In this document: positions 1-64,000 of the stretch, in pieces | How positions within the stretch are numbered: position 1 is the first letter of the stretch | Layout: every line of letters begins with the position of its first letter | Sequence record: MG983840.1 | Length of the DNA stretch: 64,000 nt | Source: Escherichia phage myPSH1131 | Reading direction: 5' to 3' (one strand) | The notes under the pieces: model-generated | Database searches by the model: none | The model's input: the letters and a program-made list of their open reading frames with translations, nothing else | What the model was told of the DNA's origin: nothing | Made by a program: the position numbers and the translations under genes

Positions 1-1131
1 ATTCCTCGTGATGCTATCGTCATTGACACGATAGAACGAGATGGTAACAAACTTCAAATCGTACAAATCAAACATCAAAATGAAAGAGGAGAGTTTGACG
101 GTTTAAGTACATTAGAATTCCGCTCAACCCAACAGGGTGAACACACATTGATGGGTGCAACAGTTGACTACATTTGGTTAGACGAAGAAGATCCATACGA
201 GTCTATGGCTATATTCGCACAGTGCGTCACACGTACACTCACAACTAAAGGTCTAGTTACAATTACAGCTACACCAGAGAACGGTTTAACTGAACTGGTA
301 GATAAATTTATGAAAGGTGAAGGGGATGAGAACACAGGTTCTCTATATTTCCAGAATGCTTCTTGGTGGGATGCTCATGCAGACCTAGGTGGACATATCA
401 CTGACCAAGATATAAAAGATATGACTGAAGGTATTCCAGCGTGGCAGTTAGAGATGCGTTCGAAAGGTATGCCATTGTTAGGAAGTGGTTTGATATATGA
501 TGTATCGGATGACACAATTAAATGTGAACCATTCGAAATTCCGGATACGTGGAAACGTGTCTGTGCAATTGATATTGGTATTGATCACCCAACTGCTGCT
601 GTTTGGACAGCTTACGATGCAAACACTGATACTATCTATGTTTACGACTCGTATAAAGAAGGTGGCTTTACTCCAGTGTATCATGCTCCAGCTATTAATG
701 GTCGTGGTCAGTGGATTCCTGTCATCCTACCGCATGATGCGGACAATATTGAGAAAGGTAGTGGTTCATCTGTTGCTCAATTCTATAAAAATGCAGGAGT
801 TAACGTACAGAGTGAGACCTTCTACAACAAAATTGGAATGGATGGTAAAAAGAACTTCTTTGTAGAACCGGGAATCACAGATATCCGAGAAAGAATGATG
901 AGTGGACGCTTTAAAATCTTTAACACAGCCGCTAACGCTAAGCTATTCGAAGAGAAAGCTAGATATCACCGTAAGGTTGGTAAGATTATTAAAGAACATG
1001 ATGACTTAATGGATGCAATGCGCTATTCAGCGTGCTCTGTTACACATCGTGGTCGCTCTAAGCATGACGTTAGCTACGGAAGTGCTTCTCTGTATGAGGC
1101 AAACGTAAGCAGATGGAATCAGAGTTACTAA
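1..1131 (+). CDS. terminase large subunit, 5'-partial (continues upstream of window)
   Basis: Frame 1 is open from base 1 with no stop. Walker-B-like VDYIWLDEED and nuclease-like VCAIDIGIDHP motifs; sits directly upstream of the portal gene. Confidence 0.8.
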   Translation: MPRDAIVIDTIERDGNKLQIVQIKHQNERGEFDGLSTLEFRSTQQGEHTLMGATVDYIWLDEEDPYESMAIFAQCVTRTLTTKGLVTITATPENGLTELVDKFMKGEGDENTGSLYFQNASWWDAHADLGGHITDQDIKDMTEGIPAWQLEMRSKGMPLLGSGLIYDVSDDTIKCEPFEIPDTWKRVCAIDIGIDHPTAAVWTAYDANTDTIYVYDSYKEGGFTPVYHAPAINGRGQWIPVILPHDADNIEKGSGSSVAQFYKNAGVNVQSETFYNKIGMDGKKNFFVEPGITDIRERMMSGRFKIFNTAANAKLFEEKARYHRKVGKIIKEHDDLMDAMRYSACSVTHRGRSKHDVSYGSASLYEANVSRWNQSY

Positions 1132-1192
1132 AGTAAGGGGGAGGTTTGTCCTCCCTTCTTTTATTTAAGCTATCAACCGAGGGAGAGAATCG

Positions 1193-2995
1193 ATGGCTAA
1201 GCAAAAATATAGTGAAGAGGTGTTGGACGAGTTACGTGTTGACCTTCAACGTCGTTTTAATTACGCTCAAGGTTACGTGGACATGGCTGTTAAGGGCTAT
1301 GCTCGTGAAGCTTGGGAATATTTCTATGGTAACTTACCTGCACCAGTAACTGCTGGCAGCTCTAGTTGGGTAGATCGTACTGTTTGGGAATCTGTTAACG
1401 GTACATTGCAAGATATTATTAACGTATTCTGTTCTGGTGATGAAGCAGTTACTTTCGTAGCTGACAACCAACAGGATTCTGATGCTGCTGATGTAGCAAC
1501 TAAACTAGTTAACCAAATTCTTCTGCGTGATAATCCGGGATACAATATTATCTCTTCTGCTGCACAAGAATGTCTAGTTACTCGTAACTCTTTTATCAAG
1601 TATTATTGGGATGAACAAACTTCTACTCAAACTGAAGAAGCTGAAGGTGTACCACCGGAAGCATTGGCTGCATATGTTCAGGGATTAGAAGCTGGTGGAC
1701 TCAAGAATCTGGAAATCTTCACTGAAGAAAATGAAGATGGTACAGTGGATGTTAAAGTTACTTACGAACAAACTGTTAAACGTGTGAAAGTTGAATATGT
1801 CCCTTCAGAGCAAATCTTTGTTGACGAACATGCTACCTCTTTTGCAGATGCACAATACTTCTGTCATCGTGTTCGTCGTTCTAAAGAAGATCTGGTTGCT
1901 ATGGGCTTCCCTAAAGACGAGATTGAAGCATTCAACGACTGGACAGACACGATGGATACTACTCAATCTACAGTTGCTTGGTCTCGTACTGACTGGCGTC
2001 AGGATATTGATGCTGATATTGGTACAGATACCGAAGATATTGCTTCTATGGTTTGGGTTTACGAGCACTACATTCGTACTGGTGTTCTAGATAAGAATAA
2101 AGAGTCTAAACTCTATCAGGTTATTCAAGCTGGTGAGCATATCCTTCACACTGAAGAAGTAACTCACATTCCGTTTGTAACCTTCTGTCCGTATCCGATT
2201 CCAGGCTCCTTCTATGGTCAATCGGTCTATGACATTACGAAAGATATTCAAGATTTACGTACCGCGTTAGTTCGTGGTTATATTGATAACGTCAACAATG
2301 CTAACTATGGTCGATACAAAGCTCTTGTTGGTGCATACGACCGTCGCTCTCTGCTTGATAACCGTCCCGGTGGAGTGGTTGAAATGGAACGTCAGGACGC
2401 TATTGACCTGTTCCCATACCATAACCTACCTCAAGGTATTGACGGCCTCCTAGGCATGTCTGAGGAGCTTAAAGAGACACGTACAGGTGTAACCAAACTA
2501 GGCATGGGTATCAACCCTGATGTGTTTAAGAATGATAACGCTTATGCAACTGTAGGCTTGATGATGAATGCTGCACAGAACCGTCTCCGTATGGTGTGTC
2601 GTAACATTGCTCACAACGGTATGGTTGAATTGATGCGTGGTATTTACAACCTTATCAGAGAAAATGGTGAAGTCCCTATCGAGGTACAAACCCCTCGCGG
2701 TATGATTCAGGTAAATCCGAAACAATTACCAGCTCGTCACAATCTCCAAGTTGTTGTAGCTATCTCTCCTAATGAGAAAGCAGAACGTGCACAGAAACTG
2801 ATTAGCTTGAAACAGCTGATTGCAGCAGATGCACAGTTAGCACCTCTCTTTGGTTTGGAGCAAGACCGTTACATGACTGCACAGATCTTTGAGTTGATGG
2901 GTATTAAAGATACACATAAATACCTTCTGCCTCTGGAACAGTATCAGCCTCCAGAACCTAGGTTGAGAACGTACAGGCTTCTTCTCAGAAGATGA
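1193..2995 (+). CDS. portal protein
   Basis: 600 aa ORF directly after the terminase; SD GAGGGAGAG precedes the ATG; ATGA overlap with the next gene. Call is by position and size only. Confidence 0.6.
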   Translation: MAKQKYSEEVLDELRVDLQRRFNYAQGYVDMAVKGYAREAWEYFYGNLPAPVTAGSSSWVDRTVWESVNGTLQDIINVFCSGDEAVTFVADNQQDSDAADVATKLVNQILLRDNPGYNIISSAAQECLVTRNSFIKYYWDEQTSTQTEEAEGVPPEALAAYVQGLEAGGLKNLEIFTEENEDGTVDVKVTYEQTVKRVKVEYVPSEQIFVDEHATSFADAQYFCHRVRRSKEDLVAMGFPKDEIEAFNDWTDTMDTTQSTVAWSRTDWRQDIDADIGTDTEDIASMVWVYEHYIRTGVLDKNKESKLYQVIQAGEHILHTEEVTHIPFVTFCPYPIPGSFYGQSVYDITKDIQDLRTALVRGYIDNVNNANYGRYKALVGAYDRRSLLDNRPGGVVEMERQDAIDLFPYHNLPQGIDGLLGMSEELKETRTGVTKLGMGINPDVFKNDNAYATVGLMMNAAQNRLRMVCRNIAHNGMVELMRGIYNLIRENGEVPIEVQTPRGMIQVNPKQLPARHNLQVVVAISPNEKAERAQKLISLKQLIAADAQLAPLFGLEQDRYMTAQIFELMGIKDTHKYLLPLEQYQPPEPRLRTYRLLLRR

Positions 2996-3396
2996 TTGCT
3001 GATGCATTCGACCAACGTGAACGTACTACATTCGAACAGCAGAAAGCTGCGGATGAATTAAGTCTGCGTCAGGAAGAGTTGCAGTTCAAGCAAGAAAATG
3101 CAGCAGATGCAATGACTCTGGAAAACCGTAAAGAAGATAACAATGCTACTCTGGAACAAGCTAAGCACAAGTTAGCTCTTATGCAACAGCAGGTCCGTCA
3201 GTATGAATCTGTACTGAAAGAATTGCAGATGGTTATGTCTCATCAGGTAGACCAAGAGAAGATTGTTCAGCAAGCTCGTGTTCAGGATAAAACTTTGGAA
3301 CTCCAAAAGAAAGAAGCTAATGTAACTAAGAAAGAGCAACAAGCTTCTCTCAAAGATTCACGGATTCCAGGCAAACGTCTTGGAAGTAAAAAGTAA
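2992..3396 (+). CDS. scaffolding-like coiled-coil protein
   Basis: 134 aa, Q/E/K-rich heptad-like sequence; lies between portal and capsid. Confidence 0.45.
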   Translation: MIADAFDQRERTTFEQQKAADELSLRQEELQFKQENAADAMTLENRKEDNNATLEQAKHKLALMQQQVRQYESVLKELQMVMSHQVDQEKIVQQARVQDKTLELQKKEANVTKKEQQASLKDSRIPGKRLGSKK

Positions 3397-3420
3397 GGAC
3401 GTCGAATGAATGAACATTAG

Positions 3421-4020
3421 GCATCAATTCACACCCATGCAGCTCGTAAGACTGGTGCATTCCAGTTCCTGTGTGCTCACGGTGGTCTGGCTGGTGGCGT
3501 TGTTGACAAGACCAAGAATGGTCCTGCTGACCCGGACACTGGTGCAGTAACTGTTAAAGTTGCACAGAATGCTTCTAACCCGACCACTAACATTGGTTTC
3601 GACGAAGCTGATATCTTTGATATGACTCTGCAACTGTATACCGCTGGTTCTGAAGCAGATATCATCATGATTAACCCGGCTCATGCTAAGATCTTTGCTG
3701 GTCTGCAAGAAAATACTCAGGGTTCACGTAAGCGTATCTTTGAGAACACCAAGCAGTTCATCTACGAAGTTAACAGCATCACTGACCCGCTGGGCCAGAG
3801 CTACAAAATCATCGTTAACCGTTGGATGCCTACCGATGCAGTTTACTTCTTCCGTAGCGCTGACTGGACCCAGATGGTTCTACGTGCTCCGAAACGTACT
3901 GAACTGGCTAAAGACGGTTCTTACGAGAAGTGGATGATTGAAATGGAAGTTGGTCTGCGTCACCGCAACCCGTATGCTTCCGGCGTTCTGTTCACTGCTG
4001 CGGGAAAGGTGGCGGCGTAA
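3421..4020 (+). pseudogene. major capsid protein, C-terminal ~200 aa only (T7 gp10-like C-terminus)
   Basis: Frame 1 is open from 3421 with no start codon. The C-terminus (RNPYASGVLFTAAGKVAA) resembles T7-type capsid ends. Two in-frame stops at 3394-3420 separate it from the scaffold ORF. Confidence 0.5.
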
Positions 4021-4031
4021 CAGTAGACAGT

Positions 4032-4544
4032 GTGACTGTTAGCCCTGCGTCTTTAGCAAGCCTAGAGACAGGGGCTACTCGGCAGTTCACTGCAAGCGCG
4101 GAGAAAAGTGATGGTTCTACCGAAACAACTGGCTTTACTTGGTCAGTGACAGGAGGTGGTTCTATCACTCAGTCGGGTTTGTATACTGCCCCGAGTGCGT
4201 CTCAATCCACTGATGTATCCATTACTGCAACTTTAGAAGGTGTTTCTGGTACAGCAACCATTTCTGAAATTGTTGCTCCTACTCCTACTATTGTGAGTCG
4301 TGGGCCAATTACAGGTAAAGTAGGTGGTACTACCACTAACTTCAACACCATGTTTACTGTAACTAATTCTATTGCTGATGATTACACACTTGTTGTAACT
4401 CCCGCAGAAGCTGGTACAATAAGCGCTAATAATTCGTTAAAATTAGATGCTGCTGCAAGTGGCGAAGTTACTGTTCAAGCAAGTTTGACAGCTGACCCGT
4501 CCATCAATGCAACATGCACTTTTACTGGTGTAACACCTGCTTAA
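4032..4544 (+). CDS. Ig-like (Big_2-type) domain ORF in the -1 frame of the capsid gene; probable frameshift extension
   Basis: T/S/G-rich Ig-like sequence (TWSVTGGGSITQSGLYTAP). The -1 frame is open from 3942 across the capsid stop, and a GGGAAAG heptamer sits at 4002-4008. Confidence 0.5.
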   Translation: MTVSPASLASLETGATRQFTASAEKSDGSTETTGFTWSVTGGGSITQSGLYTAPSASQSTDVSITATLEGVSGTATISEIVAPTPTIVSRGPITGKVGGTTTNFNTMFTVTNSIADDYTLVVTPAEAGTISANNSLKLDAAASGEVTVQASLTADPSINATCTFTGVTPA

Positions 4545-4550
4545 AAACTA

Positions 4551-4577
4551 GACCCTGCCTTCGGGCGGGGTTTTTTC
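4551..4577 (+). terminator. rho-independent terminator
   Basis: Stem CCCTGCC / GGCGGGG with a TTCG loop, followed by TTTTTT. Confidence 0.7.
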
Positions 4578-4604
4578 GTTTTAAGACCTATACAAGCTAG
4601 TGTG

Positions 4605-4613
4605 TAATGTATA
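4605..4613 (+). promoter_or_regulatory. TAATGTATA promoter motif (phiEco32-type)
   Basis: Exact TAATGTATA, 33 nt upstream of the ATG at 4647. Confidence 0.5.
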
Positions 4614-4646
4614 TTCTTTGTCTACATACAACAAGGAGGACAACCT

Positions 4647-5399
4647 ATGGCGATGCCAGATGTGGCCTATCCGATTAACACGTATGGCTGGCTTAAGAAA
4701 GCTGTTGCCTTGTGGGCCGATCGGGACGATGACGAATTTGTTAATCAAATTCCAAACTTTATTAACTTTGCAGAGAAAGAGGTTTATCGTAACTTACGTA
4801 TTCCTCCTCTGGAAAAAGAAGTGTATTTAGATATTAAAGATGGAGTGGCTTATATTCCTCCTGATTACTTAGAAGCTCAATGGATGATGAGAGCCAAAGA
4901 TGGTACAATCTTCCAAGTAACATCTCCTGAGGAGATAAGCTATCGGAGACAGCACGGGGCTATTAACTCTTCACATTGGAATAACCAACCTGTTAATTTT
5001 GCACGGTTTGGAGCACGTTTCTTATTCTATCCTAGAATAAATGCAGATGTTCCGCATTACCCTGATGATGGTAGTCCGATTGTTCCAGCGGAGAGTTCGG
5101 TAATCTTGAGTTATTATGCAGATCCTCCAGAATTTCACGAAGATGGTGATACAAGTGCGATTCTTACCATTGCACCAGAGCTTCTTTTATATTTTACTCT
5201 GAGGCATGCATGTTTATTTGTTCAAGATGATAATGGGGTTCAAAAGTGGTCTGCTTTAGGTAAGGCTATTCTTGACGAGCTAGTAGAACAGAATAAGAAA
5301 CAAGAGTACTCAGGTTCACCTATTGCAATTCCGAATAACATGACTCGACTTCAGAGCAGCCTGCCTGATATTTATGGTATTCGTACTTCTCGTCTATAA
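4647..5399 (+). CDS. structural protein, possibly adaptor or tail tubular protein
   Basis: 250 aa ORF with SD AAGGAGGA, first gene after the capsid terminator and promoter. Function is a positional guess. Confidence 0.35.
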   Translation: MAMPDVAYPINTYGWLKKAVALWADRDDDEFVNQIPNFINFAEKEVYRNLRIPPLEKEVYLDIKDGVAYIPPDYLEAQWMMRAKDGTIFQVTSPEEISYRRQHGAINSSHWNNQPVNFARFGARFLFYPRINADVPHYPDDGSPIVPAESSVILSYYADPPEFHEDGDTSAILTIAPELLLYFTLRHACLFVQDDNGVQKWSALGKAILDELVEQNKKQEYSGSPIAIPNNMTRLQSSLPDIYGIRTSRL

Positions 5400-5408
5400 G
5401 GAGATAAT

Positions 5409-8400
5409 ATGATCGTTTATAACAACCAAGCACCTAAGAATGTTAACAATGTAGGACAATTTGGAGCTACTGAGGGAACTATTGGTGCTTATAAATCAGC
5501 AGCTGAATATGCAGCAGACTCTAAATATTGGGCATTGTTGTCCCAAACTAAATACTCCTCAGTAGAGGAGATTTTGGCTGAAGTAGAACGTCTGTATGCT
5601 CAAGGTCATCTACTGGAAGAAGACATTAAACAACTCAAGAGTGACTTTGAGTCACAAGAACAAGTGCTCTTAGGTTTGATTCAATCCACAGGAACTGCAA
5701 TTGACAACACCAATGCAGCAACTGAGCTTTCAAAAGAGGCAACTCAAAACGTTCTAGCACAACTTGACATTATCTCTAACATGACAGTTCAAACAACGCT
5801 TCTTCCTCCGGGAAGCCTAGCTACGGGGTCTTATGATAATGCAACAGGTGTCTTTGCTTTTGGTATTCCAGAAGGTAAACCGGGGCGTGATGGTACTGAC
5901 GGAACAATCGGTGATATTGGAAGCGTTCCTGTTGGTACCCCTGTTGTTGATGACTATGGTTTCTATGTAGATAAAGATGATGGTGGTTTATACCGAGCTG
6001 ACATGTCAGATATTGCCAACTTGATTCCATCTGTTCGATCTGTTTCAATCAATGGCGGCGCTGAACAAACAGGTTCAGTGGTTTTTGATTCTGTCTCCAC
6101 ATTCAATGGACGTAAGGGTGCTGTAGTTCCTGCTACTGGAGACTACACAGCTGCTCAAGTGGGAGCTTTTAGTGTAACTAATAACCTATCCGAAATAACC
6201 GACACAAGTGCAGCTATTACAAATATTGGACTCGCTGAGCATGGGATTGGTAGCCCTACCTTAACCAAAGTGAAGGCTATGGACTGGCAAACATTTAATT
6301 TTGTCAATGGAGGTAACTATTCAGTATTAATGTCGAATATTACAAATGCCCCTGCTGAGATAAATTATCCTGCCAATTATGGGTTATATCTTGAAGTCAT
6401 TGGCGTAGTTACAGGAGGAGGTGAGGTACGAGTGGTGCCAGGGACAAACAATAATAACTACTACTCAGTTTTCTCTGTAAGCTGGACTGGAGGAGTTGGT
6501 TCCCGAGTATTTACAGTACGAGAAGAGCTGTCTTCCGCTCGCCCTGTGACTATCTCTCAGGGTGGCACAGGGGCAACTACTGCAAGTGCTGCACGTACTA
6601 AACTTGGTTTAGGTTTGGTTTCCACTGAATCAATTGTACCTATTACCAAAGGTGGTACAGGAGCTACTTCATCAGAGAATGCTCGACTAGCTCTAGTTGC
6701 AGCTAAGAGTGGTGATAACTCTGATATCACCTCGATGACCAACAAGGTTACTTTCACACAATCTCCAGTAATTCCTGATGCTGTAGATGATAATGACGCG
6801 GTTGCTTTGAGACAGTTGCATACAAGTGAAGCAGATTTGCTGGCAAGGCTGAAAAGTAGTAATGCAGGTGAAGGTGCATCCCTTATTACCTTTGAAAATG
6901 GTAATTCTGTTGAGAGTCTTTCCAGTAAAGATGGGGCTAAAAACATTGGCAGTGGTGAGAGAAGTTTGCTTGTCCGTAACAACGACATTAAGCATTCAGG
7001 AGATTTCCCTACCTTACAAGCTGCGGTAAATGCATCGTTACCAAAAAACGACTTAATTGTTTCCCCCGGTGAATACAGTGAAGCGATTACTATTGGTAGT
7101 ACACAGTTAAAGGGTGTTGGTGGAGCCACGGTACTGAAAGCTCCGTCAAACTTTACAGACACTATTCAGGTTAAGGCATCTACGCCTCATTGGCAATTCC
7201 GCCATAGTGGTGGTTTTGCTATAGATGGTTCTGGGACAACCGGGGCTGTAGGTATTAGTTTTGACCCGACCGACCAATATGCTGGTCGTCACAACTTTAG
7301 TGACGTATACATCCATAACATTAACAAGGCCATTCAGAAACCTTCCGGGAATATAGGTAATACATGGAAAGGCATTGGCGTGCAAGGTTGTGACTGGGGT
7401 TACTGGGCACAGTCTGCTTCTGAGATGCACTTAGGCTCTGACACCCTTCAGAACATGCACTTTGATGGTATTAGCACTTACTGTGTTTACTTGAACGCTA
7501 CAACAGGAGAAGCGCCTGGTACATTCGGAGGTGGTGTAGGCGGCTGGTGGATTAAAGATAGTATTATGGAAGCCTCTGGCGGTGGTGGTATTTACCTCAA
7601 GAACAAGGATGGTGACTGCCCTACTGCCCCATGTGGTGTATCCAATGTATGGATGGAAGCTATCGCTACTACTCCAGCTATTAATGTAGATGGTGTATCT
7701 CAGAAGCCTCGTGTCCTTAAACTTATTGATACCAGTATCTTCTTTGCAGAGTACACATACCTTAATAACGTAGAGCTTCAGAACTCCAACCTTGTTACTT
7801 ATGGCTGCCGAGTAGATAATTCAGATGGCCACATGGATATCTCTGTAGATGCCAACAGCAGTTTTGTGGCTGATCAATTGTACCTGAATGGTAGCTCCGG
7901 CAAAGATGTAATGGTACGTTCTGTAGCGGCTCAGACAGGCAAGATTGGGCAAAGCTGGTCACCTAATATGAGTATGCGTGGATACCTGCCGGAAGGATAC
8001 ATCTATCGTGTACCTGGTAATAAGCTGGTAGCTAAACCCTTCGATGGAGGTACTGCTGAATTTAGTGGTACGGCAAGCAGCACTGGGAGTTTGCAGCCAC
8101 AAGGCCAGTTATCTCAGAGCTGCATGTACTTCGAAATCCCTGGTGCTGCTGAGTATGAGCTTACTGGTGCTGCATTTCAGATAACTTCCGGTAACTGGTA
8201 TGTATGGGGCATTAGCACTGAACTGGTACAGGGAACCCCTACAAACTTCCGCATCGGTGGAGATATCAATGTAGGTGAAGTATTTACTAAGGGGGGCCAG
8301 TGGGTGAGTACCTTTGGTGTAGCTCAGGCTAGTGCTTCCGGTTCAGTGAACCTGCGCCTAAGTACAGCCGGTACAGGCGGAGTAGTCCTACGCCTCGCTG

Positions 8401-8474
8401 ATTACTTCGTAGCGGAGTTCACTACTCAGGCAGAGGCTATGCGCTTCGCTAATAGTAGACGTGCCCTGCGTTAA
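5409..8474 (+). CDS. tail fiber / tailspike with beta-helix-like region
   Basis: 1021 aa. Collagen-like GKPGRDGTDGTIGDIG near the N-terminus; Gly/Asn-rich repeats typical of right-handed beta-helix tailspikes. Confidence 0.5.
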   Translation: MIVYNNQAPKNVNNVGQFGATEGTIGAYKSAAEYAADSKYWALLSQTKYSSVEEILAEVERLYAQGHLLEEDIKQLKSDFESQEQVLLGLIQSTGTAIDNTNAATELSKEATQNVLAQLDIISNMTVQTTLLPPGSLATGSYDNATGVFAFGIPEGKPGRDGTDGTIGDIGSVPVGTPVVDDYGFYVDKDDGGLYRADMSDIANLIPSVRSVSINGGAEQTGSVVFDSVSTFNGRKGAVVPATGDYTAAQVGAFSVTNNLSEITDTSAAITNIGLAEHGIGSPTLTKVKAMDWQTFNFVNGGNYSVLMSNITNAPAEINYPANYGLYLEVIGVVTGGGEVRVVPGTNNNNYYSVFSVSWTGGVGSRVFTVREELSSARPVTISQGGTGATTASAARTKLGLGLVSTESIVPITKGGTGATSSENARLALVAAKSGDNSDITSMTNKVTFTQSPVIPDAVDDNDAVALRQLHTSEADLLARLKSSNAGEGASLITFENGNSVESLSSKDGAKNIGSGERSLLVRNNDIKHSGDFPTLQAAVNASLPKNDLIVSPGEYSEAITIGSTQLKGVGGATVLKAPSNFTDTIQVKASTPHWQFRHSGGFAIDGSGTTGAVGISFDPTDQYAGRHNFSDVYIHNINKAIQKPSGNIGNTWKGIGVQGCDWGYWAQSASEMHLGSDTLQNMHFDGISTYCVYLNATTGEAPGTFGGGVGGWWIKDSIMEASGGGGIYLKNKDGDCPTAPCGVSNVWMEAIATTPAINVDGVSQKPRVLKLIDTSIFFAEYTYLNNVELQNSNLVTYGCRVDNSDGHMDISVDANSSFVADQLYLNGSSGKDVMVRSVAAQTGKIGQSWSPNMSMRGYLPEGYIYRVPGNKLVAKPFDGGTAEFSGTASSTGSLQPQGQLSQSCMYFEIPGAAEYELTGAAFQITSGNWYVWGISTELVQGTPTNFRIGGDINVGEVFTKGGQWVSTFGVAQASASGSVNLRLSTAGTGGVVLRLADYFVAEFTTQAEAMRFANSRRALR

Positions 8475-8498
8475 GAGTAATGACATTACTATAAGCAA

Positions 8499-8522
8499 AA
8501 CCCCGCTTAGGCGGGGTTAGCT
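8499..8522 (+). terminator. terminator-like hairpin
   Basis: Stem CCCCGC / GCGGGG with TTAG loop; the downstream T-tract is weak. Confidence 0.35.
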
Positions 8523-8700
8523 TCCATAGGGTAGTTGTTTTCCCTGATGTAGTGGAATTTATCGGAGACAATGAGCTGGCTGCTTTGTTGCATTCTGATA
8601 AATAGTTCATAACTCCCCTTCGAGGTCTTTAGTAGTAAGTACCTTTAGTAAGTAATGAAACTAATATATCCCAAGAGGTTAATACATAGGAGACAGATAA

Positions 8701-8919
8701 ATGAAAATGATGAAACAAGCTGCATATGGTTTAATATGCTTAGGCGCAGGTGTTGTGGTATCCACCGCAGTTCCTGTAGGCGCAGTTCATCCATTAGTTA
8801 CAGCACCTTCTCCAGTAGAGAAGCTTAGCTCTCAATGTAAACAGAGAACAATTCAAAATAACCTAGTTGTTATTTGTCCTGATGCTGAATCTAACGCTCT
8901 GAGAAAGATACTACCTTAA
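8701..8919 (+). CDS. small protein with N-terminal signal/TM segment (possible lysis accessory or holin-like)
   Basis: 72 aa; hydrophobic N-terminus LICLGAGVVVSTAVPVGAV; immediately upstream of the endolysin. Confidence 0.3.
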   Translation: MKMMKQAAYGLICLGAGVVVSTAVPVGAVHPLVTAPSPVEKLSSQCKQRTIQNNLVVICPDAESNALRKILP

Positions 8920-8948
8920 TTTAAAGGGACCACAAAAGGAGGTTAGAA

Positions 8949-9440
8949 ATGGATAACGCCGCATTGCCACCTGTACAATTAAACTTAAGCCCAGCTGGAA
9001 TGGAATTCATTATGAAGCATGAAGGTATGAGAACCAAGGCTTATAAAGATTCCGCAGGCATCTGGACGATATGTGTAGGGGCTACGCGCGATATGAATGG
9101 TTATCCGGTTAGACAAGGATTAACGTATTCTATAGAGGATTGTCTAGCTCTGCTAGATAGAGACACACAAGACTCTGTTCGTGCTACTCAGAAGAACATA
9201 AAAGTTCCTTTACTAGTTCATGAGTTTGATGCACTCACTTCTTTCAATTTTAATGTTGGAAGTGGTGCTTTGAGCACATCTAAGTTAAGGAAGGTTATCA
9301 ATGGAGATGTTAAAGGGGATATTTATTCCGAATTTCTTCGTTGGGATAAGATAACGGTCAAGGGAGTGAAGCAGAGAAGTCAGGGTCTTCATAACAGAAG
9401 GGTTGCAGAAGCTGATCTTTATACCGAAGGTAAATATTAA
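8949..9440 (+). CDS. endolysin, lysozyme (GH24-like)
   Basis: HEGMRTKAYKDSAGIWTICVGAT matches the lambda R / T4 e lysozyme catalytic region; SD AAGGAGG. Confidence 0.8.
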   Translation: MDNAALPPVQLNLSPAGMEFIMKHEGMRTKAYKDSAGIWTICVGATRDMNGYPVRQGLTYSIEDCLALLDRDTQDSVRATQKNIKVPLLVHEFDALTSFNFNVGSGALSTSKLRKVINGDVKGDIYSEFLRWDKITVKGVKQRSQGLHNRRVAEADLYTEGKY

Positions 9441-9452
9441 TGGAGGTGCCTC

Positions 9453-10256
9453 TTGGCTATTGAAACTAATGCGGTAGTAGTTACCGACTTAAACCCACTC
9501 TATCCTCGTGATAGAGATTATATCTATGAAGGTGCAGCCCAGCTGCGCCTAGTTAAGCAAGTATTACAGAACACATTCCCCAACTTAACTGAGCCTATGA
9601 CTGTAAACTCTGACACACTAGCTGCTATCTCTGACAAGATCTCTTTTGCTGGTGACTATATGGATGTTGGTGGTTTGATGATTAAGAATGGTACAGCAGG
9701 TACTGGTAATAACGACTTTACCACCAAAGCCCAAATGGAATCTTTTATGCTCAACTGGATGCAGAATAAGATTTACAGGGTTGGGTCTTATTACATCACT
9801 GAGGAAGATATTAACCCGGGAGATTCTACATCTTTAGGGTTTGGTATCTGGACACAAGTTACTGGTGTTATCATGGGTGCTGGGGTTGTGAACCCTGATG
9901 GGACAGTCCCTAATGCTCAGCGTGTGGAGTTTACTGCTGGTGCTACAGGTGGTCGTGTTTACAACACAGTTAAGACAGAGAACCTGCCATTGACTACAAT
10001 CTCTGGTTCAAGTTTTTCTCTTTCTAACTATACACACTCACACACTACATCATTTGGACGTGGAGATGCAAGTGGACATAACAGCTCACCTAACTGGTAT
10101 AATCCGGGGGTTAGTTATTCTGTTGCATCAAGTTCTGATACTCACACCCACACCATTACAGGTGATGCAACATTTGGCTATGATGATGTATCTCGTCAAC
10201 CTATAAATACGTTACCACCCTTCCGTGCAGCATATATCTGGAGACGTATCAGTTAA
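9453..10256 (+). CDS. tail fiber-like protein
   Basis: 267 aa, Gly/Thr/Ser-rich, within the tail gene block. Confidence 0.35.
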   Translation: MAIETNAVVVTDLNPLYPRDRDYIYEGAAQLRLVKQVLQNTFPNLTEPMTVNSDTLAAISDKISFAGDYMDVGGLMIKNGTAGTGNNDFTTKAQMESFMLNWMQNKIYRVGSYYITEEDINPGDSTSLGFGIWTQVTGVIMGAGVVNPDGTVPNAQRVEFTAGATGGRVYNTVKTENLPLTTISGSSFSLSNYTHSHTTSFGRGDASGHNSSPNWYNPGVSYSVASSSDTHTHTITGDATFGYDDVSRQPINTLPPFRAAYIWRRIS

Positions 10257-10265
10257 GGAGGAAGT

Positions 10266-13223
10266 ATGGCTCTTTACCCAATAAAATCTTTGGGTGCGGT
10301 TGGTGTTATTGCCGACCAATCTCCTACAGATCTGGCTCCTAATGCATTTACTAATGCAATTAATGCTCGGTTTGTAGAACAGCGTGTGTTTAAGACGGGG
10401 GGCTCTGCCCCTCTTTCTTACGTTGAAAGTGATAAAGAAATAAGACCATTATCATTCACTTCAATGCCTTTTGACTACTTCAGTGCTAACAATAGTTTCT
10501 TACTGGTAGGTACAGATAAGAGTATTTTTAGATTAAATAATGAATCTATGGTTGATGTTAGTCGAAGAGTGGCTACAGTCACCAAAAAAGCAGTATCTTA
10601 TGTCAAGATAAACCCCGTACTAACAGAGATCGTCCCTAAAGAAACATCTGTTATTATGAATCTTAATGAAAGCAAGGTTCTCGAGGTATCTCTTCTTCCA
10701 GAAGGTGTTGTTACTCCATCCCTTGTGTGGGAGGTTAGTAATCCCTCCTATGGTTCAATATTAGTTGACCCTGATGATAGTAAGAAAGCTACATTGAGTG
10801 TCTTATCTAATGAGGGTAGCTTTACTGTCACTGTCTCTAATGAAGATGAATCTGTAACTACCAGTATCTCCGTAAAGGTTGTTGATTCTGATTCTGGTAT
10901 CTTCCTTAACCGGGACTCTGTTCAACTTCGTAAAGGTGGAACAACCACACTTACAGCAACAACCAGCAAGACCCCACTAACGTGGACTTCTTCTAACCCG
11001 TCCATTATATCTGTGGCGCCTAATGGTGACACTACTACAGCAATATTAACCGCTCAAGGAGTAGGTAATGCACTGATAACAGTAAGCAATGGGTCTAAAA
11101 CCTCGGAATGCTCTGTTAGTGTTATCAATCAGATTGACAGTATATCTTTAAGTCAAACAGATTTACAAATTAACCGTGGGACGTCATATGTCTTATACTC
11201 TAGTTTAATTCCATCAAATGCTGCAAATCAGAGAATAACTTGGACTTCCTCTAACCCAAATATCGCCACTGTTTCGGGAACAGGTCTTCAAGGAACTGTC
11301 TCTGGGTTAACTGCTGGGTTTACAGTTATAACAGCAACTACGGAAGAAGGTGAAAGGACCGCCACCTGTAACGTCAGGGTTGAGTTATCAAGTAGGGCCC
11401 TTTTTTCTGCTGCATCAGCTCCTTCTGAAGAACCTAGTTCTACGGATTCAGATATTGACACCTCATCTATGTCAGAGGGCAATGCTTTTTATGACTATTC
11501 TATGGTTGATGGTGTTGAAGCCTATTCTATAAATGAAGTCATGTCTAGGTCAACTCAGCTTGAATCCTTAACTCTTGACATTGTGGATACTGAAATTGAT
11601 GTTGGAGATGAGTTAGTAATAACTGCAACGGCATTCCCTGAAGGGGAGTACCTTTATAATTGGGTGGTAGATCAGCCGGGGTATATATCCTCTACTTCCA
11701 CTACCGACTCTTCCTTTACCTTAACTGCTATTAAGACTGGCAAAGTGAAGATAACCTGCACTGCTAGTCAAGTAGCTCGTAGAGACTATGAAGCATTTGA
11801 GGAGTATCCTTGGTATAATACGATTATCTCTAACTGCGCAGTATTCACTACTCACTACGAAACCCCTCAAGTAAAAGAGTTTGCCTCTGAGTATTTCACA
11901 GATCTTCCGGGGTGGGGTGAGCAGACAATAGTAGATGCTAATGGGAACCCTTCTGTTGTAAAATATAACTGGAAGTGCGAAAGGATTCGTGCATTTAATA
12001 ATCGTCTATTTGCTCTTAATATGCGAGAGTCTAATGCATCAGGAGTTACTACTCACTACCCTCTTCGACTTCGCTGGTCTAACTATGCTAATGAGAATAA
12101 GGCACCTACTTTATGGGATGATTTTGCTTATGATAGATATGTGACTTCAGATTTAGCAGCAAATGTTGTAGGTCAAACTGAGGCTCTAGAAAATGGATAT
12201 GCCGGATACATAGATTTAGCTGACTCAAACGGTAGCTTAGTCGAAATTCTTCCTCTTAAGGATTATCTATTTATCTATACGGAGTTTGAGACTTACATTG
12301 GATCCCCAACTAACAACACATATCAACCTCTAATGTTCAAGAAGCTCTTCAACGACTCTGGAATCTTAGCACCTGAGTGTGTAGTTGAAGTTGAGAGCGG
12401 ACATTTCGTGGTCACTCAGAATGATGTTATTCTACACAATGGTGCAACCAAGAAGTCTATTGCATCTAACAGGGTCAAGAATATGCTTATCAACGAAGTG
12501 TGTTTAGTAAACCCTTTGGCTACTAAAGTTCATCTTCACCAAGACAAGAAGGAAGTGTGGATTCTTTATGTAGGACCCGGAGAACCTGCTGGGAGCTTTG
12601 CTTGTACGAAAGCCGCTGTATGGAACTATGAGTTTGATACGTGGTCTTTCCGTACAATCCCATTCTCTCATTGTATTGGTTTAGTCGATCCTCCTACTTT
12701 AGAGAAAGGTCCTACTTGGGTTGATTTCCAAGAGTACACTTGGGATGACCCTTCAATCAGTGAACTTGTGTGGAGAAAGGATTCTACTAACTTCCGTCAG
12801 AGAGTTACTGTAGTAGGTTCTTGGATGAAAGGTTTTTACCAAGTGGACATAGGTCCTTATGACTACTCTTATGATAGGCTGAATGATATTGTTGTCAAAA
12901 AGCCCCTAGAGATGAGACTGGAAAGAACTGGTATAGATTTTGACAACGTAACTAATGAATGGAATCAAAAGCACATAAACCGATTCCGTCCACAAGTAAC
13001 CGGGTCAGGTACGTACATATTCCAAGCTGGTGGTAGTCAGTATTCGGATCAAGAGGATAGGCATATTCATAGTGAAAAGTCTTATACAATTGGTGTGGAC
13101 AGACATGTAGGTGTCCGACTGAACCATCCGTATCTATTCTATAATGTTATAGATAATGATGTTAACAGTAATGCAGCAATCAATGGTCTAACTATTGAGT
13201 TTGCTGTTGGCGGGCGAAGATAA
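10266..13223 (+). CDS. large tail protein with repeated Ig-like (Big_2) domains
   Basis: 985 aa with several Big_2-type segments, e.g. TWTSSNPSIISVAPNGDTTTAILTAQGVGNALITV and ITWTSSNPNIATVSGTG. Confidence 0.5.
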   Translation: MALYPIKSLGAVGVIADQSPTDLAPNAFTNAINARFVEQRVFKTGGSAPLSYVESDKEIRPLSFTSMPFDYFSANNSFLLVGTDKSIFRLNNESMVDVSRRVATVTKKAVSYVKINPVLTEIVPKETSVIMNLNESKVLEVSLLPEGVVTPSLVWEVSNPSYGSILVDPDDSKKATLSVLSNEGSFTVTVSNEDESVTTSISVKVVDSDSGIFLNRDSVQLRKGGTTTLTATTSKTPLTWTSSNPSIISVAPNGDTTTAILTAQGVGNALITVSNGSKTSECSVSVINQIDSISLSQTDLQINRGTSYVLYSSLIPSNAANQRITWTSSNPNIATVSGTGLQGTVSGLTAGFTVITATTEEGERTATCNVRVELSSRALFSAASAPSEEPSSTDSDIDTSSMSEGNAFYDYSMVDGVEAYSINEVMSRSTQLESLTLDIVDTEIDVGDELVITATAFPEGEYLYNWVVDQPGYISSTSTTDSSFTLTAIKTGKVKITCTASQVARRDYEAFEEYPWYNTIISNCAVFTTHYETPQVKEFASEYFTDLPGWGEQTIVDANGNPSVVKYNWKCERIRAFNNRLFALNMRESNASGVTTHYPLRLRWSNYANENKAPTLWDDFAYDRYVTSDLAANVVGQTEALENGYAGYIDLADSNGSLVEILPLKDYLFIYTEFETYIGSPTNNTYQPLMFKKLFNDSGILAPECVVEVESGHFVVTQNDVILHNGATKKSIASNRVKNMLINEVCLVNPLATKVHLHQDKKEVWILYVGPGEPAGSFACTKAAVWNYEFDTWSFRTIPFSHCIGLVDPPTLEKGPTWVDFQEYTWDDPSISELVWRKDSTNFRQRVTVVGSWMKGFYQVDIGPYDYSYDRLNDIVVKKPLEMRLERTGIDFDNVTNEWNQKHINRFRPQVTGSGTYIFQAGGSQYSDQEDRHIHSEKSYTIGVDRHVGVRLNHPYLFYNVIDNDVNSNAAINGLTIEFAVGGRR

Positions 13224-13227
13224 TACT

Positions 13228-13256
13228 AAGGGAGCTTCGTGCTCCCTTTTCTTGTT
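13228..13256 (+). terminator. rho-independent terminator
   Basis: Stem GGGAGC / GCTCCC with TTCGT loop, then TTTT. Confidence 0.6.
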
Positions 13257-13273
13257 TATTATAAGGAGGGTCT

Positions 13274-14242
13274 ATGGGTGCTGGTGGCTTTCGTAAGAAT
13301 ACCGGAAGAAACAACACAACACAACCTTATAGTGTGGGCTTTCTAAACACCTCTGAGAGTGTAGAAACCAATAACGTTGCAATATATGATGAACTCCAGA
13401 ACATTAGCACTGCAACCAATCAAATGTTCCAAGCTATAGATGAAATCCACGAGGAGATTGATGTTCGTATTAAAGCTCTTCATGCTATGAATTTGCAATT
13501 CGATGAATTAGAGAACCGTGTTACAACAGAGATTGAGACTGCCATTGCAGATATCATAACACAAATGGGTAATCTATCCACTGATGATATTTGGGATAAC
13601 TCTGTTCAGCCTCCTGTTAAGTTAGATTCAACTATGTCTGGTATTAAGACTTCTATAGAAGGCAATACAGCATCTATTCAAACTGTCGAAGGCATTGTCA
13701 ATGATCAAGGACAAGAGATTGCCCTTATTCAGTCTGATTTAACTAACGGGACAGGTAGTGCTTCTCAATATATGAAACTCACTGAATATGAAGCTACTTG
13801 GGGAGTAAATTCCACAGTAAATGGAAAGACAGCAGGAGTAAAACTGACAAATAATGGTTCTGTAAGCCAATTCCAAGTCACAGCTGATAAGTTTGTGGTA
13901 TCTGATGGCACATCAGGAAGTACTCCCTTCAAGGTTGAGAATGGAAGGGCTGTTATGGAGTTTGCTGATATTACTAATGTCAATATTACAACAGCTCAAA
14001 TAGCAACAGCTAGGATTGAATGGGCACAGATTGATAATGTTAGTATAACAAATGCACAAATCACAAGTCTCTCCGCTGATAAGATAACGGCTGGGTCTAT
14101 GTCAGGGACTAATTGGCGTCTTACAGTTGGCGGTGACTTTGTTTTAGGTGGAACAGGTGGTGCACAATTATGGATGAATGGAAACAGAATAGATTTCTAC
14201 GACGGAAGTGGTGCTCTAAGAATTAGAATAGGGAGTTGGTAA
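13274..14242 (+). CDS. tail fiber / structural protein
   Basis: 322 aa ORF with SD AAGGAGGG; repeat-rich C-terminal half. Confidence 0.35.
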   Translation: MGAGGFRKNTGRNNTTQPYSVGFLNTSESVETNNVAIYDELQNISTATNQMFQAIDEIHEEIDVRIKALHAMNLQFDELENRVTTEIETAIADIITQMGNLSTDDIWDNSVQPPVKLDSTMSGIKTSIEGNTASIQTVEGIVNDQGQEIALIQSDLTNGTGSASQYMKLTEYEATWGVNSTVNGKTAGVKLTNNGSVSQFQVTADKFVVSDGTSGSTPFKVENGRAVMEFADITNVNITTAQIATARIEWAQIDNVSITNAQITSLSADKITAGSMSGTNWRLTVGGDFVLGGTGGAQLWMNGNRIDFYDGSGALRIRIGSW

Positions 14243-14243
14243 T

Positions 14244-15275
14244 ATGGCATATGGAATATGGACACAACCAGTAGGGCCGGGGCCAGCAACCCCCGCTCCC
14301 TTGTTTATTGATAGCGGAAGTACTTTCCCTCAGTTCAAGAATAGTATAAGAGGGAGCTTTAACTTTAATGGAGCTGGGAGATCTTTCCCTATTAGTGGAT
14401 GGGATGGCAGTGGTCAGATAGTTATTGTTCCTACCGGTTCTTTATGCTGGCAATGGGAAGTCCCTCCTAACCTAGTTCCTGATGTTTATTGTGTGAATAA
14501 TATCTATGTAGAAAACAACTCCTCTTTTAGAGTTACTCTGAATCAGAACCCCGGTAGTAATCCACTATTCGATTGTGGGTTCAACGTATATCAAATATGG
14601 CCTAGAGCGGATAGGAATTATGGAATTACCTTTTCTAATACAGCAGACTACTTCTCAATATCTGACAGTGGGGTCGTCGGTCAATGTATTTGGGCTTGGC
14701 AGGGGACCATAAACAATGCCCTTCAGATACCAAATATCGGTGGGTTCAATATGACCAATGCTGTTGTGTTTGCTAATTGGTCTGATGGAGGGGTAGGACT
14801 ATCTTATACCTCTGATGACAGGGTTATTCGCGTCTATCAGAACAGACCCTATGTCAACGGAAACACTAATGAAGGAGGGTCTGTCTTTGCGAGGGTTGCC
14901 GTATTCTGTAACGGAGCTGGTGTTCCTGAGCATAATGGAGGTTTGAATATTTACTCTCCGGGTACCACACAATGTGTCTTCTCTACTAACAGAACACCTT
15001 TCACTGTGGATACTTTTATAGGATCAGGAGGTGGTAACACGGGAATGTCATACCCCATGATACCTCTTACCTCTGGGATAGGTGCAATAAAAGGCCGAGG
15101 CAGTGGATGGAGATATCAGCAAATGAGATCTCACACAATGAGTGGTTCTACGATAGGAACTGGCTATGGAAGGTATTTGTTTCAGTGGGATCAAAATTAC
15201 GACCTAGGAGCTGATACTGTAGTTAATTTATCAGTCCCTGTAATAAATGCAGCTAAGGTTTTTGCTGGACTATAA
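14244..15275 (+). CDS. structural protein
   Basis: 343 aa ORF, Gly/Asn-rich, tightly packed in the structural block. Confidence 0.3.
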   Translation: MAYGIWTQPVGPGPATPAPLFIDSGSTFPQFKNSIRGSFNFNGAGRSFPISGWDGSGQIVIVPTGSLCWQWEVPPNLVPDVYCVNNIYVENNSSFRVTLNQNPGSNPLFDCGFNVYQIWPRADRNYGITFSNTADYFSISDSGVVGQCIWAWQGTINNALQIPNIGGFNMTNAVVFANWSDGGVGLSYTSDDRVIRVYQNRPYVNGNTNEGGSVFARVAVFCNGAGVPEHNGGLNIYSPGTTQCVFSTNRTPFTVDTFIGSGGGNTGMSYPMIPLTSGIGAIKGRGSGWRYQQMRSHTMSGSTIGTGYGRYLFQWDQNYDLGADTVVNLSVPVINAAKVFAGL

Positions 15276-15287
15276 CAAGGAGATATT

Positions 15288-16070
15288 ATGGCAATTAAAA
15301 TGGGTATTGAAGAACTAGACCCAATGGTTCAACAGGCTTCAAAGAAGTATGGGATTCCTGCTGCTTTGATTCATGCTGTAATCCAAAGAGAGTCTAGTGG
15401 TCGTCCTACAGTAGCTTCTGGAACTGGTCCTGTAGGTTTAATGCAAATCAGTAAAGGGTTGGCTAAAGACTACGGATATAAATTGGAAGATAGATTGGAC
15501 CCAGCAAAGAATATTGATATGGGTGCTCGGTATATCAGAGACAACCTAAAAGCTTTTAACGGTGACGTCAAGAAAGCAATGGTTGGTTATTCAGAAGGTA
15601 TCGGCGGAGCTAAGCAAATGTTCGCTGGTAAAAGAGGGTTTACTCCACAGGCTCTTGATTCAATGAACAATAAACACTTTCTTCCTTTCTATGGTGATGC
15701 AGCTTCTCAGATTGCTAACCCTATTGGAGCTTTGCAAGCTGTTCAACCAGTTAACCAGTTTAGTCCGGATACTCTTGATAGAGAGAAGGCTGCTCAAGCT
15801 CCGACTCAGGCAGAAATTGCTGCTTCTAAGACTGGTGCTTTAGGCGGCAATCCAGTAGAGTTTTACTCTGATGAAGCACAGGAAGGAGAAGATCAGAAGC
15901 CTCAACAGAACTTTGGTAATGCAGTATTAGGAGTAGCTGCTATGCTTGCTGGTAAACCTCCTACTTCTCAAACAGTTCAGAGGGCAAGTGCACCACATGC
16001 AGCAGGTTCTCAGTACAGTCCACAAACACAAGCAGTGCTCAGACGTTTGGCTAGCATTGGTGTGAAGTAA
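15288..16070 (+). CDS. virion-associated lytic transglycosylase (SLT domain)
   Basis: SLT signature ESSGRPTVASGTGPVGLMQI. Confidence 0.6.
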   Translation: MAIKMGIEELDPMVQQASKKYGIPAALIHAVIQRESSGRPTVASGTGPVGLMQISKGLAKDYGYKLEDRLDPAKNIDMGARYIRDNLKAFNGDVKKAMVGYSEGIGGAKQMFAGKRGFTPQALDSMNNKHFLPFYGDAASQIANPIGALQAVQPVNQFSPDTLDREKAAQAPTQAEIAASKTGALGGNPVEFYSDEAQEGEDQKPQQNFGNAVLGVAAMLAGKPPTSQTVQRASAPHAAGSQYSPQTQAVLRRLASIGVK

Positions 16071-16089
16071 TAATCGTTAAGGAGGACTT

Positions 16090-17142
16090 ATGTCTTTATT
16101 TGGAAAATCAGCTTCTAGCAAAACCACAGTGGCTCCTTCCTCTCAGGTTGATGCCCTGCTGAAGCAGATTGTTGCTAATGCTCAGAATATGCAGAACAAC
16201 GATCAGGGTTTTATTTCCCAACAGCTGGCTGGGTTCAATGGCAACCAACAAGGTGCTCTGAATAACTTAGCAGCTTCCACAACTCAAAAACAATTGGCTA
16301 ATATGTACACACCTCGTACACAGCAAGGATTGGACCAACTAAATGCTCTTGCCCAACAGTATCAGAATATTGTTAATAGTGGTGGAGTGACGGCTGAAGG
16401 GGTTAATAACTTTAGTAAAGGTTTGAATAACTCAGCTCTTGCACAAGCTACTAGCAAAGCAGCTTCTAATGTCTCTCTTGGTAATGGCTCTGACTCTGGC
16501 TCTCTCCGTAGGGCTGCGGCTCAAGGGGCTGCTTTGAATGGTGCTAACACTAACCTGTCTCGTACTATCAGTGGCAAGAATATGGGGATCAGTGCTCTTC
16601 AACAAGACCAAAACTTCCAGAGAGGCTTACTTGGTGCTCAGTCAGGGTTAGCTGGACAGAATCTCAATCTTGGTGCTCAAGGTGTTCAGGCAACTCAACA
16701 GGCTATTCAGAATCAGCTCATGGCTGGTAATTTACAACAGCAGCAAGCTCAGGCTCAAGCTGATATCAATTGGCAGAACGCTATTGGCTCTCAGCAGTAT
16801 GGATGGAATCAGCTTAACAACCAGCTTAATGTACTAAACAGTGTAAGTCCAATGGCTGGATACACAATTAAGAATGCTGCTCCGGGAGTTAATGTTGGAC
16901 AGCAGCTCCTAGGTGCTGGTATCACTGGATTAGGTATTGCAGGTCGTATGGGTGCTTTCTCTCCTAATCAACAGACTCAGAATGCTTGGAGTTCCTATAA
17001 CAACTCAGGTGGGCAATCTGGAATGGCTGGTCCTATGATTGGGGGTTCTAATCTTTCTCAACAGAGAGGTCAGTCTAACTGGTTATCCACAGCAGGTAGT
17101 AATATCTTAGGTGGTGTCTTAGGGGCATTTGGAGCAAACTAA
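16090..17142 (+). CDS. internal virion protein A (Q/N/G-rich)
   Basis: 350 aa, begins MSLFG; SD AAGGAGGA. A paralogous second copy is at 23310..24263. Confidence 0.4.
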   Translation: MSLFGKSASSKTTVAPSSQVDALLKQIVANAQNMQNNDQGFISQQLAGFNGNQQGALNNLAASTTQKQLANMYTPRTQQGLDQLNALAQQYQNIVNSGGVTAEGVNNFSKGLNNSALAQATSKAASNVSLGNGSDSGSLRRAAAQGAALNGANTNLSRTISGKNMGISALQQDQNFQRGLLGAQSGLAGQNLNLGAQGVQATQQAIQNQLMAGNLQQQQAQAQADINWQNAIGSQQYGWNQLNNQLNVLNSVSPMAGYTIKNAAPGVNVGQQLLGAGITGLGIAGRMGAFSPNQQTQNAWSSYNNSGGQSGMAGPMIGGSNLSQQRGQSNWLSTAGSNILGGVLGAFGAN

Positions 17143-17154
17143 AGGAGAATATCT

Positions 17155-18123
17155 ATGTCACTTTTTGGTGGAGGCGGAAGTAAAACTACTTCCCAAATGA
17201 TTCGTCCTGAATACATTCAACAGTATATTGACCAGCTTAATAAGCAGATTGGTAATACCAGTTCAGGGGATTATGTTTATCGAGATAATGTAGGGTTTAA
17301 TAATAACCAGACAGAGGCACTTAACAACTTAGCACAATCTGGTGCTCTAGGAACTCTCTCACAGCAGTATATGGATGCAGCAGGTCAAGGGTTAGGGTAT
17401 CTAGATAATGCCTATAAAGGCTATCAGAGCCTCTCTGGACAAGGTGGGATTACTGGAGAACAGATTGGTGCTCTCGCTGGTCAATTATATGATGATGACG
17501 CTGTGCAAGCAGCCATTACAGCTAATAATGAACAAGTTCAACAGAATCTAGCACGTAATGCTCTTCCTCAGTTAGCTCAGCAGTATGCTGGTCAGCAAGG
17601 TTCAGGTGCTCGTATGGCTAAATCTTTTGCCCAAGGTGATGCTCTGAATCAGATGCAAGGGCAAGCAACAGATATTACCAACAGTGCCTATAACTCGGCT
17701 ATTAGTCAAGCTGAAAGCATTCTCTCTGGTAATAGACAGAATCAGGCAGCTGCTCTCTCTGGTCTTTCTACTATTGGTTCTAACCTTTCTAACCTAGGTC
17801 AGCAGGGTGCTAATTTGTCTCAACAGCAAATGATGAATCAATGGAATGCAGGATTGCAGCAACAACAGCAACAACAGAATGAATATGATAATGCCTACCA
17901 GAATGCTCAGAACGCAGCTAATTGGGGATGGCAAGATATCAACAACCAACTCGGTGCAGCAGGTGTACTTAACGGTGCTCTCGGACAAACTACAACCACT
18001 AAAACCTCTGGTGGCAAAGGTGGTTTCCTTGGTGGAGCTATGAGTGGTTCAGCAGCAGGCTCTTCCTTTGGGCCTTGGGGTGCATTAGCTGGGGGTCTAA
18101 TCGGTGGGTTGGCTAGTACTTAA
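17155..18123 (+). CDS. internal virion protein B (Q/N/G-rich, paralog of A)
   Basis: 322 aa, begins MSLFGGGG; a second copy is at 24667..25635. Confidence 0.4.
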   Translation: MSLFGGGGSKTTSQMIRPEYIQQYIDQLNKQIGNTSSGDYVYRDNVGFNNNQTEALNNLAQSGALGTLSQQYMDAAGQGLGYLDNAYKGYQSLSGQGGITGEQIGALAGQLYDDDAVQAAITANNEQVQQNLARNALPQLAQQYAGQQGSGARMAKSFAQGDALNQMQGQATDITNSAYNSAISQAESILSGNRQNQAAALSGLSTIGSNLSNLGQQGANLSQQQMMNQWNAGLQQQQQQQNEYDNAYQNAQNAANWGWQDINNQLGAAGVLNGALGQTTTTKTSGGKGGFLGGAMSGSAAGSSFGPWGALAGGLIGGLAST

Positions 18124-18136
18124 TTAGGAGATAAAT

Positions 18137-19786
18137 ATGCAACAGACAACTTACGCTCAGGTCAGAAGTCGTGACCCGAGAAATACTTTCTATGGTGTTA
18201 ATCCGGGAGCGGCTTCGGCCTCTCCTTATATGGCTAGACCCGTTCAGACAGCAGATATTTCTATGTATCAACGACCTGCTGTACCTGCTGGGTTATCTGC
18301 TCTTGTAGGTCAAACTTCAGTTGATTATCAGAATATGTTGAATCCTGTTCAGAGTAATGGTCTTCCTTCTGACATTCCGAATGATGTACAACCTCAATCA
18401 CAACAGGCTGTAACTCTTCCTGAGTTTGAGAACCAAGAAACCATGCAAGCTGCTGGACTTTCTCCTTCTGCTATTCCTCAAGAATCAGAACCTCTTCCGG
18501 TAACACCTCCTACTAAACCGCTAGAAGCTGGTCCTATGGAGTTTACTCCTTCTCAGGTAGAACAGGCACAAGGTGTGATTAACACTCTTGCTCAAGGACA
18601 AGACACTGGTGATGGAATGGCTGCTGCTACTCGTGCTAAAGATCAAGAGCGTGTTAACAACGATATCTTGCAAGTTGCGAAAGCTAAAGACCCTTCAGAA
18701 GCTTGGAACAAACTACAGAAAGAACCATTCTATCAGAACTCTAGTTTCTATACAGGTTTGATGGGTGTAGGTCTTTCCATTATGTCAGGTAAGTCTCCTA
18801 TTGAAGCTTTCCAGATTGGTCAGGGAATGGCTAATCAGGATGAGACTAAGAAGCAACTGGAAGCTAACCGTGATGCCTTGATTGAACAAGGCTTCTCTCA
18901 AGACTCGATCGCAGCTGCTATTGCTAACGGAGACCCGTCTCTACTGAAGATGAGAGCTGTAGACCCTGCTCAGAAAGAAGCGCTGTATGCTGCTCGTGAA
19001 GAACGACAAAATGCTGAATGGGATAGACGTCAACAGATTCAAGAGCAAACTATGCGTGAGCGTGCTGATGAAACTCGTCGTGCCGCTGAAGAAAGAGCTA
19101 ACATGAACTTTGAACGTCAGAAAGAGTTGATTGGTTATCGTGATAAGGTTAAGGCTGAACGTGCTGAACAAGCTGCTCAGAGTTTTAACTTTAACCCGAA
19201 AGAAGTTCGTCTTGCTCAGAATACAGCTGAAGGTACGGTTGCTAAGCAGTGGGCAGAGAAAGGTGGCCTGTTTAACCAGTCTAACAAAGACTTGGATTTG
19301 GCTGATAAAGCTGTTAAGGATAAAGACTATCAGACAGCTCGTTCTGCTTACATGCAGGCTATCATGAACTCTGCAAGGGCTGAAATCGGTGCTACTCGTT
19401 CTCTTACCGAAGAAGACTTAGGGCACTTTGCAGAAGACCCATCAATCTTCGTTCGTGTTGGCAACAAGTTTGCACTGAAATCTGGATGGCGTCCTACTGA
19501 TTCTGCTCTTGCTTATGCTCGTAAGCAAGCTAACGTTGGTCACACCTCTGCAATGAAAGGTGTTGCTGATGCTAAGAGAGCTACGATTGAAGCTTACATC
19601 GGTTCTGGTATGGATAAGAAGAGAGCTACTGCATTGGTTAACCGTGCAATCCCTTCTGGTGGTTTCTATGACCCTCTAGGTGTTTTCTCTGAACAAGCAG
19701 AAGAAGCAGTTGGTGGTGCAGTAACCAATCCTAAGCTTAATGGTGCTTTATCAGCTGTCGAAGACACTAGCTGGTTCACTCAATAA
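18137..19786 (+). CDS. internal virion protein C
   Basis: 549 aa; a truncated second copy is at 25649..26482. Confidence 0.4.
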   Translation: MQQTTYAQVRSRDPRNTFYGVNPGAASASPYMARPVQTADISMYQRPAVPAGLSALVGQTSVDYQNMLNPVQSNGLPSDIPNDVQPQSQQAVTLPEFENQETMQAAGLSPSAIPQESEPLPVTPPTKPLEAGPMEFTPSQVEQAQGVINTLAQGQDTGDGMAAATRAKDQERVNNDILQVAKAKDPSEAWNKLQKEPFYQNSSFYTGLMGVGLSIMSGKSPIEAFQIGQGMANQDETKKQLEANRDALIEQGFSQDSIAAAIANGDPSLLKMRAVDPAQKEALYAAREERQNAEWDRRQQIQEQTMRERADETRRAAEERANMNFERQKELIGYRDKVKAERAEQAAQSFNFNPKEVRLAQNTAEGTVAKQWAEKGGLFNQSNKDLDLADKAVKDKDYQTARSAYMQAIMNSARAEIGATRSLTEEDLGHFAEDPSIFVRVGNKFALKSGWRPTDSALAYARKQANVGHTSAMKGVADAKRATIEAYIGSGMDKKRATALVNRAIPSGGFYDPLGVFSEQAEEAVGGAVTNPKLNGALSAVEDTSWFTQ

Positions 19787-19806
19787 GACCTAAGTCCTGC
19801 CTTCTA

Positions 19807-19815
19807 TAATGTATA
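19807..19815 (+). promoter_or_regulatory. TAATGTATA promoter motif
   Basis: Exact motif, 39 nt upstream of the ATG at 19854. Confidence 0.5.
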
Positions 19816-19853
19816 TAGGGGGTAGGACATTTTTATTTATAAAAGGAGACGTT

Positions 19854-22800
19854 ATGGCTAACATTAAACCGTGGGAAGAAGCTTCCAAAGCTCCTGCGTA
19901 TCTGAATGCCTCTCCGGAGCAACAAGCTCAAATGAGAGAACAATATAAGGCAGCAGGTGGCTCTATTCCTGAGGAACAACCAGTAGCACAACCACAACAA
20001 GAAGAACGTGGTGCTATAGGTGAGTTTGCTCAAGGTGTGTCAAATGCTCTTCAATCTGGTGGTGCAAATATTGCAGCTAGTGCTGCTAAAGGTATTGGTG
20101 GTTTAGTTGAGATTGGTGAGAATCTAGCTGGAGCACAAACTAGTTATGGTAAGCGTATCCAAGAGAACTCTCAGAATCTTCTGAAAGAACGTATGGATAA
20201 GATTGAGGATGGGATTGGTAAAACTGTCGGTCAGTATGCTGGCGTTGCTGGTGATATCGGTTTGACAGTTGCTAACCCATTGGCTGCTGCTGCTATCATC
20301 GCAGGTCGTGAGACAGGTCGTGCATATGCAGACCAAACCCCTGAAGAGGGAGAAGATAAGTCTATTCTAGATGCAGCCTTAGTTGGTGGTGCTAACTATG
20401 CGGCTCAGAGAATCCTTCCGGGTGCTGTCGGTACAGCTGAGTCCACACTTGGACGTATTGGTCAGAACGTTGCTAGTAACGCAGTGGCTGGTGCTAAAGG
20501 TGGCGCTCTTGTGGGTGCTGCTGAAGCTCAGAACAAGCATGGAGATGATACAACCTTTGCTAATGTATTAGAGGGTGCTATCGAAGAAGGTGCTATGGGT
20601 GCTGCATTCGGTGGTGCAGTTGGTGGAGTTCATGGTTTGATTAGCCGTCCAGATTCTGCTGTCTTCAAGAATACTCCAGAGTATGCGAAGACTGATATTG
20701 CTGCTGATGATGAACTAATTCGTAGTGCTAAGAATATTGATGAACTGAAAGAAGCTTACTCTAAAGCTGAAACTGCTAACGCTGCTTCTGCTCTGAATCT
20801 TCTGGATGAGAATGGATTCCGTATTACAGATGCTGTTGCTGTGGATTCTCCTGCTGCTCAGCGTATTCTTAATACTGACCAAGCTCGTGCTGAGAAAGCT
20901 GCTTCTGTTCAGAAAGAACATTCCAACATTCCGGGCCTTAATCCTTTAGCTTCTCCTGCTAAGACTCGTGGTAAAGCATTTGCTGATAATGAGCACAACC
21001 AGAAGCAGGCTGTTGCTATGAAGGATGCAATGGCTGACTACACCAAAGACAACACGAAAGCTCTTACAGATGTTCTAGATAACCTAGACCGTGAATTAAC
21101 TTCTCTCCGAGCTTCTGGTGATTTTACTGGTAGTCCGATTGATATTAAGAATCGTACACAAGCTGACCGTGATTTCATTGATGCTTACAAGACTTTCTAC
21201 AATGAAGCAAATCGATTCAAAGCTCGTGAAGGTGAAGATTTTAATAACTTTGTAGAGAAAGCTACTGAACTACAGAAGATGGCTGATAATGTTTCTCCAG
21301 AGATGAAGAAAGCTATCGGTGGGTTGAAGAAACTGAAAGGTATGCCTGAAGGTTTTAATCCTATTCAAGATGCTTATACTCTGAACAATACAGCTAAATT
21401 CATGAGCAACCAAGATCGTGGTTGGACTTCCTTGACTGATGATGGATTCCGTGAAGCTTCTTCACCTAGTCTGGTAATGAACACTCTTGGTGCTGCTAAG
21501 TATGCTCTGAATCGCTTCTCTTCTCAGCGTGCTCGTTCTCAACGTGTTAAGCAACAAGAATCTAACAGTGAAGCTATCCGCTCTCTTGCTCGTGGTGATT
21601 TGGAAGTTGCTCGTGCTAAATCTACTGCTGATGAAGCTCGTGCTAAGATGGAAGAAGAACCAGTTGTTGATGACATTAAATTTAAGACGCAAAATGACGT
21701 AGAAACCGAACCGGTTCGGGAGCCTTCTTCTAGTACTGTGACGGAAGAAAATCTTCCTTCTTCTACTCCTCAAGAGACTCCTCTTACAGCTCGTGATTTA
21801 GTTGCGCAAAGACGCGCTATCCGTCAGGCTGAACAGCGTCGCGCTGAAGAAGAGGCATTGGCTGCTCAAGAAGCTCCGGTCGAACAGGCTCCACAGGCTG
21901 AACCTCTCCCTGCTCGTAACCCTCTAGAGGAGCGTCGTGCAATGGAACAGCAACGTGCTCAAGAAGAGGCCGCACAGGCTCCAGAACCTACCGTAGAGGA
22001 ACCAACAGTCAAAGCTGAGCCATTACCTGCCCGTGCTCCTAAAGCTCCTAAGGAAGCTGTACAGGACGTTAAACCGGCAAGTGGTGTAGAACGTTTAGCT
22101 GCTATGTCTAGTGCTGCTCGTCAGGCTACTAAAGATCGTGCAGAACGCTTTGCTCGTTCTCTGTACTCTAAGGCTGCTAAAGCTAAAGCTACTGCTGAAA
22201 ACTTCTTGGCTTATAAAGGTGATCCTAAGGAACTGATGCGTCGTATTCGTCAGGAAGATAATGCTATCAACACTGAACGTCATGAAGAAATGGCTCGTAA
22301 CCAGTTGGCTTCTCAGCAAGGTATTGCTACTGCTAAGAACAACACTGTACGAACTAATTTTGCTGAATGGGTTAAGGAACGTGGTCTGCCAGAAGACATT
22401 GCTACTAAGGCATTACGTGCTGAAGAGAAAGGTTTAGGTGGGAACGTAACTAACTTGGATAGTCTGAAACGTCGTGCTGAAAGGTTGTATCAGAAGCAGC
22501 GTGAAGATGAGTTTGATAGACTGTACCAACAAGCTCTAGAAGAGAATAAAGCTTTCGATAACAAGAATGCTCCTAAGCTGGTTGACCAGAAGAAAGAGCT
22601 TCAGTCTGAGATTGATACTTTGATTGATGCAGAACCTTTACGTCCTGCTCAGAAAGACGCTATGCGTAAATTGATGAATGACTTTGTAGATGGAAAGTTT
22701 AAATCTTCAGAGAAGGCTGGTAGGGAAGAGGCTTTGGAAGTTGGTCAGATGAAGGATATTTGGGATGGGTTTATTAACACCTATAACAGAGAAGTGAATG

Positions 22801-23201
22801 CCTTCAACAAAGCTAACAAGAACTCTCAGTACGAAGCTGCTGCTAAGCATTTACAGGCTCGTGAAGAACGTCTTGCTACACTCAGGAAAAAGGCTCAGGC
22901 TCGTTCGGATGCTAAAGCTGCTGTTGAGAATGAACGTAAAACTCTAGAGGCTATTGCAGCTCAGAAGAGTGAGATTGAGAAGATGATGGAAGGTTTACCT
23001 AAACCTGTTCGTGAGGCTCAGGAATCTCGTACACTGAAACAGTTGGCTGCTCACCACGATAAGAACTCTCCAGTTCCTCCAGAGAAGTTCCGTAGTTACA
23101 TTGAACGTATCCATAACGCCGAGTCAGACTACCTTGATCGTCAGCGTCGTTTAACTGATGCAGAGGAAGATGCTCGTCAGGCTAAGTGGAACAAGATGTA
23201 G
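19854..23201 (+). CDS. large internal virion / ejection protein (about 1115 aa)
   Basis: Start moved to the ATG preceded by SD AAAGGAGA; the track start at 19809 overlaps the promoter. Ala/Glu-rich with coiled-coil regions. Confidence 0.45.
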   Translation: MANIKPWEEASKAPAYLNASPEQQAQMREQYKAAGGSIPEEQPVAQPQQEERGAIGEFAQGVSNALQSGGANIAASAAKGIGGLVEIGENLAGAQTSYGKRIQENSQNLLKERMDKIEDGIGKTVGQYAGVAGDIGLTVANPLAAAAIIAGRETGRAYADQTPEEGEDKSILDAALVGGANYAAQRILPGAVGTAESTLGRIGQNVASNAVAGAKGGALVGAAEAQNKHGDDTTFANVLEGAIEEGAMGAAFGGAVGGVHGLISRPDSAVFKNTPEYAKTDIAADDELIRSAKNIDELKEAYSKAETANAASALNLLDENGFRITDAVAVDSPAAQRILNTDQARAEKAASVQKEHSNIPGLNPLASPAKTRGKAFADNEHNQKQAVAMKDAMADYTKDNTKALTDVLDNLDRELTSLRASGDFTGSPIDIKNRTQADRDFIDAYKTFYNEANRFKAREGEDFNNFVEKATELQKMADNVSPEMKKAIGGLKKLKGMPEGFNPIQDAYTLNNTAKFMSNQDRGWTSLTDDGFREASSPSLVMNTLGAAKYALNRFSSQRARSQRVKQQESNSEAIRSLARGDLEVARAKSTADEARAKMEEEPVVDDIKFKTQNDVETEPVREPSSSTVTEENLPSSTPQETPLTARDLVAQRRAIRQAEQRRAEEEALAAQEAPVEQAPQAEPLPARNPLEERRAMEQQRAQEEAAQAPEPTVEEPTVKAEPLPARAPKAPKEAVQDVKPASGVERLAAMSSAARQATKDRAERFARSLYSKAAKAKATAENFLAYKGDPKELMRRIRQEDNAINTERHEEMARNQLASQQGIATAKNNTVRTNFAEWVKERGLPEDIATKALRAEEKGLGGNVTNLDSLKRRAERLYQKQREDEFDRLYQQALEENKAFDNKNAPKLVDQKKELQSEIDTLIDAEPLRPAQKDAMRKLMNDFVDGKFKSSEKAGREEALEVGQMKDIWDGFINTYNREVNAFNKANKNSQYEAAAKHLQAREERLATLRKKAQARSDAKAAVENERKTLEAIAAQKSEIEKMMEGLPKPVREAQESRTLKQLAAHHDKNSPVPPEKFRSYIERIHNAESDYLDRQRRLTDAEEDARQAKWNKM

Positions 23202-23309
23202 TAGAGAAAGACTAGCTTAAAAGAGGAACCTCATGAGGAATAAGAACGAAGATTGTAAGTATAGTTCAAACCGAGGTCATAATATAATAGATTTCATAAG
23301 TATTAGAAT

Positions 23310-24263
23310 ATGCAGAACAACGATCCGGGATTCATCTCCCAACAGCTGGCTGGGTTTAATGGCAACCAACAAGGTGCTCTGAACAACTTAGCAGCTTCTA
23401 CTACTCAGAAGCAATTGGCTGATATGTACACACCTCGTACACAGCAAGGGTTGGACCAATTAAATTCTCTTGCACAGCAGTATCAGAATATTGTCAATGG
23501 TGGTGGTCTAACTGCTGATGGTGTTAATAACTTTAGTAAAGGATTGAATAACTCAGCTCTTGCTCAAGCGACTAGTAAGGCAGCTTCCAATGTATCCCTC
23601 GGAAATGGTTCTGATTCAGGCTCTCTCCGTAGAGCTGCTGCTCAAGGTGCTGCTCTGAACAGTGCTAATACAAACTTAGCTCGTACTATCAGTGGCAAGA
23701 ATATGGGAATCAGTGCTCTTCAACAAGACCAAAACTTCCAGAGGGGCTTACTTGGTGCTCAGTCAGGATTGGCTGGACAGAATCTCAATCTTGGTGCTCA
23801 AGGTGTTCAGGCAACTCAACAAGCTATCCAGAATCAACTCATGGCTGGTAATCTACAACAGCAACAAGCCCAAGCTCAAGCTGATATTAATTGGCAGAAC
23901 GCTATTGGCTCTCAACAGTATGGGTGGAATCAGCTTAACAACCAACTTAATGTATTAAATAGTGTAAGCCCAATGGCTGGGTACACGATTAAGAATGCTG
24001 CTCCGGGGGTTAATACTGGACAACAGCTCCTAGGTGCTGGTATCACTGGATTAGGTATTGCAGGTCGTATGGGTGCTTTCTCTCCTAATCAACAGACTCA
24101 GAATGCTTGGAGTTCCTATAACAACTCAGGTGGGCAATCTGGAATGGCTGGTCCTATGATTGGTGGTTCTAATCTTTCTCAACAGAAAGGTCAGTCTAAC
24201 TGGTTATCCACAGCAGGTAGTAATATCTTAGGTGGTGTCTTAGGGGCATTTGGAGCAAACTAA
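23310..24263 (+). pseudogene. second copy of protein A lacking the first ~34 codons
   Basis: About 93% aa identity to A from residue 35 onward; no SD, and unrelated sequence upstream. Confidence 0.5.
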
Positions 24264-24275
24264 AGGAGATTTGAT

Positions 24276-24665
24276 ATGAGTATGGAGTCTAAAGGATATA
24301 AAGACCCTGCCAAATACGAAGCTTATCTTGAAAGACAGAGAGATTATAAGAGACGTAAAAGGGTCGAGGGTGACCCTTGGTATGATCCTGAAAAAGTGAG
24401 AGCTAAGAATCTCCAAAAGATGTATGGGATATCTCATGAAGAATATGAGAAAATGTGGGAAGAACAAGAAGGGCTTTGCAAGATCTGTGGTAATCCAGAG
24501 AGTGTTAAACTTAAAGGTGTGGTTAAGCTACTAGCTGTAGATCATTGTCATTTATCTGGCAAGGTTCGTGGTCTTCTTTGTAATAACTGCAACAGAGCGA
24601 TAGGTATGCTTAAGGATGACCCTGAGATACTTCGTCGTGCTGCTAGCTATTTAGAGGAGATATAA
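24276..24665 (+). CDS. HNH homing endonuclease (free-standing)
   Basis: HNH motif DHCHLSGKVRGLLCNNCN. It lies between the A and B paralogs, which are directly adjacent in the first copy. Confidence 0.75.
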   Translation: MSMESKGYKDPAKYEAYLERQRDYKRRKRVEGDPWYDPEKVRAKNLQKMYGISHEEYEKMWEEQEGLCKICGNPESVKLKGVVKLLAVDHCHLSGKVRGLLCNNCNRAIGMLKDDPEILRRAASYLEEI

Positions 24666-24666
24666 T

Positions 24667-25635
24667 ATGTCGCTTTTCGGAGGCGGGGGTAGTAAAACTA
24701 CTTCCCAAATGATTCGCCCTGAATACATTCAACAGTATATTGACCAGCTTAACCAACAGATTGGTAATACTAGTTCAGGGGATTATGTTTATCGGGACAA
24801 CGTAGGATTTAATAATAACCAAACAGAGGCACTTAATAACTTAGCACAATCTGGCGCTTTAGGCACTCTCTCACAGCAATACATGGATGCAGCAGGTCAA
24901 GGGTTAGGTTATCTGGATAATGCCTATAAAGGCTATCAGAGCCTCTCTGGACAAGGTGGGATTACTGGAGAACAGATTGGTGCTCTCGCTGGTCAACTGT
25001 ATGATGATGACGCTGTGCAAGCAGCCATTACAGCTAATAATGAACAGGTTCAACAGAACTTGGCACGTAATGCTCTTCCTCAGTTGGCTCAACAGTTTGC
25101 CGGTCAACAAGGTTCAGGTGCTCGTATGGCTAAGTCTTTTGCCCAAGGTGATGCTCTGAATCAGATGCAAGGGCAAGCAACAGATATTACCAATAGTGCA
25201 TATAACTCGGCTATCAGCCAAGCTGAAAGCATCCTCTCTGGTAATAGACAGAATCAGGCAGCTGCTCTCTCTGGTCTTTCTAATATTGGTTCTAACCTTT
25301 CTAACCTAGGTCAGCAGGGTGCTAATTTGTCTCAACAGCAAATAATGAATCAATGGAATGCAGGGTTGCAGCAACAACAGCAACAACAGAATGAATATGA
25401 TAATGCCTACCAGAATGCTCAGAACGCAGCTAATTGGGGATGGCAAGATATCAATAACCAACTCGGTGCAGCAGGTGTACTTAACGGTGCTCTCGGACAA
25501 ACTACAACTACTAAAACATCTGGTGGCAAAGGTGGTTTCCTTGGTGGAGCTATGAGTGGTGCAGCAGCTGGCTCTTCCTTTGGACCTTGGGGTGCATTAG
25601 CTGGGGGTGTAATCGGTGGGTTGGCTAGTACTTAA
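24667..25635 (+). CDS. second copy of protein B
   Basis: 322 aa, about 97% aa identity to B; SD GAGGAGA. Confidence 0.4.
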   Translation: MSLFGGGGSKTTSQMIRPEYIQQYIDQLNQQIGNTSSGDYVYRDNVGFNNNQTEALNNLAQSGALGTLSQQYMDAAGQGLGYLDNAYKGYQSLSGQGGITGEQIGALAGQLYDDDAVQAAITANNEQVQQNLARNALPQLAQQFAGQQGSGARMAKSFAQGDALNQMQGQATDITNSAYNSAISQAESILSGNRQNQAAALSGLSNIGSNLSNLGQQGANLSQQQIMNQWNAGLQQQQQQQNEYDNAYQNAQNAANWGWQDINNQLGAAGVLNGALGQTTTTKTSGGKGGFLGGAMSGAAAGSSFGPWGALAGGVIGGLAST

Positions 25636-25648
25636 TTAGGAGATAAAT

Positions 25649-26482
25649 ATGCAACAGACAACTTACGCTCAGGTCAGAAGTCGTGACCCGAGAAATACTT
25701 TCTATGGTGTTAATCCGGGAGCGGCTTCGGCCTCTCCTTATATGGCTAGACCAACTCAGACAGCAGATATTTCTATGTATCAACGTCCTGCTATACCTGC
25801 TGGGCTTTCCTCTCTTATAGGTCAAACTTCAGTAGATTATCAGAATATGTTGAATCCTGTTCAGAGTAATGGTCTTCCTTCTGATATCCCAAATGATGTA
25901 CAACCTCAAGCACAACAGGCTGTAACTCTTCCTGAGTTTGAGAATCAAGAAACCATGCAAGCTGCTGGACTTTCCCCTTCTTCTATTCCTCCAGAATCAG
26001 AACCTCTTCCGGTAACACCTCCTACTAAACCGTTAGAAGCTGGTCCTATGGAGTTTACTCCTTCTCAGGTGGAACAGGCACAAGGTGTGATTAATACTCT
26101 TGCTCAAGGACAAGATACTGGTGATGGAATGGCTGCTGCCACTCGTGCTAAAGATCAGGAACGTGTTAACAACGATATATTGCAAGTTGCGAAAGCTAAA
26201 GACCCTTCGGAAGCTTGGAACAAACTACAGAAAGAACCATTCTACCAAAACTCCAGTTTCTACACAGGTTTGATGGGTGTAGGTCTTTCCATTATGTCAG
26301 GTAAGTCTCCTATTGAAGCTTTCCAGATTGGTCAGGGAATGGCTAATCAAGATGAGACTAAGAAGCAACTGGAAGCTAACCGTGCGTCATACATCCCAAT
26401 TCTCTTCAGAAGTCTGGATGTTCATCTTCAAAGCATCCTGAGATGCCTCCATAGAACCAATCCGATTTACTTCCAAGGATAA
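25649..26482 (+). pseudogene. second copy of protein C, 3'-truncated at a junction
   Basis: Matches C for about 245 aa, then diverges after LEANR at about 26385 into unrelated sequence. Confidence 0.5.
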
Positions 26483-26676
26483 CAACTTCTTCATTCATAT
26501 ACCCTCCTAGATTGTGTTTATAAAATTAGTAAGTTTCTCTTCACTTTCATCAAAAGCTTTTCCAGCTGCTTCCATCTCCCAAGTATCGGCATTGTCAATA
26601 AAGCTCTGAGCTTCTAATAGGTCGTGGATTAAGTCGAAGAGTTTATTTTTATCTGCTTGTGTGATCATGTCAGTTC

Positions 26677-26904
26677 CTAGATTAAATCGTAATACTGAAT
26701 AATGTCAGAGAGTTTGAACTCTCGAATCTCATCTTTCTCTACATCTATCGCTGTCATAATCCAACAAGGTTTGCCACCGTTATGAAAACGGGAGCTAGCA
26801 ACGGAGGTTCGGAGTGGAATAACGGACCGGTCAGCAACCTCGCCTCTCCAATTGCGATAGCGAAAGCGAAGCACTTGTTGCGTAGATTTTTGATCATCAC
26901 TCAT
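26677..26904 (-). CDS. hypothetical protein
   Basis: Track ORF trimmed to an internal ATG so it no longer overlaps the HNH gene; contains FRYRNWRGEV. Confidence 0.25.
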   Translation of the reverse strand: MSDDQKSTQQVLRFRYRNWRGEVADRSVIPLRTSVASSRFHNGGKPCWIMTAIDVEKDEIREFKLSDIIQYYDLI

Positions 26905-27298
26905 TTCCTTTTTTGAATTGTTTTCTTGCATCATTCTCTTCTTTTGTTTTAATCTTATGACAAGGGTCTTTACACAGAACCTGAAAACCTTCTTTCTCAC
27001 ACAGAGCACGAGAGATGATCTCATCCCAAGTGGCTTCATGGTCAAGAGGAACTATAGGCTCTATGTGGTCAATAGCCATATCCTTTACAGGGTGGTCAGA
27101 ACCACACATGGCACACTTAAAGTGCATTGCCAGTCTACCTGTCTTTGGATTAATCTTCTGCTCTGTCTTGGCGTCTGCTAGTGCATCGAACATGGGCTTC
27201 CACTTTCTAGTCAGAGAACGAATCCCTGACTTGATAAAAGAATTGTAACGAGCTTCAGTCCACATTCCAGAGCATCTAGTCTTCTCAGCCTTCGCCAT
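26897..27298 (-). CDS. HNH endonuclease
   Basis: CAMCGSDHPVKDMAIDHIEPI ... LCKDPCHKIK HNH signature. Confidence 0.7.
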   Translation of the reverse strand: MAKAEKTRCSGMWTEARYNSFIKSGIRSLTRKWKPMFDALADAKTEQKINPKTGRLAMHFKCAMCGSDHPVKDMAIDHIEPIVPLDHEATWDEIISRALCEKEGFQVLCKDPCHKIKTKEENDARKQFKKGNE

Positions 27299-27476
27299 AA
27301 CCTACACTCATATCATCTTCTTCCCATACACGTTTATCTACTCGGTGTGATACTTTTTCACGTTTTTCTTTAATATAGCGGTTGCCTAATTCGTGGCTAT
27401 ATTTAATACGCTGCTCTTTACGAGATTCACGGTTGGAGGAGTTTTCATCATATGAACGATAATCAAATTTACCCAT
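27285..27476 (-). CDS. small basic hypothetical protein
   Basis: 63 aa ORF; the same sequence recurs at about 33110-33290. Confidence 0.25.
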   Translation of the reverse strand: MGKFDYRSYDENSSNRESRKEQRIKYSHELGNRYIKEKREKVSHRVDKRVWEEDDMSVGYGEG

Positions 27477-27489
27477 TATAATATCCTTA

Positions 27490-28332
27490 TTACCAAGATT
27501 TATCTAACCATGTCCAGTCGAACAGGTCTTCCGGAGTCTGACCAACAAAGAGCAGCCGAGCATTCTCAAGCATCTTCTCTTCATCTTCAGTATCGAACTT
27601 CTTATAATATTCCATTCGTACTATATGATACATGGTCCATCTATCTGTAACACCAGCCAACAGACTAGCTGCTGCTTTCTTCCCTATTCCTTGACGTCGA
27701 AGCTGAAGCTTACCACCCCACATAACCTCTTTACGTTCCCCACATCCGGGGATGTTATCCGTACCATCTCCAATCAACATTTGATAGAAGAAGTTTTGCC
27801 ATGAAACTAAATCAGATACGTAATGAGGAGGGACTTCTTTCTGTCTTTCTCCACAAGCCCAGCGATAATGCCATCCGGGAGTTATCAACAAATCCTTGTC
27901 TCTAGTACAGATGATAGTATTCTTATCCCTACGTTGCCTTTCAGCTAGTGCATCATCAGCCTCTCTCCCAAAGACCTCAATGTATTCGTACTTGGCTTTA
28001 ATGTAATCACCAACGTTTTGCCAGTGAAAAGGTCTTTCTCCGGGAGGTCTGTTTGCCTTGTAGTCTTGTTGCTTAGCAACATCGAAACGGAAGTTACCGC
28101 CTTCGCTGAAGTAGAATACAACCTTACTACAACCCGAGCGAGCTATAATTGTATCAATCTTGTACTGAAGTCGTTCAATCATGAAATTGTAATCAACTGG
28201 AACACGTCCTGTGTCAAGGAAGGGATGCTCCTGAGTAAGAGCACCCACTTCATACCGAAGAACGTCAGCGTCCACTATAGCAACTTCAGGGAGCTTAACT
28301 TCTTCCATAAATATCATCCTGAGCTTGAGCAA
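27490..28332 (-). CDS. 5'-3' exonuclease / flap endonuclease (FEN family)
   Basis: GDGTDNIPGCG and the helix-3-turn-helix GIGKKAAASLLAG; acidic PIN-like N-terminal region. Confidence 0.7.
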   Translation of the reverse strand: MLKLRMIFMEEVKLPEVAIVDADVLRYEVGALTQEHPFLDTGRVPVDYNFMIERLQYKIDTIIARSGCSKVVFYFSEGGNFRFDVAKQQDYKANRPPGERPFHWQNVGDYIKAKYEYIEVFGREADDALAERQRRDKNTIICTRDKDLLITPGWHYRWACGERQKEVPPHYVSDLVSWQNFFYQMLIGDGTDNIPGCGERKEVMWGGKLQLRRQGIGKKAAASLLAGVTDRWTMYHIVRMEYYKKFDTEDEEKMLENARLLFVGQTPEDLFDWTWLDKSW

Positions 28333-29184
28333 TAATCCAATCTAGGTCTGATACTGCTGATTCAATAGTTGAGTCATTAAACAGTAGATATGTTTTTCTC
28401 TGTTCGCCTTCAATATACGAGCGAGAATCTCTATCAAAAGAACAACCATCTCTAAGAACTTGGACAACTTGGACATTGAAATTCTTTTCTAGTTCTCGTA
28501 CCTCTGCATCAAAGCCTCCGTCAGTGAAAACAATAATGTCGTCCTGACCCAGCCCTTCTTGTTTGATGCTCTCTACAGCAAGATTCCCCATATGGTTGTT
28601 GCCAAACATAGGTTTTAAGAAGTCTTCACTTGTAGAAATCATCAAATCTCTTACAGACTTCCCTCCCCATTCTGGTCTAGGCTTTTCTTTCCATTCACGA
28701 TCTTCATAGAGTGCTAGAAAGTTTTCTAGAGGCATACCCAATGCAGCAGCAGCTACATTATACATCGGCTCCTTGAAAGACTTGGTTGAATATCCATGAT
28801 GGTATGAGTGTGCATTTACCCAAGCACTAGCTATCGTATCTTTACCACAACCCGGAGGCCCATTAAGAATTACCACTAAAGGTTTATATTGGGAGCATTC
28901 CACCATATTAGTCAGTGCTGGATTGCCTTGAGATTCCATTTCTAATTGCTCCGTGTGGTCATGTGAGTAGTCTACTGGAGAAGTTTTGTTACCAGTAACT
29001 TTAGGTAAAATCGCTCTAGTTGTTTCTACGTATTTACCGCCATCAATATTGATTTGAAACTCTACAAGCTCATTCTGTAACTCATATCCTGATAAGTTGG
29101 ATAGCTCCTCCAACTCATCTCTGACGAAATTTAAATGTTTGATTTTAATTGCAAGAGCTTTCTTTAAAGCTTTTACCTCTTCAT

Positions 29185-29194
<10 letters not shown>
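28295..29194 (-). CDS. P-loop kinase, dNMP-kinase-like
   Basis: Walker A ILNGPPGCGKDT; the GKDT form is shared with T4-type dNMP kinases. Coiled-coil N-terminus. Confidence 0.45.
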
Positions 29195-30478
<1,284 letters not shown>

Positions 30479-30721
30479 AATGCATCTCTTTATAAATAGT
30501 TTCCGTGTTCTTCTTCCAGTTAGATAAACCGGTAAGAACCCTCTGAGCAACTTCATCAGCTGCCCTACTTCTTTCAATCTCTAACTCTTGCTGGTGCTTC
30601 TCTTTGTCCAGATTACTGCTGTCTGTTTGGTACTCGTTAAACTTCATACCACCAAAGAATACAAGAGCTGAGAAAATGATAAACCCTATATTATCACTTA
30701 ATGTACTTTGCATACTGTCTC

Positions 30722-30748
30722 CAACGAAAAAAGCCACCCGAAGGTGGC
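30722..30748 (-). terminator. rho-independent terminator after the SSB gene
   Basis: Minus strand reads AGCCACC-TTCG-GGTGGCT followed by TTTTTT. Confidence 0.6.
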
Positions 30749-30770
30749 TAAGCTATAACAAGGAGAGTTA

Positions 30771-31517
30771 TCAGAAAGGCGAATCGTTATCATCTTCATA
30801 AGTAGAAGCAGGCTCTTTATCAATCGTAGGAATTGAAGGAGTAGCTTCTTTCTGTTCTGTTTCAGAAGCACGAGTAATTTCACGACCAGCCAGAGGCATG
30901 TTCTTAGCGTCATTAGCTTGAGTAAGCAGATTGCGCTGGAACGGGAACATCAGTTGATAAGATGCTACGTTCTCGTCGGTTTCAGCATACGGTTCGAAGA
31001 ATACCAGAGGACTACGAGCTTCACCAACTGCTGCACGATATTTAGTTGGGATTGGAGAAATGGTCTTGATGGAGTTTTTAACTTCACCAGCTTTGTTAGT
31101 GTAAGAGTTAACCAGAATGTTAACAGGCTGACCTAACAGAACATCCTTGAACCAAGACAGATCACCTTTCAGTGCTTGAATACTTGGGTCAACCATCTTG
31201 CAAAGATCAAGAATACCAGAGTTCTTAGCTCGTGGGTTTACATCATAGCTCTTGAACTGGCAAGCCGGACGTGGTTCTAATGCCTTACCATCGGAATCTT
31301 TACCAGTAGCATCAACACCAATCAGCTCGAAAGCTAAATCCATACGGAAAGCCGGATTCTTAGGAGTTACTGCTTTGGTCTTCGGGTCAATCCAAGGGTC
31401 ACGATTGTGAACACCCAAACCTACTACACGAACGATACGTGCTTCGTATTCACCATCAGGGATTACATCGTAGTTGGATTTACGGGAAGAAGTTGCGATA
31501 GTTGGAATCATAGACAT
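30771..31517 (-). CDS. ssb: single-stranded DNA-binding protein
   Basis: 248 aa with an acidic C-terminal tail ending EDDNDSPF, as in SSB interaction tails. Confidence 0.5.
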   Translation of the reverse strand: MSMIPTIATSSRKSNYDVIPDGEYEARIVRVVGLGVHNRDPWIDPKTKAVTPKNPAFRMDLAFELIGVDATGKDSDGKALEPRPACQFKSYDVNPRAKNSGILDLCKMVDPSIQALKGDLSWFKDVLLGQPVNILVNSYTNKAGEVKNSIKTISPIPTKYRAAVGEARSPLVFFEPYAETDENVASYQLMFPFQRNLLTQANDAKNMPLAGREITRASETEQKEATPSIPTIDKEPASTYEDDNDSPF

Positions 31518-31576
31518 AGTGTAATTTCCTTATTTAATTTGAAAGATTGTTGCTCTCTTTGAGCGGTTATGTATAA

Positions 31577-31585
31577 TATACATTA
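31577..31585 (-). promoter_or_regulatory. TAATGTATA promoter motif (minus strand), upstream of ssb
   Basis: Plus strand shows TATACATTA; about 60 nt upstream of the SSB start. Confidence 0.45.
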
Positions 31586-31768
31586 CATATATAGTGTAGG
31601 AACTACCGGAAGGTAGTAGGTTTTGTCCAAACAAAAGTCTCTTTAGAATTATTTGTTGGAGATTGTCTCTTATAAACCCGAGACTGCCTAGCAGTTACAT
31701 AAGCTCTAGCTTTTTCTGTAGCTGCATACTTATGGTTAAATTTCATGGTAGTATATCTCTAAGTGCTA

Positions 31769-31777
31769 TAATGTATA
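31769..31777 (+). promoter_or_regulatory. TAATGTATA promoter motif with no annotated downstream ORF
   Basis: Exact motif on the plus strand inside a ~560 bp non-coding interval. Confidence 0.35.
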
Positions 31778-31899
31778 TAAGTTATAGCTGATAAAGTTAT
31801 TGCACGGGACTGACGACGATAAGGCGCAGACGACAATCTCTCATAAGTTTGTAAGAAATTGAGAGACTACCGGAAGGGCAGGAGCCACCTGCGAGATAA

Positions 31900-31965
31900 A
31901 AATAGAGAATTAAGGAATCCTTGATTTAGGTTGTAGGGACTCCTAGGGACTTTGATTCTCTATTT
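31900..31965. repeat. structured element: 11-bp perfect inverted repeat flanking internal palindromes
   Basis: AAATAGAGAAT ... ATTCTCTATTT separated by 44 nt; inside are AAGGAATCCTT and TAGGGACTCC TAGGGACTTT. Confidence 0.5.
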
Positions 31966-32079
31966 AAAAGAATATTAATTACTTATTACCTAAATAATTA
32001 ACTAACTTACTTAAACCAAATTCAATAAGAATAGATAAAAAGATTATTCCTAAGAAAGCTAAAAAGTAAAGGATATAAG

Positions 32080-32244
32080 TTACCATTCAAGTAAACCTTT
32101 AAAGTTAGATTTTTCTACTATCCTCTGATAACGAAGATTAGAATCAGCTTGTTTCTTTAACATCTCATTATACTGATCTCTGATAGAGTCTTTATGTACT
32201 ACAGGTTCTTTAAATAACGAGATCTTGTTCTTTTCTTCTTTCAT
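32080..32244 (-). CDS. hypothetical protein
   Basis: Track ORF trimmed to an internal ATG (MKEEKNK...). Confidence 0.25.
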   Translation of the reverse strand: MKEEKNKISLFKEPVVHKDSIRDQYNEMLKKQADSNLRYQRIVEKSNFKGLLEW

Positions 32245-32713
32245 CAAAGACCTTCCTAATCTCTTGCAGAGAAACAGCTTTATAGTTAATTTGCTCCATT
32301 GATGTACAGAAATATCTCCAATCATCAATTACGTGGTTATGAGTATGAGCATAAATATTAAACTTCCCTCTCATCTCATCAGTGTGAATAGGAATATGAG
32401 TTACCCAAAACTCTTTATATTTATAATCACCAGAGATTCTACGGAAGACTTTCATCATATCAGGGAGAAGTTCTAACCTGTCATGGTTCCCTAAGACTAG
32501 ATGCTTCTCTCCTCTTACTTCAGCGATGATATCAAGGGCATACTTTTCAAACACCCAATCACCGGTAAAGAAGATTTTATCACGTTTAGTTACATGATCA
32601 AATGCAGCTAGGATTGCTTTGTCATGTTCTTCGATGGTTTTAAATTGCTTACGAAAACTACAGATGTTGCGATGGCCTAAGTGACCATCCCCTGCAAAAT
32701 AAACTTCAGCCAT
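32210..32713 (-). CDS. metallophosphoesterase (calcineurin-like)
   Basis: GDGHLGH and GNHD metal-binding motifs. Confidence 0.6.
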   Translation of the reverse strand: MAEVYFAGDGHLGHRNICSFRKQFKTIEEHDKAILAAFDHVTKRDKIFFTGDWVFEKYALDIIAEVRGEKHLVLGNHDRLELLPDMMKVFRRISGDYKYKEFWVTHIPIHTDEMRGKFNIYAHTHNHVIDDWRYFCTSMEQINYKAVSLQEIRKVFDERRKEQDLVI

Positions 32714-32722
32714 AAAGACCTC

Positions 32723-33106
32723 TTAGATAGTTAATTTGTGATCTTCCTCCGCTCTGTTTCTAACAGAGACGGCTTCTTCTAGGGTTGAGAAAGTTCCTAG
32801 GTATTTAGTTTTACCTTTACAGAGAAGCTTGACTTTATTTAATCGAGCACTCCGTTGTAAGAGTTCGACTAAGGAGTGATAAAAGAAAAGCCCTCGAGGA
32901 GAAATCCAAGAGGGTTTATCACACTTAAAGTGCATTGCCAATCTTCCTGTCTTTGGATTAATCTTCTGCTCTGTCTTGGCGTCTGCTAGTGCATCGAACA
33001 TGGGCTTCCACTTTCTAGTCAGAGAACGAATCCCTGACTTGATGAAAGAGTTGTAACGAGCTTCAGTCCACATTCCACTACAGCGAGTCTTCTCAGACTT
33101 CGCCAT
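32723..33106 (-). pseudogene. HNH N-terminal region joined to an AP2-like C-terminus (hybrid, HNH catalytic motif lost)
   Basis: First ~62 aa match the HNH at 26897..27298; then a junction to YLGTFSTLEEAVSVRNRAEED (AP2-like). Confidence 0.4.
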
Positions 33107-33285
33107 AATCAGCTTCTTCCCAAACTCGTTTGTTTACACGATGGCTTACTTTGCCCTCACGAGGAATACGACCAGTTCTCTGATCAAACAGTTGATGTTT
33201 AATCTTTTGGTCTTTACGAGATTCACGATTGGAGGAGTTTTCATCATATGAACGATAATCAAATTTACCCATTATAATATCCTTA

Positions 33286-34008
33286 TTACCAAGATTTATC
33301 TAACCATGTCCAGTCGAACAGGTCTTCCGGAGTCTGACCAACAAAGAGCAGCCGAGCATTCTCGAGCATCTTCTCTTCATCTTCAGTATCGAACTTCTTA
33401 TAATATTCCATTCGTACTATATGATACATGGTCCACTTATCTGTAACACCAGCTAGTAATTTAGCTGCTGCCTTCTTCCCTATTCCTTGGCGTCGAAGCT
33501 GAAGCTTACCGCCCCACATAACTTCTTTACGTTCCCCACATCCGAACAGGTCTTCCGGAGTCTTATGAACGATAATCAAATTTACCCATTATAATCCTTA
33601 TTACCAAGATTTATCTTCAGCTAGTGCATCATCAGCTTCTCTCCCAAAGACCTCAATGTATTCGTACTTGGCTTTAATGTAATCACCAACGTTTTGCCAG
33701 TGAAAAGGTCTTTCTCCGGGAGGTCTGTTTGCCTTGTAGTCTTGTTGCTTAGCAACATCGAAACGGAAGTTACCACCTTCGCTGAAGTAGAATACAACTT
33801 TACTACAACCCGATCGAGCTATGATTGTATCAATCTTGTACTGAAGTCGTTCAATCATGAAATTGTAATCAACTGGAACACGTCCTGTGTCAAGGAAGGG
33901 ATGCTCCTGAGTAAGAGCACCAACTTCATACCGAAGAACGTCAGCGTCCACTATAGCAACTTCAGGGAGCTTAACCTCTTCCATAAATATCATCCTGAGC
34001 TTGAGCAA
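33286..34008 (-). pseudogene. FEN exonuclease copy 2, broken into two fragments
   Basis: Fragments of 135 aa and 97 aa correspond to the N- and C-terminal parts of 27490..28332; the central part is missing. Confidence 0.5.
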
Positions 34009-34870
34009 TAATCCAATCTAGATCTGATACTGCTGATTCGATGGTTGAGTCATTAAACAGTAGATATGTTTTTCTCTGCTCTCCTTCAATATATGAGCGA
34101 GAGTCTCCATCAAAAGAGCAACCGTCTCTAAGAACTTGGACAACTTGGACATGGAAATTCTTTTCTAGTTCTCGTACCTCTGCATCAAAACCTCCGTCAG
34201 TAAACATGACAATATCATCCTGACCTAACCCTTCTTGTTTGATGCTTTTTACAGCAAGATTTCCCATATGGTTGTTGCCAAACATGGGTTTTAAGAAGTC
34301 TTCACTTGTAGAAATCATCAAATCTCTTACAGACTTCCCTCCCCATTCTGGTCTAGGTTTTTCTTTCCATTCACGGTCTTCATAGCGTGCTAGAAAGTTT
34401 TCTAGAGGTATGCCTAGTGCAGCAGCAGCTACCTTGTACATTGGCTCCTTGAAGGATTTGGTTGAATAATTGTGATGGTATGAATGGGCATTGACCCAAG
34501 CATTGGCTATCGTATCTTTACCACAACCCGGAGGCCCATTAAGAATTACTACTAAAGGCTTATAATGGGAATCTCCCACCATGTTGGTCAGTGCTGGATT
34601 GCCTTGAGATTCCATTTCTAATTGCTCCGTGTGGTCATGTGAGTAGTCTACTGGAGAAGTTTTGTTACCAGTAACTTTAGGTAAAATCGCTCTAGTTGTT
34701 TCTACGTATTTACCGCCATCAATATTGATTTGAAACTCTACAAGCTCATTCTGTAACTCATATCCTGATAAGTTGGATAGCTCCTCCAACTCATCTCTGA
34801 CGAAATTTAAATGTTTGATTTTAATTGCAAGAGCTTTCTTTAAAGCTTTTACCTCTTCATTCATTCCCAC
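33971..34870 (-). CDS. P-loop kinase copy 2
   Basis: 299 aa, about 96% aa identity to 28295..29194. Confidence 0.4.
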   Translation of the reverse strand: MGMNEEVKALKKALAIKIKHLNFVRDELEELSNLSGYELQNELVEFQINIDGGKYVETTRAILPKVTGNKTSPVDYSHDHTEQLEMESQGNPALTNMVGDSHYKPLVVILNGPPGCGKDTIANAWVNAHSYHHNYSTKSFKEPMYKVAAAALGIPLENFLARYEDREWKEKPRPEWGGKSVRDLMISTSEDFLKPMFGNNHMGNLAVKSIKQEGLGQDDIVMFTDGGFDAEVRELEKNFHVQVVQVLRDGCSFDGDSRSYIEGEQRKTYLLFNDSTIESAVSDLDWIIAQAQDDIYGRG

Positions 34871-35250
34871 TGAAGTCGTTCAATCATGAAATTGTAATCA
34901 ACTGCCTCCTGTGTCAGGTGAGTAAGAGCACCTACTTCATACCGAAGAACGTCAGCGTCAGCGTCCATAGTCGAACAGGTCTTCCGGAGTCTGACCAACA
35001 AAGAGCAGCCGAGCATTCTCAAGCATCTTCTCTTCATCTTCAGTATCGAACTTCTTATAATATTCCATTCGTACTATATGATACATGGTCCACTTATCTG
35101 TAACATCAGCTAGTAATTTAGCTGCTGCCTTCTTCCCTATACCTTGACGTCGAAGCTGAAGTTTACCACCCCACATAACCTCTTTACGTTCCCCACATCC
35201 GTAAAGTTAGATTGTTCAAGCGAAGATTAGAATCTTTCTTTAACATCTCA

Positions 35251-35667
35251 TTATATTACTACAGGTTCTTTAAATTCAGCTAGTGCATCATCAGCCTCTC
35301 TCCCAAATACATCTATGTATTCATATTTACCTTTAATATAATCACCAACATTTTGCCAGTGAAAAGGTCTCTCTCCGGGAGGTCTATTTGCTTTATAGTC
35401 TTGCTGCTTAGCAACATCAAAACGGAAGTTACCACCTTCGCTGAAGTAGAACACAACCTTGCTGCAACCTGAGCGAGCAATGATTGTATCTATCTTGTAC
35501 TGAAGTCGTTCAATCATGAAATTGTAATCAACTGGAACACGTCCTGTGTCAAGAAAGGGATGCTCCTGAGTAAGAGCACCCACTTCATATCGAAGAACGT
35601 CAGCATCCACTATAGCAACTTCAGGGAGCTTAACTTCTTCCATAAATATCATCCTGAGCTTGTGCAA
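35251..35667 (-). pseudogene. FEN exonuclease copy 3, N-terminal fragment
   Basis: 138 aa matching FEN residues 1-130, then a junction. Confidence 0.45.
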
Positions 35668-36425
35668 TAATCCAATCTAGATCTGATACTGCTGATTCAA
35701 TAGTTGAGTCATTAAACAGTAGATATGTTTTTCTCTGTTCGCCTTCAATATATGAGCGAGAGTCTCCATCAAAAGAGCAACCATCTCTAAGAACTTGGAC
35801 AACTTGGACATGGAAATTCTTTTCTAGTTCTCGTACCTCTGCATCAAAACCTCCGTCAGTAAACACGACAATATCATCCTGACCTAGCCCTTCTTGTTTG
35901 ATGCTTTTTACAGCAAGATCCCCCATATGATTGTTGCCAAATATAGGTTTTAAGAAGTCTTCACTTGTAGAAATCATCAAATCTCTTACAGACTTCCCTC
36001 CCCATTCTGGTCTAGGTTTTTCTTTCCATTCACGGTCTTCATAGCGTGCTAGAAAGTTTTCTAGAGGTATGCCTAGTGCAGCAGCAGCTACCTTGTACAT
36101 TGGCTCCTTGAAGGATTTGGTTGAATAATTGTGATGGTATGAATGGGCATTAACCCAAGCATTGGCTATCGTATCTTTACCACAACCCGGAGGCCCATTA
36201 AGAATTACTACTAAAGGCTTATAGTGGGAATCTCCCACCATATTGGTCAGTGCTGGATTGCCTTGAGATTCCATTTCTAATTGCTCCGTGTGGTCATGTG
36301 AGTAATCTACTGGAGAAGTTTTGTTACCAGTAACTTTAGGTAAAATCGCTCTAGTTGTTTCTACGTACCTACCGCCATCAACATTGATTTGAAACTCTAC
36401 AAGTTCATTCTGTAATTCATACCCT
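35630..36425 (-). pseudogene. P-loop kinase copy 3, lacking start and N-terminus
   Basis: Frame is open upstream of the track start back to a junction near 36425; no in-frame start codon. Confidence 0.4.
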
Positions 36426-36561
36426 GATAAGTTGGATAGCTCCCTGTCTGCTGTATTTAACTATTTACTTTAGCTTCAAGTGTTTCGAAATCCTTTAGAC
36501 AAGAAGAACCCGAACAGTTCAATACTCAAGTCAAATCTAAACCATCAGTGTGAACCCAAAT

Positions 36562-36723
36562 CATTCTTCTTCCTCATATTCCCAATTTCTTTCATAATAT
36601 CCAGAGTTATAGTTTAGGGCGCACTTCTCGGCCTCTTCTATGTCGTCGGTGTTTAGGATATTCACCCACCCTCCAGCTTCATCAAAACCTTCTTCTTCCT
36701 CGTTAATCCATACACTATATTTC
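36562..36723 (-). CDS. small acidic hypothetical protein (paralog of 41747..41947)
   Basis: 53 aa, MKKYSVWINEEEEGFDEAGGWVNILNTDD...; below the ORF-track length cut-off. Confidence 0.3.
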
Positions 36724-36724
36724 T

Positions 36725-37135
36725 TCATCGAATCACCAAAGGCTCTTCAGAGTACACAGGAGCGGCTATTTCTACAGGAGGTGCTGCCCTAAGGTCATTA
36801 AGTCTTACGCCCTTCAGCATACCGTCTAGGTGGTCCTTTTTGGGGATTCCAACAGGGAAGTCATCAATCCAGATATCGACGAAGAAGCCTAACTGTCGAC
36901 ACACCTCATCCTTCTGCACACCATTACAAAAGATGACAGGGATTTGCAGGGTCTCTGCATCATAGAGGATATCCACGTTATCATAACCATTAGGCTCTGA
37001 GAAACGGAAAGTCACGAATCTTACATCATGTCCATACCCTTTCATCAATCCTATCACATCTCTCCACAGTCGTCTGTCTGCTGTGTAAGTGTCATCATAA
37101 TCTAAACCAATATTCATGTCAAACCCTTTAGACAA
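36725..37135 (-). CDS. HAD-family phosphatase, 5'-nucleotidase-like
   Basis: HAD motif I DxDxT in NIGLDYDDTYT. Confidence 0.4.
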   Translation of the reverse strand: MSKGFDMNIGLDYDDTYTADRRLWRDVIGLMKGYGHDVRFVTFRFSEPNGYDNVDILYDAETLQIPVIFCNGVQKDEVCRQLGFFVDIWIDDFPVGIPKKDHLDGMLKGVRLNDLRAAPPVEIAAPVYSEEPLVIR

Positions 37136-37138
37136 GAA

Positions 37139-37165
37139 AAGCCGCCCGAAGGCAGCTTCTTATTT
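37139..37165 (-). terminator. terminator-like hairpin
   Basis: Minus strand reads GCTGCC-TTCG-GGCGGC then TTTTCTT; a near-identical copy sits at about 42465-42490. Confidence 0.45.
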
Positions 37166-37349
37166 AACTGTTCACTTTAGCTTCAAGTGTTTCGTTTTCA
37201 ATACTCAAGTCAATCACTACACCAGTAAGCTCAACGACTGCTTGGCGAAGGGCATCTTTACCCATAGAGTGTACTTGAGATAAGAAGAAAGCTTTACCTT
37301 CTTCAGTGGATAGGGTTTCTTTTAATTCAGAAGCAGTCATTGATATTCC

Positions 37350-37544
37350 TTATGTTATGTTATAAATTCGCATGATTGTACCACCGGTTAGTTCAATTTC
37401 GGCAATCTTCTCATCTCGTTCTAAATCTGTATACACTAGCACATTCTCAAATACACCTGTTGCGTCAGTATAAAGGATGTTATACTTCGGAGGTGGCTTA
37501 CGGTAGATACCTTCCATCACTCTTTCTCCTCTCGTTCTTTCCAC
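37350..37544 (-). CDS. hypothetical protein
   Basis: 64 aa ORF; paralog at 42675..42869. Confidence 0.3.
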   Translation of the reverse strand: MERTRGERVMEGIYRKPPPKYNILYTDATGVFENVLVYTDLERDEKIAEIELTGGTIMRIYNIT

Positions 37545-37700
37545 AGTTCAGCAAGTTCTAAATAAAACTCAGCTTCATCAGGACGTCCTTGTTCATTACA
37601 GATGGCGCTCTGACGATAACACCAATCCGATGGCATCTCTTCCACTTCAATCTCCTTGTTACGAACCAATCAATAAGAATAGTTCATTCATCTTATTTAT

Positions 37701-37892
37701 TCACTCTACCAATGCAGGTACTTCTATCCTTTTAACTGTGAATGACTTGTTTGGAAACTTTCGAACTAGCTCTGCTGCTTTGGTTATTGCTAAGTTCTCT
37801 GTCTCAAAGATACACAGTTGACCATTTAATGCTACGAGAGTGGAGCCACCACTGTAGATGGCCCAAGATTGATAATAACCACGAACACTCAT
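37701..37892 (-). CDS. hypothetical protein
   Basis: 63 aa ORF; paralog at 43026..43220. Confidence 0.3.
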   Translation of the reverse strand: MSVRGYYQSWAIYSGGSTLVALNGQLCIFETENLAITKAAELVRKFPNKSFTVKRIEVPALVE

Positions 37893-37900
37893 AACTCACC

Positions 37901-39745
37901 TTAGTGCGTATGCATCCAGTTAAGTCCAATCTGACAATCAGAGGCCAGAGGACATTCCATATTCAAATACTCACCAGCCTTCTTAACACAAAGCTCGGTG
38001 TGCTCTTTGAGTTTCTGTACATCGTTACGATTAACTGAGAACTGGCCCTCGTCGTGCATATCAATTACCTTAGCACAACGAACTCCATCCTTCTCAATCC
38101 ACTTGTTAAGGAACATCATAGCGTATTTCATAACAACAGCACCAGCACATTGCAGGAGAGTGTTAAGTGCTTTATGAACCATAACTTTACCAGTGGCATC
38201 TCGTCTCATTGTAATCTTACGACCATCAACACCAATCAAGTATCCTTGAGCAGCTTTCTCTGTCATACGATCAATGAGGATTGCAATACATGGGTTCTCT
38301 GCCAAGAAACGTGCTCGCATCACTGAACCTTCGTCAGCCCCACCACCTACAATTGAGCCAAGCTTAGCGTCGCCAGCACCGTAGTTGAATGCATAGATAA
38401 ACGTTTTAGCATTGTCACGAGTAGGAAGACCAGCAAGTTTCTGGTTGTGGGAGTGGATATCACCTTCAAGGAGAATATCACGATACATAATAGCAGAAGC
38501 TAAACCACGTTCTGCCAGAGCTTTCTTAGCTGGGTTGTTCTCTTCGATTGCCTCAGCAAGCATATCCCTACACTCTTTAATGAGGTAGTGAGCTAGCATA
38601 CGAAGTTCAAGTCCAGAACCATCATACCCTAAGAATACTTCTTTGCCAGCGGGTATGTAATATTTGTAAGCACCTATAGGTTTGTCTTTCTTCCCCGGCT
38701 TACCTTTCTCGTAAATTACGTTAGTACCTTTTCGTATATAACAACCATCAGGAACAACGTTAGTAATAACGAAAGGATGAGAATGATCACTGTCTGAGTT
38801 ATAGTCAGACTCAAACAAACTGCGGCACTCGTGACCAAACAAACCACGGGAGGGAATATTAACCACGATACGATGTTTGAATCGAAAAGTCGGCGTAGCG
38901 CAGCTGTTAGCTTCTGCCGAAAGTTTACCATCTTCGCGCTCCTTTGCTATGAGTCCACTGATAAGACCTAGCCTGTGAGCCGCTACAACGCGTCTCTTAA
39001 GCAAACTTCCGACACTCCCTAGCTCACCCCCTAACCCTTCTTCAAGGGTCTCCTCGAGGTTTGTAGGAGCTGTAGGCCACTTGTTTGATGTGGCTAGTGC
39101 TTTCTTAATCTCATCAAACGTTACAGGATTACGGCGATTAGGGTTTAATCCCAAACCAAATACGTAAGCCTTCATATAATTCTTAGTTTTAAACCTGAAA
39201 TGCTTTTCTAAGAACTTCTTAATATCAGCGTCAACCATCTCGGCTGTCTGCTTCTGCTTAGCATTGCCTCGCATCCAAGCAGTATACCATGCTTGGTACG
39301 TTCCATACTTTCTCATATCTTTCTTGATTTCGAAAGTATTCCAAGGCTTCTTAGATACGTTAAACTCTGGAGGAAGAAATCCCTCATCCATAAGAGCTTC
39401 TTTAACTCGTGCATCTTTCGATGGGTCAAAGTCTACGTATTCGACACAGGTGAAAGCTCCACCAATGTCTTCCCTCTTCAGCCCAACCCTATCACAATAG
39501 GCTTGAGGCCACTTCTGTAAAGCTCCAGACTTCTTAAACGGCTTCATATAAGTAGAGCCATCTAATCTCATCTTAGGTAAGAGAGGAATCAGTTCTTTGT
39601 CAATATTAACAATAATCTCTTTAAGGAGGTGAACATACCACCGAGCATTTCTTCGGTTGAAACTCACTCCGTGCTTTGCTTGCTTAGAGATTATATCAGC
39701 GACAGTCATCTCTGTCAAAAATGGAAGAGCGTCCGGGTTGCTCAC
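37901..39745 (-). CDS. DNA polymerase, family A, polymerase domain only
   Basis: Motif A LGYDGSGLELRMLAHY, motif B RDNAKTFIYAFNYGAG, motif C HDEGQF. No 3'-5' exonuclease motifs in this ORF. Confidence 0.85.
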   Translation of the reverse strand: MSNPDALPFLTEMTVADIISKQAKHGVSFNRRNARWYVHLLKEIIVNIDKELIPLLPKMRLDGSTYMKPFKKSGALQKWPQAYCDRVGLKREDIGGAFTCVEYVDFDPSKDARVKEALMDEGFLPPEFNVSKKPWNTFEIKKDMRKYGTYQAWYTAWMRGNAKQKQTAEMVDADIKKFLEKHFRFKTKNYMKAYVFGLGLNPNRRNPVTFDEIKKALATSNKWPTAPTNLEETLEEGLGGELGSVGSLLKRRVVAAHRLGLISGLIAKEREDGKLSAEANSCATPTFRFKHRIVVNIPSRGLFGHECRSLFESDYNSDSDHSHPFVITNVVPDGCYIRKGTNVIYEKGKPGKKDKPIGAYKYYIPAGKEVFLGYDGSGLELRMLAHYLIKECRDMLAEAIEENNPAKKALAERGLASAIMYRDILLEGDIHSHNQKLAGLPTRDNAKTFIYAFNYGAGDAKLGSIVGGGADEGSVMRARFLAENPCIAILIDRMTEKAAQGYLIGVDGRKITMRRDATGKVMVHKALNTLLQCAGAVVMKYAMMFLNKWIEKDGVRCAKVIDMHDEGQFSVNRNDVQKLKEHTELCVKKAGEYLNMECPLASDCQIGLNWMHTH

Positions 39746-39761
39746 TTTATACTCCTTTAAA

Positions 39762-40184
39762 TTATTGGTAAAGTAAATCTGTAAATGCTTGGTTATCTTC
39801 TACTACATTCAGCATGGTTGCTTCATCACTATAAGCCCTAACTGTCCCGTTGACAACTGTCCAAGGAGGGGGCGGAGGTGGTGTATGTGTAGCTCTGGCT
39901 TCACGAGGTTGTTCTCGTACCAGATGAGCCACAACCCTCTGATTAGCAACTTCTTCTCTTTCTCTAATAGCTCTCTGAATGTAGGCCAGCTTCATACCCC
40001 AAGCTTCTTCAAACTCTTGAGGGTGTTTATCACTGATAACCACATACTGACGTTCAGGAATACCAGAGCGAATCTCTGATAATAATTCATGGAACAAATC
40101 TAGTTCATGTTCAGTGAGATTCATTTCGATATCATCCCACTTGAGAACTAAGAAACGGTTTTGGTGTCTAGCTGGTAATGGCAT
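39762..40184 (-). CDS. hypothetical protein
   Basis: 140 aa ORF with a poly-proline stretch (PPPPPPW). Confidence 0.3.
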   Translation of the reverse strand: MPLPARHQNRFLVLKWDDIEMNLTEHELDLFHELLSEIRSGIPERQYVVISDKHPQEFEEAWGMKLAYIQRAIREREEVANQRVVAHLVREQPREARATHTPPPPPPWTVVNGTVRAYSDEATMLNVVEDNQAFTDLLYQ

Positions 40185-40347
40185 CCTACTCCACCTCTAC
40201 TTCAATGTAAGTTCTCTCACCGACGTCATCTTTTAAGACCCATGACTTGGCATCTTCTTCAGACTTAAAAGCTTTCACAACGCTGTAACCACCTTCCCAT
40301 TCATCACCGAACCAGCGCTGTCCTACGTAAATGTATTCTTTCATTAC

Positions 40348-40632
40348 TCAACCTTTTGGGAATGGCATCAAAAATTCCATAGCAGATTTAATCTCATTAT
40401 TGATTCGTGAATCACGATAAGAGATAAACTTACCTTTGCTATCACGTAACATCACATGGGTTCTGGCTGTTTTGTGAGGGAGCAATGTGATACTAGTTGG
40501 AATAGCATCAATCCCTACAGCGTATTTGTCAATAGTCTTACTTTCAGCCAACAGATAAGACCAAGTACGCGGTTTCTGCTCCGGGCGGTTAGGGTATGTG
40601 TCCCGAATTTGAACCATAGCTAACTTATTCAT
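40348..40632 (-). CDS. hypothetical protein, tandem paralog 1
   Basis: Shares a C-terminal GKFISY...PFPKG pattern with the adjacent ORF. Confidence 0.35.
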   Translation of the reverse strand: MNKLAMVQIRDTYPNRPEQKPRTWSYLLAESKTIDKYAVGIDAIPTSITLLPHKTARTHVMLRDSKGKFISYRDSRINNEIKSAMEFLMPFPKG

Positions 40633-40633
40633 A

Positions 40634-40888
40634 TTAAACTCCTTTAGGGAATGGGATGAGATTTTCTACTGCAACACGGAAAGATTTTTCTACGTTCTTA
40701 TTCTTATAAGAGATAAATTTTCCATCAGCTCCTCGAAGGAGTACGTTAGTGCGAGCTGTATTTGGGTTTTGTTGAATCATAGAACGAATGATGTTCTCTG
40801 AACCTCTATGCTTATTGGTGAATTTCCAACTGATAGTTTTACCGGTACGAGTTACATCAATGATATTTACGATTTTTACAATAGACAT
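40634..40888 (-). CDS. hypothetical protein, tandem paralog 2
   Basis: Ends ...GKFISYKNKNVEKSFRVAVENLIPFPKGV. Confidence 0.35.
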   Translation of the reverse strand: MSIVKIVNIIDVTRTGKTISWKFTNKHRGSENIIRSMIQQNPNTARTNVLLRGADGKFISYKNKNVEKSFRVAVENLIPFPKGV

Positions 40889-40957
40889 ATTTATTACCTA
40901 AGAAGTTTAATTTGGTTTATATAAAAGAAAAGGCCACCTGATTAGGCAGCCTTTGTT

Positions 40958-41251
40958 CTAGAGACGAAGCCAAGTTTGATAGTCAGCTTCAGTGTAATGG
41001 TTGTTTCGAGAGTTGTTTTTCATTTCCTTGAGAGTAGCTCTCAGGTCAATGTTATGCTCTCTCCTTGTTCTATTCGGGTCTGTATCTTCTAATAGATGGG
41101 AGTGATCACTACAAGAGTAGTGCTTATAGTGGTCCCTGTATCCTCTACTTGGAGAATACTTGGTCATTAAAGTTGCAACTCTTTTTACACCCTCTGCTTT
41201 ACAGAATTTACAATAAGTGTGAATTGTACATCTTTTTGTTTCTGCTGACAC
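40958..41251 (-). CDS. Cys/His-rich hypothetical protein
   Basis: CTIHTYCKFCK ... HYKHYSCSDHSH suggests metal binding. Confidence 0.3.
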   Translation of the reverse strand: MSAETKRCTIHTYCKFCKAEGVKRVATLMTKYSPSRGYRDHYKHYSCSDHSHLLEDTDPNRTRREHNIDLRATLKEMKNNSRNNHYTEADYQTWLRL

Positions 41252-41261
41252 TATAACCTCT

Positions 41262-41576
41262 TTATGAGCTTAAAGCTCCTTTGCGTGCTCCAGCTGCTTT
41301 TCCAGCTCGATCACCACTTTTGCCGCCGTTTGAACGGTTTGAGCTGACTGATTCAACACGTAAGTTGCTTGACGCATTAGAGCCTCCAGACTTGACAGCT
41401 CGTTTGTGTCCAACGTCTTTACCTCTGACAGCAGCTTTTCCATCGCGCTTTTCAACGATGCGACGTGCACGGTGGCGCTGAGCATCTCCGCTCTTGCTCC
41501 CAATTCCCGTTTCACCGCGCTTGATCGCAGTCCTTCTTTCTTGTGCATAATCTCTCTTTCCTACATGATCTGCCAT
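41262..41576 (-). CDS. small basic protein
   Basis: SD TAAGGAG and a TAATGTATA motif directly upstream on the minus strand. Confidence 0.4.
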   Translation of the reverse strand: MADHVGKRDYAQERRTAIKRGETGIGSKSGDAQRHRARRIVEKRDGKAAVRGKDVGHKRAVKSGGSNASSNLRVESVSSNRSNGGKSGDRAGKAAGARKGALSS

Positions 41577-41613
41577 TTAAAACTCCTTAATATATCAGTG
41601 TACACTAAGGAGT

Positions 41614-41622
41614 ATACATTAT
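41614..41622 (-). promoter_or_regulatory. TAATGTATA promoter motif (minus strand)
   Basis: Plus strand TATACATTA, about 38 nt upstream of the start at 41576. Confidence 0.45.
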
Positions 41623-41746
41623 AAGTTACTGTTAAGCTTTCTTTTCCATTGCTTTAACAATCGCCTTACAGAACCAGAACGAACAATGTCATCCGATTCT
41701 CCGTCTACAATCGCTTTCTTTCCAATTCTATAAGTGTGAACCCAAA

Positions 41747-41947
41747 TCATTCTTCTTCCTCATATTCCCAATTTCTTTCATAATATCCAGAGTTGTAGTT
41801 TAGGGCGCATTTCTCGGCCTCTTCTATGTCGTCTGTGTTTAGGATATTTACCCATCCTCCGACTTCATCAAAACCTTCTTCTACTTCGTTAAACCATACA
41901 CTATACTTTTTCATCGAGAGGTTCTTCCCCAATCTTTTACATAGCAT
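41747..41947 (-). CDS. small acidic hypothetical protein
   Basis: 66 aa; paralog of 36562..36723. Confidence 0.3.
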   Translation of the reverse strand: MLCKRLGKNLSMKKYSVWFNEVEEGFDEVGGWVNILNTDDIEEAEKCALNYNSGYYERNWEYEEEE

Positions 41948-42087
41948 CGACCGTTAACCCACTTTGTCTCTGACTTAAACTCTTGAGACAACCTCACTTC
42001 ACAGTCTTCTCTACTGGCATCTCCTCCGATATCAATCAGATACAGGAATAGAGCTATACCTAAAGCCCAAAGAATTATCTTCTTCAT
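41911..42087 (-). CDS. small secreted/membrane protein
   Basis: From the internal start MKKIILWALGIALFLYLIDIGG (signal or TM segment). Confidence 0.25.
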   Translation of the reverse strand: MKKIILWALGIALFLYLIDIGGDASREDCEVRLSQEFKSETKWVNGRCYVKDWGRTSR

Positions 42088-42139
42088 CGAATCACCAAAG
42101 GAGCAATTCCGCATTCTCTAAAAGTGGCAGGCATATAAT

Positions 42140-42460
42140 CTACATCACCTTCAGATGATGTATGACCAGCTCTCTTCGAGGAAGCATTCTAATCCAGATA
42201 TCGACGAAGAAACCTAACTGTCGACACACCTCATCCTTCTGGACACCATTACAAAAGATGATAGGAATCTGCAAACACTCTGCATCAATCTTAATGTCAT
42301 GATTATCGTACCCATTAGGCTCTGCAAAGCGATAAGTTACAAAGCGTACATCATAGCCCTTTTCTTGCATTAATGCCACTACAGAGCGCCACAGCTTTTT
42401 ATCTGAGGTGTAAGTGTCATCATAATCTAAACCAATATTCATGTCAAATCCTTTAGACAA
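42140..42460 (-). pseudogene. HAD-family phosphatase copy 2, C-terminally divergent or truncated
   Basis: Matches 36725..37135 through VDIWI, then diverges. Confidence 0.4.
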
Positions 42461-42674
42461 GAAAAGCCGCCCTAAGGCAGCTTCTTATTTAACTGTTCAC
42501 TTTAGCTTCAAGTGTTTCGTTTTCAATACTCAAGTCAATCACTACACCAGTAAGCTCAACGACTGCTTGGCGAAGGGCATCTTTACCCATAGAGTGTACT
42601 TGAGATAAGAAGAAAGCTTTACCTTCTTCAGTGGATAGGGTTTCTTTTAATTCAGAAGCAGTCATTGATATTCC

Positions 42675-42869
42675 TTATGTTATGTTATAAATTCGCATGA
42701 TTGTACCACCATTGGCTTCAATAGCAGCAACCATTTGGTTTCGTTCTTCATCCGTGTAAACTAACACACTTCTAAACTCGCCTGTTGCATCAGTATAAAG
42801 GATGTTATATTTTGGAGGCGGTTTACGGTAAATACCTTCCATCACTCTTTCTCCTCTCGTTCTTTCCAC
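42675..42869 (-). CDS. hypothetical protein (paralog of 37350..37544)
   Basis: 64 aa, about 80% identical. Confidence 0.3.
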   Translation of the reverse strand: MERTRGERVMEGIYRKPPPKYNILYTDATGEFRSVLVYTDEERNQMVAAIEANGGTIMRIYNIT

Positions 42870-43025
42870 AGTTCGGCTAGCTCTAGATAGAACTCAGCCT
42901 CATCAGGACGACCTTGTTCATTACAGATGGCGCTCTGACGATAACACCAGTCCGATGGCATCTCTTCCACTTCAATCTCCTTGTTACGAACCAATCAATA
43001 AGAATAGTTCATTCGTCTTATTTAT

Positions 43026-43220
43026 TCACTCTACCAATGCAGGTACTTCCATCCTTTTAACTGTGAATGTCTTGTTTGGAAACTTTCGAACTAGTTCTGC
43101 TGCTTTGGTTATTGCTAAGTTTTCTGTCTCAAAGATACACAGTTGACCATTTAATGCTACGAGAGTGGAGCCACCGCTGAAGACGGCCCAAGATTCATAA
43201 TAACCACGAACACTCATCAC
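43026..43220 (-). CDS. hypothetical protein (paralog of 37701..37892)
   Basis: 64 aa, about 90% identical. Confidence 0.3.
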   Translation of the reverse strand: MMSVRGYYESWAVFSGGSTLVALNGQLCIFETENLAITKAAELVRKFPNKTFTVKRMEVPALVE

Positions 43221-43585
43221 TCAACCTCAATATTATATAGAGTTTTCAGTGTATCTTTAATCCAAGTAATTCGTTTTTGGTTCTTGTGGTGTGATCTGTT
43301 ATCTCTATCTCTGAAATATTGGTCACAGCCAAAAGGGTATGTATGGTCCGAGAATTTATCTTGGTTAAACATGTTCTTCATGTCATCCACGTCTAGATGT
43401 TTTGTGAAATAATAATACTTCTTATAACAGCGGAAGTTGAAGCATAGTCCGTGATCTTCGTTAAACCAAGGAGGACACTCTTCTGTTTGAGTTATATGAT
43501 AATACTGGAGGAGGAAATCTTCCATCCCTCTCTCCTTGAATAAACACCTAAGTGTTCTATAGATTATATTAGTTTCTTTCATCAC
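43217..43585 (-). CDS. hypothetical protein, present only in the second copy of the block
   Basis: 122 aa ORF lying between the small paralog and the polymerase fragment. Confidence 0.3.
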   Translation of the reverse strand: MMKETNIIYRTLRCLFKERGMEDFLLQYYHITQTEECPPWFNEDHGLCFNFRCYKKYYYFTKHLDVDDMKNMFNQDKFSDHTYPFGCDQYFRDRDNRSHHKNQKRITWIKDTLKTLYNIEVE

Positions 43586-43590
43586 TCACC

Positions 43591-43956
43591 TTAGTGTGTG
43601 TGCATCCAGTTAAGTCCAATCTGACAATCAGAAGCCAGAGGGCATTCCATATTCAAATACTCACCAGCCTTCTTAACACAAAGCTCGGTGTGCTCTTTGA
43701 GTTTCTGTACATCATTACGGTTCACTGAGAATTGACCTTCATCGTGCATATCAATTACCTTAGCACAACGAACCTTATCTTTCTCAATCCATTTGTTAAG
43801 TAACATCATAGCATATTTCATAACAACAGCACCAGCACATTGCAGGAGTGTGTTAAGGGCTTTATGAACCATAACTTTACCAGTGGCATCTCGTCTCATT
43901 GTAATCTTACGACCATCAACACCAATCAAGTATCCCTGAGCAGCCTTTTCTGTCAT
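43591..43956 (-). pseudogene. DNA polymerase C-terminal fragment (second copy)
   Basis: 121 aa nearly identical to the last 121 aa of 37901..39745, including HDEGQF. Confidence 0.55.
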
Positions 43957-44038
43957 ACGATCAATGAGGGGTAATTACGATGCAGTGAACGCCCCATTTC
44001 AGGGTCATCACGCCTAGTGGAACCTGAAGAACCTGAAG

Positions 44039-44566
44039 TTATCCCTGAAGAACCTTCAACAGATATCCCGTGTTCTGGAACTCATCAACAATAACAATAG
44101 CATCATTGAAAGAACGACCACGGAGATATTCCAGAGGTACAAACTCAATGTTACCATTTCCGATTTGGCATTCATAGAATCCCTTACCATATCGCTGAGT
44201 AATAACATCAATGATAGGCATCAGGTAAGGTTCAAACTTCTCACGCATTCCTCCCGGAAGTAACCCAAGAGAGTTGCCCATGCCGACAGAAGGGCGACTC
44301 AGAATGATCTTCTGAATCTTACCGCTCTTCAGTGCATCAATAACTGTGGAAGTGATTACAAAGGTCTTACCACAGCCCGCAGGAGCGTCTGTGAACACAA
44401 CTTGTTTAGTCTTAATAGCATTGAGTAGCTCAGACTGAAACTGGTTCTGAGGGACTACAGGCTTTGCTAAAACCACCTCTTCATACTCTCGCTTACCTTT
44501 ACGAGTAACAAGTGCTTCCCGACGAAGGTCTTTCCGTGATTCTTTCCGTGATTGACGACGACTCAT
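44039..44566 (-). CDS. phoH: PhoH-like ATPase, possibly C-terminally truncated
   Basis: Walker A DAPAGCGKTFV and Walker B IVIVDEFQN. The ORF ends shortly after Walker B, next to an apparent junction. Confidence 0.65.
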   Translation of the reverse strand: MSRRQSRKESRKDLRREALVTRKGKREYEEVVLAKPVVPQNQFQSELLNAIKTKQVVFTDAPAGCGKTFVITSTVIDALKSGKIQKIILSRPSVGMGNSLGLLPGGMREKFEPYLMPIIDVITQRYGKGFYECQIGNGNIEFVPLEYLRGRSFNDAIVIVDEFQNTGYLLKVLQG

Positions 44567-44748
44567 TTACGCTCTCCAATTTCTTCGTAATGACACTCAG
44601 TAGTTAAGCAGTCTTTACAGATTGCTGTATAAACCCTGACGTTAGTAAATCGTTTGTTCTTCCCTTTGGTTGGAGAGCCTTTGGCAAGCTCTCTGATAAC
44701 CTTGTTACTTAAATGAAGGTTTGTTCCTTCACATTTAGAGCACTTCAT
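44563..44748 (-). CDS. zinc-ribbon protein
   Basis: CSKCEG ... CKDC four-cysteine pattern. Confidence 0.3.
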   Translation of the reverse strand: MKCSKCEGTNLHLSNKVIRELAKGSPTKGKNKRFTNVRVYTAICKDCLTTECHYEEIGERK

Positions 44749-45064
44749 GGTTCATATCTTTATGAATCCTGTAAACAGCTGTCGCCATACAAGCAACAGC
44801 CTCGTTGTGTGGGAGGTGCATCCCTGTAGAACCATCCCAATCTTTGAACTCATTGTCAAAGACTCCGGTAGGCTCTGGATATAGAGCTTGCAGCTCCACT
44901 AGATCATTAGCAACTTGTTGCCATTTATCATCAGACCAGATAGGGTCATCCAACCAGTAATACAAATAGGAATGGATGATCAATTGCCTTCTATGCCGAT
45001 TGATTACTTCAGCGGGACTTATCTCACTTCCATTTGAAGTCCTAAATGTATTACTGTCAATCAT
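44735..45064 (-). CDS. hypothetical protein
   Basis: 109 aa ORF in a tightly packed gene series. Confidence 0.3.
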   Translation of the reverse strand: MIDSNTFRTSNGSEISPAEVINRHRRQLIIHSYLYYWLDDPIWSDDKWQQVANDLVELQALYPEPTGVFDNEFKDWDGSTGMHLPHNEAVACMATAVYRIHKDMNHEVL

Positions 45065-45315
45065 TTCACAACCTTAAATTTGAATGTTGTTGGGTGATAA
45101 TAATGCAACCTATTGATAGTGTGCTTTGTTTCGAGATATATCCTGCAAGAGTGGCACATGACATGGGTCAGACCAGTTACAGGGTTAGGTTTGAAGTTGG
45201 CGACAGGCTTCTCTTTCTTACAGAAGCTACAGACTTTCTTTTCCATCTTTTCTCCAGTGGTCAACGAATTGCTGAAACACCTTATGGTCGAATGTGAAAC
45301 CACGAGCAATCCCAC
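45061..45315 (-). CDS. hypothetical protein with Cys pairs
   Basis: CSFCKK ... CHSCR. Confidence 0.25.
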   Translation of the reverse strand: MGLLVVSHSTIRCFSNSLTTGEKMEKKVCSFCKKEKPVANFKPNPVTGLTHVMCHSCRIYLETKHTINRLHYYHPTTFKFKVVK

Positions 45316-45476
45316 ACTCTACGAAAGTAGAAGGCATATAGTCTACATCATCTTTAGACGTATGACCATAAACTTGAATAAGCTTTTTAATCTTATCCTT
45401 CTCTCTTCGAGGAAGCATCCTAAATGCCTCCTGAATATCTGTAATATGTTTGATTTTCATCAGAAAGCCTCTGATA

Positions 45477-45962
45477 TTAACTCTCCAAAGTTTTCTTCAG
45501 AGCTGCCCATGAGATTGGGTAGAGCTTAGCCATCTCTTCATCTACGGATTTAGCAAACACTCGAACTTCATATTGAGCGTGAGATGAGAGTCGCTGACGA
45601 CACAACTCAAACCAGCCATACAAAGAACCAGTCCACACCCACTCAGTGATCATCCCCTGAGGAAGAACAAATCGAGCTTGCTCTGGTGCAATAAATTCAA
45701 TCAACTTGTCATATGTTGCTAGAGAAGCTTCATATGCATCGTTAATCAACATTAATGCTTCAGCTCGTTCTCCGTCGATGAGTTGAATCCCTGAACCTGC
45801 ATGGAGGTCCGAAGGTCTCGCAAAAATCTCTTTAGGGATGAAGACTTCAACTGCTCCATCTTTATACCGCCGGGACATTTCGTTCCACGAGAATCCAACC
45901 TGATGCTTGCCCAGCTGTCTCGCAATTGCGATAGGTGCTTTGCATCGGAAACTGACTTGTAT
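45477..45962 (-). pseudogene. thyX: flavin-dependent thymidylate synthase ThyX, lacking N-terminus and start
   Basis: RFVLPQGMITEWVWTGSLYGWFELCRQRLSSHAQYEVR aligns with the ThyX core I recall from T. maritima. The frame is open upstream to 45962 with no start, and the RHR motif position reads GKHQ. Confidence 0.6.
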
Positions 45963-45972
45963 CTACTACCAA

Positions 45973-46182
45973 TCAGTAGTAAATTACTTTAGACATAAAA
46001 GAACCAGTGTTAGGGTCTTCATACCAGCGATGTATGTCAGCGCTTTTTACTATTGTGCCCAGAGTCTTCAACTGTTTCTTAGCAATACGAGCCTCTTTGC
46101 GAGTGTCAAACAATTTGATGTTATCTTTTCTCATGTGTTGCTCAAGATCCCAAACAACATGAATAGCCCACATCTTTTTCAT
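45973..46182 (-). CDS. small protein, tandem paralog family (C-terminal KV-YY)
   Basis: 69 aa ending SKVIYY. Confidence 0.35.
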   Translation of the reverse strand: MKKMWAIHVVWDLEQHMRKDNIKLFDTRKEARIAKKQLKTLGTIVKSADIHRWYEDPNTGSFMSKVIYY

Positions 46183-46391
46183 TAGTAATGTACCTTTCCG
46201 CTGATATAAACACGACCAGAAGAATACTCCTTGGCCTTATGGATGCTGATACTATTAACCACGTCACCAGTAAGCATAGTCTTTTTAAAATCTCGAGCTT
46301 GTTGACGAGTAGGGAGTGCAGTCATAGTCATACCACCTGATGCCCACTTAATCTTCGCTAACCAGAATTTTCTCATAGTGATTGGTCTCAT
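46182..46391 (-). CDS. small protein, tandem paralog
   Basis: 69 aa ending GKVHY. Confidence 0.35.
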   Translation of the reverse strand: MRPITMRKFWLAKIKWASGGMTMTALPTRQQARDFKKTMLTGDVVNSISIHKAKEYSSGRVYISGKVHY

Positions 46392-46588
46392 TAGTAATAA
46401 ACCTTACTGTTGACACAAAAAGCACCTTCACTATTCACGATAGCTTTTCCTAATGTAACCTTGTTAAGTCTAAAAGTAGACTTGTATTGGTTTTTGACCC
46501 TACGTGCGTGCTCTCGAGTATTAACAAAATCTACAGCTACTAACTCTCCAGTCGTGTTATCATGTACACGAACAATCCACTTTTTCAT
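46391..46588 (-). CDS. small protein, tandem paralog
   Basis: 65 aa ending SKVYY. Confidence 0.35.
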   Translation of the reverse strand: MKKWIVRVHDNTTGELVAVDFVNTREHARRVKNQYKSTFRLNKVTLGKAIVNSEGAFCVNSKVYY

Positions 46589-46791
46589 TTTACTAAACCC
46601 TTCATGTAGTCATAAAGATCATTAGAAGCTTTACCCCATTCAAGGTGCTTCTTATCCATATAACGCTTACAGACTTCTTTATTACCTTCATCACAAGTAT
46701 CAAATCGATGACATGCCCGACCAAATACCATTGCTTTTAACTGAGCATCAGTAGTTAAATATTTAAGTTCTTGAAACTCTTCTTTATTCAT
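46585..46791 (-). CDS. hypothetical protein
   Basis: 68 aa ORF. Confidence 0.3.
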   Translation of the reverse strand: MNKEEFQELKYLTTDAQLKAMVFGRACHRFDTCDEGNKEVCKRYMDKKHLEWGKASNDLYDYMKGLVK

Positions 46792-47325
46792 TTACACACC
46801 CTTAGATGCAACTACACCTTCAGAGTTATTATAACGACCCTTCACTGCATAGGAGTGTTCCCCTGCATGAGAGTGCTCAAACATGACCATCTGACCAACA
46901 CGCATACCAGCACGAACTCGTAAGCTATGATGCTTGGTTACGTTATGGAATTCAAATGTCAGCTTACTACTATTAAATCCTGCATCTGCCCAACCGGCGT
47001 GAAGGTGGTTCAAACCACAACGAGCCATAGACGAACGCAGAACAAACAGACTTGAGATGTTATCTGGAAGATTAAACTCCTCCATAGAGTGAGCCAAGAA
47101 GAACTGACCCGGAGTGATAACCAAACCCTCTTCAGGAATCTTTACTTCCTTCCACTGAAGATTCTCTTTCGCATCAATATCAACGATGCCATCAGCCTGT
47201 TCTTCAACAAGGATAGTATCGCCAATACGAATATCCACACTAGCAGCGTTAACATACTTATGCTCCGCATCCAGATAGCCATTGTCAATTACATCATGCA
47301 GTTCAACACTTCCTAGTAAACTCAT
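46792..47325 (-). CDS. dcd: dCTP deaminase
   Basis: SVDIRIGD and LFVLRSSMARCGLNHLHAGWADAGFNSSKLTFEFHN align along the length of E. coli Dcd as I recall it. Confidence 0.75.
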   Translation of the reverse strand: MSLLGSVELHDVIDNGYLDAEHKYVNAASVDIRIGDTILVEEQADGIVDIDAKENLQWKEVKIPEEGLVITPGQFFLAHSMEEFNLPDNISSLFVLRSSMARCGLNHLHAGWADAGFNSSKLTFEFHNVTKHHSLRVRAGMRVGQMVMFEHSHAGEHSYAVKGRYNNSEGVVASKGV

Positions 47326-47540
47326 TCTTGCTCCTTAGTTATTTGTTTCCATCTTCAACTGTTTCTTAGCAATACGAGCCTCTTTGCGAGTGTCAAACAA
47401 ACAATTTGATGTATATCTTTTCTCATGTTGCTCAAGATCCCAAACAACATGAAATTAACAGCTGAGTGTGGTGCATCAATAACACCATCATCAATTAATT
47501 TATGTAACTCTGGACTTCCTAGTAAACTCATTCTTATTCC

Positions 47541-48914
47541 TTAGTTATTTGTTTCCATGTCAAAAGAGATTCCACGACCCGCTTCATCGGCAAACCGAAC
47601 TGTACGGGTTTGAGGTTCTAATACTTCAGGGTTGTTAGCAATAAAGCGATCAGCGAGACTGCGGCTGACAGCCTCAGCGAGTTCCTCATGAGAAGGAGTA
47701 TCAAGATCGGAGAGACTGCCTACCACATCTTGGGCCACACCTTCATCAGTCCACACAGCCCTAACAGGTGCGTTGATATCACCAACAGCAAAACCCTGAC
47801 CAGAGAACTGACGTGCGCTAACAGTTAAGCCATTTGGTCGACCACGAGAGGGTCTAGCCATCCATCGCTCCATAGAATCACTTGTAACACCAAGAGCTTC
47901 TTCAAAAGATGTTCTACGAGTAGTAGGTCTTATTCTTCGTGACTCTTGTGCTCGACGCATTGCAGGGGCTACAAACACCCCTTCAATTGCATTGTGTCGG
48001 TTAGGTTCTTCTTCCCGACCAAGTAGGTCGCCACCCGTGTTGGTTGTTAAGTTTGTCAACCCTTCAGACCAATACGCACTAATCTGACTAGATCCATGAA
48101 CACTTGACATTAACTGGATTTCTTCATAAGGGATTCCAAATAATCGACTCATGTCACGATTAACACAATACTGAGCACTTGTTGTATCCTCAATAAGAGC
48201 AACCTGACCTCGTTCGTTGACCAGATGATTAATCGGTTGAGGTGTGGGAAGATATCGAGTTTGGGCCATGTATTGATGTGCAGCTGCTGGAGAGGAAAAT
48301 CTCAACACTTGCGAGTTAGGCCACTTCTTGTGAACATACCTGATTTCACGATTAGAAACAACCACTGGACAAGGAGCGGTCATAGCCAAATATCCGTGAG
48401 AGGTCATGAATAAGTTGTCAAGAGTCATCGCACCACGGCACATCATAGGAAAATTATCCAATACCTCTTCAATAGAAGTAGGATAATTAAACATGAATTG
48501 GATACGAACCCCATCCCACTGAAACTCAATAATATCAGTGAATGTTAATTGAGAACTCCCAGCATAGGATTCGTTTGTAGCTTCAGCAAGAAGGGATGCA
48601 TATTCAATATCTTGTGACTCTAACCATTCCTTCACATTACTTTCAATCTCTCTTCCAAGAGCTTGCCAACGATCAGTTGGGACGAAAGTATTTTGAGTTC
48701 TTGGTGTTTGTCCTCTGACAATAAAGATATCAATGTCATGTGGAGCTGTGTTATTAAGCACAGCATCACGAACAGCCCCACCAGTAATGATGGGACAGAT
48801 ACCGTCTGGAACTAAATTGTTGTTAATCAACTGTTCAATGAAGTGACGACCAACAGTGATATCAGGTTGTTGAGCAACCTTATCTTCAATTTGGTTAATC
48901 GGGATAACAATCAT
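47541..48914 (-). CDS. Pol-beta-superfamily nucleotidyltransferase, CCA-adding / poly(A)-polymerase-like
   Basis: Head-domain motif ITGGAVRDAVLNN...HDIDIF. Start moved to MIVIPINQ, 1 nt after the upstream ORF stop. Confidence 0.55.
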   Translation of the reverse strand: MIVIPINQIEDKVAQQPDITVGRHFIEQLINNNLVPDGICPIITGGAVRDAVLNNTAPHDIDIFIVRGQTPRTQNTFVPTDRWQALGREIESNVKEWLESQDIEYASLLAEATNESYAGSSQLTFTDIIEFQWDGVRIQFMFNYPTSIEEVLDNFPMMCRGAMTLDNLFMTSHGYLAMTAPCPVVVSNREIRYVHKKWPNSQVLRFSSPAAAHQYMAQTRYLPTPQPINHLVNERGQVALIEDTTSAQYCVNRDMSRLFGIPYEEIQLMSSVHGSSQISAYWSEGLTNLTTNTGGDLLGREEEPNRHNAIEGVFVAPAMRRAQESRRIRPTTRRTSFEEALGVTSDSMERWMARPSRGRPNGLTVSARQFSGQGFAVGDINAPVRAVWTDEGVAQDVVGSLSDLDTPSHEELAEAVSRSLADRFIANNPEVLEPQTRTVRFADEAGRGISFDMETNN

Positions 48915-48915
48915 T

Positions 48916-49410
48916 TTACATTTTCCAATATAATGAAGGTGGGTCGTAAGGGTCAAATCCCGTGAGTTCACACAAGAAAAGATAAACCTTAACAGTTAAG
49001 TTAACGTCCTGTTCACAATAAGTAAACATATCTTCAGTGAAAGCATCCCATGCTTCCTCTTGCTCACCATAATCGCCCTTAAGTTCTCCTAAGAACTCAC
49101 CCCACTGCTTCAAACCATGACCCCTTGGGCCACGTCTAGGGTCGCCTTTCGGATACTCAGGACTGTCACCAATACGGTCAGGTTTAAGATATCGACTAAG
49201 ACATAAAGTGTCGAAGACGTTAAAACGATAGTTAATCAGATTGGGATACATCTTCTTCAGAGCACAAAGGTCGAAGTCAATAATATTGTGACCCACCAGT
49301 ACATCTGCTTCTGTAAGTTTACGAATCCCATCTTCAATTTGGTGAGGCCGATAGCCCCACCTTTCACCAGTTTCAACATCGAAGATATAAATACACCATA
49401 CTAAAGTGCA
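48916..49410 (-). pseudogene. family A DNA polymerase 3'-5' exonuclease domain, N-terminus disrupted
   Basis: Exo motifs [14 protein letters not shown] and YCEQDV. A second Exo-I-like stretch FAFDIES lies in another frame, and there is no clean start codon. Confidence 0.55.
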
Positions 49411-49450
49411 TTACTCTCGATATCGAATGCAAACACTTTCTTCTTTTTCT

Positions 49451-50791
49451 TTACCACGGTGAAGCTCCATCTGCTTGGTTGACGAGAGAAGCTGCATCCT
49501 CTCCGTTAGTTAAAACGAATGGATTATCTTCATCAACTTCAAAGTCTTCCCTTTCTACAAGTCTCCCGGTTTCACTGATATACTTAGTATAGCAGACACC
49601 TGTCTGACCGTAGTTACGTTCTTTCAGTAATCGAATGACTGAGAGGTTCTTAGCTAAGCCATCAGCTTGCTTGTCACGCTCAAAGCCAATGATACACTGA
49701 CACCAACGCATAAGAGAACGAGAGCCAGTGAACTGCACTTCACGTACCTGTCCACCTTCTTCATGAGGAGCACCACCTGCCGGAGCATTAAGGTGAGATA
49801 GCACAAAAGCGGTAAAGTAAAGTCTAATTCTTTACACATACCAGCAAGCACCAGAGCGGTAATGTTATCAAGGATGATGAAACTACTTACACTGGTTTTC
49901 AACTACCCAGAAACGGATACACTGTTTAATGTCTTCCCATTCATTCTGTCCGAAGTTGTCATACAAGAAGAATTTGTCTGCATAACGAAGTGCTTCATTA
50001 CGCAAATCCTCCTCATCATATTCAACATCAGGTCGGTGGAAAGGAATTGATGCCGACTTACCAGCAATGTTCTTAACAGACATGCCTACCTTCTCTTCCA
50101 AGAAGAAGCCACCTCCATTAAAACCATGTTCTAAGCACAGATGAGCAACCAGCTCATGAGCAATGAGTGTTTTACCACTCCCTACTCCACCACCAATTGC
50201 TACCACCTCTCCCCATCGAATACCGAAGGTCATCTCATTCAGAGTCTTCCACGGATATGGGATACCCCACTCCGCTTTCTTCAGAGCATCATCAAGGCAA
50301 TCAAAGATTGTTACAGCACCAGCAGGAGATTCCCGCTTTGCTGAGTACTTGAGAATGTTGAATAACTCTTGACCACGACCAGACAGAAGCATGTCATTCG
50401 CATCCTTAATCTCTTTCTCCACACCGTTGTATGGGAAAGTTCCTTTAGGAATACGAGCAAACTTAACATGAGGGAATAAAGAACGACCTTTTGTTAAAGC
50501 TATCTCACCTGCATCATCGTTGTCCATGCAGAGCACAACCTCCTCAAAACCATTTACGAAGTCTCGATTACGAGACAACACAGAAGAGATTGAACCTGCA
50601 CCGAACGGTAAAGAAACACATGCTGGTTTGATGTTTGTTGCATTTGTAAAAGCTGTAAGGACATGGAAACCTGACATACAGGATAGCGGGTCTTCAAAAA
50701 TGAAAGAGATGCTCGGGAAGTAGGAACCACCGTAACGGACAACAGAGATCGAAGTTATCTTCAGTCCAACCTTCGCCAATGAGATTAGCAA
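49451..50791 (-). pseudogene. primase-helicase (T7 gp4-like), split over three reading frames
   Basis: TOPRIM CMDNDDAG and Walker A GGGVGSGKT in one frame, Walker B FIILDNITALV in a second, H3/H4 region APHEEGGQVREVQFTGSRSL...LKERNYGQTG in a third. Confidence 0.7.
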
Positions 50792-50896
50792 TAGTCCGTA
50801 AATTTTTAAACGGGTGACCTACGTAAATTACTTCTGACATTTAAAATACCTTTAGTCTTTCATGATGTTTTCAATGTAAGACCCGTTGCGTACGAC

Positions 50897-51076
50897 TTAC
50901 AGGGTGCAGTGCGTAGTGCCCTTTTCGAACACTTCGTAATTCCCACAACGGTTACAACTTCCCCACTCCTCACCAGTCTCTTCGTTACGGAAGAGAATCA
51001 TGTGGTTGTGGGTTTTATCACGACCATGAGAGATACATTCCTTACAACCTGTGTCTCCCAAAATGATCTTTGACAT
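50897..51076 (-). pseudogene. primase zinc-binding domain as a detached 59-aa ORF
   Basis: MSKIILGDTGCKECISHG...GSCNRCGNY (CxxC...CxxC), SD AAGGAGGA. Separated from the TOPRIM region by a GGCT-gene-like fragment. Confidence 0.5.
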
Positions 51077-51313
51077 GCTCTTCCTCCTTGGAATCCTTGA
51101 GCTTAGTAGAACGAACGAATTTCATCCCACACTTGTTCCTGTTCTTTCCTATAAAAAGAAAGTTGGGTCTTGAACATCTCCACTGATGATTCAAAGTTTT
51201 TGGTTTGTGCAGCTTCAACGAAACGTTCATGTCGGTTGATTTTGCACCGTAGCATTAAATACTTGGCTTCAAGTCTCCGAAGAGCTTACTCAATCTTTCA
51301 TGTTTCATAAAAC

Positions 51314-51688
51314 CTACCAGTCTTGTTCTTCGTCGATATGATAAATCCAAGCGATAACAGTTTCACCTGAGTCCATCTTAACAGCAATCTGAGTACGCTG
51401 ATAGAAGCTGTCTTCAGGGCTACGTTTGTTGTAACCTTCCAGACGGTCATACGGACCTTCCAGACCTGCTTTGTCAGTAGCAAACACTTCTACACGAACA
51501 GGCTTGTTGTTATTGCTGTGTGCGAGAGAGATGCTCGGGAAGTAGGAACCACCGTAACGGAACAGATCAAAGTTGTCTTCAGTCCAACCTTCACCAATTG
51601 ACTTAGCACCAGCTCGGTCATTAACTAAATAGTTAGCTTGACCACGACGAAGAGAACCATAAGTTGCTACGTAAATTACTTCTGACAT
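51314..51688 (-). CDS. gamma-glutamyl cyclotransferase-like (GGCT/AIG2 fold) protein
   Basis: N-terminal VIYVATYGSLRRGQAN fits the GGCT/AIG2 signature. Confidence 0.5.
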   Translation of the reverse strand: MSEVIYVATYGSLRRGQANYLVNDRAGAKSIGEGWTEDNFDLFRYGGSYFPSISLAHSNNNKPVRVEVFATDKAGLEGPYDRLEGYNKRSPEDSFYQRTQIAVKMDSGETVIAWIYHIDEEQDW

Positions 51689-51716
51689 TATCTATACCTT
51701 TGTTGGTTTGTTTAGT

Positions 51717-51941
51717 TTATCCGACGTTAGCATTTAAGCGAAGTTCCTGAATCTTAGTGTCAATTGAGGGCCATAAGGAAGAACACGCACCATTGTTAGA
51801 TACCTTTAAGTTTAAGAATTTCGTTAGAACGCGATCTCCAATACGAACATCAATGCTGGAGGAATTAACAGCTGAGTGTGGTGCATCAATAACACCATCA
51901 TCAATTAATTTATGTAACTCTGGACTTCCTAGTAAACTCAT
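51717..51941 (-). pseudogene. dCTP deaminase N-terminal fragment (second copy)
   Basis: 74 aa matching the first ~40 aa of 46792..47325, then divergent. Confidence 0.45.
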
Positions 51942-51950
51942 TCTTATTCC

Positions 51951-62760: not shown

Positions 62761-63285
62761 CGATACCACGTTGCTTAAACGTACGTTGTCCTCTTGGAGA
62801 CGTGTATGCCGAAGTCGTTGCGTCGATGAAAAATCAATATCGTTTTGCGTAAACATGCCTACCACTGCAAACGCAGGGCAGAAATTGCTACGGTAACGAT
62901 GGTAGCCTGAACACTTGAACAACATCTTTTCATAGAAGGTCCAAGCGAGAATGGTTTTCTTGAGGATATTACTATCAGCATCCCTCATATCCATATGAAC
63001 GTGAGTAGAGCAACGCCAAGTCCCCTCGGCGTGCGATTCAGCTACTGCTTCACTCAGGTTGTTGATAGCGTCTAACAACTCCTGTCCATTGTAAGGTCGT
63101 GAACATACCATTTCACAACCATTACGCAGGGAACCATCCTCTGTACAATCCCACATATCTGCTTCGATATGATCGGAACCTTCGAGTTCAAGTTCAATAC
63201 CGACGCCGCACTGAAGTGCAATTGAACTATGCGCCTCAGTTAAACGACCTTCTCGATATCCAAAAGTTTGCGCTACAGTTGTCAT
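62752..63285 (-). pseudogene. amidoligase copy 2 (C-terminally truncated)
   Basis: Identical to 61120..61905 for about 140 aa, then diverges after CPAFAVV. Confidence 0.4.
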
Positions 63286-63899
63286 AACGAATCCACCAAC
63301 GTAATATTATAATTGCTAAGGTTTTCAGAAATGTGATGAAAGTGTTCCAGAAGTCGCATCGGTTGCTGACCGTAAGAGTCACGAGGTGCTTCCAGACCTA
63401 CTTGCCCTACCAGTGCACCTTTATAATGCACCTTACCATCAGTAGGGTTGATGTAAATATAACGAGTAACCAATCCCTCGAATTCAGGATTGAACAGACT
63501 GTAAACCATCTCCCCGGAGATAGCACGACCAACACCCGGAGCATTTCGAATCTTGTTACCCATCAAACCCTTTGCTCTCTGACGAACAGGGTTAATATGA
63601 GTCCAGCTTACAGTGTTACCGTTATGGAACAGATAACCAACATCAGGTGATTCAAGAATCAAGGTTGGGTCGAACACTGGAATATTCATCGTAGTGTTTC
63701 GAAGGTGCCCTTGCTCATTCTTGTACCACTGCTCTACAACAAAATACAGAGCCTGCTCTGCTTCGTGAGAGAAGTCATCGCTGCGGAAGTTACCGCTCTG
63801 CTCAACACCAATCACAAAACATGGAAGGTTGATATTACCTGCTCGTTTAGCAATCCATGTACCATTATAGTAATGAGAAAAATCAGCTACTAAGCTCAC
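63282..63899 (-). CDS. hypothetical protein P, copy 2
   Basis: 205 aa, about 93% aa identity to 61902..62519. Confidence 0.35.
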   Translation of the reverse strand: MSLVADFSHYYNGTWIAKRAGNINLPCFVIGVEQSGNFRSDDFSHEAEQALYFVVEQWYKNEQGHLRNTTMNIPVFDPTLILESPDVGYLFHNGNTVSWTHINPVRQRAKGLMGNKIRNAPGVGRAISGEMVYSLFNPEFEGLVTRYIYINPTDGKVHYKGALVGQVGLEAPRDSYGQQPMRLLEHFHHISENLSNYNITLVDSL

Positions 63900-63908
63900 G
63901 ATAACCTC

Positions 63909-64000
63909 TTATGCTACCTGAAGGAGTTTGATCTGCTGGTCAGCTTCTTTAACGTTGTTCCCGTTAATGATTTCATGAAGCTTCTCAATCGGAAGGCGAG
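63909..64000 (-). CDS. gene W, 3' end (5' part lies beyond the window)
   Basis: Bases 63901-64000 are identical to 62521-62620. Confidence 0.3.
   Translation of the reverse strand, partial: RLPIEKLHEIINGNNVKEADQQIKLLQVA

Follow-up and report, generated by a model that had tools for sequence, protein, structure and literature searches.

The truncated major capsid gene in the Escherichia phage myPSH1131 record is most probably an assembly artefact

Can a phage that forms plaques and virions have a genome in which no complete major capsid gene is encoded? This question is raised by the head gene region of Escherichia phage myPSH1131 (MG983840.1), of which we analysed bases 1-64000 as a single stretch of 64,000 nucleotides (hereafter, the window). 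The original prediction had described this region as a scaffold gene and a C-terminal capsid fragment that lie in the same reading frame, are separated by two stop codons, and lack about 140 amino acids of capsid N terminus between them. As a check it had proposed comparison with the closest complete genome, which was the right comparison and settles the question. Alignment to that genome, phage ES17 (NC_070984.1/MN508615; Kuravirus, head module gp007 to gp012), revealed that the lesion is real and is bigger than had been described, with a 40-nt gap at 2959/2960 (join 1), an extra GAAT at 3404-3407, and a 1,801-nt gap at 3431/3432 (join 2). The features of the region are collected in Table 1.

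Table 1. Head genes, joins, and fillers of the window compared with ES17 (window coordinates unless another record is named)
Feature	Position	Strand	Basis or remark
TerL, 3' part	1..1131	+	ES17 TerL codons 138-513; window 1 = ES17 2831; ES17 TerL 2420-3961
Portal codons 1-589, in frame	1193..2959	+	tblastn 100% to ES17 portal 1-589
Join 1	2959..2960	.	40 nt of ES17 (5790-5829) missing (pairwise and three-way alignment)
Portal codons 604-747 and natural stop	2962..3396	+	tblastn 100%, ES17 portal 604-748; stop TAA 3394-3396
Extra GAAT, tandem 4-nt duplication	3404..3407	+	Spacer between portal stop and gp009 start
gp009, first 7 codons (MNIRHQF)	3410..3430	+	ATG at 3410, frame 2; tblastn gp9 1-7
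Join 2	3431..3432	.	1801 nt of ES17 (6298-8098) missing
Major capsid codons 158-352 and stop	3433..4020	+	tblastn 100% over 196 positions, ES17
Longest capsid-frame ORF, 132 aa	3622..4020	+	Capsid residues 221-352; published as 'Major head protein'
Slippery heptamer and Ig-like ORF	4002..4544	+	G_GGA_AAG 4002-4008; ORF 4032-4544, -1 frame
Published ORFs with the same coordinates in the window	151-1131, 3622-4020, 8701-8919, 8949-9440		Terminase, Major head protein, Holin, Lysin, respectively
Fillers of ~100 nt (n = 8)	23201-23304, 36444-36543, 43970-44069, 53386-53485, 55168-55277, 56494-56589, 58706-58803, 62758-62859
104-nt filler	23201..23304	+	Short out-of-order pieces of ES17 6371-6477 (exact-match mapping)
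Fillers in myPSH2311 (examples)	7368-7466, 10487-10595, 27923-28022, 40185-40286, 42079-42178, 44072-44171		Positions in the myPSH2311 record

Megablast of positions 1100-5500 matched ∼120 Kuravirus (phiEco32/SU10-like) phage records, the best of which was ES17 at 99.7%; these 4,401 nt of the window span 6,239 nt of ES17. The two sequences are otherwise very close. Positions 1-2959 and 3431-23200 align to ES17 at 99.92-99.93% nucleotide identity with zero indels, and the gene order is that of ES17 (TerL, portal, gp009 and scaffold where present, capsid, Ig-like ORF, structural protein, and tail fiber). In ES17, all four head genes are intact (portal, 747 aa; gp009, 78 aa; scaffold, 358 aa; capsid, 352 aa). 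Within the first 23.2 kb of the window, the three lesions all fall in 2960-3431, the only part with a raised density of substitutions (3 in 472 nt).

We then asked whether the upstream ORF is a scaffold gene, as originally proposed. The ORF at 2992-3396 (134 aa) corresponds to the last 134 portal codons and is 100% identical to residues 615-748 of the ES17 portal (tblastn). It matches the portal family phrog_1216 at profile positions 630-702 of 714 and has no match to the scaffold family (phrog_9013) in PHROGs. The ORF has no Pfam match, and its assignment was settled by PHROGs together with the identity to the ES17 portal. What had been called a scaffold ORF is therefore the C-terminal part of a frameshifted portal gene. 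The true scaffold gene is absent; ES17 scaffold used as a tblastn query returned no match in the window. The 40 nt missing at join 1 shift the portal frame, and the 5' portal ORF as written does not terminate until 2993-2995, so that it encodes 600 aa, 11 of which are junk residues. Its portal part matches Pfam PF23899 (SU10_portal; E = 6e-166). Instead of one uninterrupted portal ORF of ∼747 codons, the window thus holds two ORFs of 600 aa and 134 aa. The terminase gene is incomplete as well. Because the record opens at TerL codon 138, the N-terminal 137 codons are absent, and the remaining ORF runs from 148 to 1131, three nucleotides longer at its 5' end than the published annotation. By the usual domain layout, the ATPase domain would be expected to begin within the absent codons. 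Four Kuravirus-like genomes were left out of a published pangenome study on account of incomplete TerL ORFs.

Do the shared frame and the two stops point to a mechanism by which the upstream ORF and the capsid fragment are expressed together? Recoding or splicing (readthrough, frameshifting, an intron, or an intein) could in principle join the two across the stops. The 27-nt string TAAGGACGTCGAATGAATGAACATTAG is indeed found at 3394-3420, between the upstream ORF and the capsid fragment, and reading of the sequence confirmed both frame-1 stops, the TAA at its start and a TAG at 3418-3420. Frame 1 is also common to the 134-aa ORF and to the capsid-homologous stretch that ends at 4020. This shared frame is the only observation that speaks for recoding, and because it has a 1-in-3 chance of arising by coincidence, we gave it no weight. 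The two stops, presented originally as separating the scaffold and capsid ORFs, are not special. The TAA is the natural stop of the portal gene, and the TAG is an out-of-frame triplet that falls within codons 3-4 of the gp009 remnant. The intervening 27 nt are a normal portal-gp009 spacer and the start of gp009, after which the sequence resumes at capsid codon 158. Full-length ES17 gp009, a small conserved gene, matches phrog_12967, and in every complete relative the portal, gp009, scaffold, and capsid genes are separate. Because 157 capsid codons and the scaffold gene are not in the window, there is nothing from which the capsid could be restored. Recoding is refuted on this ground, and we regard its probability as negligible.

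The piece stranded between the two gaps measures 472 nt (2960-3431) and differs from ES17 by three substitutions plus the GAAT. This tandem duplication is not found in ES17, in the related record myPSH2311, or in any matching phage record; the best database match to the stretch that contains it reaches 97.8%, a shortfall that the 4-nt gap by itself explains.

What remains of the capsid gene? Missing at join 2 are codons 8-78 of gp009, all 358 codons of the scaffold gene, and capsid codons 1-157, with codon 157 lost only in part. The original prediction was thus right that the capsid N terminus is missing; its estimate of ∼140 aa was too low, since tblastn with the ES17 capsid revealed that 157 codons are absent. 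The fragment that is left belongs to the expected family (Pfam PF17236, SU10_MCP; E = 4e-34) and covers only positions 137-289 of the 292 in that profile. It is not a full-length gene of ∼352 codons with its own start, and no start codon or ribosome-binding site is found at its 5' end. The frame of the fragment offers no start codon before 3622, which limits any product to at most 132 aa. In the usual HK97 layout, loss of the capsid residues before 158 would remove the N-terminal arm and the extended loop. The capsid protein of SU10 has the HK97 fold, and of such a protein the window encodes only residues 158-352. The capsid and portal fragments belong to the same families as the SU10 major head protein (PDB 7z45, 352 aa) and portal (PDB 7z44, 747 aa).

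Is the missing part encoded elsewhere? Searches of the whole window with blastn and tblastn for the missing 1,801 nt, the scaffold, gp009, and the capsid N terminus gave nothing beyond chance matches of ≤15 nt. In the last 12 kb of the record, which lie beyond the window, all ORFs of the published table are of early type and on the minus strand, and none of them is a second head gene. The claim that no functional capsid protein could be made from the sequence as written therefore holds, with the missing part nowhere else in the 64-kb window by tblastn.

At the 3' end of the fragment, the signal for a C-terminal capsid extension was preserved. The heptamer G_GGA_AAG is a canonical -1 slippery sequence located five codons ahead of the capsid stop, and the -1 frame is open from 4008 into the Ig-like ORF, which matches phrog_13745. 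The published annotation gives an Ig-like domain at 4350-4544. An extended capsid isoform made by way of a slippery heptamer and an Ig-like ORF has already been described for Kuravirus-like phages, and its presence in SU10 virions is disputed (PMC9965538). In the window, the extension signal and the Ig-like ORF are intact yet useless without the capsid N terminus.

Is the truncation then a property of the phage or of its record? According to the myPSH1131 paper, the phage forms plaques, its virions were imaged and are of Podoviridae-family morphology, it is lytic on 31 E. coli isolates, it is viable after lyophilisation, and it is effective in vivo. A phage that infects and forms virions must have intact portal, scaffold, and capsid genes. 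The same paper states that the genome (MG983840; 76,163 bp) was obtained from CLC de novo scaffolds that were then processed with CONTIGuator2 on a downloaded reference. The myPSH2311 paper likewise describes a 5.9-Mb CLC assembly ordered on a reference with CONTIGuator2. For sequence data, the papers cite GenBank accessions alone. Because the record is a CONTIGuator-ordered pseudomolecule of a phage that plaques and whose virions have been imaged, the truncation is best read as an assembly join, and the biological oddity implied by the original prediction is unsupported. We conclude, with a probability of roughly 0.93, that the capsid truncation is an assembly or editing artefact produced by contig joins in a reference-guided chimeric record and is not phage biology. 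The published annotation was made on this same sequence: of the 80 published myPSH1131 ORFs (Table A of that paper) that end before 64,000, 79 are exact start-to-stop ORFs in the window, and the published base composition agrees with it as well.

The form of the record is consistent with this conclusion. CONTIGuator corrects the pseudomolecule made by ABACAS, a program that arranges contigs along a reference and represents gaps by N's. As in such pseudomolecules, blocks in the window follow the order of the reference, and blocks that overlap on the reference stand side by side with ∼100 nt between them. Unlike a raw ABACAS pseudomolecule, the window contains no N at all. Where contigs overlap, ABACAS would be expected to insert a spacer of exactly 100 N, a detail not stated in the CONTIGuator and ABACAS papers. 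Going against the artefact reading, neither of the joins at the head genes contains a filler, although fillers stand at most of the record's other joins.

How far does the patchwork extend? Beyond 23,200, we found more than 20 breaks of colinearity with ES17, together with second and third copies of ES17 segments that are 88-95% identical to ES17. These divergent copies differ from ES17 at third codon positions, mostly by transitions, a bias by which the copies are recognizable as natural sequence. One block resembles phage MN03 (98.4%) more than it does ES17. The record is thus pieced together from blocks of two or more Kuravirus strains, with fillers of ∼100 nt. We also considered whether the window might be artificially mutated or computer generated and rejected this, because the divergent duplicates carry third-position, transition-biased differences and match other real phages better.

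Several parts of the patchwork can be described individually. The segment ES17 52138-53749 is present three times within 53854-58201. At 53486-58201, three copies of the block with the ATP-grasp gene (ES17 ∼52.1-53.7 kb) stand next to one another, 92-100% identical to ES17 and with ∼100-nt fillers between them. The triplication probably arose when the scaffolder stacked contigs from different strains. The large internal virion protein gene (ES17 gp025, annotated as 'TolA protein') is cut where colinearity ends at 23,200, and its last 1,075 nt are absent. After this truncated gene, a second, MN03-like (98.4%) copy of the ejection-protein genes (ES17 20852-23540) occupies 23305-26384. It has an extra 382 nt (24270-24651) that by eye resemble part of an HNH endonuclease, and ES17 27869-29010 is missing in this region. 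Positions 58202-58444 (243 nt) have no megablast match to ES17 and are rich in repeated GTCGTG/TTCGTG motifs; they may represent either another filler or an intergenic stretch particular to the strain, such as an origin or iteron array.

The eight fillers listed in Table 1 sit where a pseudomolecule would have its gap spacers. Compared with 50,697 phage records, none of them matched contiguously. Every filler is instead a mosaic of exact Kuravirus pieces of 8-34 nt that come from another genome position and are partly out of order. The 104-nt filler is built of gp009 sequence from inside the segment that is missing at join 2.

A record from the same laboratory and pipeline, myPSH2311 (MG976803.1), offers a second view of this locus. 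Over long blocks, it is 99.99-100% identical to the window, and the two share the triplicated ATP-grasp block and the patchwork with fillers. Its annotation likewise includes a 'major head protein' of 132 aa and a 'portal protein' of 134 aa. Unlike the window, myPSH2311 keeps gp009, the scaffold gene, and part of the capsid N terminus, and it has fillers of 12 nt and 99 nt at the places where the window sequence abuts directly. Conversely, the window sequence is correct at many places where myPSH2311 has fillers. Although labelled a complete genome, the myPSH2311 record carries fillers of 12 to 140 nt, many of them exactly 99-102 nt, that replace ES17-like sequence. These look low in complexity (e.g., GGCCCAAAATTGGCGCCCAAAATTGGGG) and are unrelated to any phage. 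The three-way alignment placed a break in myPSH2311 1 nt away from the right edge of join 1. In the myPSH2311 capsid gene, the 99-nt filler ends ∼10 nt from where join 2 has its right edge. The left edge of join 2 (ES17 6297) has no coinciding break in myPSH2311, a point against the artefact reading.

Could the truncated locus instead belong to a real but defective genome? A Kuravirus subpopulation that had lost gp009, the scaffold, and the capsid N terminus and whose portal was frameshifted might persist in a mixed lysate as a parasite of intact co-infecting relatives. Such helpers could exist, since the natural-type substitutions in the duplicated blocks make it clear that more than one Kuravirus strain is in the data set, and the clean, filler-free joins would suit a deletion. 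The remaining evidence argues against it. Three independent lesions would have had to arise within 472 nt of a 23-kb block that is otherwise free of indels, and their breaks would have had to fall 1 nt and ∼10 nt from breaks in another record, deposited separately and assembled with the same pipeline. Alignment to ES17 revealed a microhomology of 0 nt at join 1 and of at most 1 nt at join 2, which does not fit repeat-mediated recombination or slippage. Many other essential genes in the record are also cut, among them TerL at its N terminus and the large internal virion protein. The exact sequence of join 2 had 0 matches in four collections (phage records, among which MG983840 is not included, viral_contigs, metagenome_contigs, and genome_contigs), and that of join 1 had 0 matches in viral_contigs. 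By these scans, the arrangement has no independent occurrence. A defective subpopulation is accordingly a very improbable account of the locus.

An engineered deletion was considered as well. Join 1 creates the hexamer CCTAGG (AvrII), and GACGTC (AatII) occurs at 3399-3404. GACGTC is native to ES17, and this candidate was rejected; by our own rough estimate, a palindromic hexamer has an ∼8% chance of appearing across a random join.

If the truncation is an assembly artefact, how might it have come about? A data set holding more than one Kuravirus strain, mixed or fragmented, would break into many contigs. These contigs would then have been ordered on the reference with CONTIGuator, those overlapping on the reference being placed side by side. 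Placement of this kind matches the redundant blocks with spacer-sized fillers. At the two joins in the head genes, the gap placeholders would have been dropped, so that the flanking contigs abut directly. The real phage at this locus would be ES17-like, with an intact portal (747 aa), gp009, scaffold (358 aa), and capsid (352 aa).

One variant of the artefact reading is that the abutments were made by hand, by editing or trimming after assembly in which runs of N were removed or replaced, in which case the contigs may have extended further. Fillers other than N stand in both sister records where gaps are expected. Their make-up differs, with low-complexity, phage-unrelated sequence in myPSH2311 and out-of-order phage pieces from elsewhere in the window, and the window is without any of the N's as which ABACAS writes gaps. 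These observations are consistent with manual intervention. Plain abutment of contigs would look the same, and we put the odds of hand editing at even.

What are the consequences of an artefactual locus for the use of these records? MG983840 and MG976803 are the exemplar sequences of the ICTV species Kuravirus myPSH1131 and Kuravirus myPSH2311, and a new genus, 'Vellorevirus', has been proposed with myPSH1131 as its founder. The phages myPSH1131, myPSH2311, and ES17 stand as three ICTV species, and the colinear backbone of the window is 99.99-100% identical to myPSH2311 and 99.8-99.9% identical to ES17. Chimeric blocks, gaps, and fillers are the probable source of the apparent distance among the records, and the separation of the species may itself be an artefact of chimeric assemblies. 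Protein family resources may be affected too. The family phrog_29786 ('major head protein', 132 positions) matches the truncated ORF 3622-4020 end to end, and phrog_33551 ('Ig domain', 64 positions) does the same with the truncated ORF 4350-4544. Both truncated ORFs are annotated in myPSH1131 and myPSH2311, and both families may have been seeded by artefactual ORF calls. For taxonomy, pangenome studies, and model training, MG983840 and MG976803 should be treated as unreliable.

The genes at this locus are ordinary Kuravirus head genes, and nothing here is new biology. Since the real phage must have intact head genes, the truncation carries no biological weight, and its relevance is to the curation of the records.

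Follow-up and report, generated by a model that had tools for sequence, protein, structure and literature searches.

The 3′ end of the major capsid gene in this phage sequence very probably directs a programmed −1 ribosomal frameshift by which the capsid protein gains C-terminal Ig-like domains. The window, by which we mean the whole 64,000-nucleotide stretch of Escherichia phage myPSH1131 that was analysed (MG983840.1), is Kuravirus DNA (phiEco32 group). Its capsid/extension region is 99.8–99.9% identical to Escherichia phages myPSH2311 and ES17 and 95–98% identical to many further Kuravirus (phiEco32-like) genomes, and the protein encoded by the extension matches that of ES17 at 180/180 residues and that of phiEco32 at 161/180. 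The analysis establishes the phase of the slip site, the open −1 frame behind it, the Ig fold of its product and the conservation of both the site and the −1 peptide, and it shows that no independent start is usable; the presence of both isoforms in virions is taken from the literature on the relatives SU10 and Privateer and, according to a passage in the Privateer paper, phiEco32 (PMC7881722). A capsid frameshift of this kind is already known, having been described for the phiEco32-like group since 2008–2014, and its mechanism is textbook material.

In the proposed mechanism, most ribosomes would read GGA-AAG-GTG-GCG-GCG-TAA and produce a 352-residue capsid protein. A minority would slip back one base on G_GGA_AAG, with the P-site tRNA-Gly re-pairing from GGA to GGG and the A-site tRNA-Lys re-pairing from AAG to AAA, and translation would then proceed in the −1 frame, adding a Gly-rich linker followed by two Ig-like domains. 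For an intact genome (that of ES17, for example) this predicts a minor capsid isoform of 527 residues and about 56 kDa whose Ig-like domains are exposed on the surface of the head. Hairpins at 4014–4044 and 4049–4069 may stimulate the slip, and the Ig domains may mediate weak adhesion to carbohydrate or cell surfaces.

Capsid gene, slip site and Ig-like extension

The 0 frame of the region is occupied by the 3′ part of a major capsid protein gene (199 codons plus TAA, positions 3421–4020, + strand) which lacks its own start codon: a TAG at 3418 interrupts the frame just upstream, and no ATG occurs in frame before 3622. Its translation (3421–4017) matches the Pfam family SU10_MCP (PF17236) with an E-value of 4e-34 and 118.8 bits (gathering score 24.1), although only over positions 137–289 of the 292-position profile, and corresponds to residues 157–352 of the 352-residue SU10 major head protein (PDB: 7z45; E = 1e-130). 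The fragment is therefore homologous to the SU10/phiEco32-type major capsid protein. The first-pass annotation had simply called it the capsid protein, and both matches uphold that identity; the gene, however, is incomplete, with only its 3′ part in the window.

Comparison with ES17 shows the extent of the truncation. A junction is located at 3406–3431 (+ strand), where 1801 nt of ES17 are missing at about 3420–3431, corresponding to most of gp9, the entire scaffold gene and capsid codons 1–156. The portal gene is also affected, lacking 40 nt at 2959/2960 relative to ES17, which shifts its reading frame. A search for another phage record that spans the junction or shares the 1801-nt gap found none. 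From 3431 to 23200 the window is collinear with ES17 at 99.92% identity, and the cassette at 4002–4544 lies within this clean block, so the sequence there is reliable. Beyond 23.2 kb the window becomes a patchwork of blocks that are 87–100% identical to ES17, with several ES17 segments present two or three times. From this patchwork and these repeats, the window seems to have been put together from wrongly joined contigs of a mixed Kuravirus population and not to represent a single viable genome, and the 5′ truncation of the capsid gene is most likely an assembly defect. Because the capsid gene is truncated upstream, the sequence as written could not make a functional fusion, and we infer the full capsid–Ig fusion for the intact parent only. 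The intact products computed for ES17 are a capsid protein of 352 residues (38.6 kDa) and a fusion of 527 residues (55.8 kDa), sizes which agree with the mass spectrometry table published for SU10 (PMC4281155).

Direct reading of the capsid frame gives a GCT codon followed by GCG at 4000, GGA at 4003, AAG at 4006, GTG at 4009, GCG at 4012, GCG at 4015 and the TAA stop at 4018–4020. The codons GCG GGA AAG place the heptamer GGGAAAG (4002–4008, + strand) in the X_XXY_YYZ phase of the capsid frame, as G_GGA_AAG. Nine nucleotides separate the last base of the heptamer from the stop codon. Earlier annotation had placed the heptamer here, with the stop beginning 10 nt after its last base, and had described a −1 frame open from 3942 to 4544; direct reading bears out the former and translation the latter. 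Counted from the slip, the −1 extension (4002–4544, + strand) comprises 180 codons plus a TAA stop at 4542–4544, or 170 amino acids when counted from the GTG at 4032, and begins with a GK-GGG linker that leads into two tandem Ig-like domains. The translated product after the slip reads GK-GGG-VTVDSVTVSPASLASLETGATRQFTA...

On its own the GGGAAAG motif is no commoner than chance predicts (6.8 ± 2.9 copies expected in the window, 6 present). The configuration is much more restricted. We scanned both strands of the window for every stop-to-stop ORF of 100 codons or more, and an in-phase XXXYYYZ motif in the last 90 nt combined with a long −1 extension was found in the capsid ORF alone; one further in-phase case had a −1 extension of only 18 codons. 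Stop-to-stop stretches that reach 180 codons are themselves infrequent (39 of 7155 in the window). No terminator was found between the capsid stop and the extension, and a strong intrinsic terminator is instead found 3′ of the extension ORF (4550–4583, + strand, made up of 4550–4573 and a T-tract), at a place equivalent to that of annotated terminators in SU10, Paul and 4E8. An Rfam scan of 3800–4700 returned nothing relevant, its sub-threshold matches all falling on this terminator, and inspection of the sequence by eye revealed no Shine-Dalgarno-like element upstream of the heptamer.

Sequence searches of the extension against the PDB gave marginal matches only (E = 0.06–0.18), so that confirmation of the fold needed structure prediction and Foldseek. 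An AlphaFold2 model built on 21 homologues (pLDDT 91, pTM 0.75) contains two all-beta domains. The first predicted domain (4020–4265, + strand; extension residues ~7–88) is Big_2-like, with modelled strands from residues 8–14 to residues 81–87, and the second (4281–4535, + strand; residues ~94–178) has modelled strands from residues 96–99 to residues 169–176. When the model was compared with the PDB using Foldseek, the top match was the Big_2 tandem of Leptospira LigA (E = 5e-10), with further matches to NCAM Ig1-2, invasin and S-layer Ig domains. At the level of the predicted structure, this confirms that the extension consists of two tandem Ig-like domains. The −1 product also matches PHROG 13745, 'Ig domain containing protein', at 4e-75, and shows a weak PHROG match to 'Hoc-like head decoration' (E = 9e-4). 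Pfam Big_2 (PF02368) aligns to extension residues 8–85 with 17.4 bits (E = 0.004), below its gathering score of 22.8; the homologous domain scores 23.4 bits in Paul and 22.3 bits in EP335. Of the Big_2-type Ig-like sequence proposed in the first-pass annotation, the Ig fold is thus retained, but there are two domains and not one, and the 'Big_2' label, which is borderline by sequence, holds by fold and family resemblance and not by the curated Pfam cut-off.

Conservation of the cassette and comparison with known systems

The capsid regions of 20 annotated relatives, 18 viral contigs and 10 true metagenomic Kuravirus contigs were compared. GGGAAAG is present, in phase and unchanged, in 19 distinct relatives. 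Within Kuravirus and its close kin these are myPSH2311, SU10, phiEco32, ES17, Paul, YF01, 4E8 and NJ01; the others are EP335 (Nieuwekanaalvirus), IME267 and ECBP2 (Suseptimavirus), StefiGeyer, ManiMatter, four more viral or metagenomic contigs and, at greater distance, Proteus phage Privateer and Cronobacter phage CsaP_009 (family Grimontviridae, ~52% capsid identity). An invariant in-phase heptamer is thus seen in Kuravirus, Nieuwekanaalvirus, Suseptimavirus, two unclassified Bas phages and Privateervirus. Among the carriers the 0-frame stop follows 0–15 nt after the heptamer, the distance in Privateer being 0 nt.

The sequence behind the site is also conserved, and it is conserved as protein. 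From the heptamer onward the −1 peptide follows the pattern GK-G(S)GG-VTVD(S/T)VTVSP, and many of the codon differences within it are synonymous (11 synonymous against 4 non-synonymous in StefiGeyer). Alignment with the capsid genes of related phages had been put forward as a check on the frameshift, and its outcome, an invariant heptamer with the −1 peptide kept from the slip site onward, favours it. Further downstream the extensions vary in length (171–547 codons) and in domain content. All of the relatives' extensions are nevertheless Ig-like (Big_2, I-set or Ig_3) and begin 1–9 residues past the slip site, including those in phages where the extension is unrelated in sequence. The deposited SU10 sequence contains a 1-nt insertion, which leaves it with a −1 frame of only 13 codons.

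Salmonella phage 7-11, Cronobacter A24 and Aeromonas BUCT695 lack the slip site, and where their short capsid gene ends the −1 frame is not open. Instead, they contain a second, longer capsid gene, which in phage 7-11 encodes SU10_MCP and Big_2 in one ORF beside the short capsid gene. These phages therefore resemble the present system in having a short and a long capsid protein, with C-terminal Big_2 domains on the long form of 7-11, but differ from it in that the long form is the product of a duplicated, directly fused gene with no slip. Since 7-11 encodes the capsid–Big_2 fusion as a single ORF, the capsid–Ig fusion appears to be the conserved end product, which on the evidence of these genomes would be reached either by frameshifting or by gene duplication.

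Use of the site is recorded for several relatives. Khan Mirzaei et al. described slippage on GGGAAAG in SU10, giving a '9+10' alternative head protein, and their mass spectrometry lists CDS9 at 38.5 kDa and CDS9+10 at 55.4 kDa with 22 peptides (PMC4281155). The same signal was reported for Privateer, with two bands and mass spectrometry (Corban and Ramsey, 2021; PMC7881722), and according to that paper the two products had also been observed in phiEco32 and in SU10. The YF01 paper treats GGGAAAG slippage as a trait of the group, with isoforms of about 500–550 or about 890 residues (PMC9965538), and in the RefSeq record of Paul, which cites PMID 18294652, the CDS is joined and annotated 'Frameshift at GGGAAAG'. 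Our cassette is no different from these phiEco32-like systems (phiEco32 gp11/gp12, SU10 CDS9+10, Paul, YF01 and Privateer), having the same heptamer, phase, Gly-rich linker and Ig-like extension and the same placement of the heptamer 9–12 nt ahead of the capsid stop (0 nt in Privateer); what distinguishes the window is a capsid gene that lacks its first 156 codons.

The resemblance to T7 gp10A/10B that was noted at first pass is one of mechanism. In T7 and T3, as would be the case here, a −1 slip near the end of the major capsid gene yields a minor virion isoform with a C-terminal extension. The T7 slip sequence lies in a G GUU UUC region, and the 10B tail is short (~53 residues) and non-Ig. 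The heptamer found here is of the lambda G-T type, lambda gpG/gpGT using the identical G_GGA_AAG for a low-percentage −1 slip; this frameshift was reportedly characterised by Levin et al. in 1993 and by Xu, Hendrix and Duda in 2004. The lambda case involves another gene pair with another function, and its product, unlike a capsid isoform, is a tail assembly chaperone absent from virions. We therefore regard the T7 10A/10B likeness as a functional analogy, which holds for the mechanism but not for slip-site homology, and not as membership of that system. Ig-like domains on phage virions were reportedly surveyed by Fraser et al. in 2006, and the extension would be comparable to them as a set of accessory domains that are exposed on the surface of a structural protein and in some cases acquired through frameshifting. 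It differs from T4 Hoc (the BAM model), which is a separate capsid-binding protein, in that the domains would be covalently fused to a subset of capsid subunits. The T7 analogy has also been drawn for YF01 (PMC9965538) and for Privateer (PMC7881722).

Other routes to the Ig-like protein

It is unlikely that the Ig ORF is a separate gene, translated from the GTG at 4032 or from another internal start to give a free 17-kDa head-decoration protein. Such a protein is what many records list: a stand-alone 'Ig domain containing protein' is annotated in phiEco32 (gp12), in ES17 (ES17_12) and in many RefSeq entries. The annotated starts are inconsistent, however, being placed 30 nt past the heptamer in phiEco32, 51 nt in StefiGeyer, 105 nt in EP335 and 145 nt in SU10. 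In the window, the GTG at 4032 has no Shine-Dalgarno sequence, the 18 nt preceding it giving an anti-SD duplex of −1.7 kcal/mol compared with −8.5 to −12.3 kcal/mol for the portal, adaptor, tail-fibre and endolysin-like starts. Neither is the codon itself maintained, being GTA in Paul, YF01, EP335, ECBP2, StefiGeyer and a viral contig, and ATA in NJ01. Ahead of this codon the −1 peptide is already conserved, and in the model the first beta-strand of Ig domain 1 (residues 8–14, nt 4023–4043) begins before the GTG. In Privateer and PJNS034 the Ig domain starts 1–2 residues past the slip site, and in Privateer a stretch of 186 nt offers no start candidate.

SU10 provides evidence on both sides of this question. 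The authors of its cryo-EM structure treat gp10 as a possible separate minor capsid protein (PMC9509320), and the Ig ORF of the deposited SU10 sequence cannot be reached by a −1 slip; against this stands the mass spectrometric support for a fused 55-kDa form in the same phage (PMC4281155). With a GTG that lacks a Shine-Dalgarno sequence and is not conserved, the −1 fusion is much better supported than independent translation. The first-pass annotation had named independent translation from GTG 4032 as the outcome that would speak against frameshifting, and that outcome is disfavoured by the missing Shine-Dalgarno sequence, by the codon and peptide conservation and by the position of the strand. 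A tryptic peptide expected of the −1 fusion, GGGVTVDSVTVSPASLASLETGATR, starts upstream of the GTG and would therefore not arise from independent initiation.

We consider it quite improbable that the cassette is a relic which is unused in this lineage, with only the short capsid protein being of consequence. This idea draws on SU10, which is viable with the extension apparently lost and without extra capsid density, and on the capsid gene of the window, which is itself broken. The cryo-EM structure of SU10 shows no density for the Ig protein (PMC9509320), and the YF01 paper points to an anomalous premature stop in the SU10 sequence and, in its own reading, to the lack of a long SU10 band on SDS-PAGE (PMC9965538). 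Taken together with the closed −1 frame, these observations suggest that the extension is dispensable or disordered in at least one relative. The 180-codon −1 frame of the window, by contrast, is intact and encodes exactly the protein found in ES17. At the protein level the extension is conserved, although relatives have swapped it for other Ig modules; these points argue against a relic.

Finally, very little credence can be given to RNA polymerase stuttering (transcriptional slippage), or to heterogeneity within the DNA population, as the source of the long form: either would yield the same protein and has nothing specific in its favour, even if the window itself apparently stems from a mixed or mis-assembled population, since RNA polymerase slippage is driven by runs of about 8 or more A or T, the slip site offers homopolymer runs of G3 and A3 only, and the strictly conserved feature is a phased X_XXY_YYZ heptamer, as tandem tRNA re-pairing requires.

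Downstream RNA and consequences of the probable frameshift

Two candidate hairpins follow the slip site on the + strand. Hairpin 1 (4014–4044) is formed by GGC, a bulged G and UAACAGU pairing across a loop with ACUGUUA and GCC; 5 nt lie between the heptamer and the hairpin, and 9 nt between the heptamer and the invariant 7-bp core, UAACAGU/ACUGUUA. Hairpin 2 (4049–4069), obtained by RNA folding, pairs GUCUUUAG with CUAGAGAC around a CAAGC loop. The 62-nt fold beats 200 of 200 shuffles (z = −2.9), but longer folds do not stand out (z = −1.5 for 72 nt and −1.1 for 109 nt). Across an alignment of 11 distinct sequences, which represent about 4–5 lineages and include the one from which the structure was derived, 92.9% of cells can pair, compared with 23–49% when the partners are slid. 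The seven core pairs of hairpin 1 never vary among these 11 sequences and are therefore uninformative for covariation. In hairpin 2, two pairs are changed on both sides across the relatives (UA/GC/AU and GC/UG), and these compensatory changes also alter the encoded amino acids. To enlarge the set of sequence types for covariation, a pattern scan of viral contigs gave the same 5 genomes, and among the 116 stretches retrieved in a metagenome scan just 10 came from true Kuravirus contigs, which added no further sequence type. As it stands, the evidence for conserved downstream stimulatory hairpins is suggestive but thin, and we retain them as candidates.

The frameshift has a direct consequence for annotation. 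Most records of the group, including those of ES17, myPSH2311 and phiEco32, list a stand-alone Ig or 'hypothetical protein' with inconsistent starts, and should carry a joined capsid CDS instead. The slip site would also set how many capsid subunits bear surface Ig-like domains, a number that is relevant to phage adhesion and pharmacokinetics given that ES17-type phages are in development for gut decolonisation. In the ES17 study, the tail fibre was held responsible for binding to mucin and heparan sulfate, and the Ig extension of the capsid was not discussed. Two minor leads arise here, namely the possible conserved downstream stimulator and a contribution of the capsid Ig domains to the adherence of ES17 to mucin. 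Tentatively, and with some doubt, we suggest that the hairpins at 4014–4044 and 4049–4069 tune the slip and that the Ig-bearing capsid isoform adds to this adherence.

The downstream hairpin pair is not described for this phage group, and it differs from the stem drawn in the SU10 paper, in which CTGCTGC pairs with GCGGCGG and the GGGAAAG heptamer occupies the loop (PMC4281155). That stem is composed of the Ala-Ala-Gly-Lys codons together with those of the Gly linker, and its 3′ arm looks to be absent in ManiMatter. It would also already be melted by a ribosome decoding the heptamer.

Slip sites and a possible slip variant at the capsid 3' end in relatives

In five more distant relatives, the capsid gene ends in CUG AAG GUA AAG (GCG or CCC) UAA. 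The ending lies at approximately 3007-3020 in three IMG/VR contigs (L025-L027) and at approximately 3507-3519 in the Aeromonas phage LAh_9 (L011) and the capsid region L032. All five carry an imperfect heptamer, G_GUA_AAG, at the place homologous to GGGAAAG, with an open -1 frame of 110-190 codons that codes for Big_2 or I-set domains. G_GUA_AAG may be a slip variant acting at the A site only (A_AAG). In L025, a very stable hairpin is found directly 3' of this heptamer (72-nt fold, z = -5.0). Two further relatives have other slip heptamers in phase at the capsid 3' end. The Escherichia phage PJNS034 carries C_CCA_AAA at 3417-3423 of L014, followed by a 134-codon extension of Ig_3/I-set type and with a strong hairpin downstream (z = -3.1). 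An IMG/VR contig (L031) carries A_AAA_AAG at 2998-3004 with a 44-codon extension, and this heptamer is dnaX-like. Tandem capsid genes, one short and one long with a C-terminal extension, are a gene-duplication alternative to frameshifting; they are found in Salmonella phage 7-11 (L008), Cronobacter phage A24 (L010) and Aeromonas phage BUCT695 (L013), whose capsid regions contain no slip site.

Outside the capsid site, GGGAAAG occurs in five copies in the window (14323-14389 on the minus strand, 25970, 50433 and 58485). None of these was recovered by a scan for in-phase heptamers near ORF ends, which covered the final 90 nt of all ORFs of 100 codons or more.

Capsid genes in related deposits

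The deposited sequence of the Kuravirus SU10 (KM044272) has a 1-nt insertion at 3600-3613 of L002 (ACTGTCTACTG versus AGTGTGACTG), which shuts the -1 frame after 13 codons. Despite this closed frame, a 55.4 kDa fusion of the capsid and Ig-like products (9+10) was reported by mass spectrometry (PMC4281155), a mismatch that reflects either an error in the deposit or a heterogeneous stock. Like that of the window, the capsid gene of myPSH2311 (MG976803) is disrupted (2601-3192 of L001), with the 0 frame open only from 2979; in the annotation, the 'major head protein' has 132 aa and the Ig ORF is a fragment of 64 aa. The disruption points to errors of sequencing or assembly in the myPSH2311 deposit. 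Separately, a record named 'Mycolicibacterium phage J1' (24,953 bp; MZ417522.1), with M. smegmatis as its stated host, matches this E. coli Kuravirus at 99.9% identity across the capsid and Ig region. The record probably bears the wrong host or name, or is contaminated.

Missing and duplicated segments of the window

Comparison with the near-identical Kuravirus ES17 shows that the window lacks 1801 nt (ES17 6298-8098) at a gap located at 3406-3431. Most of gp9 falls within the missing stretch, as do the entire scaffold gene and codons 1-156 of the capsid gene. The flanking sequences are joined out of frame (TTCA|CACCC), and 4 nt (ATGA, 3406-3413) are duplicated relative to ES17. No public phage record was found to span this junction. 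Upstream, the portal gene is short of 40 nt at 2959-2960 (ES17 5790-5829), and the 747-codon portal is therefore broken into two ORFs, one of 600 codons whose tail is aberrant (1193-2995) and one of 134 codons (2992-3396). The same 134-aa piece is annotated as 'portal protein' in myPSH2311.

Collinearity with ES17 is absent from 23200 to 64000. This region, which contains no Ns, is a patchwork in which blocks 87-100% identical to ES17 are separated by unmatched stretches of approximately 70-950 nt, and several ES17 segments are present in two to three copies; ES17 52138-53749, for example, is found at 53854-55167, 55278-56493 and 56590-58201. It looks as though contigs from a mixed Kuravirus population had been concatenated, or an assembly mis-scaffolded.

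Follow-up and report, generated by a model that had tools for sequence, protein, structure and literature searches.

The second copy of genes A, B and C in the sequence of Escherichia phage myPSH1131 is very probably a contig from a related coliphage, concatenated to its neighbours by reference ordering. Because this related-coliphage fragment would have been inserted through reference-guided contig ordering, we consider it an assembly artefact, and neither a duplication nor a feature of the phage genome. The stretch that we analysed (64,000 nucleotides, hereafter the window) corresponds to bases 1-64000 of GenBank MG983840. Indeed, 79 of the 80 ORFs listed in Table A of the myPSH1131 paper are found as clean ORFs at identical coordinates in the window, against 0.02% for a random placement.

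We confirmed that a second A-B-C copy is present in the sequence file, far above chance. Self-BLAST of the window aligned positions 16184-17148 with 23305-24269 (965 nt, 92.3% identity, gap-free, E = 0) and positions 17140-18872 with 24652-26384 (1734 nt, 94.9% identity, E = 0), and a separate repeat search of the window concurred on both pairs. These two values agree with the original prediction that A-B-C recurs after gene D at around 90-95% identity, and the second C, which was said to be cut off at about 26385, loses its homology at 26384. The second A was described as lacking its first 34 codons: it does start at codon 34, and 33 codons, not 34, are absent, because the ORF of A' encodes 317 aa vs 350 aa for A. 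The offsets of the two repeat pairs are unequal, 7121 for A/A' vs 7512 for B-C/B'-C', and the approximately 382 extra nucleotides between A' and B' correspond to an endonuclease VII gene. At the other end of the block, C' is identical to C for 238 of 245 amino acids, without gaps, and covers positions 1-251 of the 551 positions of the phrog_12130 profile, its ORF continuing to 26482 as a fusion tail in unrelated backbone sequence. The features of the region are collected in Table 1.

Table 1. Genes, gene fragments and spacer of the A-B-C-D region and of the second A-B-C copy in the window
Feature	Coordinates	Strand	Description
Gene A, backbone	16090..17142	+	350 aa; DNA ejection protein family phrog_4287, E = 3e-117; ES17 gp022; published ORF10
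Gene B, backbone	17155..18123	+	322 aa; paralogue of A, phrog_4287; ES17 gp023; published ORF11
Gene C, backbone	18137..19786	+	549 aa; phrog_12130; ES17 gp024
Gene D, truncated	19809..23201	+	1130 aa; ES17 gp025 (1473 aa); TAG TAG at junction
Spacer	23201..23304	.	104 nt separating D from A'; no homologue found
A'	23305..24269	+	gene A fragment from codon 34; ORF 23310-24263, 317 aa; published ORF13
Endonuclease gene	24276..24665	+	129 aa; predicted endonuclease VII / HNH type, free-standing, between A' and B'
B'	24667..25635	+	complete B orthologue of the donor phage, 322 aa; published ORF14
C'	25649..26384	+	donor gene C codons 1-245 (45%), cut at contig end
Backbone resumption	26385..32731	-	ES17 29011-35356, 99.84%; early/middle genes; published ORF15 26387-26494

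The two copies do not have the same relatives. The backbone is almost that of phage ES17, with 99.92% identity over 19.8 kb without gaps (99.8-100% across the backbone), and its gene A is 99.9% identical to ES17 20758-21810; gene B was named "DNA injection protein" in the published myPSH1131 annotation. The second block is closer to another phage, MN03: A' is 99.6% identical to MN03 28924-29897 vs 92.3% to the backbone A, and B'C' is 97.8% identical to MN03 vs 94.9% to the backbone. A segmental duplication would leave the two copies more similar to each other than to any other sequence; here, MN03 is a nearer relative of the second copy than the first copy is. Moreover, the codon differences are mostly silent, with 61 synonymous and 10 non-synonymous between A and A', and 42 and 6, respectively, between B and B'. 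Substitutions between the copies are therefore 85-88% synonymous, and the copies thus diverged as functional genes within separate genomes. Both observations rule out a duplicate born in this genome and then decayed, or mutated in silico, and they uphold the earlier proposal of an origin in a related phage rather than in a recent duplication. From its sequence, A' derives from a second, MN03-like Kuravirus. The edges of the block disregard genes, as A' begins at codon 34, C' ends at 45% of gene C and D is cut at 76%.

The product of the gene located between A' and B' matches the Pfam family PF02945 (Endonuclease_7) with 90.6 bits, for a cut-off of 23.6, and phrog_2914 (E = 5e-34), and it carries the metal-binding and catalytic motif CKIC...DHCH...CNNCN (CxxC...DHCH...CNNCN). 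Its ORF begins where the start codon of B would be, and a second ribosome-binding site then serves B'. The gene was not found in the backbone, ES17, MN03 or myPSH2311, while a homologue (45.6% protein identity) occupies the equivalent site between A and B in Kuravirus PAS59. By its domain and motif, and by this presence or absence of the insertion among relatives, it is a predicted free-standing homing endonuclease of the endonuclease VII (HNH) type. Among the phage proteins found, none exceeds 59% identity to it; in IMG/VR, no close relative was found in an A/B context, the best match (54%) lying in an unrelated context, and an exact-protein look-up gave no match. Like the free-standing endonuclease VII/HNH genes of other phages (T7-like gp13.5; PAS59), it encodes an Endonuclease_7 domain with a CxxC...DHCH...CxxCN motif in a small ORF set between conserved genes and patchily distributed among close relatives. 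The predicted endonuclease belongs to the donor fragment and not to the backbone phage. The analysis has a real by-product: the donor fragment reveals an MN03-like Kuravirus which had not been sampled before and whose A/B junction contains an endonuclease VII gene, a site which in PAS59 is also occupied, by a distant homologue.

In a profile search, gene D covers positions 1-1115 of the 1473 positions of phrog_14629, so that 76% of the gene is retained and its final 24% is replaced by the A'-C' block. The ES17 homology of D stops at 23200 (ES17 27868), the block stands in place of ES17 27869-29010, and the backbone abuts C' at 26384/26385 without any spacer; the truncation of D is a contig end. 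At 23200/23201 and 26384/26385, no microhomology was found beyond 1-2 nt. We looked for these junctions in several collections. The D/spacer 40-mer has no exact match in IMG/VR, in metagenome contigs or in genome contigs, and the C'/backbone 45-mer has none in IMG/VR. Exact-protein look-ups of the C' fusion ORF and of the truncated D gave no match; nor did a comparison of positions 22000-27500 with E. coli genomes and plasmids. The D/A'-C' junctions were not found among 50,697 phage records (a collection that does not include MG983840), and the order D/A'-B'-C' is in none of the approximately 90 sequenced relatives that match the region. The junctions are therefore without independent support in the collections searched.

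The same architecture extends over the whole contig. The window contains 18 divergent direct repeats of at least 150 nt, amounting to 15.9 kb and up to three haplotypes, and the triplicate copies are three distinct haplotypes. Along the ES17 span, 7.8 kb occur in duplicate and 2.6 kb in triplicate, and another 8.5 kb are absent. We counted 10 backward jumps along the ES17 coordinates, seven of which are bridged by a spacer of 97-110 nt; the order of the blocks is only roughly ascending, ES17 47692-49253 being placed after 51312-52150. At 60392-60543, a perfect 76-nt tandem marks two overlapping contigs that were not merged, and a 1.8-kb deletion junction at 3431 has no spacer. Neither ES17 nor MN03 contains internal repeats of at least 150 nt, and each of them has a single A-B-C-D set. 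The truncation of D, the homing endonuclease within the second copy and the contig-wide extent of this pattern had all been overlooked in the original prediction.

Several related phages were evidently together in the sample, and one could imagine that co-infecting Kuraviruses recombined into a real genome or gave rise to a defective sub-population, with a heterologous A'-endonuclease-B'-C' segment taking the place of the 3' end of D. The putative homing endonuclease of the block could promote recombination near its site. However, the breakpoints are distant from this site and devoid of homology, the arrangement and its junction are absent from the relatives and public collections mentioned above, and the block-plus-spacer pattern is found some 10 times over, as many as three haplotypes being juxtaposed. 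The product would also be deprived of 24% of D, and several genes essential to a genuine genome are absent or incomplete in the rest of the window: the scaffold gene is missing, the capsid gene is reduced to 56% (44% is lost), the portal gene is split and the primase-helicase gene is in three fragments. Thus, the contig as written is no viable genome. We find this scenario hardly credible, and it is equally improbable that D/A'-endonuclease-B'-C' exists in real molecules as a second, heterologous set of ejection-protein genes, acquired from a co-infecting relative, perhaps through breaks made by the endonuclease.

The concatenation of contigs is, on the contrary, in line with the way in which the record was produced. 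The myPSH1131 paper describes a CLC de novo assembly, the scaffolds of which were then processed through CONTIGuator2 to obtain an "arranged complete genome". CONTIGuator builds an ABACAS pseudocontig in the order of the reference and fills the gaps with Ns; the authors' reference for contig ordering was a genome other than ES17. An assembly join had been envisaged in the original prediction as the alternative to test, and this documented arrangement of contigs on a reference supports it, alongside the origin in a related phage. As the contigs were arranged with CONTIGuator2, we infer that the junctions were all made by software. According to this mechanism, the record would be a pseudomolecule ordered on a reference, not a contiguous assembly. 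Illumina reads were assembled de novo by CLC, and CONTIGuator2 then placed the contigs along a reference phage genome, where they would have been joined end to end. At least three related Kuravirus haplotypes would have been present in the DNA that was prepared or in the library. Minor-haplotype contigs overlapping the main ES17-like ones on the reference would therefore have been neither merged nor dropped but written serially, in most cases with a placeholder of around 100 nt in between. The "second A-B-C" would be a 3.1-kb MN03-like minor contig that extends from codon 34 of A to codon 245 of C and includes a natural homing-endonuclease gene between its A and its B. It would have been placed after a main contig ending within D, and the succession of D and A' would be expected in no phage molecule.

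Two joins, at 26384/26385 and at 3431, have no spacer and thus depart from the rule of overlapping contigs plus a 100-nt placeholder. They are, with the haplotypes clearly mixed in the sample, what could be expected if CLC had mis-traversed its de Bruijn graph across strain variants; A'-B'-C' and its flanks would then be a single chimeric contig, which is still an artefact. Yet, such a mis-join would need shared k-mers, which the near absence of microhomology at both block junctions does not provide. Furthermore, the left spacer, with its 104 nt, matches the size class of 10 others in the window and of 13 in myPSH2311, and the CONTIGuator arrangement step is explicit in the paper. We therefore judge a graph error very unlikely as the source of the block. 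Within the reference-ordered concatenation that we favor, some of the joins may go back to the de novo assembly step or to manual editing.

The spacers deserve a closer look. The window contains 11 of them, from 97 to 110 nt, including the D/A' one, and myPSH2311 contains 13, from 94 to 109 nt. The 104-nt spacer shares only chance 13-14-mers with ES17, MN03 and myPSH2311, gives only chance matches among the 50,697 phage records, and a 29-mer internal to it has no exact match in IMG/VR. Most spacers copy other regions of Kuravirus genomes, with numerous deletions. We ruled out that they are divergent natural orthologues, because frame-breaking deletions separate perfectly identical runs. Their sizes are those of a fixed-length placeholder, but they are not runs of N: they consist of letters, there being no N in the window and two in myPSH2311. 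The ABACAS manual is said to give a default placeholder of 100 Ns between overlapping contigs, and we infer that the size of the spacers, around 100 nt, reflects it. In the ABACAS and CONTIGuator papers, gaps are represented by Ns and overlapping contigs are considered; the 100-N convention is not stated there. Some post-processing must be assumed for letters to stand in place of the Ns.

Such lossy-looking copies of other regions, together with text-like runs such as (GCAT)n in the myPSH2311 spacers, could evoke a synthetic or computer-generated sequence, such as a generative model would produce, or a duplication mutated in silico. This is ruled out for the window as a whole by its coincidence with a GenBank record of 2018 that has its own publication. 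As for the block, the second copy resembles MN03, a natural phage, more than its supposed template, the substitutions are codon-aware, and the block holds a well-formed endonuclease gene without close database relative, so that an artificial origin is next to inconceivable. Invention may be limited to the spacers.

The second copy should be given no biological weight, since two A-B-C blocks have been demonstrated in no phage. The finding bears on data quality. MG983840 bears the label of a complete genome, serves as the ICTV exemplar for the species Kuravirus myPSH1131, which was ratified in 2025, and was proposed as the founder of a genus "Vellorevirus" on the basis of whole-genome similarity thresholds. 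Yet, its first 64 kb combine the repeats and losses described above with about a dozen spacers of around 100 nt that are non-genomic sequence. Its sister record MG976803, which is also a species exemplar, presents the same defects. Both records will distort statistics that use them on genome length, gene count, intergenomic similarity and pangenomes, and screens for repeats or "duplications" will go on flagging them.

Among the Kuravirus genomes ES17 (NC_070984), phiEco32, SU10 and MN03, the backbone of the window resembles ES17 in sequence. It also shares the ES17 gene order, i.e., tail genes, transglycosylase, A, B, C, D, and convergent replication genes on the minus strand. In contrast to the window, ES17 and MN03 have every block only once, and their D (1473 aa), scaffold and capsid genes are intact. 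As a whole, the window is organized like a CONTIGuator/ABACAS pseudomolecule: it comes from a documented pipeline, its blocks are collinear with a reference, overlapping contigs are written in series with an overlap left unmerged, and its spacers are of near-constant size. It differs from such a pseudomolecule by its lettered spacers, by some spacer-free joins and by its imperfect order on ES17. The nearest counterpart is myPSH2311 (MG976803), which comes from the same laboratory and the same pipeline. Although it does not contain the A'-B'-C' block, keeps most of the 3' end of D and the scaffold gene, and differs in its block cut points and spacer sequences, it has the same backbone (99.3-100% identity), spacers of around 100 nt and fragmented genes, and it carries three gp078-gp080 haplotypes in tandem, each of them 99.7-100% identical to the copies of the window.

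The second copy of the consecutive virion genes A, B and C in the myPSH1131 record is an assembly artefact. Its presence, claimed in the original prediction, was confirmed by self-BLAST of the window and a repeat search, which delimited two direct repeats: 16184-17148 recurs at 23305-24269 (965 nt, 92.3% identity, gapless) and 17140-18872 at 24652-26384 (1734 nt, 94.9%). The ORFs also agree with the reported shortening of A' and with the loss of homology inside C'. Beyond that description, the offsets of the two repeats are unequal (7121 versus 7512), A' and B' being separated by about 382 nt; D aligns only to positions 1-1115 of the 1473 of its PHROG profile and is therefore truncated; and C' aligns only to positions 1-251 of 551. 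Since A and B both match phrog_4287, they are paralogues. Cross-comparison with PAS59 gave 32-34% amino acid identity between A and B (window 16090-18123) over their N-terminal ~105-124 residues. This pair goes back to an ancient tandem duplication that Kuraviruses share and that has nothing to do with the artefact.

Coordinates of the virion genes, the inserted gene, the spacers and the further repeats in the window
Feature	Position	Strand	Description
A, copy 1	16090-17142		ORF; phrog_4287 'DNA ejection protein'
B, copy 1	17155-18123		ORF; phrog_4287 'DNA ejection protein'
C, copy 1	18137-19786		ORF; phrog_12130
D	19809-23201		ORF; phrog_14629
A'	23310-24263		ORF; first codon is codon 34 of A
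Endonuclease VII / HNH-type homing endonuclease gene, predicted	24276-24665	+	complete, 129 aa; 382-nt insert
B'	24667-25635		full-length ORF
C'	from 25649		homology to C ends at 26384
Spacers 1-6	23201-23304, 34872-34968, 36444-36543, 43970-44069, 47353-47452, 51725-51823		
Spacers 7-11	53386-53485, 55168-55277, 56491-56589, 58706-58803, 62761-62859		
Further divergent repeats	27112-36443, 36544-43969, 47453-53646, 53486-58201, 61480-64000		

The origin of the block (A', the endonuclease gene, B' and C') in a related phage, rather than in a duplication, was also borne out. A' is 99.6% identical to MN03 (4 mismatches in 974 nt) versus 92.3% to copy 1, and B'C' is 97.8% identical to MN03 versus 94.9% to copy 1. 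Synonymous codon differences outnumber non-synonymous ones both between A and A' (61 versus 10, with 59 of 74 differences at third positions) and between B and B' (42 versus 6, with 43 of 51), and C' is identical to C at 238 of 245 amino acids, without gaps. This substitution pattern appears to be that of orthologues kept functional in separate genomes. A duplicate of copy 1 is ruled out by the closer MN03 match, the synonymous differences, the amino acid conservation of C' and the endonuclease gene. Given the closeness to MN03, the orthologue-like differences and the inserted gene, the block is best read, from its sequence, as a natural and contiguous piece of a different, MN03-like phage.

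The predicted endonuclease matches Pfam Endonuclease_7 (90.6 bits against a cut-off of 23.6) and phrog_2914 (E = 5e-34), and carries the motif CKIC...DHCH...CNNCN. Its gene starts at the exact position of B's start codon in MN03, and a second ribosome-binding site, for B', lies downstream. The gene is absent from ES17, MN03 and myPSH2311; in the Kuravirus PAS59, a 149-aa homologue (45.6% amino acid identity) occupies the same site between A and B. Searches of phage records and IMG/VR yielded no close relative, the highest identities being 59% over part of the length and 54% over most of it, respectively. The sole genuine biological novelty, a minor one, would be a putative endonuclease VII-type homing endonuclease at the A/B junction of an unsampled MN03-like Kuravirus.

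The window itself is that of a phiEco32-like podophage (Kuravirus, Gordonclarkvirinae). In a Megablast search, 14000-27000 matched 98 phage records, led by ES17 at 98.6%, and piece-by-piece alignment of the backbone, the main sequence of the record, to ES17 gave 99.8-100% (for instance, 3431-23200 equals ES17 8099-27868 with 16 mismatches and no gap). This backbone is broken by blocks only 87-96% identical to ES17, which re-cover ES17 coordinates already used. Before the block under study, it ends within D at ES17 27868; then come 104 nt without homologue, A' (ES17 20852-21816), the 382-nt insert and B'C' (ES17 21808-23540), after which it restarts at ES17 29011. The block thus takes the place of 1142 nt, including the last 24% of D.

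Such disorder extends over the whole window. We found 18 internal direct repeats no shorter than 150 nt, adding up to 15.9 kb at ~70-100% identity, versus none in ES17 or MN03. At least ten more divergent repeats resemble the A-B-C one (87-96% identity, some in three copies), for example the exonuclease/dNMP-kinase region and gp078-gp080 (three times each), and gp042-gp047 with the DNA polymerase 3' end, the nucleotidyltransferase region and gp084-gp085 (twice each). The triplicated regions consist of three distinct haplotypes (91.9-97.1% pairwise). A perfect 76-nt tandem (60392-60467 and 60468-60543) corresponds to two blocks with a 76-nt ES17 overlap, abutted unmerged; there is also a perfect 208-nt dispersed repeat (47453-47660 and 51863-52070). 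Over ES17 2831-58335, two copies exist of 7.8 kb and three of 2.6 kb; 8.5 kb are missing, including gp009, the scaffold gene, 44% of the major capsid gene, the D 3' end and segments of PhoH, ThyX and the primase-helicase. The losses of gp009, scaffold and capsid sequence stem from a 1.8-kb deletion at 3431 (ES17 6297 to 8099), relative to ES17, MN03 and myPSH2311, in which the major capsid gene loses its first 44%. Block edges nearly always cut genes, leaving 91% of the gene in A', 45% in C', 32, 45, 28 and 45% in the exonuclease fragments and 21% of the DNA polymerase. The portal gene is split in two ORFs (1193-2995 and 2992-3396); at the start of the window, the large terminase is incomplete. 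As it stands, the sequence cannot propagate as a genome. That it reflects a real recombinant molecule is very unlikely, because essential genes are lost, the pattern recurs tenfold with three haplotypes, and the arrangement occurs in no relative or collection searched.

Between blocks lie 11 spacers, stretches of 97-110 nt without a proper ES17 match; of the 10 places where the order jumps back on the reference, 7 are spanned by one of them. The spacer ahead of A' has no homologue in phage records or IMG/VR. Most of the others are deletion-riddled copies of Kuravirus sequence normally 0-6 kb away, in which identical runs of 15-40 bases are parted by frame-breaking deletions of 7-30 nt; these deletions between identical runs rule out diverged orthologues. 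The ABACAS manual reportedly describes 100 Ns between contigs that overlap on the reference. CONTIGuator orders contigs on a reference via ABACAS and outputs a single 'pseudocontig' with Ns in gaps. The library would have contained one dominant phage, ES17-like, together with two or more minor Kuravirus haplotypes, whose contigs, overlapping the main ones on the reference, would have been written after them. The resulting series would be a main contig ending within D, a placeholder of ~100 nt, a minor contig running from inside A to inside C, and the next main contig, which matches the order observed in the window. The spacers consist of letters, with no Ns, and the joins at 26384/26385 and 3431 show neither spacer nor microhomology; later editing or chimeric de novo contigs may account for both the letter placeholders and the spacer-less joins. 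A mis-join within the de novo assembler, which would be the same kind of artefact arising at another step, is less likely, as no microhomology exists at the junctions and the spacer is of a recurrent size.

The myPSH1131 record (MG983840, 76,163 bp) is phiEco32-like and comes from the same laboratory and the same construction as myPSH2311 (myPSH1131 paper). Within 1-64000, the supplement of that paper lists 80 ORFs, and 79 of them run cleanly from start to stop at identical window coordinates, including ORF10 (16090-17142), ORF11 (17155-18123), ORF13 (23310-24263) and ORF14 (24709-25635), versus 0.02% for random placement, and the published base composition is consistent with the window. The window therefore corresponds to positions 1-64000 of MG983840. 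ORF19 is tabulated as 27385-27476, whose length is no multiple of three; the clean ORF is 27285-27476 on the minus strand, and the coordinate printed in the table was probably mistyped. That the window as a whole was generated by computer is excluded by its identity with the 2018 record and by the natural character of the donor fragment; invention is conceivable only for the spacers. A close relative, myPSH2311 (MG976803), has the same architecture, with 13 spacers of 94-109 nt, some containing (GCAT)n-like runs. The same three gp078-gp080 haplotypes stand in tandem in both records (window 53486-58201; MG976803 49779-54524), each 99.7-100% identical between them, with different cut points and spacers. 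These shared haplotypes suggest that both libraries derive from the same phage mixture or were cross-contaminated.

MG983840 and MG976803 are both chimeric pseudomolecules. They are the exemplars of the ICTV species Kuravirus myPSH1131 and Kuravirus myPSH2311, ratified in 2025, and the proposed genus 'Vellorevirus', which unites three phages on whole-genome similarity, has myPSH1131 as its named founder. Similarity values obtained from the two records are likely distorted, and the practical upshot is a curation warning on both. Of four defining features tested for reference-ordered pseudomolecule artefacts, the window displays three and lacks one, the N placeholders; it is with these artefacts, and not with phage gene duplications, that the second A-B-C copy belongs.

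Follow-up and report, generated by a model that had tools for sequence, protein, structure and literature searches.

A free-standing Endonuclease VII/DHHRN-type gene, probably a homing endonuclease gene, between two DNA-ejection protein genes of phiEco32-like phages

Introduction

The free-standing homing endonucleases of phage T4 are known for intronless homing and marker exclusion (PMC2988022). Among them, SegF, SegG, and MobE are encoded by intergenic ORFs that are present or absent between close relatives and presumably spread via double-strand-break repair in mixed infection; they belong to the GIY-YIG or classical HNH families, usually have promoters of their own, and have been demonstrated in experiments to cleave and to cause co-conversion (PMC2988022). 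F-CphI (ORF177 of cyanophage S-PM2), a protein of 142 aa in which an N-terminal extension is combined with a C-terminal CX2C...DHxH...R...CX2CN domain, has been shown to be a homing endonuclease, and the DHHRN family was defined from it (Fang et al. 2018, PMC6083498). This family is split into an "endonuclease clade" with a C-terminal motif and a "resolvase clade" with an N-terminal motif, and in its Endonuclease VII group the H-N-H motif is without its central Asn (PMC6083498). The F-CphI gene is free-standing and adjoins its presumed target gene; the enzyme cuts intron-less psbA and is paired with a group I intron, an arrangement termed collaborative homing.

T4 endonuclease VII (gp49) is a structure-specific Holliday-junction resolvase that is essential for packaging, and its catalytic beta-beta-alpha-metal core with a zinc site carries the motif N-terminally, with a dimerisation domain after it. 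Hpy99I, a type II restriction enzyme of bacterial origin, is accompanied by a methylase. The closest analogues in genomic context are the gp13.5 Endonuclease VII-like ORFs of T7-like phages (phiYeO3-12, EcoDS1, Kayfunavirus, and Klebsiella Przondovirus), which are small, sporadic, free-standing ORFs between the internal-virion or ejection genes 13 and 14 and, to our knowledge, uncharacterised. Their position between these genes indicates that the Endonuclease VII-type family recurs in ejection-protein clusters of podoviruses unrelated to one another.

Here we describe a gene from a stretch of 64,000 nucleotides of Escherichia phage myPSH1131 (record MG983840.1; hereafter the window), which is likely a free-standing homing-type Endonuclease VII/DHHRN gene of phiEco32-like phages. 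Its 129-aa product resembles F-CphI in having an N-terminal extension and the same C-terminal domain, and the gene likewise adjoins its presumed target gene; however, no intron accompanies it, its neighbours are podovirus DNA-ejection genes, and it is fused into the translation signals of their operon. As in the case of SegF, SegG, and MobE, the ORF is intergenic and is present or absent between close relatives. The protein shares the catalytic core and zinc site of gp49, but has the opposite domain order and is dispensable in related phages, and, unlike in the case of Hpy99I, no methylase gene adjoins it. The gp13.5 ORFs are 43-59% identical to it, although they occur in another phage family and between other flanking genes.

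Results

Filled and empty junctions

The endonuclease ORF reads intact from its ATG at 24276 to its TAA at 24663-24665, and lies in the second of two copies of a gene segment within the window (Table 1). Genes A and B of this segment are tandem paralogues (16090-18123), both Q/N/G-rich and both starting with M-S-L-F-G. In the first copy, A and B are 12 nt apart; in the second, the interval of 403 nt consists of the resident 12 nt, the 390-nt ORF, and one base, so that the element amounts to 391 nt in all. Alignment of the two junctions gave the same net insert of 391 nt with no other indels. The carrier loci L005-L009 share this insert with the window; MN03, EcK-vB, phiEc_1, ES17, and others lack it, with identical boundaries. 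The empty site is best represented by MN03, EcK-vB, and phiEc_1, whose flanks are 98-100% identical to the second copy and closer to it than the first copy is.

Table 1. Coordinates of the endonuclease locus, its surroundings, and homologues elsewhere (positions in the window unless another phage or contig is named)
Feature	Position	Strand	Remarks
Gene A, copy 1	16090-17142	+	350 aa; PHROG 4287 'DNA ejection protein'
Uninterrupted A/B junction, copy 1	17143..17154	+	ES17-type allele, AGGAGAATATCT
Gene B, copy 1	17155-18123	+	322 aa; PHROG 4287, paralogue of A
Gene C, copy 1	18137-19786		549 aa
Gene D	19809-23201		truncated to 1130 aa; stop created at 23199-23201
Filler	23201..23304	.	104 nt between truncated D and A'
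A'	23310..24263	+	5'-truncated by 33 codons; start is internal Met34 of the 350-aa protein
Resident intergenic 12 nt	24264..24275	+	AGGAGATTTGAT, containing SD; same in endonuclease-less phages
Endonuclease gene	24276..24665	+	free-standing; 129 aa; Endonuclease VII/DHHRN type
Replacement translation-initiation region for B	24654..24666	+	SD GAGGAGA (24654-24660), TAA 24663-24665, 1-nt spacer
B'	24667..25635	+	322 aa; PHROG 4287 DNA-ejection protein
C'	25649..26384	+	3'-truncated; past 26384 the ORF continues in unrelated backbone to 26482
Endonuclease homologue of PAS59 (L002, OQ921332)	3959-4408		149 aa; 46-52% identical; annotated 'hypothetical protein'
Salmonella-associated homologue P0005 (L018-L020: Salmonella enterica assemblies, Logan contig)	5001-5384		63% identical
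gp13.5 of phiYeO3-12 (NC_001271)	26649-27071
gp13.5 of EcoDS1	26012-26263

The empty junction of the three comparators reads …GCAAACTAA AGGAGATTTGAT ATG GGA CTTTTCGGAGGCGGGGG… (the MN03 type including …GCAAACTAAAGGAGATTTGATATGGGACTTTTCGGAGGCGGGGGTAG…), and the filled junction of the window reads …GCAAACTAA AGGAGATTTGAT ATG AGT ATG GAG … TAT TTA GAG GAG ATA TAA T ATG TCG CTTTTCGGAGGCGGGGG…. The 15 nt made up of AGGAGATTTGAT and the ATG at 24276-24278 are thus the same as those preceding codon 2 of B in MN03, EcK-vB, and phiEc_1, and to judge from this identity they are gene B's former SD and start codon, now serving the endonuclease gene. A new SD, GAGGAGA, is located within the final codons of the endonuclease gene (YLEEI*), and the ATG of B follows after 1 nt. 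In all eight carrier lineages compared, an SD lies in the codons ...YLE-x-x-stop, followed by 1 nt or an overlap and then by the ATG of B. No promoter or terminator of the endonuclease gene's own was found, signal counts being at or below chance, and its GC content is 40% vs 45% in the flanks.

An earlier note on this DNA had described a gap of 12 nt between A and B in the first copy and the ORF as filling it in the second, and had asked for an alignment of the two junctions; the coordinates proved correct, and the alignment bears out a precise insertion whose boundaries are identical among endonuclease-less phages. Its claim that the insert recreates an SD for B also holds, whereas the insert does not bring an SD of its own, as the note had it, but takes over that of B together with the ATG. 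Nor is the first copy a suitable empty site: it carries the ES17-type allele, its identity to the second-copy flanks is no more than 92-95%, and it is set in a mosaic; the actual counterparts are MN03 and EcK-vB.

Family assignment of the protein

The sole Pfam family returned for the protein was PF02945 (Endonuclease_7; E 6.1e-26, 90.6 bits vs a cut-off of 23.6), and the PHROG families matched were named endonuclease VII (E down to 4.9e-34), with one weak match to an HNH-named PHROG (E 1e-3). F-CphI is 39% identical over residues 29-127 (E 1e-23). The catalytic domain comprises approximately residues 45-127 of 129, and the N-terminal ~45 aa are basic and helical. The DHHRN motif, defined as CX2-4C ... 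D-H-x-H ... R ... CX2C-N with C23, C26, D40, H41, H43, R54, C58, C61, and N62 of T4 Endonuclease VII as reference, is complete: no catalytic or zinc residue is missing, all of them lying in the C-terminal part of the protein, and C68, C71, D89, H90, H92, R98, C102, C105, and N106 do not vary across an alignment of 11 sequences. Judged by its motif position and by its similarity to F-CphI rather than to T4 Endonuclease VII, the protein could be assigned to the DHHRN endonuclease clade.

Alignment with T4 Endonuclease VII covers only residues 9-70 of the 157 of that enzyme, and its C-terminal part has no counterpart here; the differing domain architecture, together with the absence of the gene from nearly all relatives, argues against a gp49-type resolvase. 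Among solved structures, Hpy99I is the best sequence match for the C-terminal domain (E 2.5e-6). The confident AlphaFold model (pLDDT 86) has T4 Endonuclease VII and HNH domains as top fold matches, with weak Foldseek E-values (best 5e-3), so that these matches serve as corroboration. The protein had initially been labelled HNH in the earlier note; this label is right at the level of the beta-beta-alpha-metal fold superfamily, which is the only common ground, but not as a family, since there is no Pfam HNH match and the protein is of the Endonuclease VII/DHHRN type.

Distribution and divergence of the gene

The window region 15000-27500 had matches in 98 phage records, almost all of Escherichia phages, the best being ES17 (98.5%). 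The A/B junction could be found in all 98 Kuravirus records; PAS59 is the only record with an interrupted junction among the 60 listed out of these 98, and tblastn with either endonuclease protein returned no further Kuravirus carriers, which leaves 97 of the 98 uninterrupted. In three relatives from IMG/VR the junction is empty as well, and MN03 and EcK-vB lack the gene between flanks 99-100% identical to the second copy. Alleles without the endonuclease gene, on which the case for a mobile element depends, therefore do exist, and the gene is far from being present in all relatives. PAS59 is also the only isolate with a filled junction among the phage-collection matches listed, and its gene is one of a longer subfamily, common to L021 and L022, which has the N-terminal extension MEEYSESTI….

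The filled A/B allele is natural, given that an endonuclease 98% identical to that of the window (P0001) separates full-length A and B genes in at least five independent contigs from five samples; one of these, a genome-length contig of 74.9 kb from a metagenomic Kuravirus, has the normal single-copy gene order. The database search suggested in the earlier note thus yielded homologues in PAS59, metagenomic contigs, and T7-like phages (gp13.5), with patchy presence. Neither the chimeric C' ORF nor the exact protein encoded by the window's endonuclease gene occurred in the public assemblies in which they were looked up, and the literature searched contained no paper connecting Kuravirus with endonuclease VII.

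At the nucleotide level, the endonuclease gene is 96-99.5% identical among carriers, and their flanks are 88-95% identical. Among the carriers L005, L008, and L009, dS is 0.03-0.04 for the endonuclease gene vs 0.17-0.33 for A and B, the gene differing at 2-3 of 387 sites; in these terms the gene shows itself to be much younger at its site than its flanks. Its dN/dS of 0.07-0.10 indicates that the function of the endonuclease is maintained. In its closest relatives (L010, L025, and L011), the endonuclease is 66-76% identical to that of the window at the amino acid level vs 43-53% for A/B, and in the longer subfamily (L021 and PAS59) 52-59% vs 78-83%. The endonuclease gene tree is in conflict with the gene B tree, and two endonuclease subfamilies occupy the same A/B site within one E. 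coli Kuravirus clade. Mismatch profiles of the flanks contain no clear carrier-specific co-conversion tract, with L005 vs L009 alone hinting at an extension into B, and part of the sharp drop in divergence inside the gene might be due to flank-shuffling recombination rather than to endonuclease-driven transfer.

The motif ATGnnnCTTTTyGGnGGnGG at the first codons of B occurs in the window only at the two B starts, with 0 occurrences expected by chance, and is kept downstream of every endonuclease homologue examined. The Salmonella-associated homologue P0005, which was considered as a possible marker of a different insertion site, is located in an SU10-portal-type phage region, with a scaffold-like gene upstream and the next ORF 2 nt downstream. 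That ORF starts with V-GLFGG (GTGGGCCTTTTTGGTGG), which is B's 5' motif, and otherwise could not be aligned to B (E 88). At this position, the B-like motif may have been conserved as a recognition sequence, or else it may be a gene start that was transferred along with the endonuclease gene.

Mosaic structure of the window

The window consists of phiEco32-like podovirus sequence (Kuravirus, Gordonclarkvirinae). Comparison with the whole ES17 genome revealed a 99.9%-identical backbone interrupted by deletions and foreign blocks, with landmarks at 1193-2995, about 3431, 23200, and 27000-64000. The portal gene is frameshifted and its ORF shortened to 600 aa, and ES17 6297-8099, covering the scaffold gene and the 5' part (two thirds) of the major capsid gene, is missing from the window. 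Identity with the ES17 backbone ends at 23200, where the stop truncates D (ES17 gp025 is a gene of 4422 nt); the second copy replaces the last 1.1 kb of D, and the backbone resumes after 26384 at 99.7%. The duplicated parts are 92.3% (16184-17148 vs 23305-24269) and 94.9% (17140-18872 vs 24652-26384) identical. While the junction region of the first copy is 100% identical to ES17 and myPSH2311, the second copy is overall 98.4% identical to MN03 vs 94% to ES17, with 100% identity to MN03 over the last 355 nt of A' and in the B' protein. The filler preceding A' had no match in phage records or in viral, metagenome, or genome collections. From 23 kb on, there are at least 10 direct diverged (88-96%) repeats of nearby segments, often spaced by ~100-nt fillers, some of which match other Kuraviruses (80-98%).

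The shortened portal, the missing scaffold gene and 5' capsid part, the truncated D, and the diverged blocks indicate that the window is not a viable genome. By these comparisons it is probably chimeric, combining several co-occurring Kuravirus strains that include an MN03-like carrier of the endonuclease gene. A filled and an empty junction would occur in one window because it is a mosaic of strains, so that the "empty site" within it would belong to another strain and not to a paralogous locus. The junctions have a microhomology of only 3-4 nt, which makes a de Bruijn mis-join a doubtful cause of the mosaic. PH444, a 115-kb Kuravirus-like record flagged as unverified, is only 95% identical.

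Elsewhere in the window, another small endonuclease gene is located at 26897-27298 on the minus strand, in the early/middle region; it corresponds to ES17 gp028, annotated as HNH endonuclease, and is part of a diverged duplication with a repeat near 32920-33108. Two further genes of ES17, gp062 and gp071, are annotated as HNH. Positions 60392-60467 and 60468-60543 form a perfect 76-nt tandem duplication (100% identity), which is not a tRNA; no tRNAs were found in the window.

Discussion

Comparison of genomes supports the central claim of the earlier note, that a free-standing, intron-less, homing-type gene has been placed precisely between two virion protein genes, here those for DNA ejection. 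The pattern of presence and absence, the contrast in dS, the conflict between gene trees, and the maintenance of the gene fit better with repeated site-specific invasion than with vertical descent and loss. In the proposed course of events, the endonuclease gene would be expressed from the late structural operon via B's former SD and ATG, and in a mixed infection the enzyme would cut the allele that lacks the gene, at the A/B junction or close to it, upon which recombinational repair off the carrier genome would copy the gene in ("intronless homing"). The new SD in its last codons should allow B still to be translated by tight coupling. The conserved 5' end of B (ATGnnnCTTTTyGGnGG...) is the most plausible candidate for the recognition sequence. 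Nevertheless, the B-proximal junction of carriers, AGGAGATATAAT ATG TCG CTTTTCGG..., still resembles the empty AGGAGATTTGAT ATG GGA CTTTTCGG..., a likeness that would seem to leave carriers open to self-cleavage and counts against the homing reading.

It seems unlikely that the gene has instead been at the A/B junction since ancient times, passed on vertically and made patchy by loss and ordinary homologous recombination. Such a history would agree with the occurrence of homologues at this junction even in lineages in which A and B share only 43-65% identity, as well as with the lack of a detected co-conversion tract, but not with a gene tree in conflict with that of B, with a gene dS 6-10 times below that of adjacent genes in the same contigs, or with two subfamilies inside one E. 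coli Kuravirus clade; furthermore, the empty sites are the exact 12-nt junction and bear no deletion scar. Equally improbable is that the protein serves the phage as an accessory enzyme, be it a resolvase or debranching nuclease like T4 gp49, an HNH partner in packaging, or a nuclease directed against competitors or host DNA. Its catalytic motif is indeed shared with T4 Endonuclease VII, and the gene is under purifying selection and is embedded in, and translationally coupled to, a late operon, as an enzyme useful to the phage might be. The absence of the gene from at least 97 of 98 sequenced relatives, near-identical ones included, speaks against such a role, as do the missing C-terminal dimerisation part of Endonuclease VII and the C-terminal-motif architecture, which is that of the endonuclease clade and not of the resolvase clade; the gene also does not adjoin the terminase genes.

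Two further possibilities take the mosaic at face value. Filled and empty junctions might coexist in one replicating genome, with A'-endonuclease-B'-C' as a genuine segmental duplication and the first copy as an in-genome empty site. All repeated blocks are direct and near their homologous position, and the junctions do not contain the long shared k-mers expected of a de Bruijn-graph mis-join, both of which would suit a real duplication. This is nonetheless very unlikely for a sequence with a frameshifted portal gene, no scaffold gene, two thirds of the capsid gene missing, and a truncated D, in which the copies differ by 5-8%, the second is nearer to other strains, and at least 10 further such blocks occur with ~100-nt fillers between them, several matching other Kuraviruses; moreover, an active endonuclease beside its own uncut target would be unstable, and the chimeric ORFs are not in public assemblies. 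Just as doubtful is the notion that the mosaic is a real molecule in which aberrant repair of an endonuclease-made break put a donor A'-endonuclease-B'-C' ectopically into an ES17-like genome. If that were true, the diverged direct repeats would be a record of segmental duplication between strains in co-infection, driven by the endonuclease or by recombination, a process similar to the amplification by SegB that has been reported for T6 (PMC13096335).

With repeated homing-type invasion as the preferred reading, the window endonuclease is a well-documented natural DHHRN (Endonuclease VII-motif) example, which is ordinary and unsurprising to specialists, lends itself to experiment, and changes no concept. 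Since the window sequence is chimeric, "paralogues" within it should not be taken as biology. The DHHRN homing endonuclease family is small, with one characterised member, and the window gene adds a natural example to it. The comparative evidence is unusually clean, comprising an exact empty site in near-identical phages, two subfamilies competing for one site, and a candidate target. The "SD hand-over" would let a 391-nt element sit in an essential late operon without polar effects. Given that Kuraviruses such as ES17 and myPSH2311 figure in phage therapy, a mobile nuclease that could convert or exclude co-infecting relatives may be relevant to cocktail design.

Follow-up and report, generated by a model that had tools for sequence, protein, structure and literature searches.

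A candidate non-coding RNA gene with a predicted gp36 promoter in phiEco32-like coliphages

Introduction

Small non-coding RNAs are known from several phages, with the OOP RNA of lambda and the band C and band D RNAs of T4 as examples. Promoters without a gene are known from phage replication. In T7, gene-less promoters serve replication, and the primary origin consists of phi1.1A/B and an AT-rich region. In the T4 origins ori(uvsY) and ori(34), a middle promoter is joined to an unwinding element.

The phage phiEco32 is a model for the takeover of host transcription by a phage sigma factor (gp36) and its co-factor (gp79). Gp36 recognizes the promoter element tAATGTAtA, with the transcription start 6-8 nt downstream (PMC8948821). 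A cryo-EM study from 2025 showed that gp36 also requires critical contacts in the -35 region, namely G at -37 and A at -34 (PMC12276001). Six gp36 promoters have been published: P6, P13, P26, P40, P58, and P68 (PMC8948821, text and Table S3; PMC4281155, Table S2). In this accepted map, all six are located before protein genes, and a seventh would add a new player.

Here, we analyzed a 64,000-nt stretch of DNA from Escherichia phage myPSH1131 (MG983840.1); this whole stretch is referred to as the window. A preliminary description had pointed to an orphan promoter motif and a highly structured element in a non-coding gap near 31.9 kb, for which a small RNA gene, an origin of replication, or a packaging site were offered as explanations. 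We consider it probable that this gap contains an unannotated non-coding RNA gene of phiEco32-like phages, driven by a gp36 promoter. If true, a conserved, folded phage RNA would be under the control of a phage-encoded sigma factor. This would add a new RNA family to the phage-encoded small RNAs, a kind of system already known, in a well-studied group of phages. The element is present in every sequenced relative, several phage-therapy candidates included, yet it has never been annotated.

Like OOP and the band C/D RNAs, the predicted RNA is short, has its own promoter and no ORF, is highly folded, and lies among protein genes. It would converge on the neighboring operon, as OOP does on cII. 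Unlike these RNAs, it would be driven by a phage sigma factor, has no clear U-tract terminator, and carries an exchangeable hairpin module beside an invariant 100-nt core. No kinship to described RNAs was found by sequence or in Rfam. The locus also resembles the T7 and T4 origins in its non-coding, phage-specific promoter, the AT-rich DNA beyond it, and its position in a region of replication genes. It differs from them in that ~180 nt of structured, covarying RNA would be encoded between the promoter and the AT-rich DNA, and the latter is not conserved.

Results

Sequence comparison identified the window as a phiEco32-like coliphage (Kuravirus). The region 31400-32300 was 100% identical to Escherichia phage myPSH2311 (MG976803; 901 bases compared), 99.9% identical to ES17, and 95-99% identical to most other matched Kuravirus-like phages, including phiEco32 and SU10. 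The gap is flanked by the homologues of phiEco32 gene 40 (30771-31517, minus strand) and gene 41 (31979-32086, minus strand), and every gene of the window to the right of ~26.6 kb is carried by the minus strand. The gap had been described as 560 bp of non-coding DNA. It is indeed present, but the interval between the annotated genes is 461 bp (31518-31978), and a length of ~560 bp is obtained only when the 35-aa ORF at 31979-32086 is ignored. This ORF, the gene 41 homologue, codes for a hydrophobic peptide that matches phrog_24970 (E = 6e-26), and it is convergent with the predicted RNA. Its stop codon is located 13 nt from P3, the last hairpin of this RNA. Gene 41 is absent in 8 of 24 relatives (ECBP2, TH43, StefiGeyer, OliverMaurmann, Paul, AnnaHegner, EK010, and XT32), and all eight retain the RNA element. 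The gene 40 product, gp40, is predicted by fold comparison to have an OB fold like that of SSB proteins and a conserved DDDxPF tail at its C-terminus; in most records this gene is labelled "hypothetical". It is driven by the known middle promoter P40 (-10 element at 31577-31585, minus strand), which is divergent from the orphan promoter.

The gap also contains a lineage-specific insertion of ~150 bp (31598-31746). Among the aligned sequences, only myPSH2311, SDYTW1, and IMGVR_3300045988 have this insertion; ES17 is 99.9% identical to the window across it. A 47-aa basic ORF lies within the insertion (31603-31746, minus strand) and gave no match in PHROG or Pfam. P40, like the orphan promoter, has GGTAG at the -35 positions, and in the insertion-bearing lineage this element is provided by the terminal hairpin of the insertion, ACTACCGGAAGGTAGT. 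The repeat of CTACCGGAAGG noted previously is accounted for in this way, as the copy inside the insertion supplies the P40 -35 element. The two copies of ACTACCGGAAGG were found at 31602 and 31866, in agreement with the preliminary description.

Several features of the window concern the source record as a whole. Between 16184 and 64000, there are many internal duplicated blocks of 0.1-1.7 kb with 88-96% identity, and two short blocks with 100% identity. Examples of duplicate pairs are 17140-18872 and 24652-26384, 47705-49035 and 52058-53385, and 61480-62620 and 62860-64000; 27940-29195, 33616-34871, and 35275-36443 form a threefold duplicate. The layout of these blocks differs from the gene order in other Kuraviruses. 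Together, the duplicated blocks and the unusual gene order suggest that the record is a chimeric assembly of two related phages. At 45960-45971 (minus strand), an exact P68-type -35 block, TGGTAGTAGATA, is present without the following AATGTATA element. Judging from this arrangement, the P68 promoter seems to be broken in the window, possibly by an assembly junction. Kuravirus-like phages have been reported with one tRNA-Arg (PMC9965538). ARAGORN found no tRNA or tmRNA in positions 1-64000 of the window, and the tRNA-Arg may be encoded beyond the window or be absent from this assembly.

The orphan promoter motif, TAATGTATA, was confirmed on the plus strand at 31769-31777, with no ORF downstream and all neighboring genes on the minus strand. 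It matches the gp36 -10 element at 9/9 positions and is invariant in 24 Kuravirus-like phages. The -35 element GGTAG (31747-31751, plus strand) places G at -37 and A at -34, exactly the positions contacted by gp36, and the longer block GGTAGTA is invariant in 24/24 phages. Thus, neither the promoter motif nor the -35 block shows any change in these 24 phages, which belong to Kuravirus, Suseptimavirus, and Nieuwekanaalvirus. The AATG[T/A]A core is retained in five more distant contigs, and the variants TAATGAATA and GAATGTATT, with one or two changes, were found in contigs whose SSB protein is 70-81% identical. The 14 nt that precede the orphan motif in SU10, TTGGTAGTAGATAT, match those of P68 exactly, and the spacer is 10 nt long at both sites.

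The window contains five exact copies of TAATGTATA, all intergenic. The other four are located 20-40 nt before a ribosome-binding site and start codon. The position upstream of a middle or late gene, which is typical of gp36 promoters, is not found at the orphan site, as no plus-strand ORF follows it. The orphan promoter is not among the promoters listed in PMC8948821 (Table S3), PMC4281155 (Table S2), or PMC4331800. The search in PMC4331800 was limited to the gene-sense strand, that is, the strand of the downstream gene, which explains how the orphan site could be missed. On the basis of its sequence determinants, we concluded that the orphan site is very probably a genuine gp36 promoter, with a predicted +1 at 31784. 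It would be the seventh gp36 promoter, a near-twin of P68 and apparently as well formed as P68. With the gp36 promoters of phiEco32 it shares the -10 element, G-37/A-34, the intergenic location, the group-wide conservation, and the P68 upstream block. Unlike them, it has no downstream gene and is opposed to the local direction of transcription.

The preliminary description had proposed RNA folding, a covariance-model search, and comparison with related phages as checks of this locus. The plus-strand transcript predicted to start at 31784 folded into four hairpins, with a length of 138-180 nt across phages and ~180 nt in the window. Past the +1, the plus strand contains no AUG and many stop codons. 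From 5′ to 3′, the RNA would consist of P1, UGCA, P2a, GAAGG, P2b, an A-rich linker, and P3.

The P1 hairpin (31784-31800, plus strand) begins exactly at the predicted +1. All nine P1 haplotypes form a hairpin from +1, and two of them have a wholly different stem (ACAUC/GAUGU and AUCUCU/AGAGGU). In 17 sequences with the B-type P2a module, double-sided changes were found in two of the six P1 pairs, and the covariation score of P1 in these sequences was higher than in all 500 shuffles and all slid controls. The commonest P1 haplotype, which has one G·U pair, folded with -2.9 kcal/mol on the plus strand compared to 0.0 kcal/mol on the minus strand. P1 is followed by the linker UGCA (31801-31804, plus strand), which is invariant in 27 distinct sequences.

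P2a (31805-31872, plus strand) is a swappable hairpin module. At least four non-homologous versions of 33-68 nt exist (A, B, C, and A′); the window has type A, of 68 nt. The first and last bases of P2a pair in all 27 sequences, as C:G (n = 5), G:C (n = 18), or U:A (n = 4), and the next pair is G:C. Within type C, the sequences L042 and L047 differ at only two positions, which form the closing pair (C:G versus U:A). The four differences between L047 and L045 correspond to two internal pairs, C:G to G:C and U:A to C:G. All six differences within type C are therefore accounted for by three compensatory pairs. A 15-codon minus-strand ORF, read by eye in the A-type module, was considered as a small peptide gene and rejected: it lacks a ribosome-binding site, and most of the changes relative to ECBP2 are non-synonymous.

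The purine linker GAAGG (31873-31877, plus strand), invariant in the alignments, connects P2a to the GC hairpin P2b (GCAGG-AGCCA-CCTGC; 31878-31892, plus strand). P2b is identical in 26 sequences. In L045, it reads GCTGG/CCAGC, which is a compensatory A:U to U:A change. A long-range helix, UUGCAGG/CCUGCGA, was proposed by RNAalifold. This helix is disfavored, as the L045 change would break it and is compensated within the local P2b. The next segment is the A-rich linker GAGATAAAAAT, the first seven bases of which (GAGATAA) occupy 31893-31899 (plus strand); it continues up to 31903, into the weak base of P3. It is invariant except in one phage that is short of one A.

P3 (31900-31965, plus strand) is an irregular 66-nt hairpin that corresponds to the inverted repeat noted previously. 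The perfect 11-bp repeat was verified at 31900-31910 and 31955-31965. It extends to 14/14 positions at 93% identity, and to 16 bp on the plus strand when G·U pairs are allowed. Also found as described were the palindrome AAGGAATCCTT inside it (31912-31922) and the direct repeat TAGGGACT at 31934 and 31944, with a start-to-start distance of 10 bases. Instead of separate protein sites, the repeats and the palindrome are more readily understood as segments of the long P3 hairpin. The fold energy of P3 was -23.5 kcal/mol on the plus strand versus -18.2 kcal/mol on the minus strand, and its outer stem pairs at 16/16 positions on the plus strand (two of them G·U) versus 14/16 on the minus strand. 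A lone A-to-G change in P3 of XT32 stays paired on the plus strand only. The plus-strand tail after P3, UU(U)AAAA, is variable and has just 2-4 U, so that termination there is doubtful. A scan with consensus terminators found no intrinsic terminator at P3 on either strand.

Overall, compensatory changes were demonstrated for P1, P2a, and P2b; P3 is invariant and therefore uninformative for covariation. The compensatory changes represent ~8-10 independent events and not dozens, because many of the sequences are close relatives and the modules recombine. The G·U pairs of P1, P2a, and P3 exist on the plus strand only and become A·C mismatches on the minus strand. Folding of the whole region did not favor the plus strand (z-scores of -2.9 on the plus and -3.8 on the minus strand).

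The comparison with related phages showed that the block is conserved throughout the group. The core was found in 98/98 related records of the phage collection, with at least 91% identity over its full length. None of these 98 records contains a feature annotation for the element; with a longer query, a few show only the start of the adjacent gene. In phages and contigs in which the DNA of the SSB gene is 73-83% identical, positions 31872-31961 retain 91-100% identity to the window. In all comparisons, sequence conservation stops sharply at the 3′ arm of P3. An important function is indicated by the higher conservation of the core relative to the surrounding genes.

The invariance of P3 can be compared with another hairpin of the same gap. 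The SSB mRNA leader has a hairpin (GCUC-loop-GAGC; 31552-31564) a few bases past the P40 start. Upstream of the SSB gene in L042, L045, L047, and L049, this hairpin varies by compensation (GUUC...GAAC and GUCC...GGAC). As the leader hairpin drifts by compensation and P3 does not, the invariance of P3 indicates selection on sequence. By this comparison, P3, P2b, and the linkers are held constant in primary sequence, beyond mere pairing. With P3 and P2b near-invariant, covariation cannot test them, and a DNA-level site fits this invariance equally well.

The covariance-model search identified no described family: with the gathering score, Rfam gave no match in the whole window, and a permissive search of 31500-32100 gave a best E-value of 0.5, to unrelated families. 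Matches in E. coli genomes were limited to chance 21-mers (E = 7). A scan of IMG/VR with the core pattern returned nothing beyond the same known phages, and a scan of the JGI metagenomes with a single promoter-anchored pattern returned seven unrelated chance matches and no added diversity. No further copies of the core or of the repeats were found in the genome; an 11-mer match near 26650 is unrelated and lies within an overlapping minus-strand ORF. A comparison of the RNA with all translation start regions by RNAduplex gave unrealistically long duplexes and no clear outlier among possible targets. The literature search, which covered sources other than the primary phiEco32 transcription papers, found no report of a transcript.

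The repeats themselves are unremarkable in number. A shuffled 64-kb window is expected to contain about one perfect 11-bp inverted repeat within 60 nt, so that such a repeat is by itself not significant. Likewise, the window shows no excess of TAATGTATA copies when up to one mismatch is allowed. The features were judged real because of their position and conservation, not because of repeat statistics.

Discussion

The determinants of the promoter, its conservation, and the plus-strand-specific covariation together support the reading of the locus as an RNA gene. Among the three explanations offered in the preliminary description, the small RNA gene is thus the one that gained support, from the gp36 promoter determinants, from three hairpins with compensatory changes, and from G·U pairs that form on the plus strand only. 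The packaging site is rejected, and the origin of replication is without positive support. Most likely, the orphan promoter makes a folded non-coding RNA of ~180 bases; its production, its 3′ end, and its role are what we infer from these features. Host RNA polymerase with gp36 would start at ~31784 and proceed rightward, against all neighboring genes. P1 would be a 5′-terminal hairpin of the type that shields the 5′ ends of transcripts against degradation, P2a a self-contained hairpin that phages exchange as a module, and P3 probably the 3′ end of the RNA. In P3 and P2b, primary sequence and not just pairing is conserved, which suggests that they are recognized by an unchanging partner, possibly a host factor. 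The function could lie in the control of the replication-gene operons, in the capture of a host factor, or in the initiation of replication.

P3 would also have a role for the opposite strand. Directly past P3, the minus strand reads UUUUUAUCUC with the invariant UUUUUAUCU, and the T-run corresponds to the plus-strand As at 31898-31902. In all phages, P3 is located 13-50 nt past the last leftward stop codon and is followed by the T-run, which makes it a reasonable terminator or 3′-end structure. Together with the minus-strand T5 run, P3 probably also ends the leftward gene 58-41 transcripts, just upstream of P40, as the terminator of the converging gene 41 operon. If P3 ends the leftward transcripts, the locus is a boundary of convergent transcription. 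Bidirectional intrinsic terminators likewise lie between convergent units, with an A-run and a T-rich tail on opposite sides of the hairpin. In contrast to them, P3 has a long, irregular, AU-rich stem that encloses an interior of 44 nt, and a very short plus-strand U-tract. Such a double role of P3 would add constraint but would leave the invariance of P2b and the linkers unexplained.

A more specific version of the RNA gene, to which we give a clearly smaller chance, is a decoy or scaffold RNA under a phage sigma factor, in which P2b and P3 capture a host factor, or the structured primer of a new type of sigma-dependent replication origin. Candidates for the captured factor would be a CsrA-like GGA-binding regulator, the ribosome (via the Shine-Dalgarno-like AGGAG and AAGGAA), or an RNase, and the exchangeable P2a would tune the specificity. 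The 98-nt core (31868-31965) contains five GGA motifs (P = 0.023 by shuffling), several of which are predicted to be paired. These motifs recall CsrA-binding sponge RNAs and Shine-Dalgarno mimics; they include AGGAG, AAGGAA, and two AGGGACU repeats.

The rival explanations differ from the RNA gene in what the promoter, the hairpins, and the invariant core would be for. In the main rival, a transcription-primed origin of the T7 or T4 oriF/oriG type, the product of the orphan promoter would be a primer or an R-loop RNA, and DNA synthesis would begin at or past P3, in the AT-rich stretch. A phage-specific promoter that has no gene, opposes the local gene direction, and forms a divergent pair with P40 would suit such an origin, as would the AT-rich stretch past P3 in every variant, the purine-rich tract GGAAGGGCAGGAG in the RNA, the adjoining SSB-like gene with a DNA polymerase nearby, and the universal, near-invariant element expected for an essential cis site. 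Nevertheless, we regard this origin as unlikely. There is no change of GC/AT skew at 31.9 kb (~-0.145 on both sides), although the skew in this region tracks the orientation of the genes. The AT-rich stretch is partly gene 41 coding sequence, is not conserved, and begins only after 180 nt, and the covarying stems with a 5′-protective hairpin fit a stable RNA better than a transient primer. The direct repeats are just two and short, and the SSB-like neighbor is no initiator. An iteron-type (lambda-like) origin, which calls for at least three initiator-binding repeats and an initiator gene at or beside the site, was rejected on the latter two grounds, as it would have only two 8-bp repeats next to an SSB-like gene. 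Gp40 itself was also rejected as a replication initiator: its NCBIfam "replication initiation" match reached 24 bits against a cut-off of 75, so that no initiator gene is present at the locus, and fold comparison gave an SSB-like OB fold with an SSB C-terminal tail. The single-sequence structure prediction of gp40 (pLDDT 36) was unusable. The packaging site (pac/cos) is contradicted by the mid-genome position of the core, at 36778-36877 of the 77,554-bp phiEco32 genome, i.e., ~36.8 kb into 77.5 kb; the SU10 genome paper analyzed terminal repeats and their variation at the genome ends (PMC4281155).

If the element instead acted only in cis on the leftward transcripts, P3 and the T-run would be a terminator, a 3′-end stabilizer, or an RNase III site, P2b and the rest would belong to the 3′UTR of the gene 58-41 operon, and TAATGTATA on the plus strand would either be silent or have an effect solely by polymerase collision or occlusion. 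On the minus strand, P3 has an invariant T5 run behind it and the plus-strand tail is variable, P3 lies 13-50 nt past a stop codon of the leftward operon in all phages, the minus strand folds well too (z = -3.8), and a terminator at P3 would explain the need for P40. We still find this reading improbable, because the commonest P1 haplotype is unfolded on the minus strand (0.0 kcal/mol), the G·U pairs of P1, P2a, and P3 turn into A·C mismatches there, and a full -35/-10 promoter is kept invariant, with P1 beginning exactly at its predicted +1. Moreover, the stem beside the T-run is AU-rich, the scan made no terminator call, and 100 nt of invariant sequence is more than a terminator requires. 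Another rival is a site that acts at the level of DNA, where the TAGGGACT repeats and the palindrome would be half-sites of a conserved DNA-binding protein of the phage or the host, or a conserved junction for homologous recombination between gene modules. A near-invariant 100-bp core between mosaic, swapped segments, breakpoints of module exchange at conserved blocks, and two metagenomic contigs that break within the gap agree with it. Both TAGGGACT copies also lose one G together in 8/24 relatives, and again in L045 and L049, but this joint loss may be one inherited event. The repeats and the core have no further genomic copy, and a DNA site does not account for the G·U pairs restricted to the plus strand, for the compensation seen in P1, P2a, and P2b, or for the register of promoter and P1; we therefore rate it as very unlikely. 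The least probable is an antitoxin-like antisense RNA against gene 41, with overlapping 3′ ends, which we hardly expect to be correct. Gene 41 and the RNA have the same convergent layout as the type I toxin-antitoxin systems par of pAD1 and txpA/RatA, the end of the small hydrophobic ORF is 13 nt away from P3, and the 3′ overlap would result from a bidirectional hairpin common to both. However, the eight of 24 phages without gene 41 all keep the RNA, and antisense pairing does not require an invariant sequence.

The non-coding RNA gene that we prefer has sharp boundaries and an exchangeable module, and would be convenient for studying the swapping of RNA domains between phages. Two independent metagenomic contigs, L046 (1-199) and L050 (1-203), end ~200 nt upstream of the SSB gene, just past the orphan promoter. 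Strain variation in the swappable module probably breaks these assemblies. The element is absent in relatives whose SSB protein is 46-69% identical. In the equivalent gap, these distant relatives have a different hairpin of ~47 nt that is rich in AGCU repeats (L021, 2355-2500; L044, 2356-2500; L053, 1354-1500; L052, 1317-1500).

Follow-up and report, generated by a model that had tools for sequence, protein, structure and literature searches.

The window analysed here, a stretch of 64,000 nucleotides from Escherichia phage myPSH1131 (sequence record MG983840.1), contains at positions 47541..48914 of the minus strand an open reading frame of 457 codons plus stop, which starts with an ATG at 48914 and ends with a stop codon at 47541-47543. 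A previous inspection of the letters alone (hereafter the sequence-only reading) had placed a CCA-adding-like nucleotidyltransferase (NTase) gene at these positions, and the reading frame is borne out, its strand being minus. Its product, an orthologue of SU10 gp74, matches PHROG 12715 over positions 1-457 of 457 in a profile search (E 3.9e-266) and, judging from this full-length match, the frame is not due to chance. The protein shares 93-95% amino acid identity with its counterparts in SGF2, SU10 and PH444, and 84-95% with those of ~69 isolates. At the nucleotide level, the region is 96% identical to SU10 with an identical gene order; in the same region, PH444 runs collinear with SU10, but its NTase is only 95% identical to the protein considered here. 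SU10 gp74 is labelled in RefSeq as a nucleotidyltransferase with a class II CCA-adding enzyme NTase domain, and the protein was detected by SU10 proteomics (PMC4281155). The NTase is a single-copy core gene of phiEco32-like phages (Gordonclarkvirinae) that was already annotated. Its family comprises 32 clusters among 1.84 billion proteins, and neither PADLOC nor NCBIfam returned a match for it.

The ATG of the NTase gene is preceded, one base ahead, by the TAA stop codon (48916-48918) of the upstream reading frame. The surrounding context, TGGAAAATGTAAAATGATT, is the same at the two copies of the gene found in the window, so the 1-nt spacing noticed previously holds at both. The upstream frame (48916..49296, minus strand) is the 3' part of a gene for a DNA polymerase proofreading exonuclease subunit (PHROGs 38876, 403 and 17); it is frameshifted because of a 16-nt deletion relative to SU10 and encodes 126 aa versus 185 aa in that phage. 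Its earlier description as an exonuclease-domain ORF is therefore right as to homology, but only a frameshifted fragment is present. The SU10 orthologue matches residues 3-178 of T7 DNA polymerase, i.e. the T7 gp5 N-terminal domain (E 1.5e-12), and on account of this homology we rejected the idea that the exonuclease is an RNase D-like partner trimming tRNA 3' ends. Downstream, the usual neighbour of the NTase, a dCTP deaminase gene, is intact at 46792..47325 (minus strand), as recognised from its ORF, SU10 synteny and the Pfam DCD domain in related contigs. The order helicase, T7-like polymerase exonuclease, NTase, dCTP deaminase gives the NTase a fixed position in Kuravirus, Nieuwekanaalvirus and Suseptimavirus, and the NTase locus has been described as fully syntenic (PMC11990801). 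The identical four-gene order is found in one metagenomic relative at 27% identity. In two further distant relatives, both on short contigs, the upstream ORF ends right at the NTase start and, in one of them, displays a faint exonuclease-type Pfam match. As judged from this gene order, the NTase is a core gene that has kept its place in the replication operon over a deep divergence.

The sequence-only reading also held that the gene is present twice. A second NTase copy of 437 aa does lie at 51951..53264 (minus strand), with 93% identity between the two proteins and a nucleotide identity of 93.8% over ungapped columns or 89.7% when the 60 gap columns are counted; the announced ~90% identical copy is thus real as sequence, but not as biology. 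Copy 2 corresponds to an ES17/myPSH2311/SU10-type allele with a natural 20-aa tail deletion. It has 100% identical blocks in ES17 and myPSH2311, its region (52058-53385) shows 97.7% nucleotide identity to SU10, and 437-aa alleles are the sole copy in many isolates. By these matches, copy 2 is an allelic variant and not a paralogue. Upstream of it, only the last ~40 codons (~120 nt) of the exonuclease gene are left at 53265..53385 (minus strand), ending at a join with unrelated sequence. Immediately downstream of copy 1, an assembly junction is marked by a spurious 58-aa stub (47355..47531, minus strand), in which the duplicated dCTP deaminase 5' end is fused to part of a small, unrelated gene (SU10 47320-47418). 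The junctions flanking both copies occur in no deposited phage, and an exact-match search of IMG/VR and JGI metagenome contigs did not retrieve the one upstream of copy 2. Besides, a 208-nt block at 47453..47660 (repeat family D16) recurs with 100% identity at 51863-52070; it includes the NTase 3' end and the dCTP deaminase 5' end, and outside it the identity profile along the gene shows a 6-10% difference between the two copies. This block is likely a collapse or switch point between co-assembled strains.

Similar signs extend over the whole window. Compared with Kuravirus SU10, it makes 11 back-jumps, covers 10.4 kb of the reference 2-4 times and leaves 12.2 kb uncovered, including the scaffold gene together with the 5' part of the gene for the major capsid protein. 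Essential genes are truncated, and blocks lying side by side match different isolates (ES17, PGN6866/MN03, myPSH2311) at 100% identity. The window is a scrambled mixed-strain sequence of Kuravirus (phiEco32/SU10-like) origin, and the NTase is single-copy in 97/97 deposited relatives. Since the window is scrambled and the relatives are single-copy, we read the duplication as an assembly or mosaic artefact; the back-jumps and the junctions seen nowhere else speak in the same direction. A genuine segmental duplication of ~4.4 kb including the NTase could account for two intact, equally oriented ORFs at a distance of 4350-4410 nt, and the segmental amplification of anti-defence loci in other phages, as described in PMC13096335, would offer a precedent. 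Nevertheless, we regard it as very unlikely: such an event hardly explains copies that diverge by 6-10% around a perfectly identical 208-nt block, the match of each copy to another natural allele, the truncated gene stubs in the flanks, and the back-jumps and missing capsid and scaffold sequence that run through the whole window, nor does it fit with the single copy of all 97 relatives.

Codons 1-285 of copy 1 (48060..48914, minus strand) encode a predicted folded catalytic domain, made of a class II-like head and a neck-like region. AlphaFold2 with a deep alignment gave a confident 285-residue fold (pLDDT >90 over most of residues 1-285), whereas a model from a shallow Kuravirus-only alignment reached a pLDDT of 32 and was discarded. 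The best 36 Foldseek PDB matches of the retained model are class II enzymes throughout, the nearest structures being CCA-, A- and CC-adding enzymes, and the structural alignments extend over 166-182 residues, i.e. the head and part of the neck only; BFVD was used as a further fold library. In the model, the head fold is closer to class II enzymes than to other Pol-beta NTases. The head-domain motif proposed from the letters is confirmed as motif A at 48729..48782 (minus strand), G45-G46-A-V-R49-D50 ... D60-I-D62, which contains two catalytic carboxylates. G45, G46, R49, D50, D60 and D62 are invariant in 52/52 family members, down to 22% identity. Motif A aligns to 6ibp in an hmmsearch against PDB (E 0.005), and a phmmer search of PDB sequences with the NTase protein gave no match. 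A third acidic residue, D127 (48532-48534, minus strand), occupies a position that is always D or E in the 52 members, and the metal-binding triad D60, D62, D127 would be complete.

Beyond motif A, the resemblance to class II enzymes fades. The RRD (motif B) and EDxxR (motif D) signatures are absent from the family alignment, their positions reading x-F-P-x-x-C and R-[DE]-x-x-Y-x-x-K-K instead; since there is no residue-by-residue structure superposition, this motif B and D assignment is one of sequence alignment. At 48318..48356 (minus strand), the family-specific motif S-N-R-E-I-R-Y193-V-H-K-K197-W-P, with Y193 and K197 invariant, stands where class II enzymes have motif D (EDxxR) and where Gad2 (an anti-Gabija NTase) has 'S-x-x-R-x-x-K-Y' in a relaxed hhalign alignment. 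The Pfam PolyA_pol model (PF01743) scores 22.2 bits for the better of the two copies and 18.8 for the other, for a gathering score of 23. It matches 29 of the 52 members at E <= 0.1, with a top E of 1.9e-4 (22.2 bits, member 1), and no member among the 52 was shown to reach the gathering score. Body and tail families (PF12627, PF12626 and others, including e.g. PF13735) have no match in the 52 members, while genuine PcnB proteins, taken as a control, do match PF12627 and PF12626; the search seeded with Cca and PcnB gave enterobacterial PcnB alone and serves only as this control of domain architecture. When the family was compared by hhalign with E. coli Cca or PcnB, as a single sequence or a pair alignment, motif A alone was aligned, at 5-20% probability. 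On the strength of the alignments and the predicted model, the NTase is a head-and-neck-only derivative and probably not a bona fide CCA-adding enzyme.

The sequence-only reading had suggested an enzyme that restores the CCA at tRNA 3' ends and thereby counteracts their trimming by host nucleases, and several observations speak for it: enzymes adding CCA, A or CC head the structural matches, the class II pattern GGAVRD...DxD is almost perfectly kept in motif A, and the suggested check of related phages for tRNA genes revealed that Kuraviruses carry one. In addition, class II catalytic cores retain part of their activity without C-terminal domains. However, a bona fide repair enzyme appears unlikely, as the body and tail domains, RRD and EDxxR are all missing and the PolyA_pol match stays below threshold (22.2 versus 23 bits). 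The same reading had named two features that would speak against it, the lack of a tRNA-binding body and a best match to another Pol-beta fold; the former applies, because no tRNA-binding body or tail is found, while the latter does not, the best 36 PDB matches being class II. Moreover, the sole phage tRNA, tRNA-Arg(UCU), has its CCA end encoded in the gene, and the host possesses a Cca of its own; the maturation of this tRNA thus does not require CCA addition, and a phage tRNA requiring it was rejected as a substrate. Finally, a core gene fixed in the replication operon is not what is expected of a repair function housed in a variable anti-defence region.

The rest of the protein, codons 286-457 (47544..48059, minus strand), is predicted to be a disordered tail, with a pLDDT <50 except for a helix at 409-427. 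The 172-aa tail of copy 1 has 20 Arg but no Lys, and the 5698 tail residues of the whole family include 613 Arg and likewise no Lys. It varies between strains by indels and has a conserved end peptide at about aa 420-457. The strict absence of lysine from the tail stands out as an oddity. Such an Arg-rich disordered segment might bind RNA like the Arg-rich C-terminus of E. coli PAP I, and the NTase would then tail host or phage RNAs in a poly(A)-polymerase-like manner, for instance in order to accelerate host mRNA decay and recycle nucleotides. We find this improbable: the net charge of the tail is negative to neutral in most members, the tail is wholly missing in many distant ones, and a PAP-type RNA-binding domain is absent.

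Another relationship concerns Gad2. Aligned with hhalign, the NTase and Gad2 families match at 80.5% (E 1.3e-5), with confidence over 40 columns only. The relaxed alignment pairs IQxM, FPxxC and RDxxYxxKK with LQxI, FDFTI and RxxKY of Gad2. The precomputed Pfam annotation PF26128 'Gad2 (weak)' is found on most Kuravirus members; local Pfam scans, run with a model set that probably predates PF26128, gave no match to it even at E <= 10. BLASTP between Gad2 and the Kuravirus NTase yields a marginal E of 0.003 over motif A only, and tblastn with Gad2 did not reach the Kuravirus NTase gene. Profile similarities to class II and to Gad2 are both weak and dominated by motif A, and ranking Gad2 above class II as the closer family is tentative, because the comparison with Gad2 drew on 11 sequences and the control profile of class II on 2. 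Tentatively, Gad2 may be the nearest characterised phage family. By analogy, the counter-defence role advanced in the sequence-only reading is plausible for the NTase, through its Gad2 similarity rather than through tRNA repair. The NTase does not lie in a variable accessory anti-defence locus, its position being fixed in three genera, and within the Gad2 family, SPbetaL7 Gad2 and a Brevibacillus homologue are the sole proteins with an anti-Gabija phenotype on record. Escherichia phage 19-1-2, considered as a Kuravirus with a separate Gad2-like gene, was rejected since it is a Vequintavirinae scaffold.

Gordonclarkvirinae are reported to have an unusually high resistance to restriction-modification (RM), for which the BASEL paper speculates on the locus of dCTP deaminase and NTase (PMC11990801). 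The NTase could then belong with the replication genes to a pathway of DNA modification or DNA-end protection that explains this resistance. The tight coupling of the gene to the polymerase exonuclease and helicase would suit such a pathway, as would the missing RRD, the class II reader of the ribose 2'-OH, and the action of Gabija, the target of Gad2, on DNA ends (PMC12904381). On the other hand, characterised class II-type enzymes all act on RNA 3' ends and modified bases lack direct evidence. The dCTP deaminase is, in turn, explained by ordinary dTTP supply, because these phages also encode a thymidylate synthase. Altogether, we consider this pathway quite unlikely. A bolder proposal is a replisome-coupled, Gad2-like NTase that modifies or caps primers, the ends of phage DNA or an intermediate of replication, perhaps using dNTPs since the ribose-reading RRD motif is missing. 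It would underlie the resistance of Gordonclarkvirinae to RM and to defences that sense DNA ends, such as Gabija, and its lysine-free tail would avoid self-modification or Lys-directed conjugation by host or phage. We hold it to be unlikely.

We rather favour, as a reasonably probable account of the whole, a single-copy truncated class II-like NTase that belongs to the replication operon and whose second copy is chimeric or mosaic. The protein probably works as an NTase independent of any template, with ties to replication or counter-defence. Its class II-type head and neck-like region (285 residues) would catalyse with the triad D60, D62, D127, and its gene would be translationally coupled (TAA-N-ATG) to the T7-gp5-like exonuclease gene within an operon ordered helicase/primase, exonuclease, NTase and dCTP deaminase. 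The enzyme most likely transfers nucleotides template-independently onto a nucleic-acid 3'-OH, its substrate being recruited by the Arg-rich tail or by replisome partners and not by recognition of the tRNA shape. It could serve phage replication or, as its relative Gad2, counter-defence. The second copy would be the same locus from another strain, joined by chimeric or mosaic assembly.

This case calls for caution, as a striking duplicated CCA-like enzyme vanishes once the window is understood to mix Kuravirus strains in scrambled order. This leaves an annotated core gene of common, therapeutically used coliphages, for which a high resistance to bacterial defences has been reported (PMC11990801). 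Because Gad2 may be its nearest relative and the gene is locked into its operon, the biochemistry of the NTase could illuminate the Gad2-type mechanism and phage resistance to DNA-targeting defences.

Among known systems, the nearest fold is that of class II tRNA NTases and PAP I (PF01743; E. coli PcnB 3aql, B. stearothermophilus CCA 1miv, A. aeolicus A-adding 4wby). Unlike them, the Kuravirus NTase is devoid of body, tail, RRD and EDxxR and has FPxxC and R-[DE]-x-x-Y-x-x-K-K; its profile similarity is confined to motif A, and its own tail is disordered and lysine-free. Stand-alone CCA-adding head proteins (S. pneumoniae NP_344798.1, PDB 2la3) and phage PolyA_pol-head proteins (Aeromonas phage phiAS7 H6UK10, Providencia phage PS3, Vibrio phage ICP1 ORF223) are much shorter (137-215 aa) and lack the 150-285 region and the tail of the NTase. 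Gad2 (Gabija anti-defence 2, PF26128; Bacillus phage SPbetaL7, OQ921347.1 109563-110765) is, like the NTase, a phage protein of ~400 aa with N-terminal ~200 residues forming a class II-like head/neck and no body or tail. Both share the strand motif (L/I)Q-x-(M/I) and have a C-containing motif at the motif B position. In contrast to the NTase, Gad2 keeps DFT at the motif B position and has a Lys-rich, folded C-terminal half, and it resides in an accessory anti-defence locus, whereas the Kuravirus NTase is a core gene of the replication operon.

The nucleotidyltransferase (NTase) gene runs on the minus strand as a 457-codon ORF (ATG at 48914, stop at 47541-47543), whose product starts with MIVIPINQ and carries, as the sequence-only reading had noticed, the GGAVRD...DID motif (G45-G46-A-V-R49-D50 and D60-I-D62). 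Its full-length match to PHROG 12715 ("nucleotidyltransferase"; E 3.9e-266) shows that it is not a chance ORF. The tight spacing claimed for its start is also correct, with exactly one base between the TAA (48916-48918) of the upstream ORF (48916-49296) and the NTase ATG (context TGGAAAATGTAAAATGATT). A second ORF of 437 aa is found at 51951-53264. It displays 93% protein identity with copy 1, and 93.8% nucleotide identity over ungapped columns or 89.7% when the 60 gap columns are counted; the codon differences are 38 synonymous and 30 non-synonymous. The proposed second copy of ~90% identity thus exists as an ORF but does not hold as a real duplication, since the window itself is very probably a chimeric or mosaic sequence of at least two Kuravirus strains.

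By megablast, the NTase region belongs to phiEco32-like podophages (Kuravirus, Gordonclarkvirinae) and is 96% identical to the reference genome SU10, where primase/helicase (gp76), exonuclease subunit (gp75), NTase (gp74) and dCTP deaminase (gp73) follow each other on the transcribed strand as single genes. Similarly, all 97 phage records listed with an NTase homologue have it at one place only. Mapped on SU10, the whole window loses collinearity in many places. It jumps back 11 times, covers 10.4 kb of the SU10 span two to four times and leaves out 12.2 kb, among them SU10 6018-7818, so that the scaffold gene is missing entirely and the major capsid gene lacks its 5' end. The joins around both NTase copies sit within genes. 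Directly downstream of copy 1, a 58-aa 5'-end stub of dCTP deaminase is fused to an unrelated small-gene fragment; another stub of this type lies downstream of copy 2, only ~120 nt are left of the exonuclease gene upstream of it, and the primase/helicase gene of the window is split into pieces. Over a block of 208 nt at the 3' end, the two copies are 100% identical, whereas they differ by 6-10% elsewhere. Adjacent window blocks match different isolates (ES17, PGN6866/MN03 and myPSH2311) at 100% identity, neither junction flanking the NTase copies is present in any deposited genome, and the copy-2 junction was not found in IMG/VR or JGI metagenome contigs. Finally, the 457/453-aa and 437-aa forms each occur naturally as the single allele of different isolates. 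The presence of the gene in two copies is consequently very probably an artefact, the "second copy" being the same locus from another strain.

Further repeated blocks are found in the window at ~27.1-35.6 kb, 36.5-43.9 kb, 53.8-57.9 kb (three copies) and 61.5-63.2 kb. In myPSH2311 (MG976803.1, 68.7 kb), the NTase, exonuclease and helicase genes are broken within 39256-51720, and an extra dCTP-deaminase stub sits at the same place as in the window. Both sequences have many 100%-identical blocks in common, a likeness that may come from a related source or from similar errors of assembly. Phage PH444 (PP350014.1, 'UNVERIFIED_ORG', 114,913 bp) exceeds the length of any Kuravirus genome by ~38 kb and is collinear with SU10 over the 21 kb examined.

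The upstream partner of the NTase is clearly homologous to the proofreading domain at the N-terminus of T7 DNA polymerase (gp5 residues 3-178, E 1.5e-12) and is not an RNase D-type enzyme. The order helicase, exonuclease, NTase and dCTP deaminase is kept in SU10, KBNP1711 and EK010, in which the exonuclease stop abuts or nearly abuts the NTase start, as well as in an 80-kb Logan contig and in an 86-kb contig whose NTase is just 27% identical. In two short contigs of more distant relatives, an ORF upstream of the NTase stops immediately before its start, and only one of these two ORFs displays an exonuclease-type Pfam match, a faint one. Relative to SU10 (SU10 50448), a 16-nt deletion near the Exo I motif (window 49386-49402) frameshifts the exonuclease subunit gene upstream of copy 1 (126 aa versus 185 aa in SU10); PHROG 38876 (111 aa) seems to derive from shortened versions of this kind. 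The T7-like family A DNA polymerase is split in these phages: in SU10, ~8.6 kb separate the upstream exonuclease-domain gene (49962-50519) from the polymerase-domain gene (39483-41327), with NTase, dCTP deaminase, thymidylate synthase, PhoH and many small genes in between. The conserved locus is already pointed out in the literature: the BASEL paper describes it as fully syntenic across Gordonclarkvirinae, reports their remarkable resistance to RM and other defence systems tested, and speculates on DNA modification (PMC11990801). An NTase acting in a DNA modification or end-protection pathway would suit this speculation and the replication-operon position, but we regard this pathway as unlikely. 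SU10 gp74 has been detected in proteomics by one peptide (PMC4281155).

The gene family is also already catalogued, RefSeq naming the same class II CCA-adding domain as the sequence-only reading. Its distribution is very narrow: an exhaustive hmmsearch of 1.84 billion representatives yielded 32 clusters only, and among 50,697 phage genomes the family is restricted to 97 Escherichia and Shigella Gordonclarkvirinae. The three genera display 28-39% identity over the first ~262 residues with unalignable C-terminal halves, and remoter metagenomic relatives have only 274-320 aa, matching profile positions 1-~210. Twelve residues (G45, G46, R49, D50, D60, D62, F64, I128, Q139, P156, Y193 and K197) are invariant in the 52 aligned members and position 127 is D or E in all of them, so the Pol-beta catalytic triad is complete. 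A motif R-[DE]-x-x-Y-x-x-K-K is specific to the family.

At the sequence level, the relation to class II enzymes is confined to the head. Pfam PF01743 (PolyA_pol head) gives 22.2 and 18.8 bits over residues 43-130 only, below the gathering score of 23, and weak matches of that sort occur in 29/52 members. None of the 52 matches a class II RNA-binding, body or tail family in Pfam scans, which, as a control, detect PF01743, PF12627 and PF12626 in genuine PcnB sequences. Against all PDB sequences, only the 27-residue motif A of the family profile aligns to CCA-adding enzymes (E 0.005), and PADLOC and NCBIfam scans gave no match. AF2 modelling, which reached a pLDDT of 32 with a shallow MSA, gave with the 52-sequence MSA a final model with pLDDT mostly >90 for residues 1-285 and <50 for residues 290-457, except a marginal helix (409-427). 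In structure comparison, this model scores high with CCA-adding (1miv 10.6, 3h37 10.4, 1ou5 10.4, plant 9kma 8.8), A-adding (4wby 10.4) and CC-adding (3wfo 9.1) enzymes, and lower with TENT5 (8.2), CD-NTases (≤7.3), MenT1 (6.5) and aminoglycoside/lincosamide NTases (≤5.9). The best 36 Foldseek matches in the PDB are all class II enzymes (probability 1.0). The structural alignment covers 166-182 residues only, namely the head with a portion of the neck, and F-P-x-x-C and R-[DE]-x-x-Y-x-x-K-K stand in the sequence alignment at class II motifs B (RRD) and D (EDxxR), respectively. The assignment to CCA/PAP families is thus right for the catalytic head, given these matches, but does not extend to a tRNA-binding body domain, which is lacking; the lack of this domain is the second part of what the sequence-only reading had itself named as a refutation. 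Stand-alone PolyA_pol-head-like proteins of 137-215 aa from unrelated phages (including Aeromonas phiAS7, Providencia PS3, Dickeya Ninurta and Vibrio ICP1 ORF223) also match the NTase model in BFVD, which hints at a broader and uncharacterised group of minimal NTases in phages.

Regarding the repair of tRNA CCA ends, related phages do carry a tRNA gene, as it had been proposed to check: SU10 has one, tRNA-Arg(UCU) (66656-66731), the single tRNA gene of Kuravirus, and the window has none. This gene ends in ...GGGCGC-A-CCA, so its CCA is encoded. Despite the CCA-adding enzymes among the best structural matches, such a repair function is unlikely for an NTase devoid of tRNA-holding domains. A PAP-like RNA tailing enzyme is no better a candidate in our opinion, the PcnB-type accessory domains being absent as well. 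The NTase is probably an active enzyme derived from class II.

The C-terminal tail, predicted to be disordered (coding segments 47544-48059 for copy 1 and 51954-52409 for copy 2), displays an unusual composition. Beyond residue 285, the 52 members contain no lysine versus 613 arginines in 5698 residues, although the tails of the three genera cannot be aligned with one another and the genome is AT-rich. The window NTase has four lysines in 457 residues (0.9%, versus 4.7% in long window ORFs) and ties for the most lysine-poor protein of at least 100 aa in SU10. The GC content of the tail-coding DNA is somewhat higher than that of the core (48.6% versus 40.8%), which does not account for a total absence of lysine. 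Proteins of the phage ATP-grasp (RimK-like)/amidoligase cluster are likewise lysine-poor and arginine-rich. Five SU10 proteins (53644-54846, 57400-58503, 58500-59117, 59926-60897 and 41344-41757) contain 2.0-2.9% lysine, with 7-9% arginine in most and 4.9% at 58500-59117; 53644-54846 and 57400-58503 encode the ATP-grasp and amidoligase proteins, 58500-59117 and 59926-60897 encode hypothetical neighbours in the peptide-ligase cluster, and 41344-41757 an unlinked hypothetical protein. The lysine poverty common to the NTase and these five proteins might reflect a shared origin or constraint.

Taken together, the analysis shows to which fold class the NTase belongs, that its catalytic residues are intact and that domains for holding tRNA are lacking, and that its gene is translationally coupled and keeps its place in the replication operon. 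The NTase may act as a template-independent enzyme adding nucleotides to a nucleic-acid 3'-OH, and would find its substrate via its tail or replisome partners instead of tRNA shape, with a putative role in replication or counter-defence. Besides the very narrow distribution, the novelty lies in the demonstrated absence of the body/tail and of motifs B and D, in the deep conservation of the coupling to the polymerase exonuclease, and in a link to Gad2 (Gabija anti-defence 2) together with the lysine-free tail.

Bacillus phage SPbetaL7 encodes Gad2, a protein of ~400 aa in which AF2 predicts an NTase domain and whose deletion renders the phage Gabija-sensitive (bioRxiv 10.1101/2023.05.01.538930); in a review of February 2026, the mechanism of Gad2 is still given as unknown (PMC12904381). 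Precomputed Pfam data contain a PF26128 match for most Kuravirus members, and a contig look-up gave the name "Gad2 (weak)"; our Pfam scans lacked PF26128 even at E ≤ 10, the Pfam copy used being probably older than the model. In profile-profile comparison, with a profile of SPbetaL7 Gad2 (OQ921347.1 109563-110765) and ten diverse relatives, the Kuravirus family matches the Gad2 family with 80.5% probability (E 1.3e-5), the confident core being motif A and the preceding helix. A relaxed 176-column alignment places I-Q-x-M on L-Q-x-I, F-P-x-x-C on F-D-F-T-I, and S-x-R-D-x-x-Y-x-x-K-K on S-x-x-R-x-x-K-Y. With a Cca/PcnB profile of two sequences, the Gad2 family reaches 45.7%, FDFTI falling on RRDFTIN (motif B) and PIxSxLRxxKY on EDPLRxLRxxRF (motif D), versus 25.6% for the Kuravirus family. 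Small dairy and Listeria phages encode short proteins (168-212 aa) with a Gad2-like NTase domain, for example gp53 of Listeria phage P35 and a protein of Streptococcus phage SW22 (25714-26220), the SW22 gene also lying in a replication-module context, between nuclease and SSB genes. Pairwise BLASTP between the Kuravirus NTase and Gad2 is marginal (E 0.003), the Kuravirus gene is not among the 199 phage records found by Gad2 tblastn, and a PDB sequence search returned no Gad2 structure. Because of the two-sequence class II profile, the marginal BLASTP and the tblastn result, we treat Gad2, from sequence comparison, as the closest characterised phage relative rather than as a proven family of the NTase. 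A counter-defence role of Gad2 type, which overlaps the other options, may be tentatively proposed.

Follow-up and report, generated by a model that had tools for sequence, protein, structure and literature searches.

The broken primase-helicase gene in the Escherichia phage myPSH1131 record very probably reflects faulty assembly

Pieces of a primase-helicase gene

We analyzed a stretch of 64 kb from the record of Escherichia phage myPSH1131 (MG983840), hereafter called the window. The list of open reading frames and their translations revealed, on the minus strand between 49451 and 51076, four ORF pieces of a T7 gp4-like primase-helicase:

50897..51076, minus strand: zinc-ribbon ORF of 59 aa, with the Cys4 motif CKEC...CNRC
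49883..50791, minus strand: TOPRIM/Walker A ORF of 302 aa, with VLCMDNDDAGE and GGGVGSGKT, in frame -1
49654..49902, minus strand: Walker B ORF of 82 aa, whose start reads FIILDNITALV, in frame -2
49451..49804, minus strand: H3/H4 ORF of 117 aa, with SHLNAPAGG...GSRSLMRWCQCII, in frame -1

The Walker A, Walker B, H3 and H4 motifs are all recognizable in the DNA, with Walker B in another frame. Used as a query, the 302-aa ORF found no near-identical kuravirus protein; its matches were all distant (<=61%) or partial. To place the pieces, we compared the locus base by base with gp75 of phage phiEco32 (YP_001671820.1), which is encoded in one ORF of 596 aa. Read from the start of the gene, the comparison gives the following segments:

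50912..51076, minus strand: zinc-ribbon part, gp75 residues 1-55, with 100% identity to these residues of phiEco32 gp75 in tblastn
50706..~50912 (207 nt), minus strand: filler in place of gp75 residues 56-164, replacing phiEco32 51220-51546 (327 nt)
49885..50705, minus strand: gp75 residues ~165-441, with the TOPRIM subdomain, the linker, Walker A and helicase motif 1a, in frame -1, 98.5% identical to phiEco32 in nucleotides
49881..49884, minus strand: insertion of 4 nt (TAGT on the coding strand) directly before Walker B, changing the frame from -1 to -2
49817..49880, minus strand: out-of-frame stretch FIILDNITALV/LAGMCKELDFT in frame -2, where the slash marks the junction of a 54-nt deletion
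49812..49816, minus strand: tandem duplication of 5 nt (TTTAC on the coding strand), after which the frame returns to -1
49451..49811, minus strand: gp75 residues ~479-596, with helicase motifs H3/H4 and the C-terminal tail, in frame -1 and reading to the stop codon

The zinc-ribbon ORF continues past gp75 residue 55 for 4 unrelated codons and then meets a stop. Pfam profiles gave matches to Toprim_2 and DnaB_C in the part covering residues ~165-441, both of them weak. Around Walker B, the 4-nt and 5-nt insertions bracket the stretch in frame -2 and together add 9 nt; within this shifted stretch, frame -1 contains four stop codons. The 54-nt deletion is in frame, has its junction at 49848/49849, and removes SHLTPSEINTEISKIASE between Walker B and H3. 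Its endpoints have at most 1 nt in common, which led us to reject a deletion driven by microhomology. When both insertions (4 + 5 nt) were removed in silico, we obtained one ORF corresponding to gp75 residues 157-596 minus 18, and ~98% identical to gp75.

The filler is composite. One part comes from the start of the GGCT gene, in garbled form and with indels (50702-50790 and 50819-50853). Another part duplicates the intergenic sequence found ahead of the GGCT copy at 53612-53675, and 22 nt (50881-50902) lack a match among the reference sequences compared. To its right, collinearity with phiEco32 restarts at window position 50913, which corresponds to phiEco32 51547. No copy of gp75 residues 56-164 (109 residues) was found anywhere in the 64-kb window. 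Neither flank is free of changes:

48916..49407, minus strand: 3'-5' exonuclease subunit (gp74 homologue), whose N-terminus is gone, leaving a 111-aa remnant (AVQ10069.1)
51103..51688, minus strand: gp76 homologue (50 aa, AVQ10071.1) and main GGCT copy (124 aa instead of 139)

The exonuclease subunit gene has a deletion of 16 nt near 49402, and the gp76 homologue and the main GGCT copy are joined via a garbled segment of 40 nt (~51286-51326).

A sequence-only reading of this locus had described a fragmented T7 gp4-like primase-helicase, and the minus-strand ORF pieces bear this out. It had spread the motifs over three frames, whereas there are two: frame -1 holds both the 302-aa and the 117-aa piece, and frame -2 just the ~70 nt at Walker B. 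It had also taken the Walker B-H3 spacing to be shorter than in T7 gp4; the spacing in the window is indeed 18 residues shorter than in both phiEco32 gp75 and T7 gp4. The zinc ribbon does lie on a separate 59-aa ORF, but this is not a detached domain architecture: it is what was left after a mis-join took out residues 56-164. Similarly, the fragment of the GGCT gene that was thought to replace the RNA-polymerase domain does so for the N-terminal subdomain (residues 56-164), and not for the TOPRIM subdomain, which is retained. The lesions of 4, 54 and 5 nt and the filler at 50706-50912 were placed by the comparison with phiEco32, and the alignment of gp75 to T7 gp4 structures puts the 18 missing residues between Walker B and H3.

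The gene in related phages

In phiEco32 and ES17, gp75 is a single ORF of 1791 nt located between the genes of the exonuclease subunit and gp76/GGCT. In IMG/VR, seven relatives have single full-length matches to the primase-helicase, and an eighth (UViG_3300045988_017452) has a gene broken by an intron alone. The protein belongs to the core of this phage group, where it is among the five most conserved, with 94.4-96.5% amino acid identity (PMC9965538).

The lesions of the window were not found in these relatives. The junction at 50705 is spanned in none of the 89 phage records matching the interval 50560-51000. For the interval 49720-49980 there are 135 matching records, among them the sister record myPSH2311. 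All of these lack the 54-nt deletion and the indels, and are 45 nt longer than the window over this interval. The lesions are deterministic differences from more than 100 relatives, not chance patterns of ORFs. We also searched public collections for the exact strings spanning the 50705 junction and the junction of the 54-nt deletion. Neither had a match in IMG/VR, which does contain intact kuravirus relatives and thereby provides a positive control, or in the JGI metagenomes, and the 50705 string had no match in GTDB genomes either.

Residues 61-150 of gp75 vary more between close strains than any other part of the gene. This makes them a plausible site for assembly bubbles and contig breaks in mixed data, and their variability may explain why myPSH1131 and myPSH2311 both break in the primase interval.

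Rearrangements across the window

The damage extends over the whole window. A 20-kb query aligned to SU10, ES17 and phiEco32 at 95-97% nucleotide identity over 92-94% of its length, in 21-24 pieces per record. The gene content matches that of Kuravirus (phiEco32-like podophages), and the gene order is upset by duplications. Relative to phiEco32, the window consists of 52 blocks that have one orientation throughout and follow the approximate order of the reference, with 10 back-steps. Across the reference span, 12.5 kb are missing, 7.6 kb occur in two copies, and 2.8 kb in at least three. All 35 internal repeat pairs of the 64-kb window are direct (71-100% identity), and diverged direct duplications of 1-2 kb (87-96% identity) occur throughout:

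16184-18872 and 23305-26384: direct duplication pair
27112-29195 and 32920-36443: direct duplication pair
36544-38279 and 41710-43969: direct duplication pair
47453-49035 and 51863-53385: direct duplication pair
53854-55173, 55278-56490 and 56590-58201: direct triple copy of the gp78-gp80 (ATP-grasp) region
61480-62620 and 62860-64000: direct duplication pair

Essential functions are affected. The scaffold gene was not found in the 64-kb window, the major capsid protein is represented by residues 158-352 only (the C-terminal half of the gene, 3433-4017), and the portal gene is frameshifted. The genes of PhoH, ThyX, GFAT and amidoligase are truncated, as are all three copies of the ATP-grasp gene. 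A genome as written here cannot make virions. The phage myPSH1131 was nevertheless propagated and characterized as a lytic phage (PMC6200275).

The duplicated genes point to several sources. One of the two gp24 copies matches exactly the ES17-type allele and the other matches exactly alleles of ENA metagenome scaffolds. Of the two NTase copies, one is of the ES17/myPSH2311 type and the other is found only in myPSH1131. Judging from these sequences, the duplicates appear to be alleles that occur naturally in different strains. One natural contig, SRR14479767_355 in Logan, belongs to the strain of the window: it is 99.98-100% identical to the window at 36544-41543 and 30930-32819, and it lacks the duplicated insert of 3.7 kb that the window has between these two stretches.

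We made several further observations in the window. The GFAT-like gene (gp83 homologue) is split by a perfect tandem duplication of 76 nt (60392-60467 and 60468-60543), as if two consecutive contigs had overlapped without being merged. A repeat of 208 nt (47453-47660 and 51863-52070), covering the 3' end of the nucleotidyltransferase gene and a fragment of the dCTP-deaminase start, is 100% identical between its copies while the flanks on both sides differ by ~7-10%, which is consistent with a region common to two strains. An ORF of 129 aa (24276-24665, plus strand) has a strong Endonuclease VII domain (PF02945, E 6e-26). It is flanked by the second copies of the ejection-protein genes gp23 and gp24, a position at which phiEco32 has no such ORF, and is probably the homing endonuclease of one strain. 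Within 5649-8614, at the ORF of the 1021-aa tail fibre (5409..8474), ~2.6 kb lack a nucleotide match to phiEco32 or to the other loci compared; this is presumably natural host-range variation rather than an artefact. Finally, linkers of 20-240 nt lie exactly at the block junctions (e.g., 58202-58444, 55222-55277, 56529-56589 and 62761-62859). They had no match among the kuravirus references compared, and could represent contig ends of low quality.

The deposited proteins and the sister record

The deposited proteins of myPSH1131 agree with the window down to its defects. AVQ10068, AVQ10069, AVQ10070 and AVQ10071 occur in the window as exact sub-ORFs, in unchanged order. AVQ10068 is the NTase (457 aa). 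AVQ10069, the 111-aa remnant of the exonuclease, was deposited as "DNA polymerase", and AVQ10070.1, deposited as "primase/helicase", is a C-terminal fragment of 86 aa (49451-49711, starting MRWCQCII). Two other deposited proteins, AVQ10016 and AVQ10019, are the two gp24 copies of the window. The published procedure was to assemble NextSeq reads de novo with CLC and to pass the scaffolds through CONTIGuator2 against a downloaded reference, which gave the "final assembly" (PMC6200275).

The record of myPSH2311 (MG976803), from the same laboratory, has many 100%-identical blocks and the triple ATP-grasp repeat in common with the window. Its primase-helicase is also truncated (21766-21985): the same interval is lost, with the same right-hand breakpoint (phiEco32 51547). 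The gap is filled by ~170 nt of GC-richer sequence, which differs from the filler of the window. This filler matched neither E. coli genomes nor any other phage record. The breakpoint common to the two records does not count as two independent observations, given the same laboratory, the same pipeline and the many 100%-identical blocks. It could in principle reflect a genuine lineage feature at which short-read assembly failed, for instance a mobile insertion (intron or homing endonuclease, as in UViG_3300045988_017452) or a strongly divergent N-terminal subdomain of the primase. We regard such a feature as improbable.

Origin of the broken gene

We conclude with high confidence that the window arose by faulty assembly of a phiEco32-like coliphage genome (Kuravirus), and that the broken gene is not biology. 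In place of the single ORF and single polypeptide of a T7 gp4-like enzyme, the window holds four ORF pieces. The RNA-polymerase domain is incomplete: TOPRIM is kept, and the N-terminal subdomain (residues 56-164) is missing from the whole window. We attribute both failings to the assembly and its record rather than to the phage. In the phage, the gene is almost certainly a single intact T7 gp4-like ORF of ~596 aa, whose product almost certainly unites a zinc ribbon, a TOPRIM-containing RNA-polymerase domain and a hexameric helicase of the DnaB type. What lies underneath is the usual kuravirus primase-helicase, a highly conserved member of the gp75 family that acts in the manner of T7 gp4. The sequence-only reading had implied an error in the sequence, and this suspicion was right; local frameshift errors were too narrow an account of it, since the 64-kb window is a mosaic.

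A sequence of events of the following kind would produce the record. The lysate would have contained more than one closely related kuravirus strain, and the reads would have been assembled de novo. The redundant contigs would then have been oriented and placed one after another along a reference genome. The resulting pseudomolecule would lack some segments, contain others as diverged direct duplications, and include short junk linkers. In the primase-helicase gene, one contig would end at 50705, followed by a small garbled fragment of the GGCT start and by the next contig from 50913. Near Walker B, a local assembly error would have left the 54-nt deletion flanked by the insertions of 4 and 5 nt. 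We infer the mixed-strain origin and the exact step behind each lesion, and the junctions presumably lack read support. The duplicated blocks have the single orientation, the approximate reference order and the strain-allele divergence of a reference-guided concatenation. The procedure itself is documented in the description of the assembly with CONTIGuator2 (PMC6200275), and the exact matches of AVQ10016, AVQ10019 and AVQ10068-AVQ10071 tie the window to that record. Plain concatenation is insufficient to explain the 4-nt and 5-nt insertions and the unmatched linkers, for which we assume an extra local error of the assembler or of gap filling.

Two alternatives take the broken gene as it is written. 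The window could represent a true molecule, i.e., a defective rearranged phage genome or subpopulation in which the primase-helicase is a pseudogene and which is kept by intact co-infecting helpers. The diverged alleles do point to several related strains in the sample, which makes complementation conceivable, and the lesions at Walker B compensate each other in frame (+4, -54, +5). However, the duplicated blocks are 5-13% apart and match different natural strains, unlike the products of duplication within one genome. Furthermore, 52 out of 52 blocks are co-oriented and keep roughly to the order of the reference with back-steps, the hallmark of a layout guided by a reference. The genes of the capsid, the scaffold, the portal and many other proteins are damaged simultaneously, and the junctions recur in none of the public collections scanned. 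The published assembly method explains this pattern (PMC6200275), and we consider a true molecule very unlikely.

Alternatively, the gene could be functionally split, either into separate primase and helicase polypeptides, by programmed frameshifting, or by a mobile element (intron or homing endonuclease). T4 and other phages encode primase and helicase separately, which counts in favor of this idea, and there is a precedent among the relatives. In the IMG/VR sequence UViG_3300045988_017452, a group I intron (2987-3607; RF00028, 48.6 bits against a gathering score of 50, E 3e-11) that carries an HNH_3 endonuclease ORF (3143-3478) is inserted at RSLMR/WCQCII in the helicase domain. The 85-aa C-terminal ORF created in this way (starting WCQCII) belongs to a cluster at 90% identity with members on at least 50 public contigs. 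In the window, however, this site is contiguous, there is no intron or other Rfam match at 49300-51400, and no endonuclease ORF lies there. The catalytic Walker B is out of frame, with four stop codons in frame -1 of the shifted stretch, and what fills the gap is a garbled fragment of a neighboring gene. Above all, the 109 residues of the RNA-polymerase domain that are missing have no copy elsewhere in the window, which essentially refutes a functional split. We therefore rejected a programmed frameshift or split gene on the stop codons, the absent residues and the lack of an intron, and its probability seems to us close to nil.

A last alternative is that the sequence was deliberately scrambled or generated by a computer from kuravirus genomes. 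The lack of the junction strings in all searched collections fits such an origin, and the small tandem slips and varied near-repeats look like those of generated text. Yet the oddly truncated deposits (the 86-aa "primase/helicase" and the 111-aa "DNA polymerase") are exact, ordered sub-ORFs of the window, the public record of myPSH2311 shares the triple repeat and numerous blocks at 100% identity, and stretches of 5 kb are 99.98-100% identical to an independent Logan contig. The ordered exact matches to deposited proteins and the 100% blocks in independent contigs make a synthetic sequence about as unlikely as a true defective molecule. Overall, faulty assembly is left with only marginal rivals because the window combines strain-specific alleles, a layout following the reference, missing essential genes and exact deposited proteins.

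These results matter beyond the gene itself. The record of myPSH1131 serves ICTV as the exemplar for a species, and a genus has been proposed with it as founder. As written, it lacks or truncates many essential genes and contains ~10 kb of false duplications, which calls for a data-quality flag. Genome-similarity values, pangenome counts, and models trained on this record take on its errors.

Comparison with known systems

The window resembles CONTIGuator-type pseudomolecules and haplotig-style artefacts in its diverged copies, which are exclusively direct, in its reference order with back-steps, in the truncation of genes at block ends, and in the unmerged exact overlap of 76 nt at 60392-60543. 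It differs from them by the indels of 4, 5 and 16 nt and by the linkers of 20-240 nt, which need an additional source of error. The genuine natural way to split the kuravirus primase-helicase is the intron found in relatives. Like the lesions of the window, the group I intron divides the gene into separate ORFs, including the 85-aa C-terminal one. However, it does so at another site, with intact exons and with a recognizable intron and endonuclease, none of which the window has.

Intact gp75 aligns with T7 gp4 (PDB 1q57, 5ikn and 6n7i) over residues 117-571 with an E-value of 1e-32. The alignment takes in TOPRIM, Walker A, Walker B, H3 and H4 with an equal Walker B-H3 spacing, and an N-terminal Cys4 zinc ribbon is present as in T7 gp4. 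The differences from T7 gp4 are the low sequence identity and the fact that the protein as written in the window is impossible as one chain. The closest counterpart is phiEco32 gp75, from which the window differs by the GGCT-derived filler in place of residues 56-164, the deletion of 18 residues and the two frameshifting insertions. The fragments in the window are 98-100% identical to its residues 1-55 and ~165-596 (18-residue deletion aside), and they lie in the same neighborhood of NTase, 3'-5' exonuclease, primase-helicase, gp76 and GGCT.
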